IMG/VR virus record: IMGVR_UViG_3300020463_002275
Location: 117,935 to 181,934 of that record
Source: a virus
Length of the DNA: 64,000 nucleotides
Strand: one strand, 5' to 3'
Part shown: in pieces, positions 1 through 64,000 of the stretch
Position numbering within the stretch: the stretch's first letter is position 1
Layout: each line of letters starts with the position of its first letter
Notes under the pieces: model-generated
What the model was told of the DNA's origin: nothing
The model's input: the letters and a program-made list of their open reading frames with translations, nothing else
Database searches by the model: none
Position numbers and translations under genes: made by a program

Positions 1-1
1 C

Positions 2-151
2 AGAGCATGTCAGTGTTACGAACAAATTGGTTGCGGACACTTTGTACCATACGGAACAGGTGGACCAGCGGCTAACCCATGTCCAGGTGTTAGAGATCAC
101 GGATGGCGCGGTGGTGACGGTGCTGTACGTATTAAATTCGTCGAAGGTTAA
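2..151 (+). CDS. 3' end of a Cys-rich/Gly-rich adhesin-like protein (truncated by window edge; absent from ORF track)
   Basis: Frame from base 2 reads RACQCYEQIGCGHFVPYGTGGPAANPCPGVRDHGWRGGDGAVRIKFVEG*, which aligns with the C-termini of ORFs 21837..22793 and 22809..23765. Confidence 0.9.
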   Translation, partial: RACQCYEQIGCGHFVPYGTGGPAANPCPGVRDHGWRGGDGAVRIKFVEG

Positions 152-165
152 TCCAAAAAATTCAA

Positions 166-172
166 ATAAATA
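166..172 (+). promoter_or_regulatory. T4-late-like promoter ATAAATA
   Basis: Intergenic ATAAATA upstream of SD AGGAGA and the GTG start at 192. Confidence 0.6.
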
Positions 173-191
173 CTGTGTCAGGAGAACATAA

Positions 192-3100
192 GTGGCACAA
201 GTAGGTAGAATATCTGGTCCGTTACTAACGGCCAATCTTGAACGTCAAGGTAAAGATCTAGATTTTAGAAATCAACAAACAAGTACACCTTTATTAAAAC
301 TTAAAGTTGGCACTAACAAAATTGGTGTCAATACAACCTCTCCTGCGTTTCCATTACATGTTAGTAATACAATAAGAAGTACTGAACTTACTACACCTAC
401 TATGAGTCCTGGAAATTTTACTATTTCAGGAAATGATATTAATGCCTTAACTGGTTCAATTAATATCAAAAGTGATGTAAGATCAGCAGGAATTGCAACA
501 CAACAACTTTTAATACGCGACAATAATATTAGCACTACAGTTACAAATGCAGAAGTTAATTTATTACCTAACGGCACAGGAACAATAGAATTACAAGCAA
601 ATACAAATGTAACAGGAAATTTACATGCTACAGGAAATATTACTTTAGATGGTAGTTTAGTTTTTGGTGATACCGGTGATGATAGTACACGACTTGCAGA
701 CACAGTAAAATTTAATGCAGATATTGATAGTAATATTATACCCGATGTAAATAATTCATTTGATCTTGGAGCAAATTATGCTAAATGGGATCAATTAAAT
801 TTTAATACAATAGAAGCAACTAATATACTAGGTAATAGTATTTTTCTTGAAAACGGATTAGTACAACCTGCGTCACGAGTAGGTAATATATTTTATGTTG
901 ATAAAAATGGTAACGATTCTAATGTAGGTGACCATCCAAATGGAGCATTTTTAACATTAACAAGAGCATTAAGTTTTGTTGACGCTAGTATTCAAGGACA
1001 GGTTGCTATACATATTTCAGCAGGAGAATATGAAGAAACATTTCCATTAACAGTTCCATCAAATGTAACAATTATTGGCGAAGACATACGTAACGTTGTT
1101 ATTAAACCAACAGTAGCAACAAATACAAACAATGCTTTCTTATTAGATGGTGAAACAACAATAGAAAATATTACTATACAAGATTATTTTAGTCCAGGAT
1201 ATGCATTTTCTTTTAAGCCTAATGCAACAGTTACAAGTAGAAGTCCTTATATTAGAAATGTAACTGTAATTACAAAAGGATCAGTTACAAGTGCAAACGA
1301 CCCAAGAGGTTACGATCAAGGAGATGCTGGTAAAGGTTTGTTGGTAGACGGAGCAAGTGTAACTAGTTCAAGTCAAGAAGCAAGCATGTTATTTCACAGC
1401 GTAACATTTATAACTCCAGGAGTTGAAAGTGTTAAATTAACAAACGGTGTTAGAGTTGAATGGTTAAACAGTTTCATTTACTTTGCACAACAAGGTATGT
1501 TACTTGAAAGAGGAACAACAGGACACCTAAGCACAGATGGATCAACTATACAATATGGCGCAGAAATGCGTTTGATAGGATCAGCAAACGTTTACGGAGA
1601 ATTTGGAATCAAAGCAGACGGTGCAGGTACAAATGCATATTTGATTAATCATAATTTTACTTACATAGGTACAGGCAAAAGCACAGCAAATGATCCTACT
1701 TTATCTATACATGCTAACGAAGTTGTAGAAATAAATTCCGGTAGAATAAACTATGCAACTGTAGACGAAACTGGTAATTTTAGAGTAGGTACTGCACTTT
1801 TTGTAGATCAACAAACTGGAAAAACAGAAATAGAATCTGCTAGTATTGACTTTACAAATGTTGATACACTACGTATTGTTACAGCAGGATCAACAGTAAC
1901 AATAGATGATACTAGGGTAAGAACAGATTTTATAAGATTAAGAGATAATAAATTAGAAAGTCTTGTAGGAAATTTAAAAATTGATTCTGCACCGTCAGCA
2001 TCTGTTAATATAAATGCAAATACAAATATTACTGGAAATTTAGATACATCTGGTAATACAACTATTGCAGGATCATTAGTTAGTTTAGGTGATGCAGACA
2101 CAGATAATATTAGTTTCAACAGTGATGTAACATCAGGCATGACTCCAAATGTAAATTTAGCGTTTGATCTAGGATCAGCAACAAAAAGTTGGAAAACTGC
2201 ATATGCAGAAAAATTAACAACAGATGCATTTGACATTGAAGGTAATAGAATTACTACAAAAGATTCTAATGCAGATTTAGTAATAGGTGCAAATCCTAAT
2301 CCACCTACTGTTACAGTAGGACCACAATTGAGTATAAACACAACAGAAAATGCTCCTAGAGGACTAACATTCAATAACGATGGTACAAAAATGTTTGTTG
2401 CTGGAACACAAGGTGATGATATTGGTGAATACACCCTTTCGGTTGCATTTGATGTTTCTTCAACAGTAACTTATGTAGATAGCCTTTCTGTAATTAACAA
2501 TCCAACAGCAGTAAAATTTAACTTAGATGGTACAAAAATGTACGTTACTGGTCCAGACACTAACTGCTTGACAGAATACAATCTCTCAACAGCATTTGAT
2601 GTTTCCACAGGAGTGTTTAGTCAAAATTCACCATCGTGGAAGTTTTTAGTTACACCTAGTGAAGATGATACTTTTGGCTTTGACTTTAACAATGACGGAA
2701 CAAAAGTTTACGTCTCAGGAAATCAAAGAGACAAGATTTACGAATTTAATTTACCTGGAGCATTTGATATATCATCAATAACATTTGTCCAAGAATTATA
2801 TGTAGGACTTATAGATATTGAACCATTTGGTATTGAGTGGAGCCCTAATGGTAAAAGGTTGTTTATTGTAGGAACAAGAGGCAACGGTATAGATGAATTT
2901 GAGTTAACCACAGCATTTGACATATCAACAGCAACACATGAAGGCTTTTATTCCATAGGTGGAAATCCTTCCGGCATACATATTTCACCAGACGGATTAA
3001 AAATGTTTGTTTTAGGTAACCAAAATGACAAAGTTAAAGAATATTCAACAAACACAGCATATAGATTTGTTGCTGGCATAAGCAAAATCAAAATGGGTGG

Positions 3101-4991
3101 TTTAACAACAGGACAAGCATTCACCCAAACAGATGTTAGTACATTAGACAGCGGTGATGTTAATTCTGATGTTGGTGTTACAGATAATATAACTGTTAAC
3201 TCTGATTCTTTTTTGAATAATGTTGTTACTCCATTTTTACAAGTTGATGGATTTGCTAACCTAGGAACAACAAGTTTTGTAGGAAATAGAATTACAACAA
3301 ACGAAAGTGATGCAGATTTAGTAATGGCACCTGCAGGCTCAGGCAAAGTAAAAATATTAGGTAATGCTTTAATCGAAAATACAATTATAGCACCTGAAGC
3401 AAACTACAGTTTTTCAAGTGCAGTAATGGAAAAAACAAGTGGTGATAGATTAATAACAAATAATTTTACCACAGCACAAATGATTGCTGGCGATATAGTA
3501 ATTGAAGGCAACGTTATAACAACAAATGTATCAAACTCTGATTTAGATTTTAGAGCAAGTGGTGCAGGAAAAGTAATATTAGACGAAAACGTTGACGTAG
3601 GAAAAAGTATTTCTGTTAATACTATAGGCGGTGTAGCACCAAATATTAACGCAGAAGATATTACAGCAGATTTTGCAACAATCAATACATTTTTCTCAGC
3701 ACCATCTGCCATAGTTGGTTCAATTAGTTTAGCAGGAAATAGAATTCAAACAATTGATAGTAATGCTGATTTAGAATTTAACGCAAGTGGAACAGGTAAA
3801 GTTGTTTTAGATGAAATTGTTACAATACCAAATTTAACTGTAGAAGGAAATACAAATATAGGTATTTCTACTGCACCATCTGCTACATTTGATAATGCAA
3901 CAGTTACAAATAATATAATTGCTCCTAGTAGAATTACTATGGAAGGTATTCAAATACTTGGAGATAAAATTAGAACAAAATCATCAGATAGTAATCTAGA
4001 GTTAGGTGCAAACGGAACTGGTGTTGTGCGTTTCAAAGAAGACACAACAGTATCTCAAAATGTTACAGTCAATGGGACACTTACTGCACACAATATTGGT
4101 ATAGCAGGAGATGTAGATTTAAATGAACTTGAAACAGATGGAAATATAGAATTCAATGACAACTATGTGACAACTACTGTTTCTAATAGTGATTTAGAAC
4201 TAAGAACATCAGGCGGTGCGTTTATAGATTTACAAGGAATGAAAGTTAGAGATAATGTTGTACAATCAGGTTCATCTGCAGATATACTTTTAGATCCTGT
4301 TACAAACTTAAAAATAGATAGTACAGATAGTGTTGTATTGCCAAAATCTTTAACTGATAGCACAAATACATTTAGTAACAACATTGGTGCTATACAATAT
4401 AATTCAGATGTAAATGAAATAGTAGGCCTTACAAACTCCTTTAAAAAAGTACTAGGTGCAGGACTATATAGTGATGATTTACAAACATCTGTAACTCCTA
4501 GACCAGGAAATAAAATAGAATTTACTGCACAAAGCGTCAATAGTATGACAACATCATATGGTGCTACAACAATGAATCGCTTGGAACTGACATCTGGTAT
4601 AGATATAGATGGCAACACAATCCAAACAAATATTACAAATAGTGATATAGTGCTTGCACCTGAAGCAGGACAAGGTAAAGTACAACTTGAAAAATTACAT
4701 GTACTTGATAATACTTTTACTGATACTAACACTAGCGGTGCATTTAGTATTGGCGTAACAGACAATGGTCGTGTTAAATTTAACCAAGATGGTGCGTTTG
4801 TTATTCCTGTAGGTACAAGTGCAAATAGACCAACTGTTGCAGAAATTGGTATGACACGATGGAACGTTGCTTTAGGGTACTTAGAAGTCTATACAGCAGG
4901 AGGCTGGACAGATGCTTCAGGATCTGGTGCTACTGTTAGTGCCGCAGATATGGACGAGATAATGAATGAATTTATTCTTATCTTTGGTTAA
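192..4991 (+). CDS. Long tail-fibre/appendage protein, family A copy 1 (beta-helix-like domain, beta-propeller insert, N-I-T-T-x-S-N-x-D-L-E-L repeats)
   Basis: GTG start with SD; FYVDKNGNDSN...FLTLTRAL pectin-lyase-like region; five DGTKMFV...AFDVS propeller repeats; about 9 fibre repeats; paralog of 5132..10018. Confidence 0.75.
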   Translation: MAQVGRISGPLLTANLERQGKDLDFRNQQTSTPLLKLKVGTNKIGVNTTSPAFPLHVSNTIRSTELTTPTMSPGNFTISGNDINALTGSINIKSDVRSAGIATQQLLIRDNNISTTVTNAEVNLLPNGTGTIELQANTNVTGNLHATGNITLDGSLVFGDTGDDSTRLADTVKFNADIDSNIIPDVNNSFDLGANYAKWDQLNFNTIEATNILGNSIFLENGLVQPASRVGNIFYVDKNGNDSNVGDHPNGAFLTLTRALSFVDASIQGQVAIHISAGEYEETFPLTVPSNVTIIGEDIRNVVIKPTVATNTNNAFLLDGETTIENITIQDYFSPGYAFSFKPNATVTSRSPYIRNVTVITKGSVTSANDPRGYDQGDAGKGLLVDGASVTSSSQEASMLFHSVTFITPGVESVKLTNGVRVEWLNSFIYFAQQGMLLERGTTGHLSTDGSTIQYGAEMRLIGSANVYGEFGIKADGAGTNAYLINHNFTYIGTGKSTANDPTLSIHANEVVEINSGRINYATVDETGNFRVGTALFVDQQTGKTEIESASIDFTNVDTLRIVTAGSTVTIDDTRVRTDFIRLRDNKLESLVGNLKIDSAPSASVNINANTNITGNLDTSGNTTIAGSLVSLGDADTDNISFNSDVTSGMTPNVNLAFDLGSATKSWKTAYAEKLTTDAFDIEGNRITTKDSNADLVIGANPNPPTVTVGPQLSINTTENAPRGLTFNNDGTKMFVAGTQGDDIGEYTLSVAFDVSSTVTYVDSLSVINNPTAVKFNLDGTKMYVTGPDTNCLTEYNLSTAFDVSTGVFSQNSPSWKFLVTPSEDDTFGFDFNNDGTKVYVSGNQRDKIYEFNLPGAFDISSITFVQELYVGLIDIEPFGIEWSPNGKRLFIVGTRGNGIDEFELTTAFDISTATHEGFYSIGGNPSGIHISPDGLKMFVLGNQNDKVKEYSTNTAYRFVAGISKIKMGGLTTGQAFTQTDVSTLDSGDVNSDVGVTDNITVNSDSFLNNVVTPFLQVDGFANLGTTSFVGNRITTNESDADLVMAPAGSGKVKILGNALIENTIIAPEANYSFSSAVMEKTSGDRLITNNFTTAQMIAGDIVIEGNVITTNVSNSDLDFRASGAGKVILDENVDVGKSISVNTIGGVAPNINAEDITADFATINTFFSAPSAIVGSISLAGNRIQTIDSNADLEFNASGTGKVVLDEIVTIPNLTVEGNTNIGISTAPSATFDNATVTNNIIAPSRITMEGIQILGDKIRTKSSDSNLELGANGTGVVRFKEDTTVSQNVTVNGTLTAHNIGIAGDVDLNELETDGNIEFNDNYVTTTVSNSDLELRTSGGAFIDLQGMKVRDNVVQSGSSADILLDPVTNLKIDSTDSVVLPKSLTDSTNTFSNNIGAIQYNSDVNEIVGLTNSFKKVLGAGLYSDDLQTSVTPRPGNKIEFTAQSVNSMTTSYGATTMNRLELTSGIDIDGNTIQTNITNSDIVLAPEAGQGKVQLEKLHVLDNTFTDTNTSGAFSIGVTDNGRVKFNQDGAFVIPVGTSANRPTVAEIGMTRWNVALGYLEVYTAGGWTDASGSGATVSAADMDEIMNEFILIFG

Positions 4992-5017
4992 GTTACCACT
5001 TATATTATCTATATTCA

Positions 5018-5025
5018 TATAAATA
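5018..5025 (+). promoter_or_regulatory. T4 late promoter consensus TATAAATA
   Basis: Exact T4 gp55-type consensus in the intergenic region before 5132. Confidence 0.75.
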
Positions 5026-5030
5026 CAGTA

Positions 5031-5115
5031 TAACAAAGAATTAGACCTAAAATTCTTTTGTTATTAATACTGTGGTCAACCCGCAATGCAAGGTGGTTGG
5101 AGGGACAGGATCCCC
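5031..5115 (+). ncRNA. Candidate structured 5' leader RNA
   Basis: Hairpin TAACAAAGAATT/AATTCTTTTGTTA (5031-5063) followed by a GC-rich nested stem (CTGT/ACAG, CAACC/GGTTG; 5070-5108) just before SD AAGGAG. Confidence 0.4.
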
Positions 5116-5131
5116 GTGTTAAGGAGTAGAG

Positions 5132-8100
5132 ATGGCAGTAGGTCGCATATCCGGTCCGCTCTTAAAGTCAAATCTCATTAGAAATGGGATTGATTTGGCT
5201 TTTGAGACAGACCTTTTATACTTAGATGTAAATAACAACCGCATCGGTATTAATACAGCAACTCCACAACACGAATTAGACGTTGGCGGCACAATCAAAA
5301 GTACAAATGTTGTTTTAGATAAACTAACAGCAGGAAACATTGTAATTGAGAATAATGATATTACAAGTACTTCAGGAACAGTCAACTTAGGTACTGCTGA
5401 TCAAATTGTTTTCCAAAACAAATTAATAATTGATAGTTTTGAAATAAACGACAATACAATCAGAACAACTGATTCAAACGCAAATTTAGAAATTGACCCA
5501 AGCGGAACGGGTACTATTGAACTACTAGCAAATACAAATGTATCTGGTAATTTACACGCTACAGGAAATATTAGTGCAGATGGTAATATAGTATTAGGTG
5601 ATGCCGACACAGATAATATTAATTTTAATGCTGAAATTGCAAGTAATATAATACCAAATGCAAACAGCACATATAATTTAGGTACTAGTACAAAAGCATG
5701 GAATAATGTTCATGTAGAAAATGTTAACGGACAAATTATAAATGCACAAACAGCAAATATAGCAGGAATAAATTTAGGTACTAGACACGCTAATACTTTA
5801 TATGTTTCAGAAAACGGTAGCAATAATAATGCAGGTAATCATCCGCAATCACCTTATCAAACTGTTGAGAAAGCAATACAAAATGCTACAGCAGGAGATA
5901 CTATTCACATTTATCCAGGAGTATATCAAGAAAGACTGCCGTTAGTAATACCAGCAGGAGTTACAATCAAAGGACATAGCATGAGATCAGTTACTATCAA
6001 ACCTGATAGTGTTGACTCAGAAGATGTATTTCATTTAAATGGTGAAACAACTGTAGAAGATTTAACAATACAAGATTTTTACTACAACAGCGGAACTGAT
6101 GTAGGTTATGCTTTTAAATTTGCACCTAACTTTAAAGTTACATCACGTAGTCCATATATTAGAAACGTAACTGTTATTACAAAAGGTTCAGTTACAAATG
6201 CAAGTGATCCAAGAGGATTTAATCAAGGCGATGCAGGTAAAGGTGCTTTATTAGACGGAAGTGTTGCACATGCAGATTCAAAAGAGGCAAGTGTTTTATT
6301 TCATGCCGCAACATTTATTACTCCAGGTGTTGATGCGTTAACATGTAAGAACGGTGTTAGAATAGAATGGCTTAATTCATTTACTTACTTTGCTAATAGA
6401 GGATTTTATGCCACACACGGATCAACTGGATTAAAAGGTTCAGGTGAAACAGAATTTAGAGTAAGTGATGTTACAGGCACTTTTAATGCAGGTGAAACTT
6501 TTGCTGTTAACAGCATAGATGGTAGTACTGTATTAGCAAGTGGAGTCATTGACAGAAAAGATGCTGACGGAAAATTTTACATTGATGGAAATGTACAAGG
6601 AATTACAGAAGCAACAACAAGAACTGCAAAAGCAATAGCATTTAATGGTAATGCAAAATTAAGCACTACAACTAAAAAGTTTGGAACATCAAGTTTATTC
6701 TTAGTTTCAAACAGTTTTTTAAGTTTAGGTGCTCATGACGATTTTGGTTTTAGCACAAATGATTTTACTATAGAAGCGTGGATTTATTCAGGTGTTACAT
6801 CATTTCCTTTTAAAAATTCTATATTTGATTTTAGAGCAGGTATTGCAACAGATACTGCGCCTTACTTTTATTTCCAATCAGGAGCATTGAAATATAATGT
6901 TGGTGATGCTACAGTAATAAGTGCCGGAACACTATCTGATAACCAATGGCATCATGTTGCAGTAAGTAGATTTGCTGGTGGTACAAGATTATATCTTGAC
7001 GGTAATCAAGTAGGTAGCACATACGTTGACAACAACGATTATGGAACTACAAAGCCACTTAAAATAGGAACTGACTTCTCAACAACATCTTTTTATCAGA
7101 ACGGTTTTATAGACGACATAAGAATTAGTAACAGTGCAAGGTATCTTGATACAACTTATACAGTGCCTACATCACAAATTGTTGGTGACACCAACACTGT
7201 TTTTCTTACTCATTTAGATGGTGCAAATAATGCAACTGCAATTACAGAAGATGTAAAAGTAAAACAAAATTTAACATTTAGTGGCGGAGCAACTGCAAAC
7301 TTTATTGACTTATACAACACAACAGACTTTGGTGCTGAAATAAGATCAATAGGATCTGCAAACATCTACGGTAACAAAGGTGCAGTAGGTGATGGTAACG
7401 GTGTGTTAATGTATTTGATAGGACACAACTTTGCGTACATAGGAAATGGCAAAGAAGTTACCAATGATGAAACAACTGTAATACAAGCAAACGAAGTAGA
7501 AGAATTAAACAACGCAAAAGTTAGATTTACAAGTGTTGACCAAAAAGGAGACTTTAGAGTTGGAGACAAGTTTTTTGTTAATCAAGAAACAGGCGAAGTT
7601 GTTTTTGATGCTGTAAATTTAAACATCAATACACCACAAGGTATTACTTTTGGCTCAGGCGGTAATGTAACATTTATTGACGGTACTAAGATTGAAACAG
7701 GTGATTTTAGATTAAGTGGAAACACTATTGAAACACTTACACAAAACTTTGTTATTGATAGTGCAACAAATACAGTTGACATTGAAGCAGATACAAACAT
7801 AACAGGTAACTTAGCAGTTACAGGAAACTTTACACTTGGTGGCAATATCACAATAGGTGATGCAGATACAGATAGTGTTGAATTTGCTTCAGATGTAAAC
7901 AGTGATATTTTACCAAACACAGATAATACTTTTGATTTAGGTGCAACTACAAAGCGTTGGAAAAATATTTACGCTAATAATTTTGATAACGGTAATCTTA
8001 AAATTGAAGGCAATACTATATCAGCACAAGATAGCAATAGTGATTTAGAACTTGTTGCATCAGGATCAGGATCAGTAGTTGTTCCTAACAATAATGTTGA

Positions 8101-10018
8101 GATAACAGGAACATTTACTGCTAATGATACTGCAACATTTAATAATACTGTTACAGTAAATAATAATTTAAATGTTACAGGCGGAATAAATCAAACTGGT
8201 TCAACTACAACAATTAATGCAAACCTTACAGTGCGTGATGGATTGATTGTAGACAATAGTGTACAATTTGAAAACATTTTTATATCAGGTAACAAAATAC
8301 AAACAACTGATTCAAACAGCGACTTAGAACTTGATGCCGCTGGTACAGGAAGAGTAGTATTTCCAGATGCAGACTTAGAAGTTGGTGGAAACATTGTTGT
8401 AGCAGGTACTGCACAGTTTGCGAACTTAGCGGCAAGTGGTACTATAACTGCTGATACTATAACTGTTAACACAGCAACATTTAATGGTCAACTTAACTTA
8501 GAAGATATTGAATTTAATGACAACTATATTACTACAACAGAATCAAATAGTAATTTAGAATTAAGAGCCGCAGGAACAGGTAAAATTGTTTTTCCTGATA
8601 ACGATGTAGACATCACAGGTGATTTGAATGTGTCAGGTACTGTACAATTTAATAGTTTATCTGGTAATGTTTATACTACAAATTCATTAACAGTAAACAG
8701 AGAACTTAATATTAATGGCCAAGTACAATTTGAAGATATTGAAATTAATGACAATTACATTACAACAACATTATCAAACAGTGATTTAGAATTACGTGCA
8801 AACGGCTCAGGAAGTATTGCGTTCTTAAATGATGCAATAGCAAAAACTAATTTAACAGTTGACGGCACTACTACTTTTGTAGGAAATATTACTGGTACAA
8901 CAGCAACATTTGACGATGTAACTATTAATAATAATATGACTGTGCAAGGTCAAATTAATTTTGATAATATACAAATTAATGACAATACAATTACAACAAC
9001 AGAGTCAAACAGTGACTTAGAACTAGAAGCAAGTGGAACAGGTACAGTAATTATACCAAGTAACAATGTTGTTGTCGAAAAAGATCTAACTGTACAAGGT
9101 GTATTGAATGCAGACAACTTAGATGCTTTAGGTAGAGTAACAGCAAATAGTTTTAGCACTGGTGATATTTTAATTGATGATAATTTTATTACAACAACAC
9201 AATCCAACAGTGATTTAGAATTAAGAGCACATGGTACTGGTAAAGTAACATTAGATGATATTAAATTTAACAATAATATAATAAGCAGTACAGCAGATAT
9301 GGTGTTGAATCCAGGTAGCGGTGTGTTACAAATTGATAGTATTGATAGTGTAATTATACCAAAAGGTGCATCAGCAGACCGTAATAGCACACCAGTAACA
9401 GGTATGTTACGTTATAACACTGACACAAACAGTTTTGAAGGATATAACGGACAGTGGGTATCGTTGCATGATGGATTACAAGATGGCGACGGTGATACAA
9501 AAATTACACCAGAATTAATACCCGGAGCCAATGATAATGTTATAAGATTCTATAATGCAGGGGCTTTAACAGCAGATTTAACTAGCCAACGGTTTAGCAC
9601 CAACAAATTAATTGTTGATGATATAGAAATCGACGGTAATGAAATAAAAACGATAACTACTAATGCAGACTTAGTATTATCTGGAAACGGAACTGGCGGA
9701 ATTGTACTTGATCACTTCAAATTTGATGCTAATTCAATTACAAACACAGTTTCAGATAGTGTAACACTTTTCAATTCAACTGGAACAGGTTACTACAAGT
9801 TTGCAGGAACAGGTGGAGTTGTAATACCAACCGGTAACAACGTTCAGCGTCCAACAACAAGTTATGCTGAAACAGGCATGATGAGATACAATAACGAAGA
9901 CGATCGTGTTGAGATCTATGATGGAACAAACTGGGCTAGTGTTGCAGGTTCAAGCGGTGGAATAAGTAGAAATGATGCTGAAGGCATCGCACTAGAATTT
10001 GTATTAGTATTAGGATAA
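5132..10018 (+). CDS. Long tail-fibre/appendage protein, family A copy 2 (beta-helix-like domain, LamG/ConA-like insert, fibre repeats)
   Basis: MAVGRISGPLL start matches ORF 192; LamG motifs DFTIEAWIY, WHHVAVSR, RLYLDG, IDDIRIS; about 9 SNSDLEL repeats. Confidence 0.75.
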   Translation: MAVGRISGPLLKSNLIRNGIDLAFETDLLYLDVNNNRIGINTATPQHELDVGGTIKSTNVVLDKLTAGNIVIENNDITSTSGTVNLGTADQIVFQNKLIIDSFEINDNTIRTTDSNANLEIDPSGTGTIELLANTNVSGNLHATGNISADGNIVLGDADTDNINFNAEIASNIIPNANSTYNLGTSTKAWNNVHVENVNGQIINAQTANIAGINLGTRHANTLYVSENGSNNNAGNHPQSPYQTVEKAIQNATAGDTIHIYPGVYQERLPLVIPAGVTIKGHSMRSVTIKPDSVDSEDVFHLNGETTVEDLTIQDFYYNSGTDVGYAFKFAPNFKVTSRSPYIRNVTVITKGSVTNASDPRGFNQGDAGKGALLDGSVAHADSKEASVLFHAATFITPGVDALTCKNGVRIEWLNSFTYFANRGFYATHGSTGLKGSGETEFRVSDVTGTFNAGETFAVNSIDGSTVLASGVIDRKDADGKFYIDGNVQGITEATTRTAKAIAFNGNAKLSTTTKKFGTSSLFLVSNSFLSLGAHDDFGFSTNDFTIEAWIYSGVTSFPFKNSIFDFRAGIATDTAPYFYFQSGALKYNVGDATVISAGTLSDNQWHHVAVSRFAGGTRLYLDGNQVGSTYVDNNDYGTTKPLKIGTDFSTTSFYQNGFIDDIRISNSARYLDTTYTVPTSQIVGDTNTVFLTHLDGANNATAITEDVKVKQNLTFSGGATANFIDLYNTTDFGAEIRSIGSANIYGNKGAVGDGNGVLMYLIGHNFAYIGNGKEVTNDETTVIQANEVEELNNAKVRFTSVDQKGDFRVGDKFFVNQETGEVVFDAVNLNINTPQGITFGSGGNVTFIDGTKIETGDFRLSGNTIETLTQNFVIDSATNTVDIEADTNITGNLAVTGNFTLGGNITIGDADTDSVEFASDVNSDILPNTDNTFDLGATTKRWKNIYANNFDNGNLKIEGNTISAQDSNSDLELVASGSGSVVVPNNNVEITGTFTANDTATFNNTVTVNNNLNVTGGINQTGSTTTINANLTVRDGLIVDNSVQFENIFISGNKIQTTDSNSDLELDAAGTGRVVFPDADLEVGGNIVVAGTAQFANLAASGTITADTITVNTATFNGQLNLEDIEFNDNYITTTESNSNLELRAAGTGKIVFPDNDVDITGDLNVSGTVQFNSLSGNVYTTNSLTVNRELNINGQVQFEDIEINDNYITTTLSNSDLELRANGSGSIAFLNDAIAKTNLTVDGTTTFVGNITGTTATFDDVTINNNMTVQGQINFDNIQINDNTITTTESNSDLELEASGTGTVIIPSNNVVVEKDLTVQGVLNADNLDALGRVTANSFSTGDILIDDNFITTTQSNSDLELRAHGTGKVTLDDIKFNNNIISSTADMVLNPGSGVLQIDSIDSVIIPKGASADRNSTPVTGMLRYNTDTNSFEGYNGQWVSLHDGLQDGDGDTKITPELIPGANDNVIRFYNAGALTADLTSQRFSTNKLIVDDIEIDGNEIKTITTNADLVLSGNGTGGIVLDHFKFDANSITNTVSDSVTLFNSTGTGYYKFAGTGGVVIPTGNNVQRPTTSYAETGMMRYNNEDDRVEIYDGTNWASVAGSSGGISRNDAEGIALEFVLVLG

Positions 10019-10022
10019 AGAT

Positions 10023-10352
10023 ATGGCAACGTTTTTTAGAACAAAAGTAATTAAAGACATAGGAACACAAAAGATTGTAGTGTTTGAAGTACCAGCGGCA
10101 ACTAACGCAACAGTTATCGGACTGAACTTAGCAAACATTACAGACTTTGCAGTAACAGCAAGTGTATTAATTAAAGATGACGGAAGTGTTGAAGGATTTT
10201 ATGTTAAAGATGTTATGATACCTCCCCAAACAGCATTCAAGGCAATGATTGGTGGAGAAAAAATTGTTTTGCCAACAGGACATCAATTAATAGTACAGTC
10301 TAGTTCAACTGCCAGCATTGATGCTGTTGTAAGTTATGTGGATATACAGTAA
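10023..10352 (+). CDS. Small beta-sandwich virion protein, probable fibre partner
   Basis: Pattern VFEVPAATNATVIGLNLAN...KIVL...LIV; paralog of 21148..21468; directly follows the fibre gene. Confidence 0.55.
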   Translation: MATFFRTKVIKDIGTQKIVVFEVPAATNATVIGLNLANITDFAVTASVLIKDDGSVEGFYVKDVMIPPQTAFKAMIGGEKIVLPTGHQLIVQSSSTASIDAVVSYVDIQ

Positions 10353-10362
10353 GGAGAAATAA

Positions 10363-11091
10363 ATGAGTCAATATGCAGGAAATGATGTAACAAATGTAAC
10401 TGGAAACATTGACGGTAGATATCTGTATGCACTACGCAGAACAGACCAAGGCGAATTATTTTTTACTAAAATTGATCAGATGGATTCAAACGCAAGTATA
10501 CAAATTAATAAACCTGGAGACCCACAACAAAATTACAATGATTTTGAACAAGGTATAGACTTCTACGAAGGTAGAGACCAAAATCATGAAATTGTTTATC
10601 CTAATTTAAATTACGAACAACTAAGATGGGATAATAGACATATTAATTACTATATAAATGCAGATGGAGAATTTATACTTAAATTTAACGAACATCATGA
10701 TTACTCGACAGATGTAAGCAGTGATGGATTAACAGATTACAATAAAAACTTTTATCAAGTTACTGTTGCTACTGGAACTAATTCATATGGAACAGGAAAC
10801 AAATATTATTTTAACGGAATTACAAGTCCAACATTAAATTTATATGAAGGTCAAACTTATACGTTTGGACAAAGTAATTCAACAAATTCAACTCATCCTT
10901 TGAGATTATCTACCACACCAAATGGAACACATGCTGGTGGAGTAGAATATACAAATGGTGTAACAGTATTAGGCGTTCCCGGCGTCGAAGGTAGTTATGT
11001 GAAGTTTAAGGTGCCAGTAAATGCACCAACTCTGTACTATTACTGTACTCAACATCCGGGTATGGGCGGACAAATAAATACACTTACATAA
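10363..11091 (+). CDS. Virion-associated protein with C-terminal cupredoxin-like (type-1 Cu) domain
   Basis: SD AAGGAG; PTLNLYEGQTYTF...THPL...LYYYCTQHPGMGG gives a His/Cys/His/Met ligand set. Confidence 0.65.
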   Translation: MSQYAGNDVTNVTGNIDGRYLYALRRTDQGELFFTKIDQMDSNASIQINKPGDPQQNYNDFEQGIDFYEGRDQNHEIVYPNLNYEQLRWDNRHINYYINADGEFILKFNEHHDYSTDVSSDGLTDYNKNFYQVTVATGTNSYGTGNKYYFNGITSPTLNLYEGQTYTFGQSNSTNSTHPLRLSTTPNGTHAGGVEYTNGVTVLGVPGVEGSYVKFKVPVNAPTLYYYCTQHPGMGGQINTLT

Positions 11092-11110
11092 TTAGTGGAC
11101 AGGAAAAACA

Positions 11111-14100
11111 ATGGCAGAATTTAGAATTGATAGAATTAGATTTAACTGGAAAGGTCCATGGGTTACCGGCACAGCATATAGAAAAGATGATGTTATAAGT
11201 TATGGTGGTAAAGTTTTTGTTGCTTTACAAGGACACACAGCAAGTGCAGACTTCAACACAGACTTAGACTTTCTTGTAGCAGGAGAATCAACACCTAAAT
11301 GGGAACAAATGGGTGATGGTAAAGCATGGCAAGGCGATTGGCAACCAGAAGCATTCTATAAAGTAAATGATGTTGTAAAATATAGAGGTATAATTTATGT
11401 CTGTATTGATAGTCATACAAGTGCTTCTACACTAAGTTCTGGATTAGAGAATGATGATGGTAAATGGTCTCCTTTTGCTAAAGGAACAAACTATCTTGCA
11501 TTATGGACTGCAAGTACAATTTATAAGAAAAATGATTTAATTAAATATGGTGGTCAACTTTATAGTTGTCTAGTAGACCATACAAGTAGTACAGTTGAAC
11601 AAGGTTTAGAAGCAGATCAATCTAAATGGGCAACATATAATAGAAGTGATAATTGGCAAGGTGCTTGGTTAGAAAATACAAGATACAAAGTTGATGATAT
11701 TGTACGTTACGGAGGTAATGTATATCGTTGTATTGTTGGGCATACAAGTAATAGTGATATTAGAGAAGGTATTGGTTCTGATTTAGGTGACGACTCAACA
11801 GCGGCAAAGTGGGAACTAGTTGTTGAAGGTATTGAATACAAAGGTGACTGGTCAGGAGCACAATGGTATAAAACAAATGATATTGTGAGATTTGGACCAA
11901 ACTTGTACAAAGCAAAACGCGGTATGAGTGGTACAGACACATTTAATGATACTGCTGATTGGGACATATGGTTACCAGGTTTAGGATTTGAAGAAATATG
12001 GAATCCTAACGAAGCATATCAACCAGGAGATATAGTACAGTACGGAGGATATACCTATACTGCGTTAACTATTAACATTGGTTCAAATCCAAGTGCATTT
12101 GGCTTAGAACAAGATGGCGTAGGTGCTGACTGGGAAGTACTTATACGTGGATACAAAATGAAAGGCGAATGGGATATAAGCAATAATTATGCTCCAGGTA
12201 GTGTTATACGCAAGGGCGGATACTTGTACGAAGCGTTAGTTAATATTTTAGCAAATGAAGTTATTGAACCAGGCGACCCAGATACAGATACATCATCAAA
12301 ATGGAAATTACTTGTAACAGGTATTGCTTGGAAAGGTGAATGGAAAGAATCTCAAGGCACAGGAGAAGATAGTTCATTCTTCCAATATTATCCAGGTGAA
12401 GTTGTAATGGACGAAAGTGAAACTTACATTTGTAAAAAGCAACATTACAGTAATCTATATGAATCAAGACCGAGAATTGATACAGATACACTAACTGGTA
12501 ACGATTATTACTGGACAAAATATATGGGTAATAACGAAAGTAGTGCGACAAATAACGTGCTACGTTACAGAGGTGATGTTAGAACATATGCAACTAAAGA
12601 TGATGGAAGTACATTAGGAACAGCAAGATTAGCAATAGGAAATTCAGGTGAACTGTTAAAAGTCGACGAAGATACTACATTAAAATATGAAAACTTATTT
12701 GAAATTAATAAGGTTTGGTATGTAAGTACACAAGGTGAAGATTTACCTACGTCAGGTAAAAACCCAGCAACACCTTTTAAAACAATTAAGTATGCACTAC
12801 AATTTTTACAAGGTAATTTAGCAGAAAGAACTCCTGCTACAGTATTTGTTGGAACTGGTGCATATAAAGAATTACTGCCAATGGTTATTCCAAAAGACGT
12901 TGCTGTTGTTGGTGACGAATTGCGTTCAACTGTTGTAATGCCGGCAGATGGATATGAATTAGACAACATGTTTTACATGCACAACGGTTCGGGATTACGT
13001 AATTTGACATTACAAGGTCTAACAGGAACACTAGGCCAACCAAATGATAATTTAACAAGAAGACCAACAGCAGGTGCTTATGTTTCATTAGATCCAGCAA
13101 CTGGTCCTGCTGATACTTATGCACATATATCAACAAAATCACCATATGTACAAAACGTTACAACTTTTGGAACAGGGTGCATAGGAATGAAAGTTGATGG
13201 AGACTTACACAGCACAGGAAACAAATCAATTGTTGCTAACGACTTTACACAAATCTTAAGTGATGGTATAGGTTATTGGGCAAACGGTGATGGTAAATCA
13301 GAACTTGTGTCTGTGTTTACTTACTATTGTCATATTGGATATCTTGCAACTGCTGGTGGTAAAGTTCGTGCATTGAATGGTAACAACTCATACGGAGAGT
13401 ATGGTTGTGTTGCTGAAGGATACGACATTGACGAAGTTCCTATTACCGGAACAGTAAACAACAGAAGTAAAGAAGCACAAGTTTATCAAACTTATACAGA
13501 CAATAATGAAGTGCATGGTGTTGCGTATACACACGCAGGTGAAGGTTATACAAATGCAACAATGACAGTAACAGGAAATGGTCAAGGAGCAAGTGCAATT
13601 TTTAATGAATTTAGAAATGGTGCAGTAAGACAAGTATTTGTTACAGAAGAAGATTCAAACTTTATTGGTGGTAGTAATTATACATTTAAAGCAAACAAAG
13701 CACAAATTGGTACTACAACTACGTTAACACTTAGTGGAGCAGAAGATACAACTGATCCTGCAGATTACATCGGACAACGATTGTTTATATATGCAGGTAA
13801 AGGTGCTGGACAATATGGTAGAATTTCCGACTACAATACTGTTAGTAAAATTGCTTCTGTAGAAAAAGAAGTAAACGGAGAACCAGGCTGGGAACATGTT
13901 GTTGGTCAACCTATACAATCATCATTAAATGATACATCTCGTTATTACATTGAGCCAAGAGCAGTAATTTCAGAACCTTCTTATCAAATACAAACACTAG
14001 GTTTAGGTGGAACAACACCGGCTTGGAACGATATTATTAGAGGAACGTATAGCGGTCAAGATATTTGGGTAGCAGGTCATCCTGATGGTGTTAGTATTAG

Positions 14101-16024
14101 TACAGACGGAAATGGTTGGTCTCATACAGATAGAACTGGTAAAGGCGGATTTGTTGCTATTGGTTCCGGTGCTATTGCATTAGTTAACCCAGATGGAAAT
14201 GTAAACACAGGTTCTCAAAGTTCAGACGGTGGTGCTACTTGGAATGATACAACTTGTGGTCTAAGTGCAACAAACACACTTACAGGACTAGCAGGACAAG
14301 ATACTGTAAGTACCTTTATGGTAGGTACATATATCGACTCAGGAGGTCCATCAACTGGTGTAATTAGATCAACAGATGGTGGTAACAGTTGGGGTGCAGG
14401 CGGAACTTTACCAAACGCTGATTATTATACAGACGTTACTTATGGTAATGGAAAATTTGTAGCCATTGCAGGTACAGCGGCTAATCCAAGTAATAATGCG
14501 GCATATTCGACAGACGATGGTTCAAATTGGACAGCAGTAACTCTTCCAGCAACAAGTGCTTGGTCAAAAATTATATATGCTAAAGATAGATTTGTTGCAA
14601 TGACAGCAAAAACAGATAGTAGTACAGCAGAAACAGCAGTAAGTCATGACGGTATTACGTGGCATGCAGGAAGTATAGAACCAGGTGAATGGACTGGATT
14701 AGGATATGCACAAGGAACATTCTGTGCAGTCAAAAGTGATACAGGATCTCAATCAGATGTTGTTGCGTTTAGTAGAGACGGATATCATTGGAAAACAAAA
14801 TTATTACCAGCAGGGTTTGAAACTCGTGCAGGTGTAGCAGGTGCAAGCACATCAAGTGATTGGATTGTTTTAACATCAGGTGAATCAAACGCTGATAAAA
14901 TTACATATGGTACACAAGCACTTTGTAGACCAATTGTTGGTAGCGGAAGAATTGGAACATTTGTTTTGCATGAGCCAGGTGCTGGTTATACTGGCAATCC
15001 TACTGTAATTGTACATGATAATAAAAATGCATTAGATGTAACAACACGAGCAGAAGTTGCAAATGGAGTATTACCTCAACCCACTATGCAGAACAAAGGT
15101 ACTGGTTACTTTAGATCATCAGCAGAAGTAACAGCAGGTGATGGTTATGCGGAAATTTTACAAATTGCAGATGAACTAATTTTAGAAAATATTAGTAAAG
15201 TTCCAGGACCTGGAGATAATATTAGTATTACAGGAATTGACGGAGTAACGTACTTTGTTGTTAAAATAAAAGAACAGACAGGTATTCTAGGAAATTACAA
15301 TTTAAAATTACAAATTAGTCCAAACTTAGGACGACAAGAAGCACCAGTGCATGGTGAAAGTATAATTATTAGACAACAATATAGTCAAATACGTCTAACA
15401 GGACATGATTTCTTAGACATAGGTACTGGTAACTTTAGTAGAACAAATTATCCAGGACTCTATGTATTTGGTTATAATCCAGATGAAAATGCAGAGCCAA
15501 AACAATTTAACGAAGTTTTACAATACGATGGCGGTCGTGTTTTCTACACAAGTACTGACCAAGATGGTAACTTTAGAGTAGGTGAACTATTTGAAGTTGA
15601 ACAGTCAACAGGTACAATTAGCATTAATGCTAGTTTCTTTGAACTTGACGGTCTTGAAGAACTTAGACTTGGTGGTGTTGTATTAGGTGGTACAGGAGCA
15701 GTTATTAGAGAATTTAGTACAGATCCAACATTTGCGGCAAATTCTAACAATATTGTACCAACACAGAGAGCAATCGGCAAATATGTAACAGCAAGAGTAT
15801 CATCAGGTGGATCAGATCTTAAAGTTAACAGGCTAAATGCTGGTAATATTAGTTTTGAAGGTAACAAAATCTTTAAACCTTTAGGCGGAACTATTACATT
15901 TAATGCCCCAGTAAGTATTCAGGGCGGAGCAGGAACAGTTGGTGGTGATATGGCGGCACAAGCATACTTTTCAGCAGGTAGTCCTGATGCACCAGGTGGA
16001 TTTCCGGGAATGGGCGATGATTAA
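11111..16024 (+). CDS. Long fibre protein, family B copy 1 (8 CBM5/12-like repeats, beta-helix-like domain, Asp-box propeller insert)
   Basis: Repeats W-x5-Y-x2-D-V-V-x-Y-G-G-x2-Y-x-C-x3-H; Asp-boxes SSDGGATW, STDGGNSW, STDDGSNW; paralog of 16063..21135. Confidence 0.75.
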   Translation: MAEFRIDRIRFNWKGPWVTGTAYRKDDVISYGGKVFVALQGHTASADFNTDLDFLVAGESTPKWEQMGDGKAWQGDWQPEAFYKVNDVVKYRGIIYVCIDSHTSASTLSSGLENDDGKWSPFAKGTNYLALWTASTIYKKNDLIKYGGQLYSCLVDHTSSTVEQGLEADQSKWATYNRSDNWQGAWLENTRYKVDDIVRYGGNVYRCIVGHTSNSDIREGIGSDLGDDSTAAKWELVVEGIEYKGDWSGAQWYKTNDIVRFGPNLYKAKRGMSGTDTFNDTADWDIWLPGLGFEEIWNPNEAYQPGDIVQYGGYTYTALTINIGSNPSAFGLEQDGVGADWEVLIRGYKMKGEWDISNNYAPGSVIRKGGYLYEALVNILANEVIEPGDPDTDTSSKWKLLVTGIAWKGEWKESQGTGEDSSFFQYYPGEVVMDESETYICKKQHYSNLYESRPRIDTDTLTGNDYYWTKYMGNNESSATNNVLRYRGDVRTYATKDDGSTLGTARLAIGNSGELLKVDEDTTLKYENLFEINKVWYVSTQGEDLPTSGKNPATPFKTIKYALQFLQGNLAERTPATVFVGTGAYKELLPMVIPKDVAVVGDELRSTVVMPADGYELDNMFYMHNGSGLRNLTLQGLTGTLGQPNDNLTRRPTAGAYVSLDPATGPADTYAHISTKSPYVQNVTTFGTGCIGMKVDGDLHSTGNKSIVANDFTQILSDGIGYWANGDGKSELVSVFTYYCHIGYLATAGGKVRALNGNNSYGEYGCVAEGYDIDEVPITGTVNNRSKEAQVYQTYTDNNEVHGVAYTHAGEGYTNATMTVTGNGQGASAIFNEFRNGAVRQVFVTEEDSNFIGGSNYTFKANKAQIGTTTTLTLSGAEDTTDPADYIGQRLFIYAGKGAGQYGRISDYNTVSKIASVEKEVNGEPGWEHVVGQPIQSSLNDTSRYYIEPRAVISEPSYQIQTLGLGGTTPAWNDIIRGTYSGQDIWVAGHPDGVSISTDGNGWSHTDRTGKGGFVAIGSGAIALVNPDGNVNTGSQSSDGGATWNDTTCGLSATNTLTGLAGQDTVSTFMVGTYIDSGGPSTGVIRSTDGGNSWGAGGTLPNADYYTDVTYGNGKFVAIAGTAANPSNNAAYSTDDGSNWTAVTLPATSAWSKIIYAKDRFVAMTAKTDSSTAETAVSHDGITWHAGSIEPGEWTGLGYAQGTFCAVKSDTGSQSDVVAFSRDGYHWKTKLLPAGFETRAGVAGASTSSDWIVLTSGESNADKITYGTQALCRPIVGSGRIGTFVLHEPGAGYTGNPTVIVHDNKNALDVTTRAEVANGVLPQPTMQNKGTGYFRSSAEVTAGDGYAEILQIADELILENISKVPGPGDNISITGIDGVTYFVVKIKEQTGILGNYNLKLQISPNLGRQEAPVHGESIIIRQQYSQIRLTGHDFLDIGTGNFSRTNYPGLYVFGYNPDENAEPKQFNEVLQYDGGRVFYTSTDQDGNFRVGELFEVEQSTGTISINASFFELDGLEELRLGGVVLGGTGAVIREFSTDPTFAANSNNIVPTQRAIGKYVTARVSSGGSDLKVNRLNAGNISFEGNKIFKPLGGTITFNAPVSIQGGAGTVGGDMAAQAYFSAGSPDAPGGFPGMGDD

Positions 16025-16031
16025 AGATAAT

Positions 16032-16039
16032 GATAAATA
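16032..16039 (+). promoter_or_regulatory. Late-like promoter GATAAATA
   Basis: Intergenic, upstream of SD GGAG and ATG 16063. Confidence 0.6.
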
Positions 16040-16062
16040 TAACGTATACGGTGGAGTAACCA

Positions 16063-19000
16063 ATGGCAGAATTTAAATTAGGTAGAATTAGATTTATTTG
16101 GAAAGACGAATGGTCTGAAGCAACCACTTACTACAAAGATGACGTGGTAAGATATGGCGGTAAAACGTTTATGTGTGTAGTAGGACACATAGCCCAAACT
16201 GACTTTATGTTGGATTTAAATAATTCTACACCTAAGTGGCAACAGTTTGCAGACGGTCAAACTTGGAGAGGTGACTGGGCAACTGGTGCAGTTTATAGAA
16301 TTAATGATATTGTAAAATATGGCGGACAACTTTACATTTGTAACACAGGACACATTTCAGACGCAAGTGCCATTGGCGGTTTGGAAAGTAATCTAGGTGA
16401 TGATAGTACTGCAACATTTTGGGATTTATACGGTGAGGGCTTCGACTACAAAGGCAACTGGGCAATCAACACACGTTATAAAGTAAATGATATTGTAAAA
16501 TATGGATCTAGAATTTATATTTGTACAACTTTTCATGTAAGTGCTCCGAACACTACATCAGGATTAGAATTAAATCAAGCATCATGGGATATTATCAGTG
16601 ATGGCTTCATGTGGAAAACAGATTGGACAACTGGTACACGTTACATAGTAGGCGACTTAGTTAAATATGGCGGACAAGTTTATTCATGTAATACTGGACA
16701 TACTTCAGCGGCAACAGGTACAATTGGACTTGAAGCAGATCAAGCAAAGTGGGATTATTTCCATAAAGGTATTGAATACTTAGGCGAGTGGGCAAGCGGA
16801 TATAGATATAAAATTAATGACGTTGTAAAAGATTCCGGTGGATTATGGATTTGTACAACTTATCATACTTCAACTGTTGCGGCAGATTTAAAAACTGATG
16901 AAGCAAACTGGGCACAATTTGTTCCAGGATTAGAATTTGAAGATAGTTGGGGACCTTATTCAGACTATCAACCAGGTGACATTGTAACATACGGTGGATA
17001 CACTTATGTTGCAAAAACAAATAACACAGAAAAACATCCAACAGATAATCCAAGTGACTGGGACGTATTTGCAACTGGATTCAATTTAAGAGGCGACTAT
17101 GGAGATGATAGTGCAAACCAAGATTATAGAACAGGTGATGTAGTTAGAGTAGGTGGATTTACTTATCTTGCTATTGCAAATTCAAACGGTGTTAGACCGC
17201 CTAATACAACATATTGGGAAAAATTAAATGAAGGTGCAAATTGGAGAAACACTTGGACTGACGCAACATATTATGACTTAGGCGATACTGTTCAACAAGG
17301 TGTGAATAGTTATATTGCAATACAATCACATACTTCAAGCAATGGAGTAAATGATCCTGCTAACGACACAGGCGGATTATTTTGGAACTTTATGAGTGGT
17401 GGTGCTGAATCAGGCAACTTAACAACTGTTGGTGACATTGTTTACTACGGTGGTTCAGGTCCAGTAAGGTTACCAGTTGGTAAACCAGGACAAGTTTTAA
17501 AAGTTAACGATGCACAAACTGCACCTGAATGGACATACTTTGGATCAGTAAATCATGTTTATTATGTAGATACAGCAAGTGGTGTAGACGGTAAAACTCC
17601 AAACAGAGGTATTACATTAGACAGACCATTCAAGACAGTACGCTTTGCAACAGAACAAATTAGAGATGGCTCTGTGTATCAAAATGATAGAATTTTATTA
17701 GAAGCAAATAGATCTTTCTTACAAGCAGAAGCAACAGAATGGGTAACATATCAAATAGCAAATTCTATTGCACCGTTTGCAGGTTATACACACGATAAAG
17801 CAAAATGTGTAAGAGATATGGGACAACAAATAGATGCCGCCGCGTGGGATTTATCACATGGTGGTAATGTAAGATCACGTGAAGCGGCTCTTTCATATTT
17901 CAAAGGTGATGGTTCTAGTTATATTGCAGGACAAACAGGTCAAACTGTTGCAACAATCAACTACATGCTAAGTATTATACCAAACATTCTTGCAAAAACA
18001 GATCCTGCGGCAAATTACCAAGCACTAAACAGTGTTGCATCGCCAATTACACAACAAAAATTAACAGCATACGATCAAACACCAGGTACTGCTACGATTG
18101 TTGAAAACTTAATAAAACTTACAACAGCGGCAATTACAGCAGGAAACATAACTGGTGTTCCAGCAGAACTTCATGCACAAAAAACAATATTTGTAAAAAC
18201 TGGAGAATATGAAGAAGTACTTCCAATTATTATTCCAGAAGATGTTGCTATTGTTGGCGACGAATTACGTTCAACTAGAATTAAACCAGCACCAAGTCAA
18301 ACAAGTGCGGCAGACGTTCCAAAAAGTATTGCGGCTATAACAAGAATAGAGGCTGTAGTAAGTAATATCGTACAAAACGTAGCAATTACAAAATCAACAG
18401 GTAACAGTGCAACACAAGTTACAACAAGACCAGCAGGAAATGCAAGTGCAGGTACAGCAACAGCAGGCTTGTTTAGAGAACTTGCTGATTATATTGATTG
18501 GGGTGTTAACGGTGTTAGTGGAGATAGTTCAGAACCTGCAGTGCGTGGTACAAACACACCAGAAACATCAACAGGATATACATATGCTGTTGAAGTATTA
18601 GAAGCAAACAGAGACTTTATTATTGCAGAAGTACATGCTTATATTGCAGTAACTTATCCAAGTTACACATATACACTAGCGGCTTGTGCAAGAGATGTTA
18701 ACGCATATATTGATGGCGTCAAACATGATTTAATTTACAGTGGTAATTATAGAACATTACTAAACGGAAAATATTATGTACACTCAGTAGAAGGTAACTT
18801 GTTAAAAGATATGTTCTATGCACGTAACGGAACAGGTTTAAGAAACATGACATTTACAGGTTTAACTGGAACACTTAGTGGTGCTAATAGTTATGGAACT
18901 AAACGTCCTTCATCAGGTGCGTATGTTTCATTAGACCCAGGTTGGGGACCAGCACATACAGATGCATGGATTACTAACAAGTCACCTTACGTACAAAACG

Positions 19001-21135
19001 TAACTACATTCGGTACAGCATGTATTGGATTGAAAGTTGATGGTGATTTACATGATGGTGGTAATGATTCAATTGTTGCTAATGACTTTACACAAATTTT
19101 AAGTGACGGTATTGGTTATTGGGTTACAAACTTAGGTAGATCAGAACTTGTTTCTGTGTTTACATATTATAACCATATTGGTTACCTGGCAGAAAACGGT
19201 GGTAAGATTCGTGCTACAAACGGAAACAACTCATACGGAGACTTTGGTTCAGTTGCTGAAGGTATTGATATTACAGAAACACCAGTATTAGGTGTTGTTG
19301 ATAACCAACAACTTGAAGCACAAATTTCAAATGTTGTTACAGATGGCGCAAATGAAATATTACAACTAGAATATTCAAATGCTGGTACAGGATATACAAC
19401 GGAAGCAACTACTGCAATTCTAACACTTACTAATATTATTAATAATGATCCTCTTAGAAAAGCAGGAACATACAAAGGTATTACAGGGTCAAGTGCAGGT
19501 TCAGGTTCAGGACAAGAATTCGATATTGAAATAACTTCAGTTGGTGGTGTTGTACCAACAGTAATCAAAGGCGGTACTGGACATGCAATCAATGATACAA
19601 TAACAGTTAACGATTCACTACTAGGCGGTGGTGGCGCGGCTAACGTAACATTTGATGTTGAAACAATTGGTGCGGCAACAAGATATACGCTTGCAGGTGA
19701 AGGTTTTGGAGCGGCAGTAAATACACCAGTTGTACGTAATGGCGGTGTGTTTGAAGTACAACTTGATTCAGATTCAAGTGTATACGGCGGTGCTGGATTT
19801 GTTACTATTGCTTCTAATGCACAAGCAGGAAACACTACACAAATTACACTAGCGGCTACTGATATTAATCCAACAGGCACATACAACGGCATGATGATTT
19901 ATCTTTTAAGTGGACTAGGTGCAGGACAATATGGTGTTATTTCAGCATTTAACGCGGCAACAAAAATTGCAACTATTGTAAAAGAGTCAGATGGTACAGC
20001 GGGCTTTGAACATATTAAAGGTTCATCGATTGCGGCCACACTAGATGCAACAACAGCATATGATATTACTCCAAGAGTAATATTTACAGCACCTACAAGT
20101 GGAACACGAGCAAGAGGTAGAGCAAGAGTTGCAGATGAAAAAGTTGTTGAAGTTAAAATTATTGAACCAGGTAGCGGTTATACTGTTGCACCACAAATGA
20201 CAATAGTTGATCCAAGTCACACAATTATGGTACCACACTCAGTTAGAATTGGTAACGGTGTGTTAGCACAACCTACTTACTCCAATAGGGGTACAGGATT
20301 TATTACTGCGGCGGCAGAAGTTGTAGGTGATGGATTTGCAGATATTAGACAAAGTGGCACAAAAATTAGAATGGATGGCTTAGACGCTGTTCCTCAAAAA
20401 GGATCAAATGTAGAATTTGCAAGTTTACCAAACAGATGGTTCAAACTTGTAAGTGTTACAAATTTATTAGGTAATAGTCCATATAGTGCATTGCTACAAA
20501 TTAGTCCAGCATTATTAGCATCAGAAAGACCACCACACGATGACGTAATTACTATTAGAAGACGGTATTCACAGGTGCGTTTGACAGGACACGATTTCTT
20601 AGATATTGGTACAGGTAACTTTGCAAATACAAATTATCCAGGAACACCTTTAGTAGACCCACAACCAACATATGAAACTAATGATTTTGGTGGAGGAAGA
20701 GTGTTCTACACAAGTACAGACCAAGATGGTAACTTTAGAGTAGGTGGACTGTTTAACGTTGAGCAGGCTACTGGTATTGCAACATTGAATGTTGAAGCGT
20801 TTAATATTTCAGGATTGAACGAATTACAACTAGGTAGTGTTGCACTTGGTGGTGCAGGAGCAGTTATTACTGAATTTAGTACAGATGGTACGTTTAGTGC
20901 TGATAGTGATAATGTTGTTCCAACACAAAAAGCAATCAAAACATATATTACATCACAAATTGGTGGTGGTGTTGCTACACTTAACGTTAACAGTGTAACA
21001 GCAGGTGTGATTGAAGTAACTCAAAACCAAATATCAACGACAGACGGCGGTAGGATAAATATACTTAACGCAGTAAACTTTAAAGGCGGAATAGACGGTG
21101 CTCCAGTAGCATTAAGTATGTTCCTAAACAATTAA
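16063..21135 (+). CDS. Long fibre protein, family B copy 2 (8 CBM5/12-like repeats, beta-helix-like domain, two helical C-x-R-D inserts)
   Basis: MAEFKLGRIRF start matches ORF 11111; shared blocks KSPYVQNVTTFG and FYTSTDQDGNFRVG; inserts KAKCVRDMG and AACARDVN. Confidence 0.75.
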   Translation: MAEFKLGRIRFIWKDEWSEATTYYKDDVVRYGGKTFMCVVGHIAQTDFMLDLNNSTPKWQQFADGQTWRGDWATGAVYRINDIVKYGGQLYICNTGHISDASAIGGLESNLGDDSTATFWDLYGEGFDYKGNWAINTRYKVNDIVKYGSRIYICTTFHVSAPNTTSGLELNQASWDIISDGFMWKTDWTTGTRYIVGDLVKYGGQVYSCNTGHTSAATGTIGLEADQAKWDYFHKGIEYLGEWASGYRYKINDVVKDSGGLWICTTYHTSTVAADLKTDEANWAQFVPGLEFEDSWGPYSDYQPGDIVTYGGYTYVAKTNNTEKHPTDNPSDWDVFATGFNLRGDYGDDSANQDYRTGDVVRVGGFTYLAIANSNGVRPPNTTYWEKLNEGANWRNTWTDATYYDLGDTVQQGVNSYIAIQSHTSSNGVNDPANDTGGLFWNFMSGGAESGNLTTVGDIVYYGGSGPVRLPVGKPGQVLKVNDAQTAPEWTYFGSVNHVYYVDTASGVDGKTPNRGITLDRPFKTVRFATEQIRDGSVYQNDRILLEANRSFLQAEATEWVTYQIANSIAPFAGYTHDKAKCVRDMGQQIDAAAWDLSHGGNVRSREAALSYFKGDGSSYIAGQTGQTVATINYMLSIIPNILAKTDPAANYQALNSVASPITQQKLTAYDQTPGTATIVENLIKLTTAAITAGNITGVPAELHAQKTIFVKTGEYEEVLPIIIPEDVAIVGDELRSTRIKPAPSQTSAADVPKSIAAITRIEAVVSNIVQNVAITKSTGNSATQVTTRPAGNASAGTATAGLFRELADYIDWGVNGVSGDSSEPAVRGTNTPETSTGYTYAVEVLEANRDFIIAEVHAYIAVTYPSYTYTLAACARDVNAYIDGVKHDLIYSGNYRTLLNGKYYVHSVEGNLLKDMFYARNGTGLRNMTFTGLTGTLSGANSYGTKRPSSGAYVSLDPGWGPAHTDAWITNKSPYVQNVTTFGTACIGLKVDGDLHDGGNDSIVANDFTQILSDGIGYWVTNLGRSELVSVFTYYNHIGYLAENGGKIRATNGNNSYGDFGSVAEGIDITETPVLGVVDNQQLEAQISNVVTDGANEILQLEYSNAGTGYTTEATTAILTLTNIINNDPLRKAGTYKGITGSSAGSGSGQEFDIEITSVGGVVPTVIKGGTGHAINDTITVNDSLLGGGGAANVTFDVETIGAATRYTLAGEGFGAAVNTPVVRNGGVFEVQLDSDSSVYGGAGFVTIASNAQAGNTTQITLAATDINPTGTYNGMMIYLLSGLGAGQYGVISAFNAATKIATIVKESDGTAGFEHIKGSSIAATLDATTAYDITPRVIFTAPTSGTRARGRARVADEKVVEVKIIEPGSGYTVAPQMTIVDPSHTIMVPHSVRIGNGVLAQPTYSNRGTGFITAAAEVVGDGFADIRQSGTKIRMDGLDAVPQKGSNVEFASLPNRWFKLVSVTNLLGNSPYSALLQISPALLASERPPHDDVITIRRRYSQVRLTGHDFLDIGTGNFANTNYPGTPLVDPQPTYETNDFGGGRVFYTSTDQDGNFRVGGLFNVEQATGIATLNVEAFNISGLNELQLGSVALGGAGAVITEFSTDGTFSADSDNVVPTQKAIKTYITSQIGGGVATLNVNSVTAGVIEVTQNQISTTDGGRINILNAVNFKGGIDGAPVALSMFLNN

Positions 21136-21147
21136 CGGAGAAAGTAA

Positions 21148-21468
21148 ATGGCAACAGGAAGAATAGGCGCATCAGATTTATCAGGAGGAGCAAATACTAC
21201 AGTGTATACGTGTCCTACAGATAACTATGCGGTTGCAAGTATAAACCTTTGCAACAGAGGAAACCAGGCAACGTCAATAAGAATTGCTGTTGCCGCTTTG
21301 GATACACCAGTAAATGGTGAATACATTGAGTACGACACTGAATTACTGTCCAAAGGTGTCCTAGAACGAACAGGTATCGTGCTAGCCGCAGGACAAAAAA
21401 TTGTATGTTACGCTTCAGGGGCTAACATATCAGCAGTCGCTATGGGCATTGAAACGTCTACAGCATAA
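21148..21468 (+). CDS. Small beta-sandwich virion protein, probable fibre partner
   Basis: TTVYTCPTDNYAVASINLCNR...GIVLAAGQKI; paralog of 10023..10352; SD GGAG. Confidence 0.55.
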   Translation: MATGRIGASDLSGGANTTVYTCPTDNYAVASINLCNRGNQATSIRIAVAALDTPVNGEYIEYDTELLSKGVLERTGIVLAAGQKIVCYASGANISAVAMGIETSTA

Positions 21469-21471
21469 ATA
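21465..21471 (+). promoter_or_regulatory. Late-like promoter ATAAATA
   Basis: Overlaps the preceding stop codon; upstream of SD AGGAGA and ATG 21492. Confidence 0.55.
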
Positions 21472-21491
21472 CATAGGAGAAGGATAAAACC

Positions 21492-21824
21492 ATGGGAAGA
21501 TATATAACAACAATAGGTACTGCTGGTGCTACTACTAAAGAAGTTAGTACAACATTCAGTGCCACGGTAAATGATAGAATATTAGCAAATACTGCTAGTA
21601 GTGCATACACTATTACATTACCAGCCAACGCTTCGTTGTTAGATGGCGATATAGTACAAATTATTGACATCTCAAACAATGCGGCAAGTAATAATCTTAC
21701 TATAGGTAGAAACGGAAGTTTAATGAACGGTGCCGCAGAAAATCTAACTATTGACGTTAGTGGCGCTATCGTAACTTTAATTTACTCAGGTTCTACATAT
21801 GGTTGGATAATTGGCTCGGTATAA
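21492..21824 (+). CDS. Single-domain protein resembling the T4 gp34-type proximal fibre repeat
   Basis: TITLPA...GDIVQIID...NNLTIGRNG...LIY...GW pattern typical of this phage fibre repeat. Confidence 0.55.
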   Translation: MGRYITTIGTAGATTKEVSTTFSATVNDRILANTASSAYTITLPANASLLDGDIVQIIDISNNAASNNLTIGRNGSLMNGAAENLTIDVSGAIVTLIYSGSTYGWIIGSV

Positions 21825-21836
21825 TAGGAGAAGTAC

Positions 21837-22793
21837 ATGGCATCATTAGAAGCATTAATCAAAGCGAAATCACCTAGTTCAGCAGAGGACAACTTAGAAA
21901 CAGGTAGAATTTACAGTTTCACTGAAGGTAATACTTACACCAAGTTTTGTAAGTGTTCATGCTGGTGTCCATGTTCAAACGGTACTGCAATAATTGAAGT
22001 TTGGGGCGCAGGCGGCTCAGGCGCAAAGATGTGTTGCTGTGGTAATGGATTACCAGGTAACTCAGGCGCATATTCAAAAACAACAAAAGTAATGACAACA
22101 TCAGATTACATGTACGGTTGTACAGGGTTTGCATGTGGTAACTCAGACGCACTATGTTTTAGAGGTTGCTCAGAACCAACAGCGGTTTGTATGGTAGCGG
22201 CCGCAGGAAACAGTTGTATGTGTGCCAGAGGCGGCAAAGGTGGAGTAAGTATTTGCTCAACATCACCAAGCATGTACTGTTGCTTTAGAGCAAACGGATT
22301 TTGTTATACTAACACAGGACCAAACTGTGGTACAATATGTAATCAGTGTAGCGGACAATGGGACGCTATTGCATATGGTGGAGATTTAAACAGATGTGGA
22401 AACATATCATGCATGGGCTTTCATGGTTGCTATCCGTCATGTGTATGTTTATTTAGAGGCATGGTTGCGTTTCCTCCAGGAATGATTGCAGAGTGCGGTG
22501 GAGTTGTACAATACGGTATGTCAGATGACTCATCACACTCACGTTGGTCAGGAATGGGACAATTTGAAGCAACTGCCGCAATTAACGGTACAGGTAGATC
22601 ACCAGGTCAAGGGTTAACATGGAAAGCATGTTACCAAGGTGATACTAGTTGTGGTTGTTATAATACAAACGGTTGTCAAAGTACAATGCCATATGGCGTA
22701 GGTGGTCCAGGACCTCAACCTTGTCCAGGCGTGAGAGATCACGCAACACGTGGTGGTATGGGTGCAATTAGAATTAAGTTTATAGAAAGTTAG
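21837..22793 (+). CDS. Cys-rich glycine-rich-domain protein (adhesin-like)
   Basis: EVWGAGGSG...GNSGAY N-motif and GGMGAIRIKF C-motif of phage Gly-rich domains; 33 Cys in 318 aa (hand count). Confidence 0.65.
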   Translation: MASLEALIKAKSPSSAEDNLETGRIYSFTEGNTYTKFCKCSCWCPCSNGTAIIEVWGAGGSGAKMCCCGNGLPGNSGAYSKTTKVMTTSDYMYGCTGFACGNSDALCFRGCSEPTAVCMVAAAGNSCMCARGGKGGVSICSTSPSMYCCFRANGFCYTNTGPNCGTICNQCSGQWDAIAYGGDLNRCGNISCMGFHGCYPSCVCLFRGMVAFPPGMIAECGGVVQYGMSDDSSHSRWSGMGQFEATAAINGTGRSPGQGLTWKACYQGDTSCGCYNTNGCQSTMPYGVGGPGPQPCPGVRDHATRGGMGAIRIKFIES

Positions 22794-22808
22794 GAACAGG
22801 AGTAGAAT

Positions 22809-23765
22809 ATGCCAGGATTAAAAGCATTATTAGCAAGCAGAGCGTCCCCGTTCACTGAGACAAACCTTGAAAAAGGTAAGGTATGGTCGTACTCTAACAT
22901 TGCTACATATTCAACGTATCCAGGTTGCTTTTGTTGGATATCACCAGGATCAGGAGCAGTTACATTAGAAGTATGGGGTGCAGGCGGAGGCGGTTCGAGA
23001 ATGTGTTGTTGTTCAGCAACAATATCAGGTAACTCAGGCGCATACGCAAGAAAAGAACTTACAGTAGCATCAGGCTGTTGGATCTGCGGACACGCAGGCA
23101 AAAGTTGTCGAAATGGTAGTCTCTGTCATAGAGGCTGTTCAGAACCAGGCAAAGTTTGTTGGACAGGTAACAGCGGATCAAATGGCTGTATGTGTGCTCA
23201 GGGCGGTTGGTCAGGAGCAAGTTGGTGTACAACAGGAACTGCACGTAGATGTTGTTTCTCAGCAAACAGTTGGTGCTATACAGGATACAGTGGCTATTGT
23301 GGTCTTGTATGTAATGCATGTAACAACAGTTGGAAAAACAGTGCATACGGCGGAGATATCAATCGAGGCGGTGTAAACAGTTGTGTAACTTTTTGGCATT
23401 GTTATCCAAACTGTAACTGTTCAACTATCCATCACACTGCATTGCCACCAGGCATGTTTAGTGAATGTGGCGGTGTTGCATCTTATAGTTTAGATGATGA
23501 TAACGGTCACGGTAGATGGTCTGGACAGGCACTAAATGGTTACCAATCGGCACTAAATTCTCTGTCAAGAATGCCAGGCGGTGGTACATATTGGTCAAAC
23601 TGTTGGAACGGTGTTCGAGCATGTGGTTGTTATGATACGCAGGGTTGTTCAATGTATGTGCCACACGGTTCAGGTGGTCCAGCGGCGACTCCATGTTCGG
23701 GTGTTAGAGATAACGGCTGGGCAGGTGGCGATGCCTTAATTAGAATCAAATACTTAGAATCTTAA
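22809..23765 (+). CDS. Cys-rich glycine-rich-domain protein, tandem paralog
   Basis: Same length and motifs (EVWGAGGGG, MCCC, GCSEP, PPGM, GGDALIRIKY); 30 Cys in 318 aa (hand count). Confidence 0.65.
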   Translation: MPGLKALLASRASPFTETNLEKGKVWSYSNIATYSTYPGCFCWISPGSGAVTLEVWGAGGGGSRMCCCSATISGNSGAYARKELTVASGCWICGHAGKSCRNGSLCHRGCSEPGKVCWTGNSGSNGCMCAQGGWSGASWCTTGTARRCCFSANSWCYTGYSGYCGLVCNACNNSWKNSAYGGDINRGGVNSCVTFWHCYPNCNCSTIHHTALPPGMFSECGGVASYSLDDDNGHGRWSGQALNGYQSALNSLSRMPGGGTYWSNCWNGVRACGCYDTQGCSMYVPHGSGGPAATPCSGVRDNGWAGGDALIRIKYLES

Positions 23766-23776
23766 TGGAAATCTTA

Positions 23777-23783
23777 ATAAATA
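23777..23783 (+). promoter_or_regulatory. Late-like promoter ATAAATA
   Basis: Intergenic, upstream of SD GGAG and ATG 23805. Confidence 0.55.
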
Positions 23784-23804
23784 AAGAGTAATGGAGATAT
23801 AGAA

Positions 23805-24500
23805 ATGAACAAAACTTTTACAGTAACTTACGCAGATGAGCCGTATAAAACGACCACTGCGAAAGGAAATACGTTTGAATGTACGTATACAGGTCCAAGA
23901 TGGATCTTAGCACAAGTCGACAAAGATGACGACCAAGTTAGAGAAGCAGGACGTAGTGATTCGTCAGCAGACGATACAGCGTTAGATGCATCTGGTTACG
24001 AGCCAGATGAATATGATTACATCGTAATGGATGCTAACGAAAGCGACGATATGGCTATGCGTTGTGCATTTATTACAGATGAATACACACACCCAGATGT
24101 AGCAGATTATTCAGAAGAAATCACTGATGCAGATGGCGTCAAGTACACATGGGAACATGTATATGAAGGTACAACTGGCATGTTAGCACACATTTATGTA
24201 AGTGACAGCCTATTATACAATCATGAATCAAAAACTTGGAGAAATCCGGTTTTACGTGAGCATAACAACGCAAGAGATGATACATTGGCTACATGGGCCG
24301 CAATGGCCGCAGGTATTAGACGTGCATTATCATCAGCAGGTGACGCACACAATAACTTAACAGATGCCGAAAAGAAAACATTAGGTGATCATGCTACATG
24401 GTTAGAGTCTATTCCAACAAAATATGCAGATATTAATCATTGGAAAATTCCTTATCCAGATACAGTATTACCAAATTATGTAGATCCAGCGGATCAATAA
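23805..24500 (+). CDS. Acidic protein, putative fibre assembly chaperone
   Basis: C-terminus LTDAEK...WLESIP...WKIPYP resembles tail-assembly chaperone endings; follows the adhesin-like genes. Confidence 0.4.
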   Translation: MNKTFTVTYADEPYKTTTAKGNTFECTYTGPRWILAQVDKDDDQVREAGRSDSSADDTALDASGYEPDEYDYIVMDANESDDMAMRCAFITDEYTHPDVADYSEEITDADGVKYTWEHVYEGTTGMLAHIYVSDSLLYNHESKTWRNPVLREHNNARDDTLATWAAMAAGIRRALSSAGDAHNNLTDAEKKTLGDHATWLESIPTKYADINHWKIPYPDTVLPNYVDPADQ

Positions 24501-24526
24501 AAACTAAAATTTCTATATCCAATCTT

Positions 24527-24576
24527 AATCGGATTCAACAGTATTTTTTATAACTATTGTTGAGTCCGATTTTTTT
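24527..24576 (+). terminator. Long hairpin with U-tract
   Basis: AATCGGATTCAACA / TGTTGAGTCCGATT 14-bp stem (one G-U) followed by a T-run. Confidence 0.6.
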
Positions 24577-24592
24577 ATGGAGACAATTATAG

Positions 24593-25561
24593 ATGACTAG
24601 AAGTAAAGCATTTTTTCTAAACGGTGGCGCAGGACGTATGCTATGTTCAATACCTGCACTTGAATTATATGAACAAAAGTCAGGTGATAAAGATTTTGTA
24701 ATAGTATGTGAAGGCGGTACTGACATGTTTAAAGGTCATCCTAAATTACATAAACGTGCATACGATCCTTGGCACAAAAACTTATTTGAAGATATTATCA
24801 AGCATAGACAGGTAGTAAATCCAGAACCATATCAAGTATGGGAATATTACAATCAAAAATGTAATTTATCACAAGCATTTGATATATTACTAAATGATAA
24901 GGGTGTAAGAAAATTAGATAAACCTTATATTAATTTAAGCAAAGACGAAATGCTAGTTGGAAGAAAACTAGTAAACGAAGTTAAAGAAAAAATTAAAAAA
25001 GAAAAAGTAATTGTAGTTCAGCCGTTTGGACGAGGAATCGAAATAATGGACGATACTCCAATTGACACTACTGCACGTAGTTTTGAATTCAAAGATTTAA
25101 AATCATTACTTAAAAAATTAGAAAAAGATTATGCTATTGTAATGATGAGTGAAATGAAAATGGAACTAAAAGGCGAAGGTATTAAACAAGAAGTAGCAAT
25201 GCCTGAAGGACTGTCGTTACGCCAGTGGGCAGGAATGATAAAATTTTGCGATCATTTTTTAGGTTGTGACAGTGTAGGACAACATTTAGCATATGCAGTT
25301 GGTACTCCAACCACAGCAGTAATTGGTGCAACTTTTCCTAGCAACGTAAGTTATCCAGGTAAAGAAGGAATCAAAGTTATTGACTTAGGAATGAATGATA
25401 GATTATATGATCCTATTAGAATTACAGTAGATGAAACTGTTAACAGACATAACGAAAAACTTATGCAAATGGATGATGCTATTCAAGATTATGTAATTGG
25501 TGTAATTAAAGGCGAAATTGATCCAGACGCAGAGGAAAAAACTGCTGAAGCAAAAAAATGA
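24593..25561 (+). CDS. GT9-like glycosyltransferase (heptosyltransferase fold)
   Basis: GGAGRMLCSIPAL N-motif; VIVVQPFG; LRQWAGMIKFCDHFLGCDSVGQHLAYAVGTPTTAVIGAT matches the GT9 signature DSG-x-x-H-LA-x-A-x-G-x-P. Confidence 0.75.
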   Translation: MTRSKAFFLNGGAGRMLCSIPALELYEQKSGDKDFVIVCEGGTDMFKGHPKLHKRAYDPWHKNLFEDIIKHRQVVNPEPYQVWEYYNQKCNLSQAFDILLNDKGVRKLDKPYINLSKDEMLVGRKLVNEVKEKIKKEKVIVVQPFGRGIEIMDDTPIDTTARSFEFKDLKSLLKKLEKDYAIVMMSEMKMELKGEGIKQEVAMPEGLSLRQWAGMIKFCDHFLGCDSVGQHLAYAVGTPTTAVIGATFPSNVSYPGKEGIKVIDLGMNDRLYDPIRITVDETVNRHNEKLMQMDDAIQDYVIGVIKGEIDPDAEEKTAEAKK

Positions 25562-26418
25562 CCCGACTATACGTTTTAGGTTGTTCGTTTACTAATTATG
25601 CTTGGCCTACTTGGGCAGACATGCTAGGCTTAGAATTTGATGAATGGGAAAATTGGGCATTTCCGGGATTAGGAAACAGAGCAATAGCAGAACGTGTTGC
25701 CGAAATTCACGCAAAAAATAATTTAACAAAAGACGATACTGTTATAATACAGTGGACCAGTCATTTAAGACATGACTGGCATGCAACTGATACCAGACAT
25801 CAAGACAATGCAGGCTGGAAAACTTCAGGAAGTTTGTTTAACTATATCAATCAAGAAATATTTGATGAAAAATGGATTAAAACTTTTTGGTCTGAACCTA
25901 GTTATATGATGCATACATTTAACAATATACTATTAACACAAGAATTTTTAAACGGTATAGGATGTAATTGGCGAATGACAAGTATGGGATATATTAATAA
26001 AATGAATAGTGATTATCCTGATGGAGAACACGGAGAACAAACTTCGGATATTGATGTGTGGGACAGTCATCCTAATTTACAAGTGTATAAAAAAGTTTTT
26101 AAAGATAAATCAAAATGGATTAAACCAGTAGGAACATTTGCTTGGAATCATAAATCAAAGCCGTATAAATTTAAATCTATGCAAGATCAAGCAGTGTTTG
26201 CATTAGACAGGCATCCTACTATTACACAACATAAAGACTATTTAAACAAACATATTTTACCTAGTCTAGGTATAAGCCAAAAACAAACCGAAAAAGTAGA
26301 TTATTGGATAGATACTGTTAGTAATGCATATGAAACTAGTCATAGGGATTTTGATTTGTTTTGTGAAACACTTGATAAAGAAATAAGTGATCGTAATAAC
26401 CATTACAGAGGATTTTAA
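25558..26418 (+). CDS. SGNH/GDSL-fold protein (esterase or acyltransferase-like)
   Basis: Block I LGCSFT, block II PGLGN, VIIQWT, C-terminal D-x-H-P (LDRHP); ATGA overlap with the GT9 gene. Confidence 0.6.
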   Translation: MTRLYVLGCSFTNYAWPTWADMLGLEFDEWENWAFPGLGNRAIAERVAEIHAKNNLTKDDTVIIQWTSHLRHDWHATDTRHQDNAGWKTSGSLFNYINQEIFDEKWIKTFWSEPSYMMHTFNNILLTQEFLNGIGCNWRMTSMGYINKMNSDYPDGEHGEQTSDIDVWDSHPNLQVYKKVFKDKSKWIKPVGTFAWNHKSKPYKFKSMQDQAVFALDRHPTITQHKDYLNKHILPSLGISQKQTEKVDYWIDTVSNAYETSHRDFDLFCETLDKEISDRNNHYRGF

Positions 26419-26421
26419 ATT

Positions 26422-28224
26422 ATGAGTAAACCAGTTTGGATAGCAGGTATAGCAAGAGGACATAACGCAGGCGTATGTTTATTAAAAGACGGCGAAGTAA
26501 TATTTGCTGTTGAAGAAGAACGTTTAAGCAGACAAAAATACGACGGTGGACCATTTGCAAGTATAGTGAAAATACTTGAATATACAGATAAGTTAGATTA
26601 TCTTGTTGTTGCCCATACACAAAAATTACAAGAAACAGCAGGTAGAGTTGATTATAGTGGTGATGATGTTTACACAGGATTAGCACGTAAATTAGGTTTG
26701 ATTGATAAAAAGAAAAATGCAACAACATATGAGCATCCACAAGTAATTGACCTTGCATTTATGCATCACAAACTTCATAGTGCTTGTGCATTTTATCGTT
26801 CAGGATTTGATAGTGCAGTAAGTGTTATTGTAGACGGAGCAGGAACTTTTGTTCCTATTGGCGTTAATAATGAACAAGTAATGAGTTGGGAAGTAGAAAG
26901 TATTATTGATTGTGATTATCCGGCTACATTTAATACTATGCATAAAGTTTACGGTACAAGAGACCCTATACCAGGCGGCGTTGTTCAAATGGACAGTACA
27001 CAGTTTGGTGAGAACGGACGTACACACTCAGCAATAGTAAGTGATAGAGCAGGTATTGTTAAAGCATATGAAGCGGCAACTATGTACTGCGGATGGCAAA
27101 GTATTGAAGCAGGAAAAACTATGGGACTATTTCCATACGGAAAACCTAACGATAAATTTCCAAAACTTTTTGATGACACAACAGATTATCCATTAACAAA
27201 TAGAAATATTGTTGTTCCAAATTATCCTAATGGTGCAATGATTAATGCAGGGTTATATGGAGAACTTGCACAATCAGGAAAGTCACCAGAAGATGATTTA
27301 ACTCTATTGCAGAATAGAAGAGATATTGCATATGCTGTACAAACAGAAACACAAGAACAAGTAACTGCTTTAATTAGAAATGCTGTAGAACTATCAGGTA
27401 AAAAAAATGTAGTAATTAGTGGAGGTTATGGACTTAATTGTGTTGCTAACTATCACTACCTAGAACAATTAAAAGATGAAGGTATTAAAATTTATGTTGA
27501 ACCTGTAAGTAATGATGCCGGCACAGCAATGGGTGCCGCTATGATGTTTTGGTATGGATTAGAAGACGAAACTGAAACACGTCAAACACAAACATTATAT
27601 CTTGGACCGCACAACAATTATACAAAAGAAGATATTATAACAAAAGCAGAAGAAGCAGGTGTAGAATTAACAGATGCAACTCATAAAGATGTTGTAAAAT
27701 TAATTACTGATAGAAATATTGTAACAATTTTCCAAGGACAAAGTGAAAATGGTCCTAGAGCATTAGGTAATAGAAGTGTTTTATATGATCCAACAGATCC
27801 AGATGGTAAGGATCATGTTAACAAAGTTAAACATAGAGAATACTTCCGTCCATTTGCAGGTAGTATACTACAAGATGATGTACATGAATGGTTTGATTTA
27901 CGCGGCATGGAAGATAGTCCTAGCATGATGTATGCTGTTAACTGTCAACCAGGCGTGGAAGAAAAAATTCCTGCTATTATCCATGTTGATGGAACATGTA
28001 GAATTCAAACTGTAACACAAGAACAAAACAAACATTACTATGATTTGATTAAAGAATTCAAAAATCAAACAGGTTGCCCAATTATTTTCAATACTAGTTT
28101 TAATTTAGGAGGAGAACCACTAGTTGAAACAGTTGAAGATGCTATTTGGACCTTACAAAATAGTGATATTGAATACCTTTACCTACCAGAATTTAATAAA
28201 TTAATTACGGTTAAAAACACATAG
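26422..28224 (+). CDS. O-carbamoyltransferase (NodU/CmcH/TobZ family)
   Basis: GHNAGVCLLKDG...EEERLSR, HHKLHSACAF, EAGKTMGL, SGGYGLNCVAN, NDAGTAMG, GPRALGNRS, RPFA, NTSFN. Confidence 0.9.
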   Translation: MSKPVWIAGIARGHNAGVCLLKDGEVIFAVEEERLSRQKYDGGPFASIVKILEYTDKLDYLVVAHTQKLQETAGRVDYSGDDVYTGLARKLGLIDKKKNATTYEHPQVIDLAFMHHKLHSACAFYRSGFDSAVSVIVDGAGTFVPIGVNNEQVMSWEVESIIDCDYPATFNTMHKVYGTRDPIPGGVVQMDSTQFGENGRTHSAIVSDRAGIVKAYEAATMYCGWQSIEAGKTMGLFPYGKPNDKFPKLFDDTTDYPLTNRNIVVPNYPNGAMINAGLYGELAQSGKSPEDDLTLLQNRRDIAYAVQTETQEQVTALIRNAVELSGKKNVVISGGYGLNCVANYHYLEQLKDEGIKIYVEPVSNDAGTAMGAAMMFWYGLEDETETRQTQTLYLGPHNNYTKEDIITKAEEAGVELTDATHKDVVKLITDRNIVTIFQGQSENGPRALGNRSVLYDPTDPDGKDHVNKVKHREYFRPFAGSILQDDVHEWFDLRGMEDSPSMMYAVNCQPGVEEKIPAIIHVDGTCRIQTVTQEQNKHYYDLIKEFKNQTGCPIIFNTSFNLGGEPLVETVEDAIWTLQNSDIEYLYLPEFNKLITVKNT

Positions 28225-28243
28225 TTGCCTTTTATCAAACTCC

Positions 28244-28251
28244 GATAAATA
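28244..28251 (+). promoter_or_regulatory. Late-like promoter GATAAATA
   Basis: Intergenic, before 28275. Confidence 0.55.
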
Positions 28252-28274
28252 CTATAAAGCGAGTTTGAATCATT

Positions 28275-28661
28275 ATGGATATACTAAAATACTTAAAACA
28301 AGGTTTGCGTGGTACTATAAATGTGTACGACAGTCATTTTTCTTACGGTAGCACTTGGCAAGCAGTAGAGAGTGCTTTACCACTAGATAGATGGTATCAA
28401 GGTGATTTTGCTAGTGCGGAATACACCATTAGCATTGAACTTGGTACAGATAAAAAAGAAATTATAAAATGTTTATTGACGGCTTCACCGAATGAAGCAA
28501 GCGTAGTAGTGTATGGTAGAGCAAGCACAACTACTGATTTAGTTAGTGTAACTGCACAGGTTACTAATTCTTATGTTGAACTAATATTAAGTCCTAAAAC
28601 TGATGCTCAAAAGGGCTGTAAAGCATCATTTAGCGCCACATATTTTAAGAGTCATACCTAA
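28275..28661 (+). CDS. Small putative structural protein
   Basis: LDRW...ASAEYTI...EIIKCLL...VVYG...VELILSP resembles a common phage fibre beta-domain; has its own late-like promoter. Confidence 0.45.
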   Translation: MDILKYLKQGLRGTINVYDSHFSYGSTWQAVESALPLDRWYQGDFASAEYTISIELGTDKKEIIKCLLTASPNEASVVVYGRASTTTDLVSVTAQVTNSYVELILSPKTDAQKGCKASFSATYFKSHT

Positions 28662-28671
28662 ATCATTGTTA

Positions 28672-28679
28672 GATAAATA
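28672..28679 (+). promoter_or_regulatory. Late-like promoter GATAAATA
   Basis: Intergenic, upstream of SD GGAG and GTG 28700. Confidence 0.55.
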
Positions 28680-28699
28680 TATAAAACTGGAGTGCTAAA

Positions 28700-29632
28700 G
28701 TGGCCGTAGAAGAACGTCAATTTGAATCAGAATTTGGGTTTAAAAGTCCTGGATTTACTGTAGATAAATTAGGTAATATAACTGCAACATCTATCAATGC
28801 GGCAGGAGCAGGTGGCGGAGGAAGTGCATCAGGCGACTTTTCTGTTGCTGAAAGTGGCGGAAATTTCATAGTTACAAGTAATACAGTTATTGTAGGTAGT
28901 GGTGCTAATCCTACACTTGCATTTGTGCGTGGACAAGAATATAGTTTTACACTAAATTTATCTGCCGCACCAATTTCATTTAATATTTTAGATTCAACAG
29001 GCTTAGTAAGATACAACGACGGAATACAACATCAGGCAGAAGATGGTACAACATCAACCGGTGCGGCGGCACAAGGTTTTTCATCAGGTAAAGTTGTGTT
29101 TACTGTTCCTAATACTGCACCAGATACATTGTATTATGGTAATTCTAGTGGAAGTGTTAGAGGAGTTATAAACATTGCCGATCCACTTGCAGTTGATGCA
29201 ACATTTGCTAATCTTACAGCAACAGGAACGACAAGTTTACAAACCTTAACAACAACAGCACTTACATTAAATGGCAATGGTACTGTTACAGGTGACTTAG
29301 CAGTACAAGGAAAGTTGACAGGAGATTCATTAAGTGTAAATGGATTAGGTGTTGCAGAATTTAATGCAGGAACAAATATTGTTTTACGTGCAGGAAACAA
29401 ATTAGATTTTATAATAAATGATGCTATTGTAGGAAAAATAGACAGTAACGGATCAACTGTTGCAGTAGTTGATACAACAGTTAACAATACAACTATTGGT
29501 GCTACTACAGCATCAACAGGAGCATTTACTTCTGGAACCGTTGCTAGCCAACCAACAACAGCAAATGGCATAAGTAATAAGAAGTATGTAGATAACACAT
29601 CAACAGCATTAGCGATTGCACTTGGGGTATAA
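28700..29632 (+). CDS. Fibre-associated protein with degenerate cupredoxin-like domain
   Basis: NPTLAFVRGQEYSF...VVFTVPNTAPDTLYY parallels ORF 10363 but lacks the Cu ligands; ends ALAIALGV. Confidence 0.55.
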   Translation: MAVEERQFESEFGFKSPGFTVDKLGNITATSINAAGAGGGGSASGDFSVAESGGNFIVTSNTVIVGSGANPTLAFVRGQEYSFTLNLSAAPISFNILDSTGLVRYNDGIQHQAEDGTTSTGAAAQGFSSGKVVFTVPNTAPDTLYYGNSSGSVRGVINIADPLAVDATFANLTATGTTSLQTLTTTALTLNGNGTVTGDLAVQGKLTGDSLSVNGLGVAEFNAGTNIVLRAGNKLDFIINDAIVGKIDSNGSTVAVVDTTVNNTTIGATTASTGAFTSGTVASQPTTANGISNKKYVDNTSTALAIALGV

Positions 29633-29635
29633 TTA

Positions 29636-32600
29636 ATGGCAAAGAAAAAGATTAATAATTATAAGTTTAAACCAGGAATAGGTTATGTAGAGAACCTATA
29701 TCCAAACGCTTATGCACTTTTAAATTCAAACAAAACATTTTTACAAGCAGAAACAGGACAGTTTATAACTTCTAGAGTAAGTGATGCTACAGCATTTCAA
29801 GCAGACCTTGTTTCAATGATTGACGACCTAGAACAAGAAATGGTTTTAGGAACTACTGCTACACAAAGACTTTGGGGATATATTGAAAGTCAAAAAAGTA
29901 TTAACCAAAAAACAACACGTAAAAGAACTATACAAAGATTAAAAACAGGGTTAACTGCATTAAGTAATGTTACAGGTACTTACCAAACAGCAATAGAAAC
30001 TGCTATAGACGAAATAGTAGATATTGCAGTTAATGGATTTGCAAGTGCGGCAGTAGATTTAACAACTTCAGAGCGTACAGGCGAAACAGAAGTTAATATT
30101 GGCTATGCTGTTGCTAGAATGAAAAGTAACAGAGCATTTATGATTTCTGAAACAAAAGCATTTATGGATGCAGATACTCCTGGTAATACTGTAACTACAG
30201 CGGCAACTTTTGAAACTGAATTAGGTATTTTAATTGATTGTATTTGTCAAGACGTATCAACAACAGCAAATAATTTAACTAAAACAATTAATGAAGAAAT
30301 TTATGTAAACACCACACCAGGAAATAGATCACTTTTAAGTGACGGTATGACTAGACTAGCAACTGTTATGAAACAAATTGCTGAAGGTGCTACAGTTGCA
30401 CGTACAACAGGAAATTCTTTAACACAAGACACAAGCGGAACTAGTGCAAACACAGTATTAGGTGATAGATGTAGACAACATATATTAGATACACAATCAG
30501 TAGTTGCTAACGGTACAACATCAAGTTTACCTACACCAGTATATCCAAATTATAGTGATGAACCAGCACAAGGACAATCAGCCGCTACAGATTTAGAAAA
30601 TAATAAAACTACTGTTGCTACAAATATTAATGCTTTTTATAACTATACATTTAATCAAGCAAAATGTGAAAGAGATACAGGATTAATTATTAAATCGTAT
30701 TTGTTTGATTTAAGATACGGTGGTAATCAAAAAACATATGAATATGCAAGTAAGTATTGGGAACAAGATGTAGCACAAATTGACGGCACACGCTATCCTG
30801 AAACAGATACACATACTTGGCTAACAGAACTTATTAGAGATTATGTTTTTAATAAAACAACATATCCAAATGAACAAACAGCAACAACACAAACAATTAC
30901 AGGAACAGACGCAGAAGCAGGCGCAGATACACCAATTACAGATTTAGGTTCTTTAGTAGTAACTACTATTGAAGGTGGATTAAGTGCAAGACCAGCATTT
31001 GTTGACACTGGAGCAGGTTATATTAAATTTCCTGGAAATTATGATTCTAGCGATATATTATTAATTACAAACACTACAGACAACGAAGTTATATACTCGT
31101 TCAATGATGTAAATAGTGGAGGTGTTACAGAACTTGCTACATCATTTGTTAGTACGAATGATTATGCATACACAGAAGATGAAGACTTCCCTGCATATCT
31201 GCAAACAACAGATGCAATTACAAAAGTTTATTTAAACAAGAATACTGCAAGTATGCTTGCAGAAGACAAGTTACAAATTTATGTTGATACAGATGAATTA
31301 ATTATTAGACCATTTGAATTTGGTACAGATGCTATTGAAAGAAATAGAACTGCTGAACCACAGTCAATGCTAGACGCTGACTTTGAGTACGGACTACAGC
31401 CTACTAAATGGAGTGCTATTGCAACGATGCGAGGTTATCCATCAGTTTACGAAGTTCCAGGAACTGAAACAAGTGTTATATCAATCATTTCAGACAGTAG
31501 TGCAGGCACAGCAGGAGTTGGTAGTTCATTAATTACAGTAACAACAGCAGGTGCTCACGGATTTGAACTTGGTGATGCAATTACAATAAAAGGTTTAAAA
31601 CAAGACGTACAAGGTTACAGTAGAGCAGAAGGTGCATTTATAATAATTTCAGTACCTAATGCAATTAGTTTTCAATATTATGCAAAAGCAAAAGTTGGTA
31701 CAAGTGGAAATGTAAACATTGAAGCAGAAGCAACACAACTTAGACAAGCAGGATTTTATACAGGTGCTAGTATTGGTGTTCCGGCATTTAGCGTTGAAAG
31801 TAATGGTAGTTCAGGTACAATAAGACCAGCACTGACTGTTGGATCAGGCGAAGACGTAATACCATTTACTGTTACAGTAGGCTTAGCACCAGAGATTGGT
31901 GCTCCTTTAACAGCATCATCAGGAATTGCTTTAGGTACACAGGTCACAGGTAGAGTTGGTACAGGAGGAGTTGCAGTAACTCCAGTTGTAACAGCAGACT
32001 ATGGTCCGGGATCAACACAAGTTGATGTTCAATCTACTTCAGGCATTCAACAAAATATGGCGGCTAACAAAGGTGACGGAACAGCAACACTAGTCAATAC
32101 TGTTGTAGGAAACACAATTACATTAAGCGATGCTACAACAAATGATATTAAAGGTAACTATGTTAATTACACAGCAGTTGAAGGACAAAATATTGTTAGT
32201 TTAGGGTTTGGTGCTACGTTTGATGTTAGTAGAGCAGGCGGTAACTACACAATTGATGCTATTGTTAATTCAGGTCAAGACTATTCGCCCAATGATGTGT
32301 TAATAATTCAAGGTGAATTTTTAGGTGGTGTTACACCAACAAACGATTTAACGATTACAGTATCTAGTGTAGATACAGGTGGAGAAATTTTAACTACTTC
32401 TGTAAGTGGTACAGCATTTAATGGTACAGGAAACTTTGGTAATGTTACTGGTACATATTTAAATGGTAACGGTACAGGCGGTCTTTGGAACATAGGATAT
32501 ACAAACGGAGTGTTTAACAATGTTACACTAAGTAATCCAAGTTTCCCTTCACAAAACGGAACAGTTAGTGGCGGTGCTGGTACTGGTGTATTACTTGATT

Positions 32601-35600
32601 TTGTTGTTACAAACAATACATATGCAGTAACAGTAGATCCAGCAACAGCAGGTGTTACAGGTTATAGTGTGTATGATATTATTCAAGTTTCAGGTAATAA
32701 CTTAGGTGGTACTTCACCTAACAATGATGCACAAGTTACTGTAACAAATGTTGATAGTACTGGATATCCAACCGGAGTAAGTGTAACAGGTAACGGTGGC
32801 AATGCGACAAACAATTTTACTAATGTAACTTATAGCACAAATAATTCAGGTATTGGTGCAAATTTAAATATCCAAACTAATGGTACAACTTATACTCCAG
32901 TGTTTACTGTTACTGGTACAGGATTTGCACAGAATGATACAGTCACAGTATTAGGTACACAAGTTGGCGGATTAAGTCCTGCAAACGATATTACAATTAC
33001 AATAGATACAGTTGATACTGGTGGAGAAATTTTAACATTTACTACAACAGGTACAGCAGTTAATAGTCATTCATATAGTGGTATTGGTAATGGAATAAAC
33101 TTAGTTGGTAGTGGAGCGGACTTTAATGTTACAATTAACGGACTAAATGAAACTTACGGAGTTACAGTTGGCAATGCAGGTAATAATTATGCACCTAATC
33201 AAACAATTACAATTCCAGGCACACAATTAGGTGGTGCTACTCCAGACAATGATTTAACAATTACAGTAACAGATGTTGATAACGATTCAACTCTCACAGT
33301 AGGTGGTATATTAACCGTTAATGCTACAGGTACAGCAGTTAAATCAACTTCAGGTTATGCAATTGGTGACAGATTAAAAATAAACGGTAGTTCCTTTACA
33401 GGAGGAGCAGATACAACTAACGATGCAATTATTGAAGTTACATCAGTAGACGGTACAGGCGGTATTACTAACTATACAACAACTGGTACAGCACCAGACG
33501 GAGTACAAACTTATACAGCAGTAACAGGCACAGCAAGTTTAAGCGGTACAAATGCTTCATTTGATGTAACACGTACTGGGTCAACATATACAGCAGTTTT
33601 AAACTTAGCAGGTGCTAACTTTGTTCAAAACGAAACTATTGTAATCTTAGGTACAGATTTAGGCGGTGCTACAACAGCAAACGATTGTACAATTACAGTT
33701 GATAGTGTCGACGGTAGCGGAGCAATCCAAACACTTACGCCAACAGGTACTGCGGCAAATGTAGGATTGCTGTCTGAACAATCAGCAGGTAGTATTGTAG
33801 GTAATGGTGCAACGTTTAATGTTGCGTTAGCCGCAGGAAGTTATACAACTACACTTGCACAAGCAGGTCAAGAATATTATCCTGGACAAAAATTCCTAGT
33901 AACTGGTAATCTATTAGCAGGTGCTACACCAACAAATGACTTAACAATTACTATTTCAACTGTAAATGCAACTGGAGGTATATTAACAGTTTCAGACTCA
34001 GGTTCAGCAAGTACAGATGTTGCTAGTTTTGCAAACGTTTCTGCAAACGTAGCAAGTTCAACAGGTAACGGATTTAGTTTAGATATTTTAAGAGATGGTA
34101 CTACTGCTGATAGTAGTGTAGGAACATATACATTTAGTTTAAATCAAGGTGGAAGTAATTATCAAATAAGTGATAAGATAAAAATTGGTGGAGAAAATTT
34201 AGGAGGCCAAGGCAGTATACATGATGTACAAATTGTTGTAGATAGTATAGATAGTGCAGGAGCAGTGCTAACATTTACAGCAACAGGAGATGCTTTTGCA
34301 GGTACTTCGTTTGACTTATACAGTACAGTTACAGTTGATACTCCAACTACCGGCCAACTAGCAACTTCATTAGACATATCATTTAGTGCATTGGCTACAT
34401 TACGAATTAACTTTGATTCAGCACATGGTTTAGTACCAGGTGATACATTTATTACTACGGTTGATTCAGACGATGGCAGTAACAATCATGATTTAGCGGC
34501 AGGTTCGTTTATTGCAACAGCAATACCAAGTGCAACATCACTTACATTTACTGCTAGAGCGGCAGGAACTATTGATGCTACAAGCGATAATATTAACGGT
34601 ACGGTTTATCCAAGACCAGATTCATTCTTTATTCACAGACCATTTGACGGTGGTGTGCAATTAGGTACTGGCGGTCCACAACATGGCGCACAAGCAATAC
34701 GTCAAAGTAAAAAATATATTAGATACCAATCAGGTAAAGGCATCATGTACACAACAGGTGCGTTGTTTGCTCCAAGTTATGACTTGAGAAGTATAACAGC
34801 AAGTGGTGTAGAAATTGGTGCAACAATTACTGTAACTTGTGATGATAATGATCATGGTTTACAGATTGGTTCAAGCATAAAATTAATTGGCATTGAAACT
34901 GTAGGATATAACGGAACATATACAGTTAATGATGTAATTGATGAGCGTACATTTGAAGTAATTAACACCCTCAACAGACTAGGTAACACTACTGCGGTTT
35001 TAAGTTTTGGTGCTCAAATGTCAACATATCAGTGGCACGGTGCAACTGTACGTTCGGGTGTGTTTGATGATCAAAACGGCATTTATTGGGAATATGATGG
35101 CACAAACTTATTATGCTGTCAGCGTACTTCAACTAAACAAATTTCAGGCACAGGGGCAATAACACCAGATACAAACACCGTTACTGGAACAAACACAAGA
35201 TTTAGAGATCAATTAAAAGCAGGTGATAGAATTGTTATACGTGGTATGACCCATGTTGTAAGTGCAGTTACTACACAAACACAAATGACAGTAACACCAG
35301 ACTATAGAGGTGTAAACACAGCAGTAGGTACTAAAATATGTTTAGTTGCTGATAAAAAAGTTAGACAAAAAGACTGGAACCTAGATAGAATGGACGGCAC
35401 TGGTCCAAGTGGTTATAATTTTGATCCTGCTAAAATGCAGATGATAGGAATTGAATATTCATGGTATGGTGCTGGTTTTATTGATTATATGGTGCGTGGT
35501 GCAGACGGTAACTTTGTATATGGACATAGAATTAGAAATTCAAATGTCAATACTGAAGCATATATGCGTTCAGGTAACTTGCCTGTGCGTTATGAAATTA

Positions 35601-37063
35601 CCAACGAAGGTCAAAATGGTAAATTAAAAACAGATATTGATGCAACACAAACAACCATACCGTTAGAAACAGTTGACTTCTTTCCAACTTCAGGTACAGT
35701 TTATATTGACAACGAACTTATAAGTTTTACAGGTACAGACACAGCAACTAATAGCATTACAGGTTGTACAAGACAGGCAACACTTACAAACTTCCAAGCA
35801 GGTGCGGCACGTAGTTACACAGCAGGAAATCCGGCGTCACATGATGCTAGAACAGGTGTAATTTTAATTAGTAATACAACAACACCACTAATATCACATT
35901 GGGGATCGGCGTTTATTACAGATGGCGGCTTTGATGAAGATCGTGGTTACATTTTCTCTTACACAGAACAAGCACTAACAGTTACAAATGTTAGACAAAC
36001 AGCATTTATGATAAGACTAGCACCTAGTGTATCAAACGCTATTATTGGTGACTTAGGAGATAGAGAATTACTTAACAGAGCACAATTACTACTAAGTTCT
36101 CTAGAAGTTACATCAGAAGCAAACTCAACAGGTTCTATTGTTATTGAAGGTATCCTAAATCCGCAAAACTATCCTACTAACCCAGCGTTGATTAGTTGGA
36201 CAGGATTAAGTGGACTTGCACAAGGTGGACAACCAAGTTTTGCACAGATTGCATCAGGTGGTGGTATTACATGGTCAACTGGTGCTACTACAACTACATC
36301 AAATATTACTGCACAAGCAGGAGTAAATGCTGTACTAGATTCAGGAATATATAGATCAAGAAACGGAAGTAGATATATCTATGTAAATGGTTCAGACTAT
36401 AGAGCAACATTTGGAACAGATAGTACAGATCCAGTATTAGGTAAAACAATTACAGGTAACAACATAAGATCCAATACAAGAGTTGACGGTGGTTATATTT
36501 CTGCAAGTGGAACTTATGGTTACTTATTCTTATCCCAGACACTTAGTGGAAACATTACTCAGAATACATCAAATGCAATGACAATTACATCACATGGGAC
36601 AGTAGAAAATGCTAACTTTGCATACATTCAAAAAGCAAGTTGGGAAGCAAGTGGTGGTAGAGATGGTACAGCAGTAAGCCCAACAAGTTCATCACCAACT
36701 TGGCCTGCTAACACAGTTATTAACAAAATTGAATTGGTAGACTTTGCTGGTACTGAATATTATTTGATTGAATTTAACAACGCCGCTAGTGGAGATTTAG
36801 TAGCAGGTAGTGGTACTATTACACTTGAATTTAGTTCACCACCCTACGGACAACCAGGTGAAACAGTTCTATCATTTATTGCACAGCCAGGTTCTCGTGC
36901 TGACTTAGATCTAAGTCAATTGAAAGAACTTACAAATACTACATTAGGTGGTAGAGGTACTTTTCCAAACGGTCCAGACGTATTAGCGATTAACGTGTTT
37001 AAAACAACAGGCACTGATGTTGAAGCCAACATTATTCTACGTTGGTCAGAGGCTCAAGCGTAA
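29636..37063 (+). CDS. Giant 2475-aa virion fibre/appendage protein
   Basis: N-terminal helical repeats (one with QAKCERDTG); about 8 copies of G-x-Y-x3-D-x-I-x-I-x-G-x2-LGG-x-TP-x-ND-x-TITV; Thr/Gly-rich. Confidence 0.7.
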   Translation: MAKKKINNYKFKPGIGYVENLYPNAYALLNSNKTFLQAETGQFITSRVSDATAFQADLVSMIDDLEQEMVLGTTATQRLWGYIESQKSINQKTTRKRTIQRLKTGLTALSNVTGTYQTAIETAIDEIVDIAVNGFASAAVDLTTSERTGETEVNIGYAVARMKSNRAFMISETKAFMDADTPGNTVTTAATFETELGILIDCICQDVSTTANNLTKTINEEIYVNTTPGNRSLLSDGMTRLATVMKQIAEGATVARTTGNSLTQDTSGTSANTVLGDRCRQHILDTQSVVANGTTSSLPTPVYPNYSDEPAQGQSAATDLENNKTTVATNINAFYNYTFNQAKCERDTGLIIKSYLFDLRYGGNQKTYEYASKYWEQDVAQIDGTRYPETDTHTWLTELIRDYVFNKTTYPNEQTATTQTITGTDAEAGADTPITDLGSLVVTTIEGGLSARPAFVDTGAGYIKFPGNYDSSDILLITNTTDNEVIYSFNDVNSGGVTELATSFVSTNDYAYTEDEDFPAYLQTTDAITKVYLNKNTASMLAEDKLQIYVDTDELIIRPFEFGTDAIERNRTAEPQSMLDADFEYGLQPTKWSAIATMRGYPSVYEVPGTETSVISIISDSSAGTAGVGSSLITVTTAGAHGFELGDAITIKGLKQDVQGYSRAEGAFIIISVPNAISFQYYAKAKVGTSGNVNIEAEATQLRQAGFYTGASIGVPAFSVESNGSSGTIRPALTVGSGEDVIPFTVTVGLAPEIGAPLTASSGIALGTQVTGRVGTGGVAVTPVVTADYGPGSTQVDVQSTSGIQQNMAANKGDGTATLVNTVVGNTITLSDATTNDIKGNYVNYTAVEGQNIVSLGFGATFDVSRAGGNYTIDAIVNSGQDYSPNDVLIIQGEFLGGVTPTNDLTITVSSVDTGGEILTTSVSGTAFNGTGNFGNVTGTYLNGNGTGGLWNIGYTNGVFNNVTLSNPSFPSQNGTVSGGAGTGVLLDFVVTNNTYAVTVDPATAGVTGYSVYDIIQVSGNNLGGTSPNNDAQVTVTNVDSTGYPTGVSVTGNGGNATNNFTNVTYSTNNSGIGANLNIQTNGTTYTPVFTVTGTGFAQNDTVTVLGTQVGGLSPANDITITIDTVDTGGEILTFTTTGTAVNSHSYSGIGNGINLVGSGADFNVTINGLNETYGVTVGNAGNNYAPNQTITIPGTQLGGATPDNDLTITVTDVDNDSTLTVGGILTVNATGTAVKSTSGYAIGDRLKINGSSFTGGADTTNDAIIEVTSVDGTGGITNYTTTGTAPDGVQTYTAVTGTASLSGTNASFDVTRTGSTYTAVLNLAGANFVQNETIVILGTDLGGATTANDCTITVDSVDGSGAIQTLTPTGTAANVGLLSEQSAGSIVGNGATFNVALAAGSYTTTLAQAGQEYYPGQKFLVTGNLLAGATPTNDLTITISTVNATGGILTVSDSGSASTDVASFANVSANVASSTGNGFSLDILRDGTTADSSVGTYTFSLNQGGSNYQISDKIKIGGENLGGQGSIHDVQIVVDSIDSAGAVLTFTATGDAFAGTSFDLYSTVTVDTPTTGQLATSLDISFSALATLRINFDSAHGLVPGDTFITTVDSDDGSNNHDLAAGSFIATAIPSATSLTFTARAAGTIDATSDNINGTVYPRPDSFFIHRPFDGGVQLGTGGPQHGAQAIRQSKKYIRYQSGKGIMYTTGALFAPSYDLRSITASGVEIGATITVTCDDNDHGLQIGSSIKLIGIETVGYNGTYTVNDVIDERTFEVINTLNRLGNTTAVLSFGAQMSTYQWHGATVRSGVFDDQNGIYWEYDGTNLLCCQRTSTKQISGTGAITPDTNTVTGTNTRFRDQLKAGDRIVIRGMTHVVSAVTTQTQMTVTPDYRGVNTAVGTKICLVADKKVRQKDWNLDRMDGTGPSGYNFDPAKMQMIGIEYSWYGAGFIDYMVRGADGNFVYGHRIRNSNVNTEAYMRSGNLPVRYEITNEGQNGKLKTDIDATQTTIPLETVDFFPTSGTVYIDNELISFTGTDTATNSITGCTRQATLTNFQAGAARSYTAGNPASHDARTGVILISNTTTPLISHWGSAFITDGGFDEDRGYIFSYTEQALTVTNVRQTAFMIRLAPSVSNAIIGDLGDRELLNRAQLLLSSLEVTSEANSTGSIVIEGILNPQNYPTNPALISWTGLSGLAQGGQPSFAQIASGGGITWSTGATTTTSNITAQAGVNAVLDSGIYRSRNGSRYIYVNGSDYRATFGTDSTDPVLGKTITGNNIRSNTRVDGGYISASGTYGYLFLSQTLSGNITQNTSNAMTITSHGTVENANFAYIQKASWEASGGRDGTAVSPTSSSPTWPANTVINKIELVDFAGTEYYLIEFNNAASGDLVAGSGTITLEFSSPPYGQPGETVLSFIAQPGSRADLDLSQLKELTNTTLGGRGTFPNGPDVLAINVFKTTGTDVEANIILRWSEAQA
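32180..34290 (+). repeat. Protein-level tandem repeats (~80-95 aa) in the giant fibre
   Basis: Recurring LGG(A/V/T)(T/S)P(T/D/N)NDLTITV...G.IL units; boundaries approximate. Confidence 0.7.
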
Positions 37064-37581
37064 ATATTAAAATTTACTATACAACGAGGATTATCAGTTG
37101 GAAATCCACCTGAGTGTAAAGTTTCTCCGTCAAATAAAACTATACGTCCTTTTTTAGGAGTAACTTTTTCTATTACTTTTTCTTTTTCAAAGAATACAGT
37201 ATCACCGTCACTATCATTTACATAATAAATTAAACCTAAATGTTTTTCAGGTCGATCTGTATGAGGAGCATAAAAGTCAAGTTTAGTTTTATGCGGCACT
37301 GTAATAAAAAGTCTTGCGGCAATGATATCAATAAAATCAATGTTTAATTCTGCAAAAACAGTTTGCGGTATTTTTGAAAAATTGCCATAGTGTTCAGTAA
37401 GTTTTGTACTACTCTTTAATACATGTTCAAAACTTACAGGTATGTTACCACCATCAAATGCAGTTGGCTCATATTTACAAACTAAAGGTAGTGTTGCATT
37501 AATTTTTGTACTACCAAAAACAAGTGTGTGATAGTAATCCTGTAATTCTTGTGGTATAAGATTATCTTTAACTATTATCAT
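37054..37581 (-). CDS. 2OG-Fe(II) oxygenase (prolyl-4-hydroxylase-like)
   Basis: PHTD (HxD), LIYYVNDSDGDT, PKKGRIVLFDG..LH, RCIVNFN. Confidence 0.8.
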   Translation of the reverse strand: MIIVKDNLIPQELQDYYHTLVFGSTKINATLPLVCKYEPTAFDGGNIPVSFEHVLKSSTKLTEHYGNFSKIPQTVFAELNIDFIDIIAARLFITVPHKTKLDFYAPHTDRPEKHLGLIYYVNDSDGDTVFFEKEKVIEKVTPKKGRIVLFDGETLHSGGFPTDNPRCIVNFNIYA

Positions 37582-38203
37582 CTAGCATATCAACAAACGA
37601 AGAAAGGTTATCAAATACTCTTGTTGCTTTCCTAATATTTCTGTATGTAAATCTTTTGTTAATTAATTCTTCTGTTTCTTTCCCGTATCCTGTGCGAACT
37701 AATACAGGTCTTGCTCCCATCTTAAGAGCGGCTTTTAGATCTGATATTTTATCTCCAACAAAATATCCTTTATTAAATTTAACATGTTTTACTTCTTGTT
37801 CGCAACGCTTAAACATTCCTGTGTTAGGTTTTGCAAACATATCTTTTTTTGAACTACTTGCACTATAGTATAATCCGTCTATACTAGGACATCCTGCTAA
37901 TCCTAATTGTTGAAACATATGTTCGTGTACTTTTTCAACATCTTCTTGTTTGTAAATGCCCTTTTCAATACCGCCTTGGTTGGTAATAATAACAATTTTG
38001 TGACCTAGTTTACGTAGTTTTACTATTGCCTCTAAACTACCTTCTTCAAATTCCCAATCATCTACTTTATAAACATAATCGCCAATGTCTTTATTAATTA
38101 CACCGTCTCTGTCTAAACCAACTACACACTTAGGTGCAACATAATCTGGTCTATAGACGTCGATGTTAACATCATCACTCCATACTATCTTCGGGTCGCT
38201 CAT
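37568..38203 (-). CDS. gmhB: D-glycero-D-manno-heptose 1,7-bisphosphate phosphatase (HAD)
   Basis: LDRDGVIN, ITNQGGI, KPNTGMF, FVGDKISDLKAA, VLVRTGYG; sits in an operon with hldE/hldD. Confidence 0.85.
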   Translation of the reverse strand: MSDPKIVWSDDVNIDVYRPDYVAPKCVVGLDRDGVINKDIGDYVYKVDDWEFEEGSLEAIVKLRKLGHKIVIITNQGGIEKGIYKQEDVEKVHEHMFQQLGLAGCPSIDGLYYSASSSKKDMFAKPNTGMFKRCEQEVKHVKFNKGYFVGDKISDLKAALKMGARPVLVRTGYGKETEELINKRFTYRNIRKATRVFDNLSSFVDMLDDNS

Positions 38204-38600
38204 CTGCTACTTTTCCTTTTAACTCTTCTAACAAACCTTCTTGGCTATCACCTGGAATAAGCCTATAATTATCTTCTACACTATCAGCAGTACTTACTTC
38301 TGTGATGCTACTGTTATCTTCTAATGCTTCTAACTGATGCGGCAATAATGGTTTATTACGCCACGTCATTCCTTGTGTTAATGTTTGACTGAATAATGTT
38401 GCAGTCTTTGTATCAATCCATCGTACAATAAAACTACCTTCATTTACAAACCAACTTTCATCTTTTTCTTTATGAAAATGCATACTAAATTTATTTCCTT
38501 TTTTAGTAAACACCATCATTTTGCCACAATATAAATCATTGGTAGCCCAAATTATTTCATAGCCCCAACCTTTATCTACTTTACCTTCTAATCTTGCCAT
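38175..38600 (-). CDS. Cupin-fold putative sugar(-phosphate) isomerase
   Basis: KGWGYE, SMHFHKEKDESW..NEG, PHQL, EVST cupin motifs; start placed at MARLEG (ORF track start is 38612). Confidence 0.7.
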   Translation of the reverse strand: MARLEGKVDKGWGYEIIWATNDLYCGKMMVFTKKGNKFSMHFHKEKDESWFVNEGSFIVRWIDTKTATLFSQTLTQGMTWRNKPLLPHQLEALEDNSSITEVSTADSVEDNYRLIPGDSQEGLLEELKGKVADERPEDSME

Positions 38601-39529
38601 GTTTCTATCCATTCCTCCGGTTTGGTAAATTTAAACTCACCTATTGTTTTAATTAACTTTGTATTATCACTACAAGTATACTTTTGATATTGACTAACCA
38701 AATTATCAGGCATTGGTATAGGTTCTACTTTTGCATTATATTTGTTTGCAATACTATGTGCAATAGTTGTAAAACTTGTTGTTTCGCCTGTACCTACATT
38801 CCATATACCCATTTCATCAATGTTCATCATTTTTTCAATAATTTTACATACATCTCCTACGTATATAAAATCTCTTAAAAATTCACTACTGCCTACAAAT
38901 GGATGTACTTTGCCTGTTTCTTTTGCTTGGGCTTTAAACTTATGGAATACACTCATTTGATCACCTTTGTGTTCTTCGTGTTCTCCATATACATTAAAAA
39001 AGCGTAACCCTTTAATATTACATTTATAATCTTCCCATTTAATCATTTCTACACCACGATCAAATAAATATTTTGACCATGAATAAGGACTTTGTGGTTG
39101 CTTAGGTGCATCTTCTTGAAAATTTGTACCATCACCATATATACTAGCACTTGATGCATATATTAAATCAACTCCTTGCATGTCGCAAACTTGCATTAAT
39201 CTATGACTGAAATCTAAGTTTTGTTTTAAAACTTTTTCAACATCACGTTCTGTTGTGCTTGATATTGCACCCATATGTAAAACTTTATCAAATTGACTGC
39301 AATCAGGAACTACATTTTCAATAAATTCATACTCTGCTATACCGTGGCCTTTGCTCATGAGATACTTTTTTAAATTTTTTCCGATAAATCCATCGGCTCC
39401 TGTAATTAATATTTTTAATTTATTCTTATTCATGCTTCTTTCTTTGTTATTCCTACGTGATGCTTCTAAACTCATTTTTAATTCTTGTTCTTCCTTTGGC
39501 CACTCTTCATGAAAATATTTTTTATTCAT
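38588..39529 (-). CDS. hldD: ADP-L-glycero-D-manno-heptose 6-epimerase
   Basis: ITGADGFIG, HMGAISST, YASSASIYG, PYSWSK, LRFFNVYG..EEHKG, RDFIYVGD; alternative start at 39433. Confidence 0.85.
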   Translation of the reverse strand: MNKKYFHEEWPKEEQELKMSLEASRRNNKERSMNKNKLKILITGADGFIGKNLKKYLMSKGHGIAEYEFIENVVPDCSQFDKVLHMGAISSTTERDVEKVLKQNLDFSHRLMQVCDMQGVDLIYASSASIYGDGTNFQEDAPKQPQSPYSWSKYLFDRGVEMIKWEDYKCNIKGLRFFNVYGEHEEHKGDQMSVFHKFKAQAKETGKVHPFVGSSEFLRDFIYVGDVCKIIEKMMNIDEMGIWNVGTGETTSFTTIAHSIANKYNAKVEPIPMPDNLVSQYQKYTCSDNTKLIKTIGEFKFTKPEEWIETWQD

Positions 39530-40664
39530 TTATTTTCTCTAATATATTTGTTGTTGAAAAATCTTCAACTGTAGGCACAATATAAACGCTAGTTAAATCA
39601 TGTCCTACTACTTCATTAACTTTGTAATCACCACCTTTAACGATTAGGTTAGGCTTTATTGACTTGATTAAATCATATGGTGTATCTTCACTGAATACAA
39701 TAACTTCATCTACCCAAGGTAATATTTCTAATTGTTTCTTACGTGTTTCTACAGGATTAATTGGACGATTATCTCCTTTTAATCTCCTTACACTACGATC
39801 ATCATTTAATCCTACAATAAGTTTGTCGCCTTTTTCTTTGGCGGCTTTTAATAATTCAAAATGACCAGTATGCAATATATCAAAACATCCATTTGTAAAA
39901 ACAACAGTGCTTTCTAAATCTTCTTTTTTTAATTTATATGTGCCACTATGTTTAACACTTTCAGTTGAACCTCTTATAGCAATTTCTAAGCATTTTTTAT
40001 AATCATAACCTTTTACCAAACCAAAAACAAGTCCTGCTAAGAAACAATCTCCTGCTCCTGTTACATCTGATACTTCTACATTTTCTACAGGTATATTATA
40101 ATCTACACCGTCAATATTAGCAATTACTTCTTTACCTGCATTAGTTGTTATAATATTTCCTTGCCACTTGTCAAATCCAAATTTGTAAAATTCGTTATAG
40201 TTTGGTTTTACTAGCCATGCACCTTCGTATTCACTTGCATTACGCTTAGGATCAACAATTATTTTACAGCCAAATTTATTAATATGATTTATTATTTTTT
40301 GTGTATGATCTAATGCACCTTTATTGTAATCACTTAGTATCACATAATCATATGGTGCAAAATCACTTTGCAGTATTTGTTCTAAAACAGCATCTGCATC
40401 AGCATGTTCATCTTCGTCTAATCTAGTTATATAATGTCCATCTGATATTATTCTTGTTTTAGTACTTCTATTTTGATTATTATGTACAAGTGTTGCATCT
40501 ATATCTAAATTTTTTAAATTTTCTAATACAAGTCCTGCACCGCCTAGCGAAGTTGATACTTTATCAATATTAACTATAGGCACTGGTGCCTCTGGACTAA
40601 TTCTTGAACTAGTGCCATACACATATTTGTCTACAATAACATCGCCGAATACTAAGACTTTCAT
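39522..40664 (-). CDS. hldE: Bifunctional heptose-7-phosphate kinase / heptose-1-phosphate nucleotidyltransferase
   Basis: GDVIVDKY..G...RISPEAPVP, LSDYNKG, DVTGAGD (PfkB kinase) fused to FTNGCFDILHTGH, GLNDD, KGGDY, STT. Confidence 0.92.
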   Translation of the reverse strand: MKVLVFGDVIVDKYVYGTSSRISPEAPVPIVNIDKVSTSLGGAGLVLENLKNLDIDATLVHNNQNRSTKTRIISDGHYITRLDEDEHADADAVLEQILQSDFAPYDYVILSDYNKGALDHTQKIINHINKFGCKIIVDPKRNASEYEGAWLVKPNYNEFYKFGFDKWQGNIITTNAGKEVIANIDGVDYNIPVENVEVSDVTGAGDCFLAGLVFGLVKGYDYKKCLEIAIRGSTESVKHSGTYKLKKEDLESTVVFTNGCFDILHTGHFELLKAAKEKGDKLIVGLNDDRSVRRLKGDNRPINPVETRKKQLEILPWVDEVIVFSEDTPYDLIKSIKPNLIVKGGDYKVNEVVGHDLTSVYIVPTVEDFSTTNILEKINE

Positions 40665-40669
40665 ACTAT

Positions 40670-40698
40670 ATAATAACTTACTTACTAAGGTTTGTCAA
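40670..40698 (-). promoter_or_regulatory. Sigma70-type promoter for the heptose operon
   Basis: Minus strand TTGACA-N17-TATTAT-N5-ATG(40664). Confidence 0.7.
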
Positions 40699-41125
40699 GT
40701 AAATTCAAAACTTTTGTTACAGTTTCTAATTTACTTTGATTAATTTTACTTTGCAATGTATTACGCAATCCGTGATGTAAAGGTTTAGGCCAACTTCCGC
40801 TCTTAACCCAAGCGTATCCATCATGTTCTCCGTTTAGAATAGGAATAAATTCTTCTTTCACTGCACACAAATAAGTATGAAATTGAAATTGATGGTCAGT
40901 TGATATAAAAGTTTCAAGAGGAATAGTCTTTTCAATCTTTGGATTAAATCCTACTTCTTCTTTTATCTCACGCTTTAGTACTTCCCAAGGTGTTTCTTTG
41001 CCTTCACCTGTACCTCCAACTAAACCCCATAAGTTCTTAGTTTTACCTTTAGTACGATGTAATAGTAAAAAGCGTTGTGTTTTTAGACTGTAGAACAGAG
41101 TTCCACTACAAATTATCTTGTTCAT
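40685..41125 (-). CDS. Nudix hydrolase
   Basis: Canonical Nudix box G-TGEGK-E-TPWEVLK-REIKEEVG. Confidence 0.9.
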   Translation of the reverse strand: MNKIICSGTLFYSLKTQRFLLLHRTKGKTKNLWGLVGGTGEGKETPWEVLKREIKEEVGFNPKIEKTIPLETFISTDHQFQFHTYLCAVKEEFIPILNGEHDGYAWVKSGSWPKPLHHGLRNTLQSKINQSKLETVTKVLNLLDKP

Positions 41126-41130
41126 AAAAA

Positions 41131-41136
41131 TAATTA
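41131..41136 (-). promoter_or_regulatory. Late-like promoter variant TAATTA
   Basis: TAATTA-N5-ATG(41125), the same spacing as other leaderless late motifs. Confidence 0.4.
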
Positions 41137-42573
41137 GCCGTTGAGAGCGATCCGCCAGGTCCCTCCTGGATATAGACCTTCAACACTTAATAGCCATTCT
41201 TCGCCGTCCCAGCGATATTGAATGCCTGTTTTAAGGTTTGTTACGTATGTAACTTCTTTGCTAGTAGCCGCTTCAAATACAACTACAAATTTAGTACCGT
41301 CCCATTCAACAATATCATTGCGTTTTGCAACAAAGTCAACTCCGCCTGCTGATTTCCATGCATCTGGACCATCGTTATTCGATGCGTCACCTATGTCATT
41401 AAGCAATAGTATTCTACCACCTAATCCTTTCATTACATTTGTAGGAACAGTTTTTTGTGGATCAATAATATAATCTATAGTAGTCCATTGGTTATTATTT
41501 CTTACAGGACCTGAAATAACGCTATTACTTGGGAATGTATCTGTGTCCCAATTAATTATTAATTGTGTTTCGTCCATAGAGTTTACACTTATAGTACCAG
41601 TAATTTCGTGTGTAGTTTCGTTTAATTTTGTAAAGTAAATTCGACTAATATCATCTTGATACTGTCCTGGATGACTTTCTAGTATTTGTCTCCAACTAGT
41701 TGAGCCAACCATACCTTTACTTTCTATTTGTGCTAGTGTGCCTGTTACGTAGACTCCATAATCTTGGTAATTAGTACCTACTACATGCTGAACTGATGTT
41801 GTTTCTACATTACGATTGCCGTCTTTATCTGCAACGCCTCTAACAATACTATCATCATATGCATTTAATTCTGGCATACTTAATCCTAAGTCTAATGTTC
41901 CTCTTTCCTCATCAAATATACTTGTTATAATGTTTGTAATAACACCAAGCCTTTTTACTTTGACAGGTGGACTAATATAAATTGGTGTTGTAAATGTCAA
42001 TGTTGACACATCAATTTCGCTATCAACACCAACTGGCACACTACGTGAACTCCATGTTACACTATCTAACATCACATGTGTTAAACTTGTCCAGTCTATA
42101 TAGTTGTCAGTTGTTTGTACTTCTAAACTAGGATTGAATAATACTAATATTTGCTCTAATATTTGCAACTTCATATCAGTATTAGTTGACCAAATATCTG
42201 CATTAAAAGTTAGTTTATATGGAGTAGGCATTAATCTTTCTACAGTATAATTTTTACCTTCGTAGTTTAGATATTCTTTACCTGCTCCATCATAAGCACG
42301 TTCTCTAATGTTAACTTTACTAACATAACTAGCATCTGCTGTGCGTTCTCTATCAATTTCCATTCCTGTAACATGTACAGCAATACGTGGCGCACTTGGT
42401 ATTTTGTTTTCTGTATTATCTCTTATAATGTTTGCAACCTGACGTGTTAGGTCTCCATAAGTAACAGGTATTTGTGTTAGTTTTCCTTTACCGTCTTTGA
42501 CTGAAAAATTACTCATTAGTCTTACCATTTGAGTAACGTATCTTCTTACTTGTCCGTCATAAAAATGTTGCAT
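41134..42573 (-). CDS. gp15: Tail terminator / sheath stabiliser (T4 gp15-like) with C-terminal extension
   Basis: HFYDGQVRRY...SNF...IPVTYGD...PRIAV...PTPY.LTF..DIW...QILEQILVLFNP. Confidence 0.75.
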   Translation of the reverse strand: MQHFYDGQVRRYVTQMVRLMSNFSVKDGKGKLTQIPVTYGDLTRQVANIIRDNTENKIPSAPRIAVHVTGMEIDRERTADASYVSKVNIRERAYDGAGKEYLNYEGKNYTVERLMPTPYKLTFNADIWSTNTDMKLQILEQILVLFNPSLEVQTTDNYIDWTSLTHVMLDSVTWSSRSVPVGVDSEIDVSTLTFTTPIYISPPVKVKRLGVITNIITSIFDEERGTLDLGLSMPELNAYDDSIVRGVADKDGNRNVETTSVQHVVGTNYQDYGVYVTGTLAQIESKGMVGSTSWRQILESHPGQYQDDISRIYFTKLNETTHEITGTISVNSMDETQLIINWDTDTFPSNSVISGPVRNNNQWTTIDYIIDPQKTVPTNVMKGLGGRILLLNDIGDASNNDGPDAWKSAGGVDFVAKRNDIVEWDGTKFVVVFEAATSKEVTYVTNLKTGIQYRWDGEEWLLSVEGLYPGGTWRIALNG

Positions 42574-43727
42574 TAATTATCTGCCTTAGGTCTAAGTGCT
42601 TTTGATAGACTCTGTTTTTCTTTAACAGTTTCACCACCGATTTGGTCTGTGTTAGTATTGTTAATAAACGTAGTCTTTTGTGTATTACGTGTATCAGTAT
42701 TTGATAAATCTACTCTTACGCCATCTTGTAATTTTATCCAACGATTGCCATCATATCTAAATAACCTTTTAGGTGAAAAGTCTGTTCTCAAAAAATAATC
42801 TCCATCTTCTGGCACTGTTGGAAAACTTATACCCATACCATAAGGCGATCCATTGTTACCTTCAACGCCCAATAAGTAACCTTGATATCCTGCTCTATCA
42901 GGACGGTCGTTAATCATATCGGTTGTTGTACCTATATTACTTGCATCTATATCTGTTTCATCTGCGGTTTTCAGTGCAACAGTACCATCTGCATTTGTTG
43001 CTAAAGTATAGTAATGACTTATATCGTAACCTGACTTTTTAGAATCTGCTTCTGCTTGAGCAAGTACAGAGTTATTAATATTCATTTCTTTTTCATAAGT
43101 TGATAACACATCTCTTAATGTTTCAGTTGTTCCTTCTTGTGCAGGTAAATCAAGTATTTCTTTAAATTCTTGTGAATCAACAATCTGTTTTAATTTAATT
43201 CTGTATAAATGCGGATACCATGTAGGTGAAAATCCTTCTGCGGCTCTGTTTACATCTTCAACTACATAAAATCTTTTTAGTGCATACGAATAATCATTAG
43301 CCGCATATTCGTCCTTCAAATGTGGCAGTTCAATAACATCACCACTCATAATTTTTCTACCAAGTGTCTTTACACTATTATTAATATGTATTGTCATAAA
43401 CAATGTATCATTTTGTAAAAACAAACCAAATTGACTCATATCAAAGTCAATATCTTGTACATTATAAATTCCACGCATCATGTAAATGTCAGGATCGTAT
43501 TTGCGATCTCTATTTTCTAAGAATAACATGTCTTGAATGTTTGTTTCTTTTACAGCATCGTAACGTGGCTGGTCAGCAGTTGCATCTGCTTCATCAGGAT
43601 TATTTGGGCCTAAATACTTGTGTACGAATATATCAGTTCCGCCCACAGTAAACATTTCATGGATTTGCTTGTCCATAAATGCGTAATCATTGCCCTTTTC
43701 TGGTTTATATAAGGATAGTCTTGGCAT
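42573..43727 (-). CDS. gp14: Neck / head-closure protein (T4 gp14-like)
   Basis: MPRLSLY...DYAFMD..I.EM...GG.DI, LFLENRDRKY, FGLF, GDVIELP; start placed at MPRL (43727), 5 nt after GATAAATA. Confidence 0.7.
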   Translation of the reverse strand: MPRLSLYKPEKGNDYAFMDKQIHEMFTVGGTDIFVHKYLGPNNPDEADATADQPRYDAVKETNIQDMLFLENRDRKYDPDIYMMRGIYNVQDIDFDMSQFGLFLQNDTLFMTIHINNSVKTLGRKIMSGDVIELPHLKDEYAANDYSYALKRFYVVEDVNRAAEGFSPTWYPHLYRIKLKQIVDSQEFKEILDLPAQEGTTETLRDVLSTYEKEMNINNSVLAQAEADSKKSGYDISHYYTLATNADGTVALKTADETDIDASNIGTTTDMINDRPDRAGYQGYLLGVEGNNGSPYGMGISFPTVPEDGDYFLRTDFSPKRLFRYDGNRWIKLQDGVRVDLSNTDTRNTQKTTFINNTNTDQIGGETVKEKQSLSKALRPKADN

Positions 43728-43732
43728 ACACA

Positions 43733-43740
43733 TATTTATC
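43733..43740 (-). promoter_or_regulatory. Late-like promoter GATAAATA
   Basis: GATAAATA-TGTGT-ATG(43727). Confidence 0.65.
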
Positions 43741-43756
43741 GTAAGAGACAACTATC

Positions 43757-43764
43757 GATAAATA
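43757..43764 (+). promoter_or_regulatory. Late-like promoter GATAAATA
   Basis: Back-to-back with the minus-strand copy; upstream of SD GGAG and ATG 43783. Confidence 0.65.
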
Positions 43765-43782
43765 CTAGTGGAGACTTTACAT

Positions 43783-44541
43783 ATGGCTACATTAGCAACC
43801 AAAAAACAAGAAGTATACGATTACGTCTATGCACTTTTAGGCGGAGGCATGGTAGATGTTGAACTAGATCCGGTTCATTATGAAACTGCACTTGGCAAAG
43901 CCTTATCAAAATTTAGACAACGTAGTGATAATTCAGTAGAAGAATCTTACATGTTCATGCCAACAGTTGAAGATCAAAATACATATGTATTACCAGAAAA
44001 TGTTATTGAAGTGAGAAGAATATTTAGACGTTCAATAGGATCACGTTCAGGTGGTGGTGATGGCGGTACATTGTTTGAACCATTTAATATGGCATACACA
44101 AATACCTATTTGTTAAGTTCATCTAATATGGGCGGATTAGCAACTTATGATATGTTCAGTCAATATCAAGAATTAGTAGGTAGAATGTTTGGTTCATATA
44201 TTGAATTTAAATGGAATACTACTACAAAAGAACTTACAATGTTACAACGTCCAAGAACACAAGAAACATTACTATTACTTGCATATAATTACAGACCCGA
44301 TGAACAATTATTATCAGACTACTTAGCAAGTCAGTGGATAAAAGATTATACTGTAGCAACTTGTAAATTTATGCTAGGAGAAGCACGTAGTAAGTTTGCA
44401 CAAATAGCAGGACCACAAGGTGGTAGTTCTTTAAACGGTGATGCACTAAAAGCAGAAGCAACAGCAGAGTTAGAAAAACTTGAAATGGATGTATCACAAC
44501 AAGTAGCAGGCGGTATGGGCTACGGCTTTACAATAGGCTAA
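43783..44541 (+). CDS. gp13: Neck protein (T4 gp13-like)
   Basis: ALLGGGMVDVEL...ALSKF...; GEARSKF...PQGG..LNG..LKAEA..E; start placed by SD GGAGAC. Confidence 0.75.
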   Translation: MATLATKKQEVYDYVYALLGGGMVDVELDPVHYETALGKALSKFRQRSDNSVEESYMFMPTVEDQNTYVLPENVIEVRRIFRRSIGSRSGGGDGGTLFEPFNMAYTNTYLLSSSNMGGLATYDMFSQYQELVGRMFGSYIEFKWNTTTKELTMLQRPRTQETLLLLAYNYRPDEQLLSDYLASQWIKDYTVATCKFMLGEARSKFAQIAGPQGGSSLNGDALKAEATAELEKLEMDVSQQVAGGMGYGFTIG

Positions 44542-44550
44542 AAATAATTC

Positions 44551-44579
44551 TTGACAAAATGGAATATTGATAGTATTAT
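44551..44579 (+). promoter_or_regulatory. Sigma70-type promoter
   Basis: TTGACA-N17-TATTAT-N6-ATG(44586). Confidence 0.7.
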
Positions 44580-44585
44580 TATACT

Positions 44586-45230
44586 ATGCATTATGAAGTC
44601 ACACCCCTATTCTCTACACCTTTATTGAAAACACATATCGGCCCATTAGATCCAATTACACTTGCTTGGTTAAAGCGTTTAGAATGTCCTGATAGTTCTG
44701 TAGCACAATATGGCAATGAAGACCACTTACCAGCGTCAGAGCGAGGATTTGATGTGTTAAACCAGCCAAAATTAAGCAACTTACAAACACTTATAAAAAA
44801 AGCAGTAGATCATTTTACGTACAATGTATTAGATGTAACTGATGATACTGAATTTGTTTTAACTACTAGTTGGATTAACAAAATGAATACAGGTAGCGAT
44901 ATAGGATTGCATAATCATGCAAATTCTTTGATAAGTGGAGTATATTATCCTGAAGTAGGAGAGCAATCTAATCCTATTACGTTTAGAAAAAATAGGCAAC
45001 ATTTAAATTCATTTCCAGAACATCTACGCCCTAATACTAAAGAAAATTGGAGCCAATATACTGTAGGAGCATGGACAGTAAAACCCATGACAGGAGACTG
45101 TTTAATTTTTCCTAGCCACTTAGAGCATGAGGTTGCACTCAGTAATGATAAACACAATAGATATAGTTTGGCTTTTAATTATTTTCCTAAAGGCAAACTA
45201 GGAAAAAACTCAGTTAGGGTAAACATATGA
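44586..45230 (+). CDS. 2OG-Fe(II) oxygenase, TIGR02466-like
   Basis: PLFSTP, SWIN, HNHANSLISGVYY, GDCLIFPSHLEHEV, RYSLAFN. Confidence 0.8.
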   Translation: MHYEVTPLFSTPLLKTHIGPLDPITLAWLKRLECPDSSVAQYGNEDHLPASERGFDVLNQPKLSNLQTLIKKAVDHFTYNVLDVTDDTEFVLTTSWINKMNTGSDIGLHNHANSLISGVYYPEVGEQSNPITFRKNRQHLNSFPEHLRPNTKENWSQYTVGAWTVKPMTGDCLIFPSHLEHEVALSNDKHNRYSLAFNYFPKGKLGKNSVRVNI

Positions 45231-45844
45231 AATATCAAACCACACCTTTATTTTCAATTCCTTTATTTTATGCAAATATAGGAACAGTAGATCCTGCAAC
45301 AATGGCATGGATTGAAAATTTAGATTATCCTGATGAGGCGGCCGGGCATGATCATACATCAGACAAGTATGTATTAAACAATCCAAAATTAACATCACTA
45401 AAAGAGGACATACAAAATGCTTGTGATATTTTTGTAAAAGACGAACTTAAGGTAAATGACGATGTACATTTTGAAATGCAAAACAGTTGGATTAATAAAC
45501 ATTCAGCAAATGAACAAAACACATTACACTGGCATAGTAATGCTATGATTAGTGGAGTATACTATATTCAAAATGAACCTAATGCAGGAGATATTGTTTT
45601 CCAAAAATCACACTTATATTACAATTTATTTCATGATACTGTTAGAGTGTCTTTTAAAGAACCTACTCAATATAACACAAATGAATTTTACATATCACCC
45701 AAGTCAGGAGACTTAGTTATGTTTCCTAGTCATTTGGAACACATGGTTACCCCAAATCAAACAACAACTCCACGATACAGTTTGGCATTTAATTTCTTTG
45801 CTAGGGGGACTGTAGGCGGAGGTACATCGGAACTTAAATTATGA
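45227..45844 (+). CDS. 2OG-Fe(II) oxygenase, TIGR02466-like, tandem paralog
   Basis: PLFSIP, SWIN, HWHSNAMISGVYY, GDLVMFPSHLEHMV, RYSLAFN. Confidence 0.8.
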   Translation: MKYQTTPLFSIPLFYANIGTVDPATMAWIENLDYPDEAAGHDHTSDKYVLNNPKLTSLKEDIQNACDIFVKDELKVNDDVHFEMQNSWINKHSANEQNTLHWHSNAMISGVYYIQNEPNAGDIVFQKSHLYYNLFHDTVRVSFKEPTQYNTNEFYISPKSGDLVMFPSHLEHMVTPNQTTTPRYSLAFNFFARGTVGGGTSELKL

Positions 45845-46452
45845 TAATTGGAATATGCGGCTTAATAGGCTGTGGTAAAGGAACAGTAGGCGATATCTTA
45901 GTTGAAAATCACGGATTTACAAAACTAAGTTTTGCTGACAAATTAAAAGATGGTGTTGCAACAGTATTCAATTGGGATCGTGCTATGCTTGAAGGAGATA
46001 CAGTAGAAAGTAGAGAATGGCGTGAAACACAAGATGACTTTTGGACTAAAGAGACAGGTAGAACAATTACTCCAAGATTAGTATTACAAGAATTTGGTAC
46101 TGATTGTATGCGTAATGGATTTGATAACGGTATTTGGGTAAGTTTAGTAAAGCAAGAACTTGTTAGATATCCAAATAAAAACTTTGTTATTCCTGATGTA
46201 AGATTTCCAAATGAAGCAAATATGATCAAAAGCATACATGGAGAAGTATGGCGTGTTAGGCGTGGACAAGATCCTGTATGGATGCGTATGTACCAAGATA
46301 TTGGCGTTGAACCTAAAGATGTACATGAATCTGAATGGCGTTGGGCTAAAGTAGACTTTAACCATGTAATATATAATGACTTAGGAATAGAGGAACTTAG
46401 AAGTCAGGTAAAAGGTCTCCTTGCTTCCAACGAACACCTTGTTTCTGCATAA
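45841..46452 (+). CDS. Deoxynucleoside monophosphate kinase (T4 gp1-like)
   Basis: IIGICGLIGCGKGT P-loop, SFADKLK, PRLVLQEFGT, DVRFPNE, HESE. Confidence 0.85.
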   Translation: MIIGICGLIGCGKGTVGDILVENHGFTKLSFADKLKDGVATVFNWDRAMLEGDTVESREWRETQDDFWTKETGRTITPRLVLQEFGTDCMRNGFDNGIWVSLVKQELVRYPNKNFVIPDVRFPNEANMIKSIHGEVWRVRRGQDPVWMRMYQDIGVEPKDVHESEWRWAKVDFNHVIYNDLGIEELRSQVKGLLASNEHLVSA

Positions 46453-46732
46453 TACGTTGACAGTTTGCACATATAGTTTTTATATTCATTATACTGCAAT
46501 TATCTAAATTACCATCTATATGATATACATTAAATTGCTCATTATGTTTGCTTTGAAATCCACACTTTTCACAACTGTCTTTTTTAACATATCCCCTTTG
46601 CTTCCATTTAGGCACTCCATGCTTTGGACCGTTGCGTAGGCATGCTTCACATTTTTTTCTGTAGTACGTCCGACCATTCTTTTTATAGTTTATAGCCGCA
46701 GGTCTCAGTTTACAATCACATAAAGGTCTCAT
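46397..46732 (-). CDS. HNH-like zinc-finger endonuclease
   Basis: CDC, CEAC, CEKC Zn pairs; YHIDGNLDNCSIMNIKTICANCQ. Confidence 0.7.
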   Translation of the reverse strand: MRPLCDCKLRPAAINYKKNGRTYYRKKCEACLRNGPKHGVPKWKQRGYVKKDSCEKCGFQSKHNEQFNVYHIDGNLDNCSIMNIKTICANCQRIMQKQGVRWKQGDLLPDF

Positions 46733-46736
46733 GCTG

Positions 46737-46742
46737 TATTTA
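46737..46742 (-). promoter_or_regulatory. Late-like promoter TAAATA
   Basis: TAAATA-CAGC-ATG(46732). Confidence 0.5.
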
Positions 46743-46800
46743 CCACACCTTTTTGGTCCCTTTTTCTGGTGGTATTATAAGCATTTTAATTTCAATACGC

Positions 46801-46807
46801 ATAAATA
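46801..46807 (+). promoter_or_regulatory. Late-like promoter ATAAATA
   Basis: Upstream of SD AAGGAG and the sheath start at 46838. Confidence 0.65.
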
Positions 46808-46837
46808 CTACGAACACTTTTATTAAGGAGAAACATT

Positions 46838-49800
46838 ATGGCATTATCATCACCAGGTGTTGAGGTTAAAGTAATTGACGAGAGTTTTTACACCCCATCG
46901 GAACCAGGCACCGTACCAATGATATTTGTTGCTACTGCCCAGGATAAACAAAATGGGGCAGGTACTGGTACAGCACCAGGAACGACGGCGGCAAATGCAG
47001 GTAAACCTTTCTTGGTTACCTCACAAAGAGATTTAGTAGAAACATTCGGAGAACCAACATTTTATACGGATACAAATAATAATCCGATACATGCAGGTGA
47101 ACTTAATGAATATGGTCTACAAGCGGCTTACTCACTATTAGGCGTAAGTAACAGAGCATATGTTGTTAGAGCAGGAATTGATCTTGCAGGACTAACAGCA
47201 AGTGCAGACGCTCCAACAAGCGATCCAGCAAACGGCACATATTGGGTAGATACAGCAAGTACTATCTATGGTATGTTTGAATGGAATTCAGCGGCAGTAA
47301 CTACAACAGGCGGACAGTCATTTAGTTACAAGGCTCCAACAGTAATTACTGACACAACACAATTATTTGGTGAAGTTGCAACAGGCGCACCAAAAACATC
47401 AGTAGGCGCAGTTGGCGACTATGCTATAACAGCGGCAAGTACACTACACAAACTATACTACAAAAATGAAAGTGGTACATGGGTTGAAGTAGGAACTGGC
47501 GCATGGAAAGCAAGTTGGTCTACAGTATCAGGTACTGCTGGTGCTACAACAACTTCAGGTTTGAACTTTACTTTGAACAGTACAACAATAACAGCAAACG
47601 CAACATCCGCAACAGCATTGGCGGCAGTAATTAACGCTTTGAGTATTTCAGGTGTTACTGCAACAGTTGAAGCGGCTAACGATATATTAAGATTACACTC
47701 AACAGGTGTTAATATTGTACTTGCAGAAGGCACAGGCGCATTAAGTGATATGGGTCTTACAGCAGGAACATATGCGGCACCGGCGTTGAATATTGCCCCT
47801 CATACAAGTGTTCCCGAGTTTGGTTCAGGCGATACAACTCCACGTCCAACAGGAAGTATTTGGGCTAAAACTACATCACCTAATAAAGGTGCTAAATGGG
47901 CAATCAAAGTTTGGAATAGTGCTACAAAATTATGGGACACTAAAGATGTTCCGATCTTTAGTACAAACCAATCAGCACTTGCTACATTAGACAAAACAGG
48001 CGGTGGCGTAAATCTTTCAACTGATTCACTTTACATCAAATCTAATGATGCAGAAGCAAGTGATTTAGTTGCTAACTTCAAAGTGTACAAACGTAGTGCA
48101 ACAGGCGCAACTACCGTTACTTCTAGTGCAGTAACAACACAAGCATCTAGTGGCACAGCATCATTTACTCTTCAAGAGTCAATTGTAGGCAGTGCAACAC
48201 TAGCAAGTGCAGTTACAATTTCACAAGCAGTTGATGGTGATGCAGGTGATGCAGATCATATTGCAGGTGCTATTAACTCAGCAGGACTTACAAATGTAAG
48301 TGCAAGCGTTGATAGTTCCAACAGAGTTGTAATTTCACACTCAAAAGGTGGCGACATTAGAATTAAAGACACAAGTGGACACTTAGTACAAATTGGTTTT
48401 AGTACATCAGATACTGCAAACTTATATACTGCTCCAGCAGGCGATACAAGTGCAGACTTTATTGCTACAAACTGGAAAGTGTTATCAGCAACTAATGGAC
48501 CAACTGCTCCTACAGCATTAGCAGTGAATAATACATTATGGTATAATTCAGTTGTTGATGAAGCAGATATTATGATACATAATGGTACTACTTGGGTAGG
48601 TTACCAAGATTCATCTAGCCCTTACTATGCAGTAGGTGCAGGTGATAAGACTGACCCTGCAGGACCAATTGTAAGTGCAACTGAGCCAGTAGCGGCAACA
48701 GGACAGTCAGATGGAACTGGTCTAAAAGATGGTGACATTTGGATTAATACAACAAACATTGACAAGTATCCAGAGATTTATCGCTGGTCACATGCTAAAC
48801 AAGTTTGGGAATTATTAGATTCAAGTGATCAAACAACTCAAGACGGTGTTCTATTTGCAGATGCACGTTGGTCGACAGCAGGTGCAAACAGCAAAGAAGC
48901 AACTATTATTGAGTTACTTACAAGTAACTTCTTAGACTTTGATGCTCCAGATCCTGCACTATATCCAAAAGGCATGATTTTGTTCAATACACGTAGAAGC
49001 GGTTTCAATGTTAAGAAATTTGTACGTAACTACATTGACTTAACAGCAGATAACGGACGTGATGGCGATGCACCAATGAGCGGATACTATCCACACAGAT
49101 GGATTACTGAGTCAGCAAACAACGCAGATGGTTCAGGTAAATTTGGTCAATCAGCACAGAGAGCAGTTGTTGTACAAGCAATGCAATCAATGATTAACAG
49201 CAACCAAGATATTAGAGATGACGAATCAAGAATCTTTAACTTAATGGCGGCACCAGGTTATCCAGAACTAATTGGCGAAATGATTTCATTAAACTATGAC
49301 AGAGGCTTAACAGCATTTGTTGTAGGTGATTCACCAGCAACACTAGATTCAAGTGCTACTGCACTTAACGAATGGGGCACAAACGTTGCTCTTGCAGTTG
49401 AAGACAATAGCGATGGTTTAGTAAGTAGAGATGAATACTTAGGTGTTTATTATCCATGGGGATTCACAAGTGACAACGCTGGTAACAACATTGTTGTTCC
49501 ACCAAGTCACATGATGCTAAGAACTATTGCATTAAGTGATCAAGTTTCGTTTCCATGGTTTGCTCCAGCAGGAACAAGACGTGGTGGAGTTACTAACGCA
49601 ACTGCAACAGGATACATTGATAAGGAAGGCGAATTTGTTTCGATTGCACTAAATGAAGGACAGCGTGATACGCTATTTGGAATTAGTGTTAACCCTATTA
49701 CATTTATTACAGGCGCAGGACTTGTTTGTTTCGGACAGAAAACAAGAGCAAGAAATGCAAGTGCATTAGATAGAGTAAATGTTGCTAGACTTGTAATTTA

Positions 49801-50086
49801 CATGCGTAGTCAACTTAATAAACTTGCTAAACCTTACATCTTTGAGCCAAATGATAAGATCACACGTGATGAAATCAAACAAGCGGCTGAAAGTTTAATG
49901 TTAGAATTAGTAGGTAGTAGAGCACTATATGACTACATAGTGGTTTGTGACGAATCAAACAATACACCAAGTAGAATTGATAGAAACGAACTATACTTAG
50001 ATATAGCAATTGAACCAGTAAAGGCTGTGGAATTCATTTATATTCCATTAAGACTTAAAAATACAGGGGAGATTGCAGGATTATAA
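46838..50086 (+). CDS. gp18: Contractile tail sheath protein
   Basis: MALSSPGVEVKVIDESFY; C-terminal YYPW, PPS, PWFAPAG..RG, INPI, G.KT, LDRVNVARL, FEPND, VVCDESNNT, I.IEPVKAVEFI. Confidence 0.92.
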   Translation: MALSSPGVEVKVIDESFYTPSEPGTVPMIFVATAQDKQNGAGTGTAPGTTAANAGKPFLVTSQRDLVETFGEPTFYTDTNNNPIHAGELNEYGLQAAYSLLGVSNRAYVVRAGIDLAGLTASADAPTSDPANGTYWVDTASTIYGMFEWNSAAVTTTGGQSFSYKAPTVITDTTQLFGEVATGAPKTSVGAVGDYAITAASTLHKLYYKNESGTWVEVGTGAWKASWSTVSGTAGATTTSGLNFTLNSTTITANATSATALAAVINALSISGVTATVEAANDILRLHSTGVNIVLAEGTGALSDMGLTAGTYAAPALNIAPHTSVPEFGSGDTTPRPTGSIWAKTTSPNKGAKWAIKVWNSATKLWDTKDVPIFSTNQSALATLDKTGGGVNLSTDSLYIKSNDAEASDLVANFKVYKRSATGATTVTSSAVTTQASSGTASFTLQESIVGSATLASAVTISQAVDGDAGDADHIAGAINSAGLTNVSASVDSSNRVVISHSKGGDIRIKDTSGHLVQIGFSTSDTANLYTAPAGDTSADFIATNWKVLSATNGPTAPTALAVNNTLWYNSVVDEADIMIHNGTTWVGYQDSSSPYYAVGAGDKTDPAGPIVSATEPVAATGQSDGTGLKDGDIWINTTNIDKYPEIYRWSHAKQVWELLDSSDQTTQDGVLFADARWSTAGANSKEATIIELLTSNFLDFDAPDPALYPKGMILFNTRRSGFNVKKFVRNYIDLTADNGRDGDAPMSGYYPHRWITESANNADGSGKFGQSAQRAVVVQAMQSMINSNQDIRDDESRIFNLMAAPGYPELIGEMISLNYDRGLTAFVVGDSPATLDSSATALNEWGTNVALAVEDNSDGLVSRDEYLGVYYPWGFTSDNAGNNIVVPPSHMMLRTIALSDQVSFPWFAPAGTRRGGVTNATATGYIDKEGEFVSIALNEGQRDTLFGISVNPITFITGAGLVCFGQKTRARNASALDRVNVARLVIYMRSQLNKLAKPYIFEPNDKITRDEIKQAAESLMLELVGSRALYDYIVVCDESNNTPSRIDRNELYLDIAIEPVKAVEFIYIPLRLKNTGEIAGL

Positions 50087-50096
50087 TTCATAAAAT

Positions 50097-50118
50097 GAGC
50101 CCCTGCAATATGGGGCTC
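50097..50118 (+). terminator. GC-rich hairpin after the sheath gene
   Basis: GAGCCCC / GGGGCTC 7-bp stem; no clear U-tract. Confidence 0.45.
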
Positions 50119-50124
50119 GTTAAT

Positions 50125-50132
50125 GATAAATA
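50125..50132 (+). promoter_or_regulatory. Late-like promoter GATAAATA
   Basis: Upstream of SD AGGAG and the tube start at 50155. Confidence 0.65.
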
Positions 50133-50154
50133 CTTGTAACAGGAGTAAAACATT

Positions 50155-50784
50155 ATGGCAATTTCAACACTCTCAAAAATTACAGTACCACTAGCGAGCG
50201 ACGCGAGTTCATCAACACAAGGTTTGTTGATGCCAAAACTACAGTATCGCTTTAGAGTGACACTTGAGAACTTTGGTGTATCAACACCAACAACAGAACT
50301 AACAAAACAGGTAATTGATGTAACACGCCCTACAGTAAACTTTGAGGAATTAGAAATTCCAGTTTACAACAGTAGAGCATACCTAGCAGGACGTCCTGTT
50401 TGGGAACCAATTACATTAAACTTAAGAGAAGATGTTAACAACAGTGTACAAAAACTAGTTGGCGAACAACTTCAGAAACAATTTGACTTTTTCGAACAGT
50501 CAAGTGCGGCATCAGGTATTGATTACAAATACACAACACGTATTGAAATCTTAGATGGTGGTAACGGTGCTAACACACCAAACGTACTAGAAACATTCGA
50601 GTTATACGGTTGCTTTATCCAAAATGCAAACTATAACACACTAGCATATAGTTCAAATGAACCAGTAACTATTGCATTAGCAATGCGTTATGACAACGCT
50701 ATCCAAACACCACAAGGTGATGGAATAGGTACAGCAGTTGGTAGAACTATTAACAGCCTAGTAACAGGTGGTGGCGGACTATAA
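50155..50784 (+). CDS. gp19: Tail tube protein
   Basis: Directly after the sheath; YRFRV, RP.VNF, Y.AG...WEPITL.LR, YK....IEILDG, FELYGCF, TIALAMRYD. Confidence 0.85.
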   Translation: MAISTLSKITVPLASDASSSTQGLLMPKLQYRFRVTLENFGVSTPTTELTKQVIDVTRPTVNFEELEIPVYNSRAYLAGRPVWEPITLNLREDVNNSVQKLVGEQLQKQFDFFEQSSAASGIDYKYTTRIEILDGGNGANTPNVLETFELYGCFIQNANYNTLAYSSNEPVTIALAMRYDNAIQTPQGDGIGTAVGRTINSLVTGGGGL

Positions 50785-50813
50785 TAGACCGTACAATATT
50801 GCCATAGTATTAT

Positions 50814-50840
50814 AAAAGGGTGGCTTAGGTCACCCTTTTT
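50814..50840 (+). terminator. Intrinsic terminator
   Basis: AAAAGGGTGGC-TTAG-GTCACCCTTTTT. Confidence 0.8.
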
Positions 50841-50866
50841 CATTTTATACGCACTTTTCTTTTAAG

Positions 50867-50874
50867 GATAAATA
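50867..50874 (+). promoter_or_regulatory. Late-like promoter GATAAATA
   Basis: GATAAATA-TTTGT-ATG(50880). Confidence 0.65.
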
Positions 50875-50879
50875 TTTGT

Positions 50880-52136
50880 ATGGCAAACATACTTAACGGA
50901 TTTTTAAACAACGTTTTCCAGGGAGCATTAAATCCTGGAGGTAATTTAAAAGATTACCAACATGCTTCACGACTATTTGTTGATGATGGTATGCGCCTTG
51001 CACCCAAGACAAAGTTCTTATATCATTGTGTATTCGAACTAAGCGATGAAGCACAAAAAGTTATTCCACAACTAGATCAAAGACACAAGCAAGAAATAAA
51101 CATGCTTGTTAAGTCAGTAGATTTACCTAAGTTTAGTATACAAACAGCAACTAAAAATATGTACAATCGAAAAAAGAACTTACAAACTAGTATTGAATAT
51201 GATCCAGTGAACATTACTTTCCATGACGATAATATGGGATTGACCACAACACTCATGGAAGCATACTATAGGTTCTATTTTAGAGACGGCAATCATCGTA
51301 GCGAAGGAGTAAATCCGCCATATAATCCTAGAAATACATATGGTAATTCAATTCAACAAAATTATAGATACGGTTTAGACAACGATCATAAAACACCTTT
51401 CTTTAATAAAATAACAATCTATCAAATGGCTAGACATGAATACTTAGGATATACATTAGTTAATCCTATGATTACTGGTCTTACACACGACCAAATGGAT
51501 AGTGCAGATAATAACACACCCTCACAAAACCAAATTAGTATTGCTTATGAAGCAGTATTTTACAGCAGAGGACCAGTAGGAGAAAATAGTCCTAAAGGAT
51601 TTGCTACAGCACATTACGATAAAACACCTAGTCCATTAACAATTGGTGGTGGCGGTACTAGCAGTTTATTTGGAGGCGGCGGAGTAATTGGCGGCATTAG
51701 TGACGTTCTTGGAGATATTGCTGGTGGTACATTTAATTTAGGTACAGCATTAACAGCATTTAATACATTTAAAAACGCAAAGTCATTATCAAAAGAAGGA
51801 CTGCGTGAAGAAGGATTTAATATTTTAAAAGGTGCAATCACAAACATAGGTAAAGAGAACGTTGGCGGATTAAGTAATATTAATATACCTAAATCATCAG
51901 GTAACGGAGGTAGTGCGTCAGTGACAAATACAAACGGTGGAACAGTTGATACAAGTTCGTTAATATATGGACAGAGAATAAACCAAGCGGCCGCTAATAA
52001 TAATACATCTGCAGGTGTTAATTCAAGTAGTAGTTCTTTAGATGCTTTTGGCGGTGCTGGAGCGAATGTAGGTACTTCTACATCAGTTGGTTCTAGTTCA
52101 GGATCAACATTACAAGCAGAAAGAAATGGACCATAA
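50880..52136 (+). CDS. Tube-fold baseplate/tube initiator (gp54/gp48-like) with Gly/Ser-rich tail
   Basis: KSVDLPKF, YDPVNITFHDD, ITIYQ, LVNPMI, ISIAYE tube-like strands; follows the tube gene. Confidence 0.6.
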   Translation: MANILNGFLNNVFQGALNPGGNLKDYQHASRLFVDDGMRLAPKTKFLYHCVFELSDEAQKVIPQLDQRHKQEINMLVKSVDLPKFSIQTATKNMYNRKKNLQTSIEYDPVNITFHDDNMGLTTTLMEAYYRFYFRDGNHRSEGVNPPYNPRNTYGNSIQQNYRYGLDNDHKTPFFNKITIYQMARHEYLGYTLVNPMITGLTHDQMDSADNNTPSQNQISIAYEAVFYSRGPVGENSPKGFATAHYDKTPSPLTIGGGGTSSLFGGGGVIGGISDVLGDIAGGTFNLGTALTAFNTFKNAKSLSKEGLREEGFNILKGAITNIGKENVGGLSNINIPKSSGNGGSASVTNTNGGTVDTSSLIYGQRINQAAANNNTSAGVNSSSSSLDAFGGAGANVGTSTSVGSSSGSTLQAERNGP

Positions 52137-52504
52137 TGGCAAATGGCAGTTACAAATTAGAACCTAGCGATAGTTCATCAGAAGTAAAAGAATTTTTTGA
52201 CAAATACTTTACAGATCCAATATCTTACAGTGCAACACAAGTTGATTCAGTAGTAGGTTTTTTTCTTAAAAGAGGATTTGAAGAAAGTTCAGCAACTGGC
52301 GTTGCAACGGTTTTATTACAACAAGCAAAAATAGATAATGTAAATGTTTACACTTTGCTTGACACACTAAAAGGTTTAGATGATGTAAAAATTAGTGGGT
52401 TAGTTGGAGAAATTGTTAACTACAATAGATCTAAAGTTAGTGTAATAGGATTCAAAACAGATAACACTATAACTAGACAAGAATCACGCAACATAGTGGT
52501 ATAG
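52136..52504 (+). CDS. Hypothetical protein
   Basis: Coupled ORF (TAATG) within the tail cluster; no motif recognised. Confidence 0.6.
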   Translation: MANGSYKLEPSDSSSEVKEFFDKYFTDPISYSATQVDSVVGFFLKRGFEESSATGVATVLLQQAKIDNVNVYTLLDTLKGLDDVKISGLVGEIVNYNRSKVSVIGFKTDNTITRQESRNIVV

Positions 52505-52508
52505 ATCC

Positions 52509-52946
52509 ATGGGACGCTTTGCTCAAGGAAAATATAACCTTAAAAATCCAGACAAGTATATAGGCAATAGAACTCCTACTTATAGAAGTAGTTGGGAATT
52601 TGCTTTTATGAAAATGTGTGATGAACATGCTTATATTCAAGCATGGGCTAGTGAAGCAGTAAAAATTCCTTATAGAAATCCATTAACAGGCAAGCATACA
52701 ATATATGTGCCAGATTTTTTTATTGCATATGCAAACAAAAATGGTAGTAGAAAAGTTGAAATAATAGAAGTCAAGCCAGAAAATCAAACACTAAAAGAAA
52801 AACTAGGACGTAGTAAACATAACCAAGCATCTTGGATTGTAAACCAAGCAAAATGGGAAGCCGCTAGAGCATGGTGTAAACAAAAAGGAATGTATTTTAG
52901 AATAGTTACCGAGCAAGATATCTTCCATAGCGGAAGGAGACGATAA
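52509..52946 (+). CDS. gp4: Head completion nuclease (T4 gp4, TnsA-like)
   Basis: KNPDKYIG..PTYRSSWE..FM..CD...WASE...IPY...YVPDF...EVKP. Confidence 0.85.
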   Translation: MGRFAQGKYNLKNPDKYIGNRTPTYRSSWEFAFMKMCDEHAYIQAWASEAVKIPYRNPLTGKHTIYVPDFFIAYANKNGSRKVEIIEVKPENQTLKEKLGRSKHNQASWIVNQAKWEAARAWCKQKGMYFRIVTEQDIFHSGRRR

Positions 52947-53575
52947 TGAATTTAGCAGAATACAAATCAAAAATGTTTGATATAGCAAACCGTCATCACA
53001 AAAAAGCAAGGGGTGCAAAATATATTAGACAATGGGATATACACTATCCAGAAAAAGAATACATGGTTAAAAAAGCAGAAGAGTTTGGTATGCTGAAAGA
53101 TGTAAAGACAGCAGTTGATATAGGTACTGGTGTAGGAATGTTGCCATACTTGCTCATGCAAAAAGGTATACATGTTGAAGCAACTGATGTCGACGAAGAA
53201 CAAACAGGTCCAATGTACAAACAATGCTGTGATATCATAAATTTGAAAAGACACCATTTGTGGATTGACAATGGTAAGCCTATGGACTTTCCGGGCAAAT
53301 ATGATTTGTTTATTGCTAGTAGGACATGCTTTGATAGAGAGTGTTTACCACCAGGAGAACTATTTGACTGGAAGTTTTTCTTTAATGATGTATTTCAATA
53401 TGTAGATAAAGTGTTTATCAAAACAAATAATGCAGGAAGTGGTAAAGGATATCCTGAGTACTTACTTCCTTATTTGTACAATCCAGCAGGCGAAGGACTA
53501 GGCAAACCATTCAGAGCATGGTATATACACATAACTAAAGAAAAATGGGAGCAAGACCCTAACTCTGCTAAATAA
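52946..53575 (+). CDS. Class I SAM-dependent methyltransferase
   Basis: AVDIGTGVG motif I, VEATD, KYDLFI. Confidence 0.65.
   Translation: MNLAEYKSKMFDIANRHHKKARGAKYIRQWDIHYPEKEYMVKKAEEFGMLKDVKTAVDIGTGVGMLPYLLMQKGIHVEATDVDEEQTGPMYKQCCDIINLKRHHLWIDNGKPMDFPGKYDLFIASRTCFDRECLPPGELFDWKFFFNDVFQYVDKVFIKTNNAGSGKGYPEYLLPYLYNPAGEGLGKPFRAWYIHITKEKWEQDPNSAK
53569..53574 (+). promoter_or_regulatory. Late-like promoter TAAATA
   Basis: At the end of the preceding gene, upstream of 53601. Confidence 0.5.
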
Positions 53576-53600
53576 TAGTAGCAGTTAATGTGAGCATATA

Positions 53601-54104
53601 ATGACAAAGAAATTACAAGATTTATTAGATTTGCCCGATTCTAAAGAAATAATAGACGAAGCATCAGAGCAACAAAAGCAACAGAAAAAATATGAAGTTG
53701 CTGAACAAAAAGAAACTATGCGTGATATTGCAGAGTTTGATAAAATTGCTAGTGCTTTGCCCAGCGTAAAAGGCCTGGGTGAAAAAGCAGATTCTGAACT
53801 TAATGAGATTGCAGATAAAGCAATGCAAAGTTATGAAGATTTAATGGATCTAGGAATGAATGTAGAAAGCAGATATTCTGGTAGAGTATTTGAAGTTGCA
53901 GGTAGTATGCTTAAGACAACATTAGATGCAAAAGTTGCTAAAATGGATAAAAAGTTGAAAATGATTGAATTACAACTCAAAAAAGAGAAATTAGACAAGG
54001 ATTCACCAATAGAAGAAGGTGGAATAGTTAATGGACAAGGTGCTATTGTAACTGATAGGAACAGTCTATTAGCGAAGTTAAAAGACTTGGATAAAGATAA
54101 ATAG
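53601..54104 (+). CDS. Probable terminase small subunit (gp16-like)
   Basis: Helical LMDLGMNVESRYSGRVFEVAGSMLKT..KM.LQ, comparable to the gp16 R-x-x-EV helix; near the large subunit. Confidence 0.55.
   Translation: MTKKLQDLLDLPDSKEIIDEASEQQKQQKKYEVAEQKETMRDIAEFDKIASALPSVKGLGEKADSELNEIADKAMQSYEDLMDLGMNVESRYSGRVFEVAGSMLKTTLDAKVAKMDKKLKMIELQLKKEKLDKDSPIEEGGIVNGQGAIVTDRNSLLAKLKDLDKDK
54096..54103 (+). promoter_or_regulatory. Late-like promoter GATAAATA
   Basis: Overlaps the stop of the preceding gene; upstream of SD GAGGA. Confidence 0.55.
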
Positions 54105-54122
54105 TAGTAGAGGATGACCGTC

Positions 54123-54686
54123 ATGAAAACATTTACACAAATATTAACAGAGTCAAAAAAGACTTATGAATTCAAAATTGGAGTGGCAGGCGAAAGAGAA
54201 GAAGGTTTTGAAGAAGCACTTGAAACTTGCTTGAAAAAATTTGACTTAATTAATATGTCAAATGGTAAAAAAACGCCAATACAAGAAAGACCACTAGATT
54301 TTCCACAATTACAAAACATGGAAGTAACATACTATGATGCAGAAGTTGGATATCCAACTACACCACAAGTATTACAAGAATACATTCCAAAATGTTGTCA
54401 TTGTTTACAGAGTCATCTAATTGTAAGAAATGCTAATGATCCAAGAGAAGAATATCAAGCACCAAAAAGCGGTGAACCTTACGAATCAAAACTTGATACT
54501 TTAGAAATGGAACAAGCAGATCCGAAAGCACAAGATCATGTTGCTGGTAACAGAGTAATGGACTTACTCAAAGAGTTAGAAGTAGCAAGAAAAGAACGTA
54601 ACACAGATCCGATGGAAGCGGCGCCTAGAGGCGAAAGTGCTGACATTGATTCATCAGAAAATACTAAAGCAGTTATAGGAGGCTAA
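54123..54686 (+). CDS. Hypothetical protein, putative prohead/internal protein
   Basis: Start placed by SD GAGGA (ORF track start is 54114); N-terminal ILTESKK; acidic. Confidence 0.5.
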   Translation: MKTFTQILTESKKTYEFKIGVAGEREEGFEEALETCLKKFDLINMSNGKKTPIQERPLDFPQLQNMEVTYYDAEVGYPTTPQVLQEYIPKCCHCLQSHLIVRNANDPREEYQAPKSGEPYESKLDTLEMEQADPKAQDHVAGNRVMDLLKELEVARKERNTDPMEAAPRGESADIDSSENTKAVIGG

Positions 54687-54687
54687 T

Positions 54688-55599
54688 ATGAAAGATCTAT
54701 TACAGAAACTTACGGACCTAGAGAACACTTTAGATTCTATGGATCCAACACCAAAAGAAGTCAAACAAATTAATGAAGCGGCTTCAATGAGTATTAATAT
54801 GTCAGGTGATACAGCAGATGATGTAGCACGCCTAGCACAAATCATGCGTGACGGCGGAGCACCAGATGCAGGCGAAATGAAGCCAGATATGATGCCACCA
54901 ATGGGACCACCAGAAATGGGAAAAATGCGTGACCTTGTTAAGTTAGCACCACCAATGGACATGGACGGAATGGACGGACCACCAGATATGCCAAGCATGG
55001 GCAAACCAGACATGGATAAAGATGATAAAGATAAACTAATGGGCATGGGTATGGAAGACGATGTTGAAGAAGCAGGATACGACAACTCACCAGAAGAAGA
55101 GTATAAAGATCATCAATACATGACAAGAGACTTATCAGGCGGATTAAATCGTGAGAAGCAACAATATGCAAAAGCACAAGATGGTGATAATGCAATGGCT
55201 GTAGAAGAATTACAAGCCGCTCTAAGAGATGCATTAATCAACAAAATGTCTGAAGGTAAAGAAGTAAAATTACCAAGTGGAAAAGAAATTAAAAAATGTT
55301 CAGATGACGGAATGAGCAAAGCAGATATTGTTAAGAAGTACACAGAAATGGGTTGCAATAAAGAAGAGATAGAAGAACTTTATGCGGCACATTGTATGGG
55401 CGAATCTGTATCAGAAGGCAAATACAAAAAAACTGGTAAAGACGGCGACGGTTCATTTGATGAATCAGGTTGCGTAGGCGAAATGAAAAAACTTAAAGCA
55501 AGCGGATGTAGCAAAACAGAAATGTTTCAAAAAGTACAAGACGGCTACGGTTGCGGCAAAGATAAGTTTGAAAAACTATTCGCGGCACATTGCGGTTAA
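54688..55599 (+). CDS. Acidic Met/Pro/Asp-rich protein, putative scaffold/internal head protein
   Basis: Several [ILVM]-x-E sites; low-complexity centre; two C-terminal AAHC repeats. Confidence 0.5.
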   Translation: MKDLLQKLTDLENTLDSMDPTPKEVKQINEAASMSINMSGDTADDVARLAQIMRDGGAPDAGEMKPDMMPPMGPPEMGKMRDLVKLAPPMDMDGMDGPPDMPSMGKPDMDKDDKDKLMGMGMEDDVEEAGYDNSPEEEYKDHQYMTRDLSGGLNREKQQYAKAQDGDNAMAVEELQAALRDALINKMSEGKEVKLPSGKEIKKCSDDGMSKADIVKKYTEMGCNKEEIEELYAAHCMGESVSEGKYKKTGKDGDGSFDESGCVGEMKKLKASGCSKTEMFQKVQDGYGCGKDKFEKLFAAHCG

Positions 55600-55618
55600 C
55601 GATATAAGGAGATAAGAT

Positions 55619-56014
55619 ATGCCAATAGTAACAGGAGTAGGAGCAAGACGAGTAACATCAATGGCCAACACAGTTGGCATAATGTATCAACCTAATGCGT
55701 ATTGCTATAAAGTAACAATAGAAAATGCCGCAAACTCAGCAAGAGATTTACGTGCAGAAGACGATGCTGTAGATGAAGCGGCAGAAGCAATTATAAAAGA
55801 ATTAAATCCATTAGCATATTTTATTGTTAATGATGCCAGTGGTGTTATCCATTTAGTAATGGATGCAAGTTATAGTAGTGCTAGTGAACTACAAGCAAGA
55901 ATAAGAATGATTGGTAAAGATCCAGACCCAGCAACTACAACGTCAATTGGACCTAATGACATTGACATTTCAGGTTCTGATGTAGTAGCGGCATCAAGCA
56001 TTACAGTTGCTTAA
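55619..56014 (+). CDS. Hypothetical protein
   Basis: SD AAGGAG; followed by a terminator. Confidence 0.6.
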   Translation: MPIVTGVGARRVTSMANTVGIMYQPNAYCYKVTIENAANSARDLRAEDDAVDEAAEAIIKELNPLAYFIVNDASGVIHLVMDASYSSASELQARIRMIGKDPDPATTTSIGPNDIDISGSDVVAASSITVA

Positions 56015-56028
56015 CCCCCCAACTATTC

Positions 56029-56056
56029 AATAGGGCCTAAGGGCCCTATTTTTTTC
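56029..56056 (+). terminator. Intrinsic terminator
   Basis: AATAGGGCC-TAAG-GGCCCTATT followed by a T-run. Confidence 0.8.
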
Positions 56057-56058
56057 AC

Positions 56059-56064
56059 TAAATA
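56059..56064 (+). promoter_or_regulatory. Late-like promoter TAAATA
   Basis: TAAATA-TTACT-ATG(56070). Confidence 0.65.
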
Positions 56065-56069
56065 TTACT

Positions 56070-57650
56070 ATGAGCAAATCACTTGACGGCGTTTTAATTA
56101 AAAAAGCCAATAAAAGAGAAACATTTACAAATGAGCAAGTTGAGCAACTATTAAAATGTAGCGACAAAGAAAGAGGCTACGATTTTTTTGCTAGAAACTT
56201 TGCGTATATACAGCATCCTGTAAGAGGCAAATTGCTGTTCGATCCATATGAATATCAAACAAGATTGCTTCAAAGTTATCATGACCATAGATTCAATGTT
56301 AACATGTTGCCTAGACAAACAGGAAAAACTACTTGTGCCGCAATTTATTTGTTGTGGTTTGCTATGTTTGTTCCTGATCAAACTATATTAATTGCCGCAC
56401 ACAAATATACAGGTGCTCAAGAAATTATGCAACGTATTAGATACGGATATGAAATGTGTGCAGATCATATTCGAGCAGGAGTTACAAACTACAATAAAGG
56501 CTCAATAGAATTTGAAAATGGTTCACGTATTGTAAGTGCTACAACAACAGGCAATACAGGACGTGGTATGAGTATATCATTATTATACTGTGACGAGTTT
56601 GCATTTGTGCAACCTAATGTTGCTACAGATTTTTGGACTTCTATATCTCCAACACTAGCAACTGGTGGTCGTGCAATTCTTACAAGCACTCCTAACTCAG
56701 ACGAAGATACATTTGCTACCATATGGAAACAAGCAGAAGATAAATTTGACGAGCATGGCAACGAACAAGAATTAGGTAAAAACGGATTTCATAGTTTTCG
56801 AAGTTACTGGCAAGAACATCCTGACAGAGATGACGTTTGGAAAAAAGAAGAATTAGGACGCATAGGTGAAGAACGGTTCCGACGTGAATACGAATGTGAA
56901 TTTTTAGTTTATGACGAAACATTAATTAATGCAATAAAACTTGCGGCAATGGAAGGTGGTAATCCTATTATTAATATGGGACAAACACGTTGGTATAAAA
57001 AACCTAGTCCAGAGTTTACATATGCAGTAGCACTTGATCCTAGTATGGGAACAGGTGGAGACAATGCCGCTATACAAGTTTTTGAACTACCAAGTTATGA
57101 GCAAATTGCAGAATGGCAACACAATACTACAGCAATTCCAGCACAAATAAGAATAATGACAGATATATGCAAACACATAGAAAAAGAAACAGGCGATCCA
57201 AATACAATTTATTGGAGTGTTGAAAACAACGGATTAGGGGAAGCGGCCTTAATTGTTATAAACGACTTTGGCGAAGAGAATATACCAGGATTGTTTGTGA
57301 GTGAACCTATAAGAAAAGGGCATGTAAGAAAGTTTCGTAAAGGATTTAATACCACACATAGTTCAAAAGTTACTGCTTGTAGTAGACTTAAAACTATGAT
57401 CGAAAATGATAAAATGATATTACACAGCAAACCTTTCATTACTGAACTTAAAAATTACGTAGCAACTGGTTCAAGTTACCAAGCAAAACTAGGGCAAACA
57501 GACGATCTTATAAGTGCAACGCTGTTAGCCATAAGAATGATGGATGTATTAAAGGATTGGGATCCTAGAATCTATGATACTTTTAATCAAGCAGAGCAAC
57601 ATGGTGACTATGTTGAGCCAATGCCAATCTTCGTTACTAACAATTATTGA
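56070..57650 (+). CDS. gp17: Terminase large subunit
   Basis: YQ..LL, PRQTGKTT (Walker A), LYCDEFAF (Walker B), TSTPN, FRREYECEF, VALDPS, ENN, DDL. Confidence 0.93.
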   Translation: MSKSLDGVLIKKANKRETFTNEQVEQLLKCSDKERGYDFFARNFAYIQHPVRGKLLFDPYEYQTRLLQSYHDHRFNVNMLPRQTGKTTCAAIYLLWFAMFVPDQTILIAAHKYTGAQEIMQRIRYGYEMCADHIRAGVTNYNKGSIEFENGSRIVSATTTGNTGRGMSISLLYCDEFAFVQPNVATDFWTSISPTLATGGRAILTSTPNSDEDTFATIWKQAEDKFDEHGNEQELGKNGFHSFRSYWQEHPDRDDVWKKEELGRIGEERFRREYECEFLVYDETLINAIKLAAMEGGNPIINMGQTRWYKKPSPEFTYAVALDPSMGTGGDNAAIQVFELPSYEQIAEWQHNTTAIPAQIRIMTDICKHIEKETGDPNTIYWSVENNGLGEAALIVINDFGEENIPGLFVSEPIRKGHVRKFRKGFNTTHSSKVTACSRLKTMIENDKMILHSKPFITELKNYVATGSSYQAKLGQTDDLISATLLAIRMMDVLKDWDPRIYDTFNQAEQHGDYVEPMPIFVTNNY

Positions 57651-57656
57651 TAAATA
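57649..57656 (+). promoter_or_regulatory. Late-like promoter GATAAATA
   Basis: GATAAATA-TTAGC-ATG(57662). Confidence 0.65.
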
Positions 57657-57661
57657 TTAGC

Positions 57662-59581
57662 ATGAAAGACTTAAATAAAATTGGCGAAGAACTGTTTTCT
57701 AAACTACGTGGTAGGTTCAAAAATATCACGATAGGCAATGAAGAAGGTATTACTACTAATATGCCAGCAGAATCACGTTTTTATGAATTTACATATGGTG
57801 ATCAAGGTGGTAAAGTAAGTGTTAGTTTAGATGAAGATAGTGTTGTTGTAATGTATAGTGAAGACTTATTTGACTCTAACAACGCATCAATGAAAACAAA
57901 ATGGTACGATTTTTTAAAAGAAATGAGAGTATTTGCCAAGAAAAGAATGTTAAACTTTGAAGTAAGAGACATACAAAAGTCTAACTTAGAAAAGAGAGAT
58001 TACAAATTCTTATCTAATAAGAACGGAGATAACACCATGACAGAATCAACGATGTATGGAACTAGCAAAACTAGTTACCAGAATATAGCAGATGCAAGAA
58101 TTTGTGTCAAGCATAGCGAAAACATAAACCAAGAACTAGCAGGCGGACGCTCACAAAAGATTGGAAGCATTTATATTGAAAGTGCAAACGGCGAACGTTT
58201 TAAATATCCATACAAACATTTGAATGGTGCTAGAGCGATGGCAATGCACGTAGCAGAAGGCGGCAACATGTACGATGACTTTGGCAAGCACATTGTTGGG
58301 TTATCAGAAGAAATGAACAAACTACGTAAGTTCAAAACATATATGTCAAGAAGCAGTGTCATGGCTGAAGGTCTTGCAGATTATATGGATGTTGTAAACG
58401 AGCGTATTGATACAGTTAAAAACACAGTAGCAAAATTACAAAATAAAAAATATTACAAAGAAGCAACTGACAATTTCCAAAGTGTTGTACTTGAAGAAGT
58501 TCCAGAAGATGTTGCTACAGATTGGACTGCACAACTTACAATCAAACAGTTCAATGAAGAACTTAAAAGTGTGTTCCCTTACATATATAAATTAGTAAGT
58601 GAAGCAAACAAAGTAAAAGAATTAGGACCAGAAGATTTATTAGGTGAAGAACTTAAAGATAAAGAAGATTACATGGCTAAGAAAAAAGCATTGCAAGATA
58701 TTCAAATGAATCCTAACACACACAAAGATAAAAAATTAACGAAAGAACTTATGCGTAAAAAAGCAGAACTAGACGACCAAGGAAAATCCGCAGGATATAA
58801 AGAAGCAGACTCTATGGGAATGAACAAGTATGGACTTGCGGCAGAGAAAAAAGGCGATAAGTTTATCTCATATAGAAACGGTGAAAAAACAGGCGAGTTC
58901 GATTCTATGGAAGAACTTTCAAAACACCAACATGATTTAATTGCAGATGAATCAACTATTCCAACAGAAGCAGACATTGATGCAGGCTTTGAAAACATGA
59001 TGGGCCAATTTGCTGAGAAATCAAAACCAGACTATATTGATATTGACAATGATGGTGACGAAGAAGAGCCTATGACAAAAGCAATTGATGACAAAGAAAA
59101 TGATGACGATGAAGAAGCAGAAGAAGGCAATGCATTTGCTCATGCAGTACGCAAAGCAAAAATGGACGGTAAGAAAAAAGGTGATAAAATAGATCATCCA
59201 GATGATGACGAAGAAGATATCACACTAGAAAAAGAACAAAAAATGCCGTTACCAGAAAAGATTTTATCATTGTTTGATAGAGAAACAGGTGCTTTTCCAA
59301 AAGGCGAAACAGCAGTATTAACAATGGTTGAAAAAGACTATGGTGAAAACTTTATTGAGCCAGCAAAGCAGTTTATTGAAAAAATTATGCAAAAGTATGA
59401 AGATGTAATTACTGGTCCAGCAGTGCAAGAAATGGAAGCAGAGCATGAGCCAGAAAAAGTTACATTGGCTGTTACAGCAGATATAAACGCTTTAAAAAGA
59501 GCGGCAGGCATCGAAGAAACCAAAAGAACGGTATCTACCAACAAAGATTTGTTAAATATCAAAGCATTAGCAGGACTATAA
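57662..59581 (+). CDS. Large acidic hypothetical protein, putative internal/prohead protein
   Basis: Start placed at MKDL (ORF track uses TTG 57647); ordered N-terminal half, modular acidic C-terminal half with x-E sites and a DIDNDG loop. Confidence 0.55.
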   Translation: MKDLNKIGEELFSKLRGRFKNITIGNEEGITTNMPAESRFYEFTYGDQGGKVSVSLDEDSVVVMYSEDLFDSNNASMKTKWYDFLKEMRVFAKKRMLNFEVRDIQKSNLEKRDYKFLSNKNGDNTMTESTMYGTSKTSYQNIADARICVKHSENINQELAGGRSQKIGSIYIESANGERFKYPYKHLNGARAMAMHVAEGGNMYDDFGKHIVGLSEEMNKLRKFKTYMSRSSVMAEGLADYMDVVNERIDTVKNTVAKLQNKKYYKEATDNFQSVVLEEVPEDVATDWTAQLTIKQFNEELKSVFPYIYKLVSEANKVKELGPEDLLGEELKDKEDYMAKKKALQDIQMNPNTHKDKKLTKELMRKKAELDDQGKSAGYKEADSMGMNKYGLAAEKKGDKFISYRNGEKTGEFDSMEELSKHQHDLIADESTIPTEADIDAGFENMMGQFAEKSKPDYIDIDNDGDEEEPMTKAIDDKENDDDEEAEEGNAFAHAVRKAKMDGKKKGDKIDHPDDDEEDITLEKEQKMPLPEKILSLFDRETGAFPKGETAVLTMVEKDYGENFIEPAKQFIEKIMQKYEDVITGPAVQEMEAEHEPEKVTLAVTADINALKRAAGIEETKRTVSTNKDLLNIKALAGL

Positions 59582-59623
59582 AGGTCCTACTATAAGTTTT
59601 TTAAGTTTTTCTTCAAAAAAGAC

Positions 59624-59652
59624 TTGACATTGTTAGCAGTTTAGTATATAAT
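59624..59652 (+). promoter_or_regulatory. Perfect sigma70 promoter
   Basis: TTGACA-N17-TATAAT. Confidence 0.85.
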
Positions 59653-59717
59653 AACAACTGTGCTACTAACAAATTAAGGCACAAAGGCTATAAGGCAAAC
59701 TACAGGAGGCATATATT

Positions 59718-60719
59718 ATGGCATCATTAGCAGAGATCAGAGCAAAACTGAAAGAACAAGAATCACGCACAGGTGGTTCTCAAAGCGGCGGCGGCGATAA
59801 CGCAATTTACCCATTTTGGAATATGAAGGAAGGCGAGAGTGCAACACTACGTTTTCTTCCTGATGGCAACGAAAACAATACGTTTTTCTGGACAGAAAGA
59901 CTTATGATTAAATTGCCTTTTCCAAGTGTGAAAGGTGAAGCAGGTAGTAAGCCTGTTCAAGTACAAGTACCATGTATGGAAATGTATGGCGATACTTGTA
60001 ATATCCTAAACGAAGTTCGTGGTTGGTTTAAAGATCCAAGTCTTGAAGACATGGGTAGAAAGTATTGGAAAAAGCGTTCATACGTATTCCAAGGTTTCGT
60101 AACTGAGAATCCAATTGGCGAAGATTCAACTCCAGAAAATCCAATTAGACGTTTTATTATTGGTCCACAAATTTTCCAAATTATTAAGCAGGCGCTTATG
60201 GATCCGGATATGGAAGAATTACCAACAGATTATACTGCTGGTGTAGACTTCCGTCTTAACAAAACATCAAAAGGTGGGTACGCTGACTACTCAACATCTA
60301 ACTGGGCACGTAGAGATCGTCCATTAGGTGATGCAGAAATGAATGCCGTGAATAAAAATGGTTTATTCAATCTTAGTGACTTCCTTCCTAAGAAGCCAGA
60401 CGAAATGGGTGTCAAAGTAATGCATGAGATGTTTGAAGCATCTGTTGACGGACAACCATATGATGCAGATCGTTGGTCACAATATTTCCGTCCATCAGGT
60501 ATGGCGGCAAGAACTGGTGATCCAAACGTAGCACCAAGTCCTAATGCAACGGCTGTAAGTCAAAGTGCTCCGGCAGAAACTGCTCCAGCACCTCAAGCAA
60601 CTCCTGCTCCAGTAGCAGAAACTGCTCCAGTGGCTCCGGCAACACCAGCGGCAGATGCACCTGCTGAAGGCAATGCAAGTGACATTTTGGCAATGATTCG
60701 CTCAAGGCAGAATCAATAA
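59718..60719 (+). CDS. gp32: Single-stranded DNA-binding protein (T4 gp32-like)
   Basis: LRFLPD, VPC, YWKK, IRRF..GPQI, G.DF.L.K, GYADY..S.W; SD AGGAGG; precedes uvsX. Confidence 0.85.
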   Translation: MASLAEIRAKLKEQESRTGGSQSGGGDNAIYPFWNMKEGESATLRFLPDGNENNTFFWTERLMIKLPFPSVKGEAGSKPVQVQVPCMEMYGDTCNILNEVRGWFKDPSLEDMGRKYWKKRSYVFQGFVTENPIGEDSTPENPIRRFIIGPQIFQIIKQALMDPDMEELPTDYTAGVDFRLNKTSKGGYADYSTSNWARRDRPLGDAEMNAVNKNGLFNLSDFLPKKPDEMGVKVMHEMFEASVDGQPYDADRWSQYFRPSGMAARTGDPNVAPSPNATAVSQSAPAETAPAPQATPAPVAETAPVAPATPAADAPAEGNASDILAMIRSRQNQ

Positions 60720-60728
60720 GAAATAATA

Positions 60729-60789
60729 CCCAGTGCGAAACCGGAATAGAGATTCATGGTTTACCTGTCAACATTCCAAAAGCACTGGG
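60729..60789 (+). ncRNA. Candidate structured RNA between gp32 and uvsX
   Basis: Perfect 8-bp closing stem CCCAGTGC/GCACTGGG enclosing AAACC/GGTTT and GAAT/ATTC stems. Confidence 0.45.
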
Positions 60790-60811
60790 ATAACTTTAAC
60801 AAGGAAAAACT

Positions 60812-61906
60812 ATGGCTAAATCATTCGACGTTAGTAAGTTCCGCAAGGACTTAACTAAATCTATCTCAGGCATGAGTAGTGGCTTTAATGATCCTACAGA
60901 TTGGATTTCAACAGGCTCGTATGCACTAAACTATCTAGTATCAGGCGACTTTAATAAAGGTGTGCCACTAGGTAAAGTAACAGTGTTTGCAGGTGAATCA
61001 GGCGCAGGTAAATCTTACTTTTGCTCTGGTAACATTGTAAAACACGCACAAGATCAAGGTATCTTTGTTGTATTAATTGACTCAGAGAATGCACTTGATG
61101 AAAGTTGGTTACAAGCATTAAACGTTGACACAAGTGAAGAGAAACTTCTCAAACTAAACATGTCAATGATTGATGATGTAGCAAAAACTATATCAACATT
61201 TATGGATGACTACAAAGCAATGACGGAAGAAGACCGTCCTAAGGTATTGTTTGTAGTTGATTCGTTAGGTATGTTACTAACACCTACTGATATCGATCAG
61301 TTTAACAAAGGTGATATGAAAGGTGATATGGGTCGTAAACCTAAGCAGTTGACCGCACTTGTTCGTAACACAGTTAATATGATTGGTTCACATAACGTAG
61401 GCTTAGTATGTACTAACCACACTTATGCATCACAGGATATGTTTGATCCAGATGATAAGATTAGTGGCGGTCAAGGCTTTATCTATGCATCAAGTATTGT
61501 TGTTGCAATGAAAAAACTTAAATTAAAAGAAGACGAAGCCGGTAACAAGATATCAGAAGTACGTGGTATTAGAGCAGGCTGTAAAGTAATGAAGACACGT
61601 TACAGTAAGCCATTCGAAGGCGTACAAGTAAAGATTCCATATGAAACAGGTATGAATCCTTATAGTGGTCTTGTTGAATTATTTGAGAAAAAAGGCTTGT
61701 TAGAAAAACAAGGTAATAGACTCAAGTACATTGATATGAAAGGTGAAGAACATATCGACTATCGTAAAGCATGGATAGGCGAAAAACTCGATTTGATTAT
61801 GTCGGAATATGCTGAAAAAACAGCACCTGTGGTAAATACCGAAGAAGATGATGCGGTTCTAGCAGAAACTGAAAATCAAATTGAGGAACTTTCTACACAT
61901 GAATGA
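60812..61906 (+). CDS. uvsX: RecA-like recombinase
   Basis: STGSYALN, AGESGAGKS (Walker A), IDSENALD, VVDSLGML, NHTY, SGGQG, KTRY. Confidence 0.93.
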   Translation: MAKSFDVSKFRKDLTKSISGMSSGFNDPTDWISTGSYALNYLVSGDFNKGVPLGKVTVFAGESGAGKSYFCSGNIVKHAQDQGIFVVLIDSENALDESWLQALNVDTSEEKLLKLNMSMIDDVAKTISTFMDDYKAMTEEDRPKVLFVVDSLGMLLTPTDIDQFNKGDMKGDMGRKPKQLTALVRNTVNMIGSHNVGLVCTNHTYASQDMFDPDDKISGGQGFIYASSIVVAMKKLKLKEDEAGNKISEVRGIRAGCKVMKTRYSKPFEGVQVKIPYETGMNPYSGLVELFEKKGLLEKQGNRLKYIDMKGEEHIDYRKAWIGEKLDLIMSEYAEKTAPVVNTEEDDAVLAETENQIEELSTHE

Positions 61907-62135
61907 AGAACAAATACAGGAAGTCTGGACGTTATTTAAAGAATATCTAGATAAAAAACATATCGAAACTGCGGCAGAACGTTATGTAGATCTGTTAGCG
62001 GATATGGGAACGCAAGATAACACATTCAATGAATCAATGGGATCTTGTGAAATACTTGATAATGCAATTAGGTATTACTTAGACGATGACGAAGAGGTAT
62101 ACGATGATGAAGATGGATTTAATTGGGATGAATAA
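61899..62135 (+). CDS. Small acidic hypothetical protein
   Basis: Start placed at MNEEQ by SD GAGGA (ORF track start is 61881); lies between uvsX and uvsY. Confidence 0.6.
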   Translation: MNEEQIQEVWTLFKEYLDKKHIETAAERYVDLLADMGTQDNTFNESMGSCEILDNAIRYYLDDDEEVYDDEDGFNWDE

Positions 62136-62587
62136 TGTGGTATAGTGAAGTATCTAGAAACATAAACAGGATACCTGATGCAGTTGCATACTTTGAATCA
62201 GAACTAAATGATGCAAAGAATGAAGTAAAACTTAAAGGTAATGTTGAACGTGCTTCTAGTGCAATGCCAGGTATTGTTGAACATAGATTCAACCAACTTC
62301 AAGAAATTGAAGCAATCTTAAATTATTTGAATATCGAACTACGTAGATTGCGTAGTTCGTATTTCAAAAAATATCTTGAAAATTATCAACGTGCTTTGTC
62401 TAGCAGAGATGTTGAGAAGTATGTCGACGGAGAAGCAGATGTCGTTGACTATGAAAAAATTATAAATGAATTCGCCCTCATGCGTAACAAATGGTTAGGA
62501 GTCTTAAAAGGCCTTGACCAGAAGCAGTGGCAGATAACTAATATTGTAAAGTTAAGAGTCGCTGGCATGGAGGACGCATCTGTTTAA
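62135..62587 (+). CDS. uvsY: Recombination mediator
   Basis: Helical; KYLENY...RDVEKYVDGEAD...LKGLDQKQWQITN..K. Confidence 0.75.
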   Translation: MWYSEVSRNINRIPDAVAYFESELNDAKNEVKLKGNVERASSAMPGIVEHRFNQLQEIEAILNYLNIELRRLRSSYFKKYLENYQRALSSRDVEKYVDGEADVVDYEKIINEFALMRNKWLGVLKGLDQKQWQITNIVKLRVAGMEDASV

Positions 62588-63384
62588 TGTACACATTTGT
62601 TACTAGCCTAAACAAGGCATATTGGAATTCAACTTCCAAAATTAATATTAATAGTTGGGTAGAATGTTTACCTGACGATGTAAACATTGTAATTTACAGT
62701 GAAGAAGATATCGACATTGGTATTTTTCCAGAGCCACGTGTAAGTTTAAAGCCACTATACAACTGCAAACCATTATTAGAGTTCATGAATAAACATAAAG
62801 ATGATCCGCATTATAATGGACAAATTGGCTGTAAGTTAGAAGGTAGTAGTAAATCATTTAAATGGAAGGGCATAAAATTTGCACACAAAACATTTGCAAT
62901 CTTTGAAGAAGCAAAACATTTAGAAAAAGGAAAACTTTTTTGGTTAGATGCAGATGTATTAATGCATAATACTATTGATCATGAATATTTAGATTATCTA
63001 TTACCTGATACAAAAGCAATATCATACTTAGGACGTCCAAAAGAATATGACGAATGCGGGCTTATGGGATATAATTTAAACACTACATTTGCAAAAGATT
63101 TTTTAAAAAGATATGAAAATGAATACGAAGGTGGCTTAGAACATCTTCGAGAAACACACGATAGTTGGATATTCTTTCAATTAAGATTAGGTTATGAAGA
63201 TCAAACACCTTTCTTAAATTTAAATCCTACACCTAAAGACAACAAAAGCCCATTTAATAATAGTGGGATTAATAGTCATATGGTACATACAAAAGGTAAA
63301 AGCAAAGAAAGATTACAACAAAAATTCCTTAAACGTTTTGCATTACAAAAGGCAAGAGAACAACGAGAACTATTAAATGGCTAA
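62587..63384 (+). CDS. GT-A fold glycosyltransferase
   Basis: TFVTS, FAHKTFAI, FWLDADV (DxD), ECGLMGYNL, HDSWIF, H.KG. Confidence 0.7.
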   Translation: MYTFVTSLNKAYWNSTSKININSWVECLPDDVNIVIYSEEDIDIGIFPEPRVSLKPLYNCKPLLEFMNKHKDDPHYNGQIGCKLEGSSKSFKWKGIKFAHKTFAIFEEAKHLEKGKLFWLDADVLMHNTIDHEYLDYLLPDTKAISYLGRPKEYDECGLMGYNLNTTFAKDFLKRYENEYEGGLEHLRETHDSWIFFQLRLGYEDQTPFLNLNPTPKDNKSPFNNSGINSHMVHTKGKSKERLQQKFLKRFALQKAREQRELLNG

Positions 63385-63964
63385 AGGACGTATTAATCCA
63401 AATATTCCTATACATCTAGGAGGACATGCAGATAAAACACATAAAGATAGAGGAACACTATGTTGGGCTATTGAAAAACTTCAAGTACAATCTTTATTAG
63501 ATGTTGGGTGTGGCCCAGGAGGCATGGTCGAACTTGCTGACAAATTAGGTGTTAGTGCTTATGGTATCGATGGAGATTATACTCTTGAAAGATACAATGA
63601 ATCAAAATTTATGATACACGACTTTACAAAAGGACCTGCTCCTGTAAGTGGTAATTATGATTTAGCATGGAGTGTTGAATTTGTAGAACATGTGTACGAA
63701 GAATATATACCTAACTATATACAGGCAATGCAAAAGTGTAAATTTTTAATTATGACTTATGCACCTGTAGGACAAGGCGGGCATCATCATGTGAATGAAA
63801 ATACAGAAGAGTATTGGATAAAGACTATGTCTAATTATGGTTTCAAATACCTTAAAGACTTGAGCGAAGAAATGCGTAGGCATTCTACAATGGGTACAAA
63901 AAAGAAACATAGATTTCTTGCAAGAACAGGATTACTTTTCAAAAATGAACGTAGTAGCAATTAA
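63377..63964 (+). CDS. Class I SAM-dependent methyltransferase
   Basis: LLDVGCGPGG, GIDG, HDF, YDLAWSVEFVEH, GGHHHVNE. Confidence 0.8.
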   Translation: MAKGRINPNIPIHLGGHADKTHKDRGTLCWAIEKLQVQSLLDVGCGPGGMVELADKLGVSAYGIDGDYTLERYNESKFMIHDFTKGPAPVSGNYDLAWSVEFVEHVYEEYIPNYIQAMQKCKFLIMTYAPVGQGGHHHVNENTEEYWIKTMSNYGFKYLKDLSEEMRRHSTMGTKKKHRFLARTGLLFKNERSSN

Positions 63965-64000
63965 AGAATTACTATGGAGTTGGCATCCTTTACCTAGCAC
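63945..64000 (+). CDS. 5' end of the next ORF (truncated)
   Basis: ATG 63945 opens MNVVAIKELLWSWHPLPS to the window edge, overlapping the previous stop. Confidence 0.4.
   Translation, partial: MNVVAIKELLWSWHPLPS

Follow-up and report, generated by a model that had tools for sequence, protein, structure and literature searches.

The isomerisation of sedoheptulose-7-phosphate (S7P) on the way to ADP-heptose is normally carried out by GmhA, a protein of the SIS fold that is pursued as an antibiotic target and that is, to our knowledge and in the literature we searched, the only family of S7P isomerases. S7P is fructose-6-phosphate lengthened by one carbon, with an unchanged configuration at C3-C5, and C2 of the GmhA product is in the manno configuration, like that of the product of phosphomannose isomerase (PMI; fructose-6-phosphate to mannose-6-phosphate). 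Aldose-ketose isomerases are also found among the metal cupins. The type II PMI domain (PF01050) is the C-terminal domain of the PMI-GMP proteins AlgA and ManC/CpsB, and it is associated with mannose genes and with a nucleotidyltransferase of the NTP_transferase type. The D-lyxose/D-mannose isomerases (PF07385; PDB 2y0o, 3kmh and 7nzo) are metal cupins with lyxo/manno specificity, and the PMI of Thermococcus kodakarensis is a single-domain cupin of ~110 aa that acts on a sugar phosphate. A metal cupin with another activity forms the C-terminal UDP-4-hexulose 3-epimerase domain of S. aureus CapF, where it is fused behind an SDR domain.

Here, we describe a cupin from the ADP-heptose cluster of T4-like phages, which is probably an unrecognised S7P isomerase, shared by hundreds of marine T4-like phages without GmhA. 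It would catalyse the reaction of GmhA at the same point of the pathway, and in both proteins the chemistry would run through a divalent metal and an enediol; Zn binding by GmhA is described in one source (PMC11056994). The two folds are unrelated and without sequence similarity, and GmhA is absent from these phages. The type II PMI domain stands closer. It has the same fold, and its signature (PWG..., S-x-(Q/H)-x-H-x2-(R/K)-x-E-x-W, a later His and E-V) is aligned in the phage cupin family. Its reaction is of the class that we propose for the cupin, with the manno configuration at C2, and both proteins occur with a nucleotidyltransferase, either adjacent or fused. Unlike the type II PMI domain, the phage cupin is a stand-alone protein of ~140 aa with H-x-H instead of Q-x-H, its partner nucleotidyltransferase is of the HldE/cytidylyltransferase type, its linkage is to heptose genes, and its proposed substrate is one carbon longer; the cupin analysed here (P0001) also lies below the Pfam threshold. 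The D-lyxose/D-mannose isomerases differ from it in their length (~170-230 aa), in their unphosphorylated sugars and in having no link to a nucleotide-sugar pathway, whereas the Thermococcus enzyme resembles our proposal both in its single domain and in its sugar-phosphate substrate. CapF likewise places a metal cupin next to an SDR, as does the phage cluster.

The heptose operon and its cupin gene

The window, i.e. the whole stretch of 64,000 nucleotides that we analysed, is the final 64 kb of a 181,934-bp IMG/VR virus record with a completeness of ~51% (CheckV). The gp15 and gp13 families in the window identify the virus as a T4-like myovirus, and its G+C content is ~34%. As clues to the host, we looked for psbA and transaldolase, and neither was found in the 182-kb record. 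The heptose genes and their immediate neighbours are the following:

40685-41125, minus strand: NUDIX hydrolase, upstream of HldE and syntenic in 75 of 80 relatives
39522-40664, minus strand: HldE, 380 aa, heptose-7-phosphate kinase (PfkB) and heptose-1-phosphate adenylyltransferase (CTP_transf_like)
38588-39529, minus strand: HldD-like ADP-glyceromanno-heptose 6-epimerase (SDR; TIGR02197, 235 bits)
38175-38612, minus strand: cupin (P0001), 145 aa from the first ATG, 141 aa from the ATG at 38600
37568-38203, minus strand: GmhB-type HAD-IIIA heptose-1,7-bisphosphate 7-phosphatase (NF006506, 137 bits)
37054-37581, minus strand: 2OG-Fe(II) oxygenase, the final gene of the overlapping run and a variable member of it

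The kinase, adenylyltransferase, phosphatase and epimerase of the ADP-heptose pathway are all encoded in the window. In HldE, rfaE domain I (kinase) and domain II (adenylyltransferase) are both recognised, with 296 bits for NF008454 and matches to TIGR02198 and TIGR02199, and the N-terminus of its kinase is shorter than in the bacterial models. GmhB contains the DRDGV and TNQ motifs of HAD proteins. An earlier reading of the sequence alone (hereafter, the sequence-only reading) had described the order hldE-hldD-cupin-gmhB with overlapping frames, and the open reading frames and family matches agree with it. With first-ATG starts, the overlaps along HldE, HldD, cupin, GmhB and 2OG oxygenase are 8, 25, 29 and 14 nt. 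For the cupin, the ATG at 38600, from which the gene had been read before, is the more likely start. It is favoured by the relatives and by the Atlas record, which start at the same codon, and by a GGAGG 13 nt upstream; with this start, the overlap of HldD and cupin is reduced to 13 nt. Relatives of HldD begin ~33 codons downstream, at M33 (window position 39433), which may be the start here as well instead of the first ATG, so that the overlap of HldE and HldD hinges on the start codon chosen.

The sequence-only reading had seen no SIS-domain gmhA in the window. Indeed, SIS and SIS_2 profiles gave zero matches in the window and in the entire 181,934-bp record. Since about half of the genome is missing from this record, a gmhA may lie in the missing part.

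Relatives of the cupin

The cupin gene is real: it has 3241 homologues at E<=1e-3 in 90% clusters, mostly from marine metagenomes, and the AF2 model of P0001 is a beta-barrel cupin with a mean pLDDT of 92.7. At 50% identity, the homologues fall into 2166 representative clusters. The closest ESM Atlas clusters are 86-100% viral, and the phage cupins are a single clade when the tree is rooted on the actinobacterial cupins; as judged from these relationships, P0001 is a member of a large, almost purely viral clade. The protein has motif 1 of the cupin superfamily (G-x5-H-x-H-x3,4-E-x6-G), motif 2 with its His, and the double-stranded beta-helix fold. The HxH...E...H metal site, which had been noted as intact, is present as H45, H47, E52 and H92, and these predicted ligands are conserved in 62, 73, 60 and 65 of 75 family members, respectively. 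The SIS models PF13580 and TIGR00441 are not matched by P0001; if this cupin carries out the GmhA reaction, it would be a functional analogue of GmhA only.

What kind of cupin is it? We tested a family alignment of 75 members against Pfam models at E<=0.01. The general models Cupin_1 and Cupin_2 were matched by 47 and 57 members, P0001 itself matching Cupin_1 weakly. The function-specific matches were led by D-lyxose isomerase (PF07385; best E among the members 1.3e-7) and type II PMI (PF01050), with 31 of the 75 members each, and the PF01050 cut-off of 23.6 bits was exceeded by P0143 (31 bits) and by an ORF of contig L017 (29.8 bits). P0001 gave no match to PF01050 at E<=0.01 and none to PF07385 although 31 members match it, i.e. 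isomerase models of Pfam are reached by members of the family and not by P0001.

Comparison of alignments by hhalign gave a probability of 82% (E 1e-5) for the family against residues 368-462 of E. coli CpsB, its C-terminal PMI-type domain, with WG, (Q/H)xH, E, W and the distal H in register, and a probability of 99.8% against an actinobacterial stand-alone PMI-type cupin. Such stand-alone cupins, from MAGs of Thermoleophilia and other Actinomycetota, are the nearest cellular relatives, at ~41-44% identity. The one that we examined lies above the PF01050 threshold and is encoded directly behind a short NTP_transferase and a UDP-glucose/GDP-mannose dehydrogenase-type gene, an arrangement that looks like a split AlgA-type PMI-GMP beside an AlgD-type dehydrogenase. 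Taken as homology, these matches suggest a kinship with type II PMI and D-lyxose isomerase, aldose-ketose isomerases whose specificity is manno/lyxo. The cupin also occurs in natural fusion proteins, with an HldE-type nucleotidyltransferase in P0204 and with HAD phosphatases in P0143 and P0185.

Structural searches are less specific. The D-lyxose isomerases 2y0o, 3kmh and 7nzo reached Z 13.0-13.5 and the cupin PMI of Thermococcus kodakarensis (PDB 7zvy/7zvm) Z 13.8, the latter with marginal sequence matches (E 0.16-0.32), and since many cupin classes score at Z 12-16, fold searches cannot decide the function. Sequence searches of the PDB, with a single sequence as well as with a profile, returned mostly oxalate decarboxylase and quercetinase, which is a generic metal-cupin similarity.

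Distribution of the cupin and of GmhA in phages

Does the cupin replace GmhA in other phages as well? We found IMG/VR viral contigs with single proteins from three cupin lineages as queries. At 80 loci of the window type, HldD is present in 80, HldE in 79, the NUDIX hydrolase in 75 and a HAD phosphatase (GmhB) in 38, and SIS in none. SIS_2 is also absent from 30 window-type records searched in their entirety, all of them fragments, and SIS from two phage-like MAG-binned contigs of this lineage (335 kb and 357 kb) in which the cupin cluster is present. The 80 loci of the cyanophage type have HldD in 77, a kinase in 68, a HAD phosphatase in 65 and SIS again in none. In the third lineage, the cupin is flanked at 64 of 80 loci by genes for a UvdE endonuclease and a peptide deformylase and has no sugar genes in its vicinity. 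We searched 16 long records of this lineage in their entirety, 7 of them at least 96% complete, and found SIS_2 in 0 of the 16. Six of the seven carry a split HldE, with the kinase adjoining the nucleotidyltransferase, tens of kb from the cupin, and in the seventh a GHMP kinase and a nucleotidyltransferase adjoin the cupin. Over the three lineages, SIS occurs within 10 kb of the cupin at one of 240 viral loci.

GenBank phages give the same picture: the cupin is found in 35 records and a GmhA match in 13, with an overlap of 0. The mutual exclusivity of cupin and gmhA that the sequence-only reading had suggested checking therefore largely holds. Among the matches listed, every cyanophage with HldE is also in the cupin list; in the BLAST lists, LR756511 and LR756501/3 appear with an HldE-like gene and without cupin or GmhA. 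When viral loci were anchored on SIS instead (n=80), a heptose-type kinase was near in 36, and 34 of these 36 had no cupin. Caulobacter phage Cr30 has a true GmhA adjoining an HddA-type kinase, without a cupin. The order of genes around the cupin varies among lineages while its partners are constant; in the freshwater contigs L013-L015 and L269-L280, for example, it lies among kinase, nucleotidyltransferase and HAD genes in differing orders.

Cyanophages appeared at first to contradict this distribution. P-SSM2, S-CAM3 and Sf-CH8 encode homologues of the cupin (35-42% identity), and the adjoining gene is annotated as "phosphoheptose isomerase", so that cupin and gmhA would seem to co-occur routinely. 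As a GmhA, this protein of 106-116 aa had to be rejected: it matches HAD phosphatase models only (TIGR01689, the BT0820 family and HAD-IIIA), has a DxDGT motif and no SIS domain. By these matches, the annotated isomerase is a HAD phosphatase and a putative GmhB analogue, and the apparent co-occurrence dissolves. SIS_2 is absent from the complete genomes of all three phages. The cyanophages therefore share the pattern of the window, i.e. kinase, nucleotidyltransferase, phosphatase, epimerase and cupin without SIS. PHROG 1238 bears the same wrong label, and at least one marine virome study (PMC9238414) counted "phosphoheptose isomerase [gmhA]" among the well-characterised auxiliary genes. The cupin itself is labelled cysteine dioxygenase in PHROG 7851 and RefSeq, and for PHROG 7851 this appears to be a fold-level transfer. 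According to a review (PMC4515613), the LPS of marine Synechococcus (WH8102, CC9311) contains no heptose, which makes the hosts of cyanophages less obvious suppliers of the pathway.

True co-occurrence was found in L142 and L196, two IMG/VR contigs with a strong SIS GmhA, a GHMP kinase, a nucleotidyltransferase and a cupin all within 6 kb. Their cupins are nested inside the third lineage in the tree, and L206, a complete genome and close relative of both, has no SIS; this co-occurrence is thus rare and looks derived, yet it is real. The sequence-only reading had named routine co-occurrence as evidence against itself, and what we found is co-occurrence of a kind that is not routine.

The two contigs would be explained if the cupin isomerised another sugar phosphate, e.g. 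as a PMI that feeds a second sugar, and left the first step of heptose synthesis to the GmhA of the host. The resemblance of the closest cellular relatives to PMI domains fits such a role, as does the large lineage in which UvdE and peptide deformylase, and no sugar genes, flank the cupin. Moreover, GmhB is missing beside 42 of the 80 close relatives, so that these phages seem to tolerate missing steps and host GmhA could likewise serve. We nevertheless consider this role unlikely, because the cupin cluster contains no NTP_transferase, phosphomannomutase or GDP-mannose genes; the neighbours of the cupin are HldE, HldD and GmhB, and its linkage and fusions involve the HldE-type nucleotidyltransferase, heptose kinase, HAD phosphatase and HldD. 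Even the lineage without this linkage carries a split HldE elsewhere in the genome. In addition, HldD acts on C6 of the heptose, a carbon that in mannose is no stereocentre.

Less probable still, in our estimate, is a nucleotide-sugar epimerase like CapF or WbuC, which would act together with the HldD-type SDR on a keto intermediate and yield an unusual isomer of ADP-heptose from heptose-7-phosphate supplied by host GmhA. The CapF cupin is indeed the best match in our structure comparison (VIA-align; Z 15.7, rmsd 1.7 A over 110 residues, 14% identity) and was also found by Foldseek. Its SDR-then-cupin order recurs in HldD and the phage cupin, and HldD is the most constant neighbour of all (80/80 and 77/80 loci). 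In contrast, the profile search of the PDB gave E 0.056 for CapF versus 6e-5 for the D-lyxose isomerase 2y0o, the latter match being confined to the C-terminal third. The WbuC model (TIGR04366) is matched weakly, with 20.3 bits far under its cut-off of 42, and RmlC and FdtA-type models are matched by none of the 75 family members. The cupin also persists without its supposed partner: G042, one of the seven near-complete genomes above (96% complete), has the cupin and a split HldE and no SDR epimerase of any kind, and L269, L271, L278 and L280 have the order nucleotidyltransferase-cupin-kinase with no HldD nearby. We regard it as very improbable that the cupin has no part in sugar metabolism, either as a metal-dependent oxygenase or as a protein without catalytic activity, and is kept in the cluster by synteny alone. 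Such a role is suggested by the cysteine dioxygenase label, the adjoining 2OG oxygenases and the similar fold-search scores of quercetinases, oxalate decarboxylase and dioxygenases. However, the cysteine dioxygenase model of Pfam is matched by 0 of 75 members, and in three lineages of phages the linkage to heptose genes persists through changes of order and fusions, for which synteny by itself does not account.

Proposed reaction and use of the product

The best-supported reading, ahead of these alternatives, is that the cupin acts as a non-orthologous S7P isomerase, as the sequence-only reading had proposed, and we favour it with moderate confidence. In its favour stand the largely exclusive occurrence of cupin and SIS GmhA and the isomerase-type homology; L142 and L196 with both genes, the gaps at GmhB and the incompleteness of the genome weaken it. 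The cupin would then be a metal-dependent aldose-ketose isomerase, descended from the type II PMI cupin lineage, that takes the step normally done by GmhA with S7P as its presumed substrate. We speculate that a divalent metal on H45, H47, E52 and H92 polarises the oxygens at C1 and C2 to give a cis-enediol, and that the phosphate is bound by the conserved K31, K50 and R117. A metal cupin of the PMI type would need little for this change beyond space to hold the phosphate of a sugar longer by one carbon. Subsequently, HldE would phosphorylate C1, GmhB or a host phosphatase would remove the 7-phosphate, HldE would adenylylate the product and HldD would epimerise C6.

If this holds true, the cupin would be a second, unrelated S7P isomerase and thereby a clear case of non-orthologous displacement, and abundant ocean phages, model cyanophages included, would hold the full route from a pentose-phosphate intermediate to ADP-heptose. 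In the literature that we searched, there is no prior account of a cupin as S7P isomerase or in the context of gmhA, hldE or cyanophage heptose, and the recruitment of a PMI-type cupin to heptose synthesis is likewise undescribed there. The auxiliary gene of marine phages that commonly passes for "phosphoheptose isomerase (gmhA)" is a HAD phosphatase, while the likely isomerase goes under "cysteine dioxygenase" or "nucleotidyltransferase", and surveys of viral metabolic genes that build on these labels are affected.

What is the heptose used for? Two genes of a cassette 10 kb upstream bear on this question:

24593-25561, plus strand: GT9-like (heptosyltransferase-like) protein, with weak matches (PF01075, 21.4 bits; TIGR02201, E 1e-5)
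26422-28224, plus strand: NodU-type O-carbamoyltransferase, in the same cassette

The GT9-like protein is the likely consumer of ADP-heptose, which would probably be used by this transferase together with the carbamoyltransferase. We further speculate, with less confidence than for the reaction itself, that the virus-specific, PMI-derived cupin clade could form a second, non-homologous family of S7P isomerases and give T4-like phages from marine and fresh waters, hundreds in number and with the model cyanophages P-SSM2, S-SM2 and S-CAM1 among them, a self-contained ADP-heptose pathway; the GT9-like enzyme might attach the heptose, which would also be carbamoylated, to virion fibres or to the surface of the cell, and this in hosts that have no heptose in their own LPS. 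In P-SSM2, S-CAM3 and L013, orthologues of the GT9-like and carbamoyltransferase genes are immediate neighbours of the heptose genes, so that the genes for making and for using the sugar form one conserved module. In the window, this module is split around a gene for a fibre-like protein of 2475 aa.

The cyanophage genes labelled phosphoheptose isomerase

In cyanophages, the protein annotated as 'phosphoheptose isomerase' (PHROG 1238) was found to be a HAD phosphatase of 106-116 aa with a DxDGT motif, and the SIS domain, the fold of true GmhA, is absent from it at all three loci:

L002:5652-5996, HAD phosphatase, P-SSM2 gene 311
L003:5676-5996, HAD phosphatase
L001:5658-6008, HAD phosphatase

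Virome work takes PHROG 1238 as a gmhA marker; at least one marine virome study treats 'phosphoheptose isomerase [gmhA]' as a well-characterised auxiliary gene (PMC9238414).

HldE forms and the context of the cupin

The HldE of the window (39522-40664) comprises 380 aa, with a kinase N-terminus that is shorter than in bacterial models. In cyanophages and in a third phage lineage, HldE is split into separate kinase (~250 aa) and nucleotidyltransferase (~135 aa) genes. In this third lineage, a large one (L203-L282, phage genomes of 170-290 kb), the cupin is flanked by the UV-endonuclease UvdE and peptide deformylase; thymidylate synthase and Hsp20 are encoded close by. These genomes carry their split HldE far from the cupin. 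Examples from the lineage are:

L218:9060-10001, third phage lineage
L268:1914-2489, third phage lineage

Natural fusions of the cupin (P0131, P0143, P0185 and P0204, relatives of the window cupin P0001) have as partners a domain resembling Asp/Asn beta-hydroxylase, phosphatases of the HAD/NT5C type and a nucleotidyltransferase of the HldE type.

Genes around the heptose cluster

Several further genes accompany the heptose genes in the window and in its relatives:

Window 24593-28224, GT9-like gene, 286-aa ORF without assignment and NodU-type carbamoyltransferase
Window 29636-37063, ORF of 2475 aa without family assignment, convergent to the heptose operon
Window 37054-37581, 44586-45230 and 45227-45844, and L004:7336-8013, 2OG-Fe(II) oxygenase paralogues
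L005-L008, about 2942-5928, a pair of tryptophan-halogenase-family genes flanked by NUDIX and HldE

In P-SSM2, S-CAM3 and the freshwater contig L013, orthologues of the GT9-like and carbamoyltransferase genes directly adjoin the heptose genes; in the window, a giant fibre-like gene stands between these two genes and the heptose cluster. The relatives L004 and L005 encode a ~2000-aa protein at the position of the 2475-aa ORF, which is a candidate glycosylation acceptor. In L004, a 2OG-Fe(II) oxygenase gene is placed between HldD and the cupin. GmhB is missing from L005-L008, the same loci that carry the two halogenase-family genes. A tryptophan halogenase likewise adjoins the heptose genes of S-SSM7.

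Phage heptose clusters on contigs deposited in MAGs

The phage heptose cluster was also found on L010 (PBPT01000016.1, 335 kb), which carries gp15 as well, and on L012 (JBMHDW010000001.1, 357 kb), deposited within Neomarinimicrobiota and Comchoanobacterales MAGs. Both look like mis-binned, near-full-length genomes of the window's own ~350-kb phage lineage. Similar small contigs (L013-L015) lie within Polynucleobacter, Chitinophagales and Caulobacter MAGs. A second, distant cupin with 33% identity to P0001 occurs in G031, the record with a 335-kb phage-like contig, on which it lies ~39 kb from the first:

G031:C57:310921-311199 and G031:C77:13538-13819, second cupin
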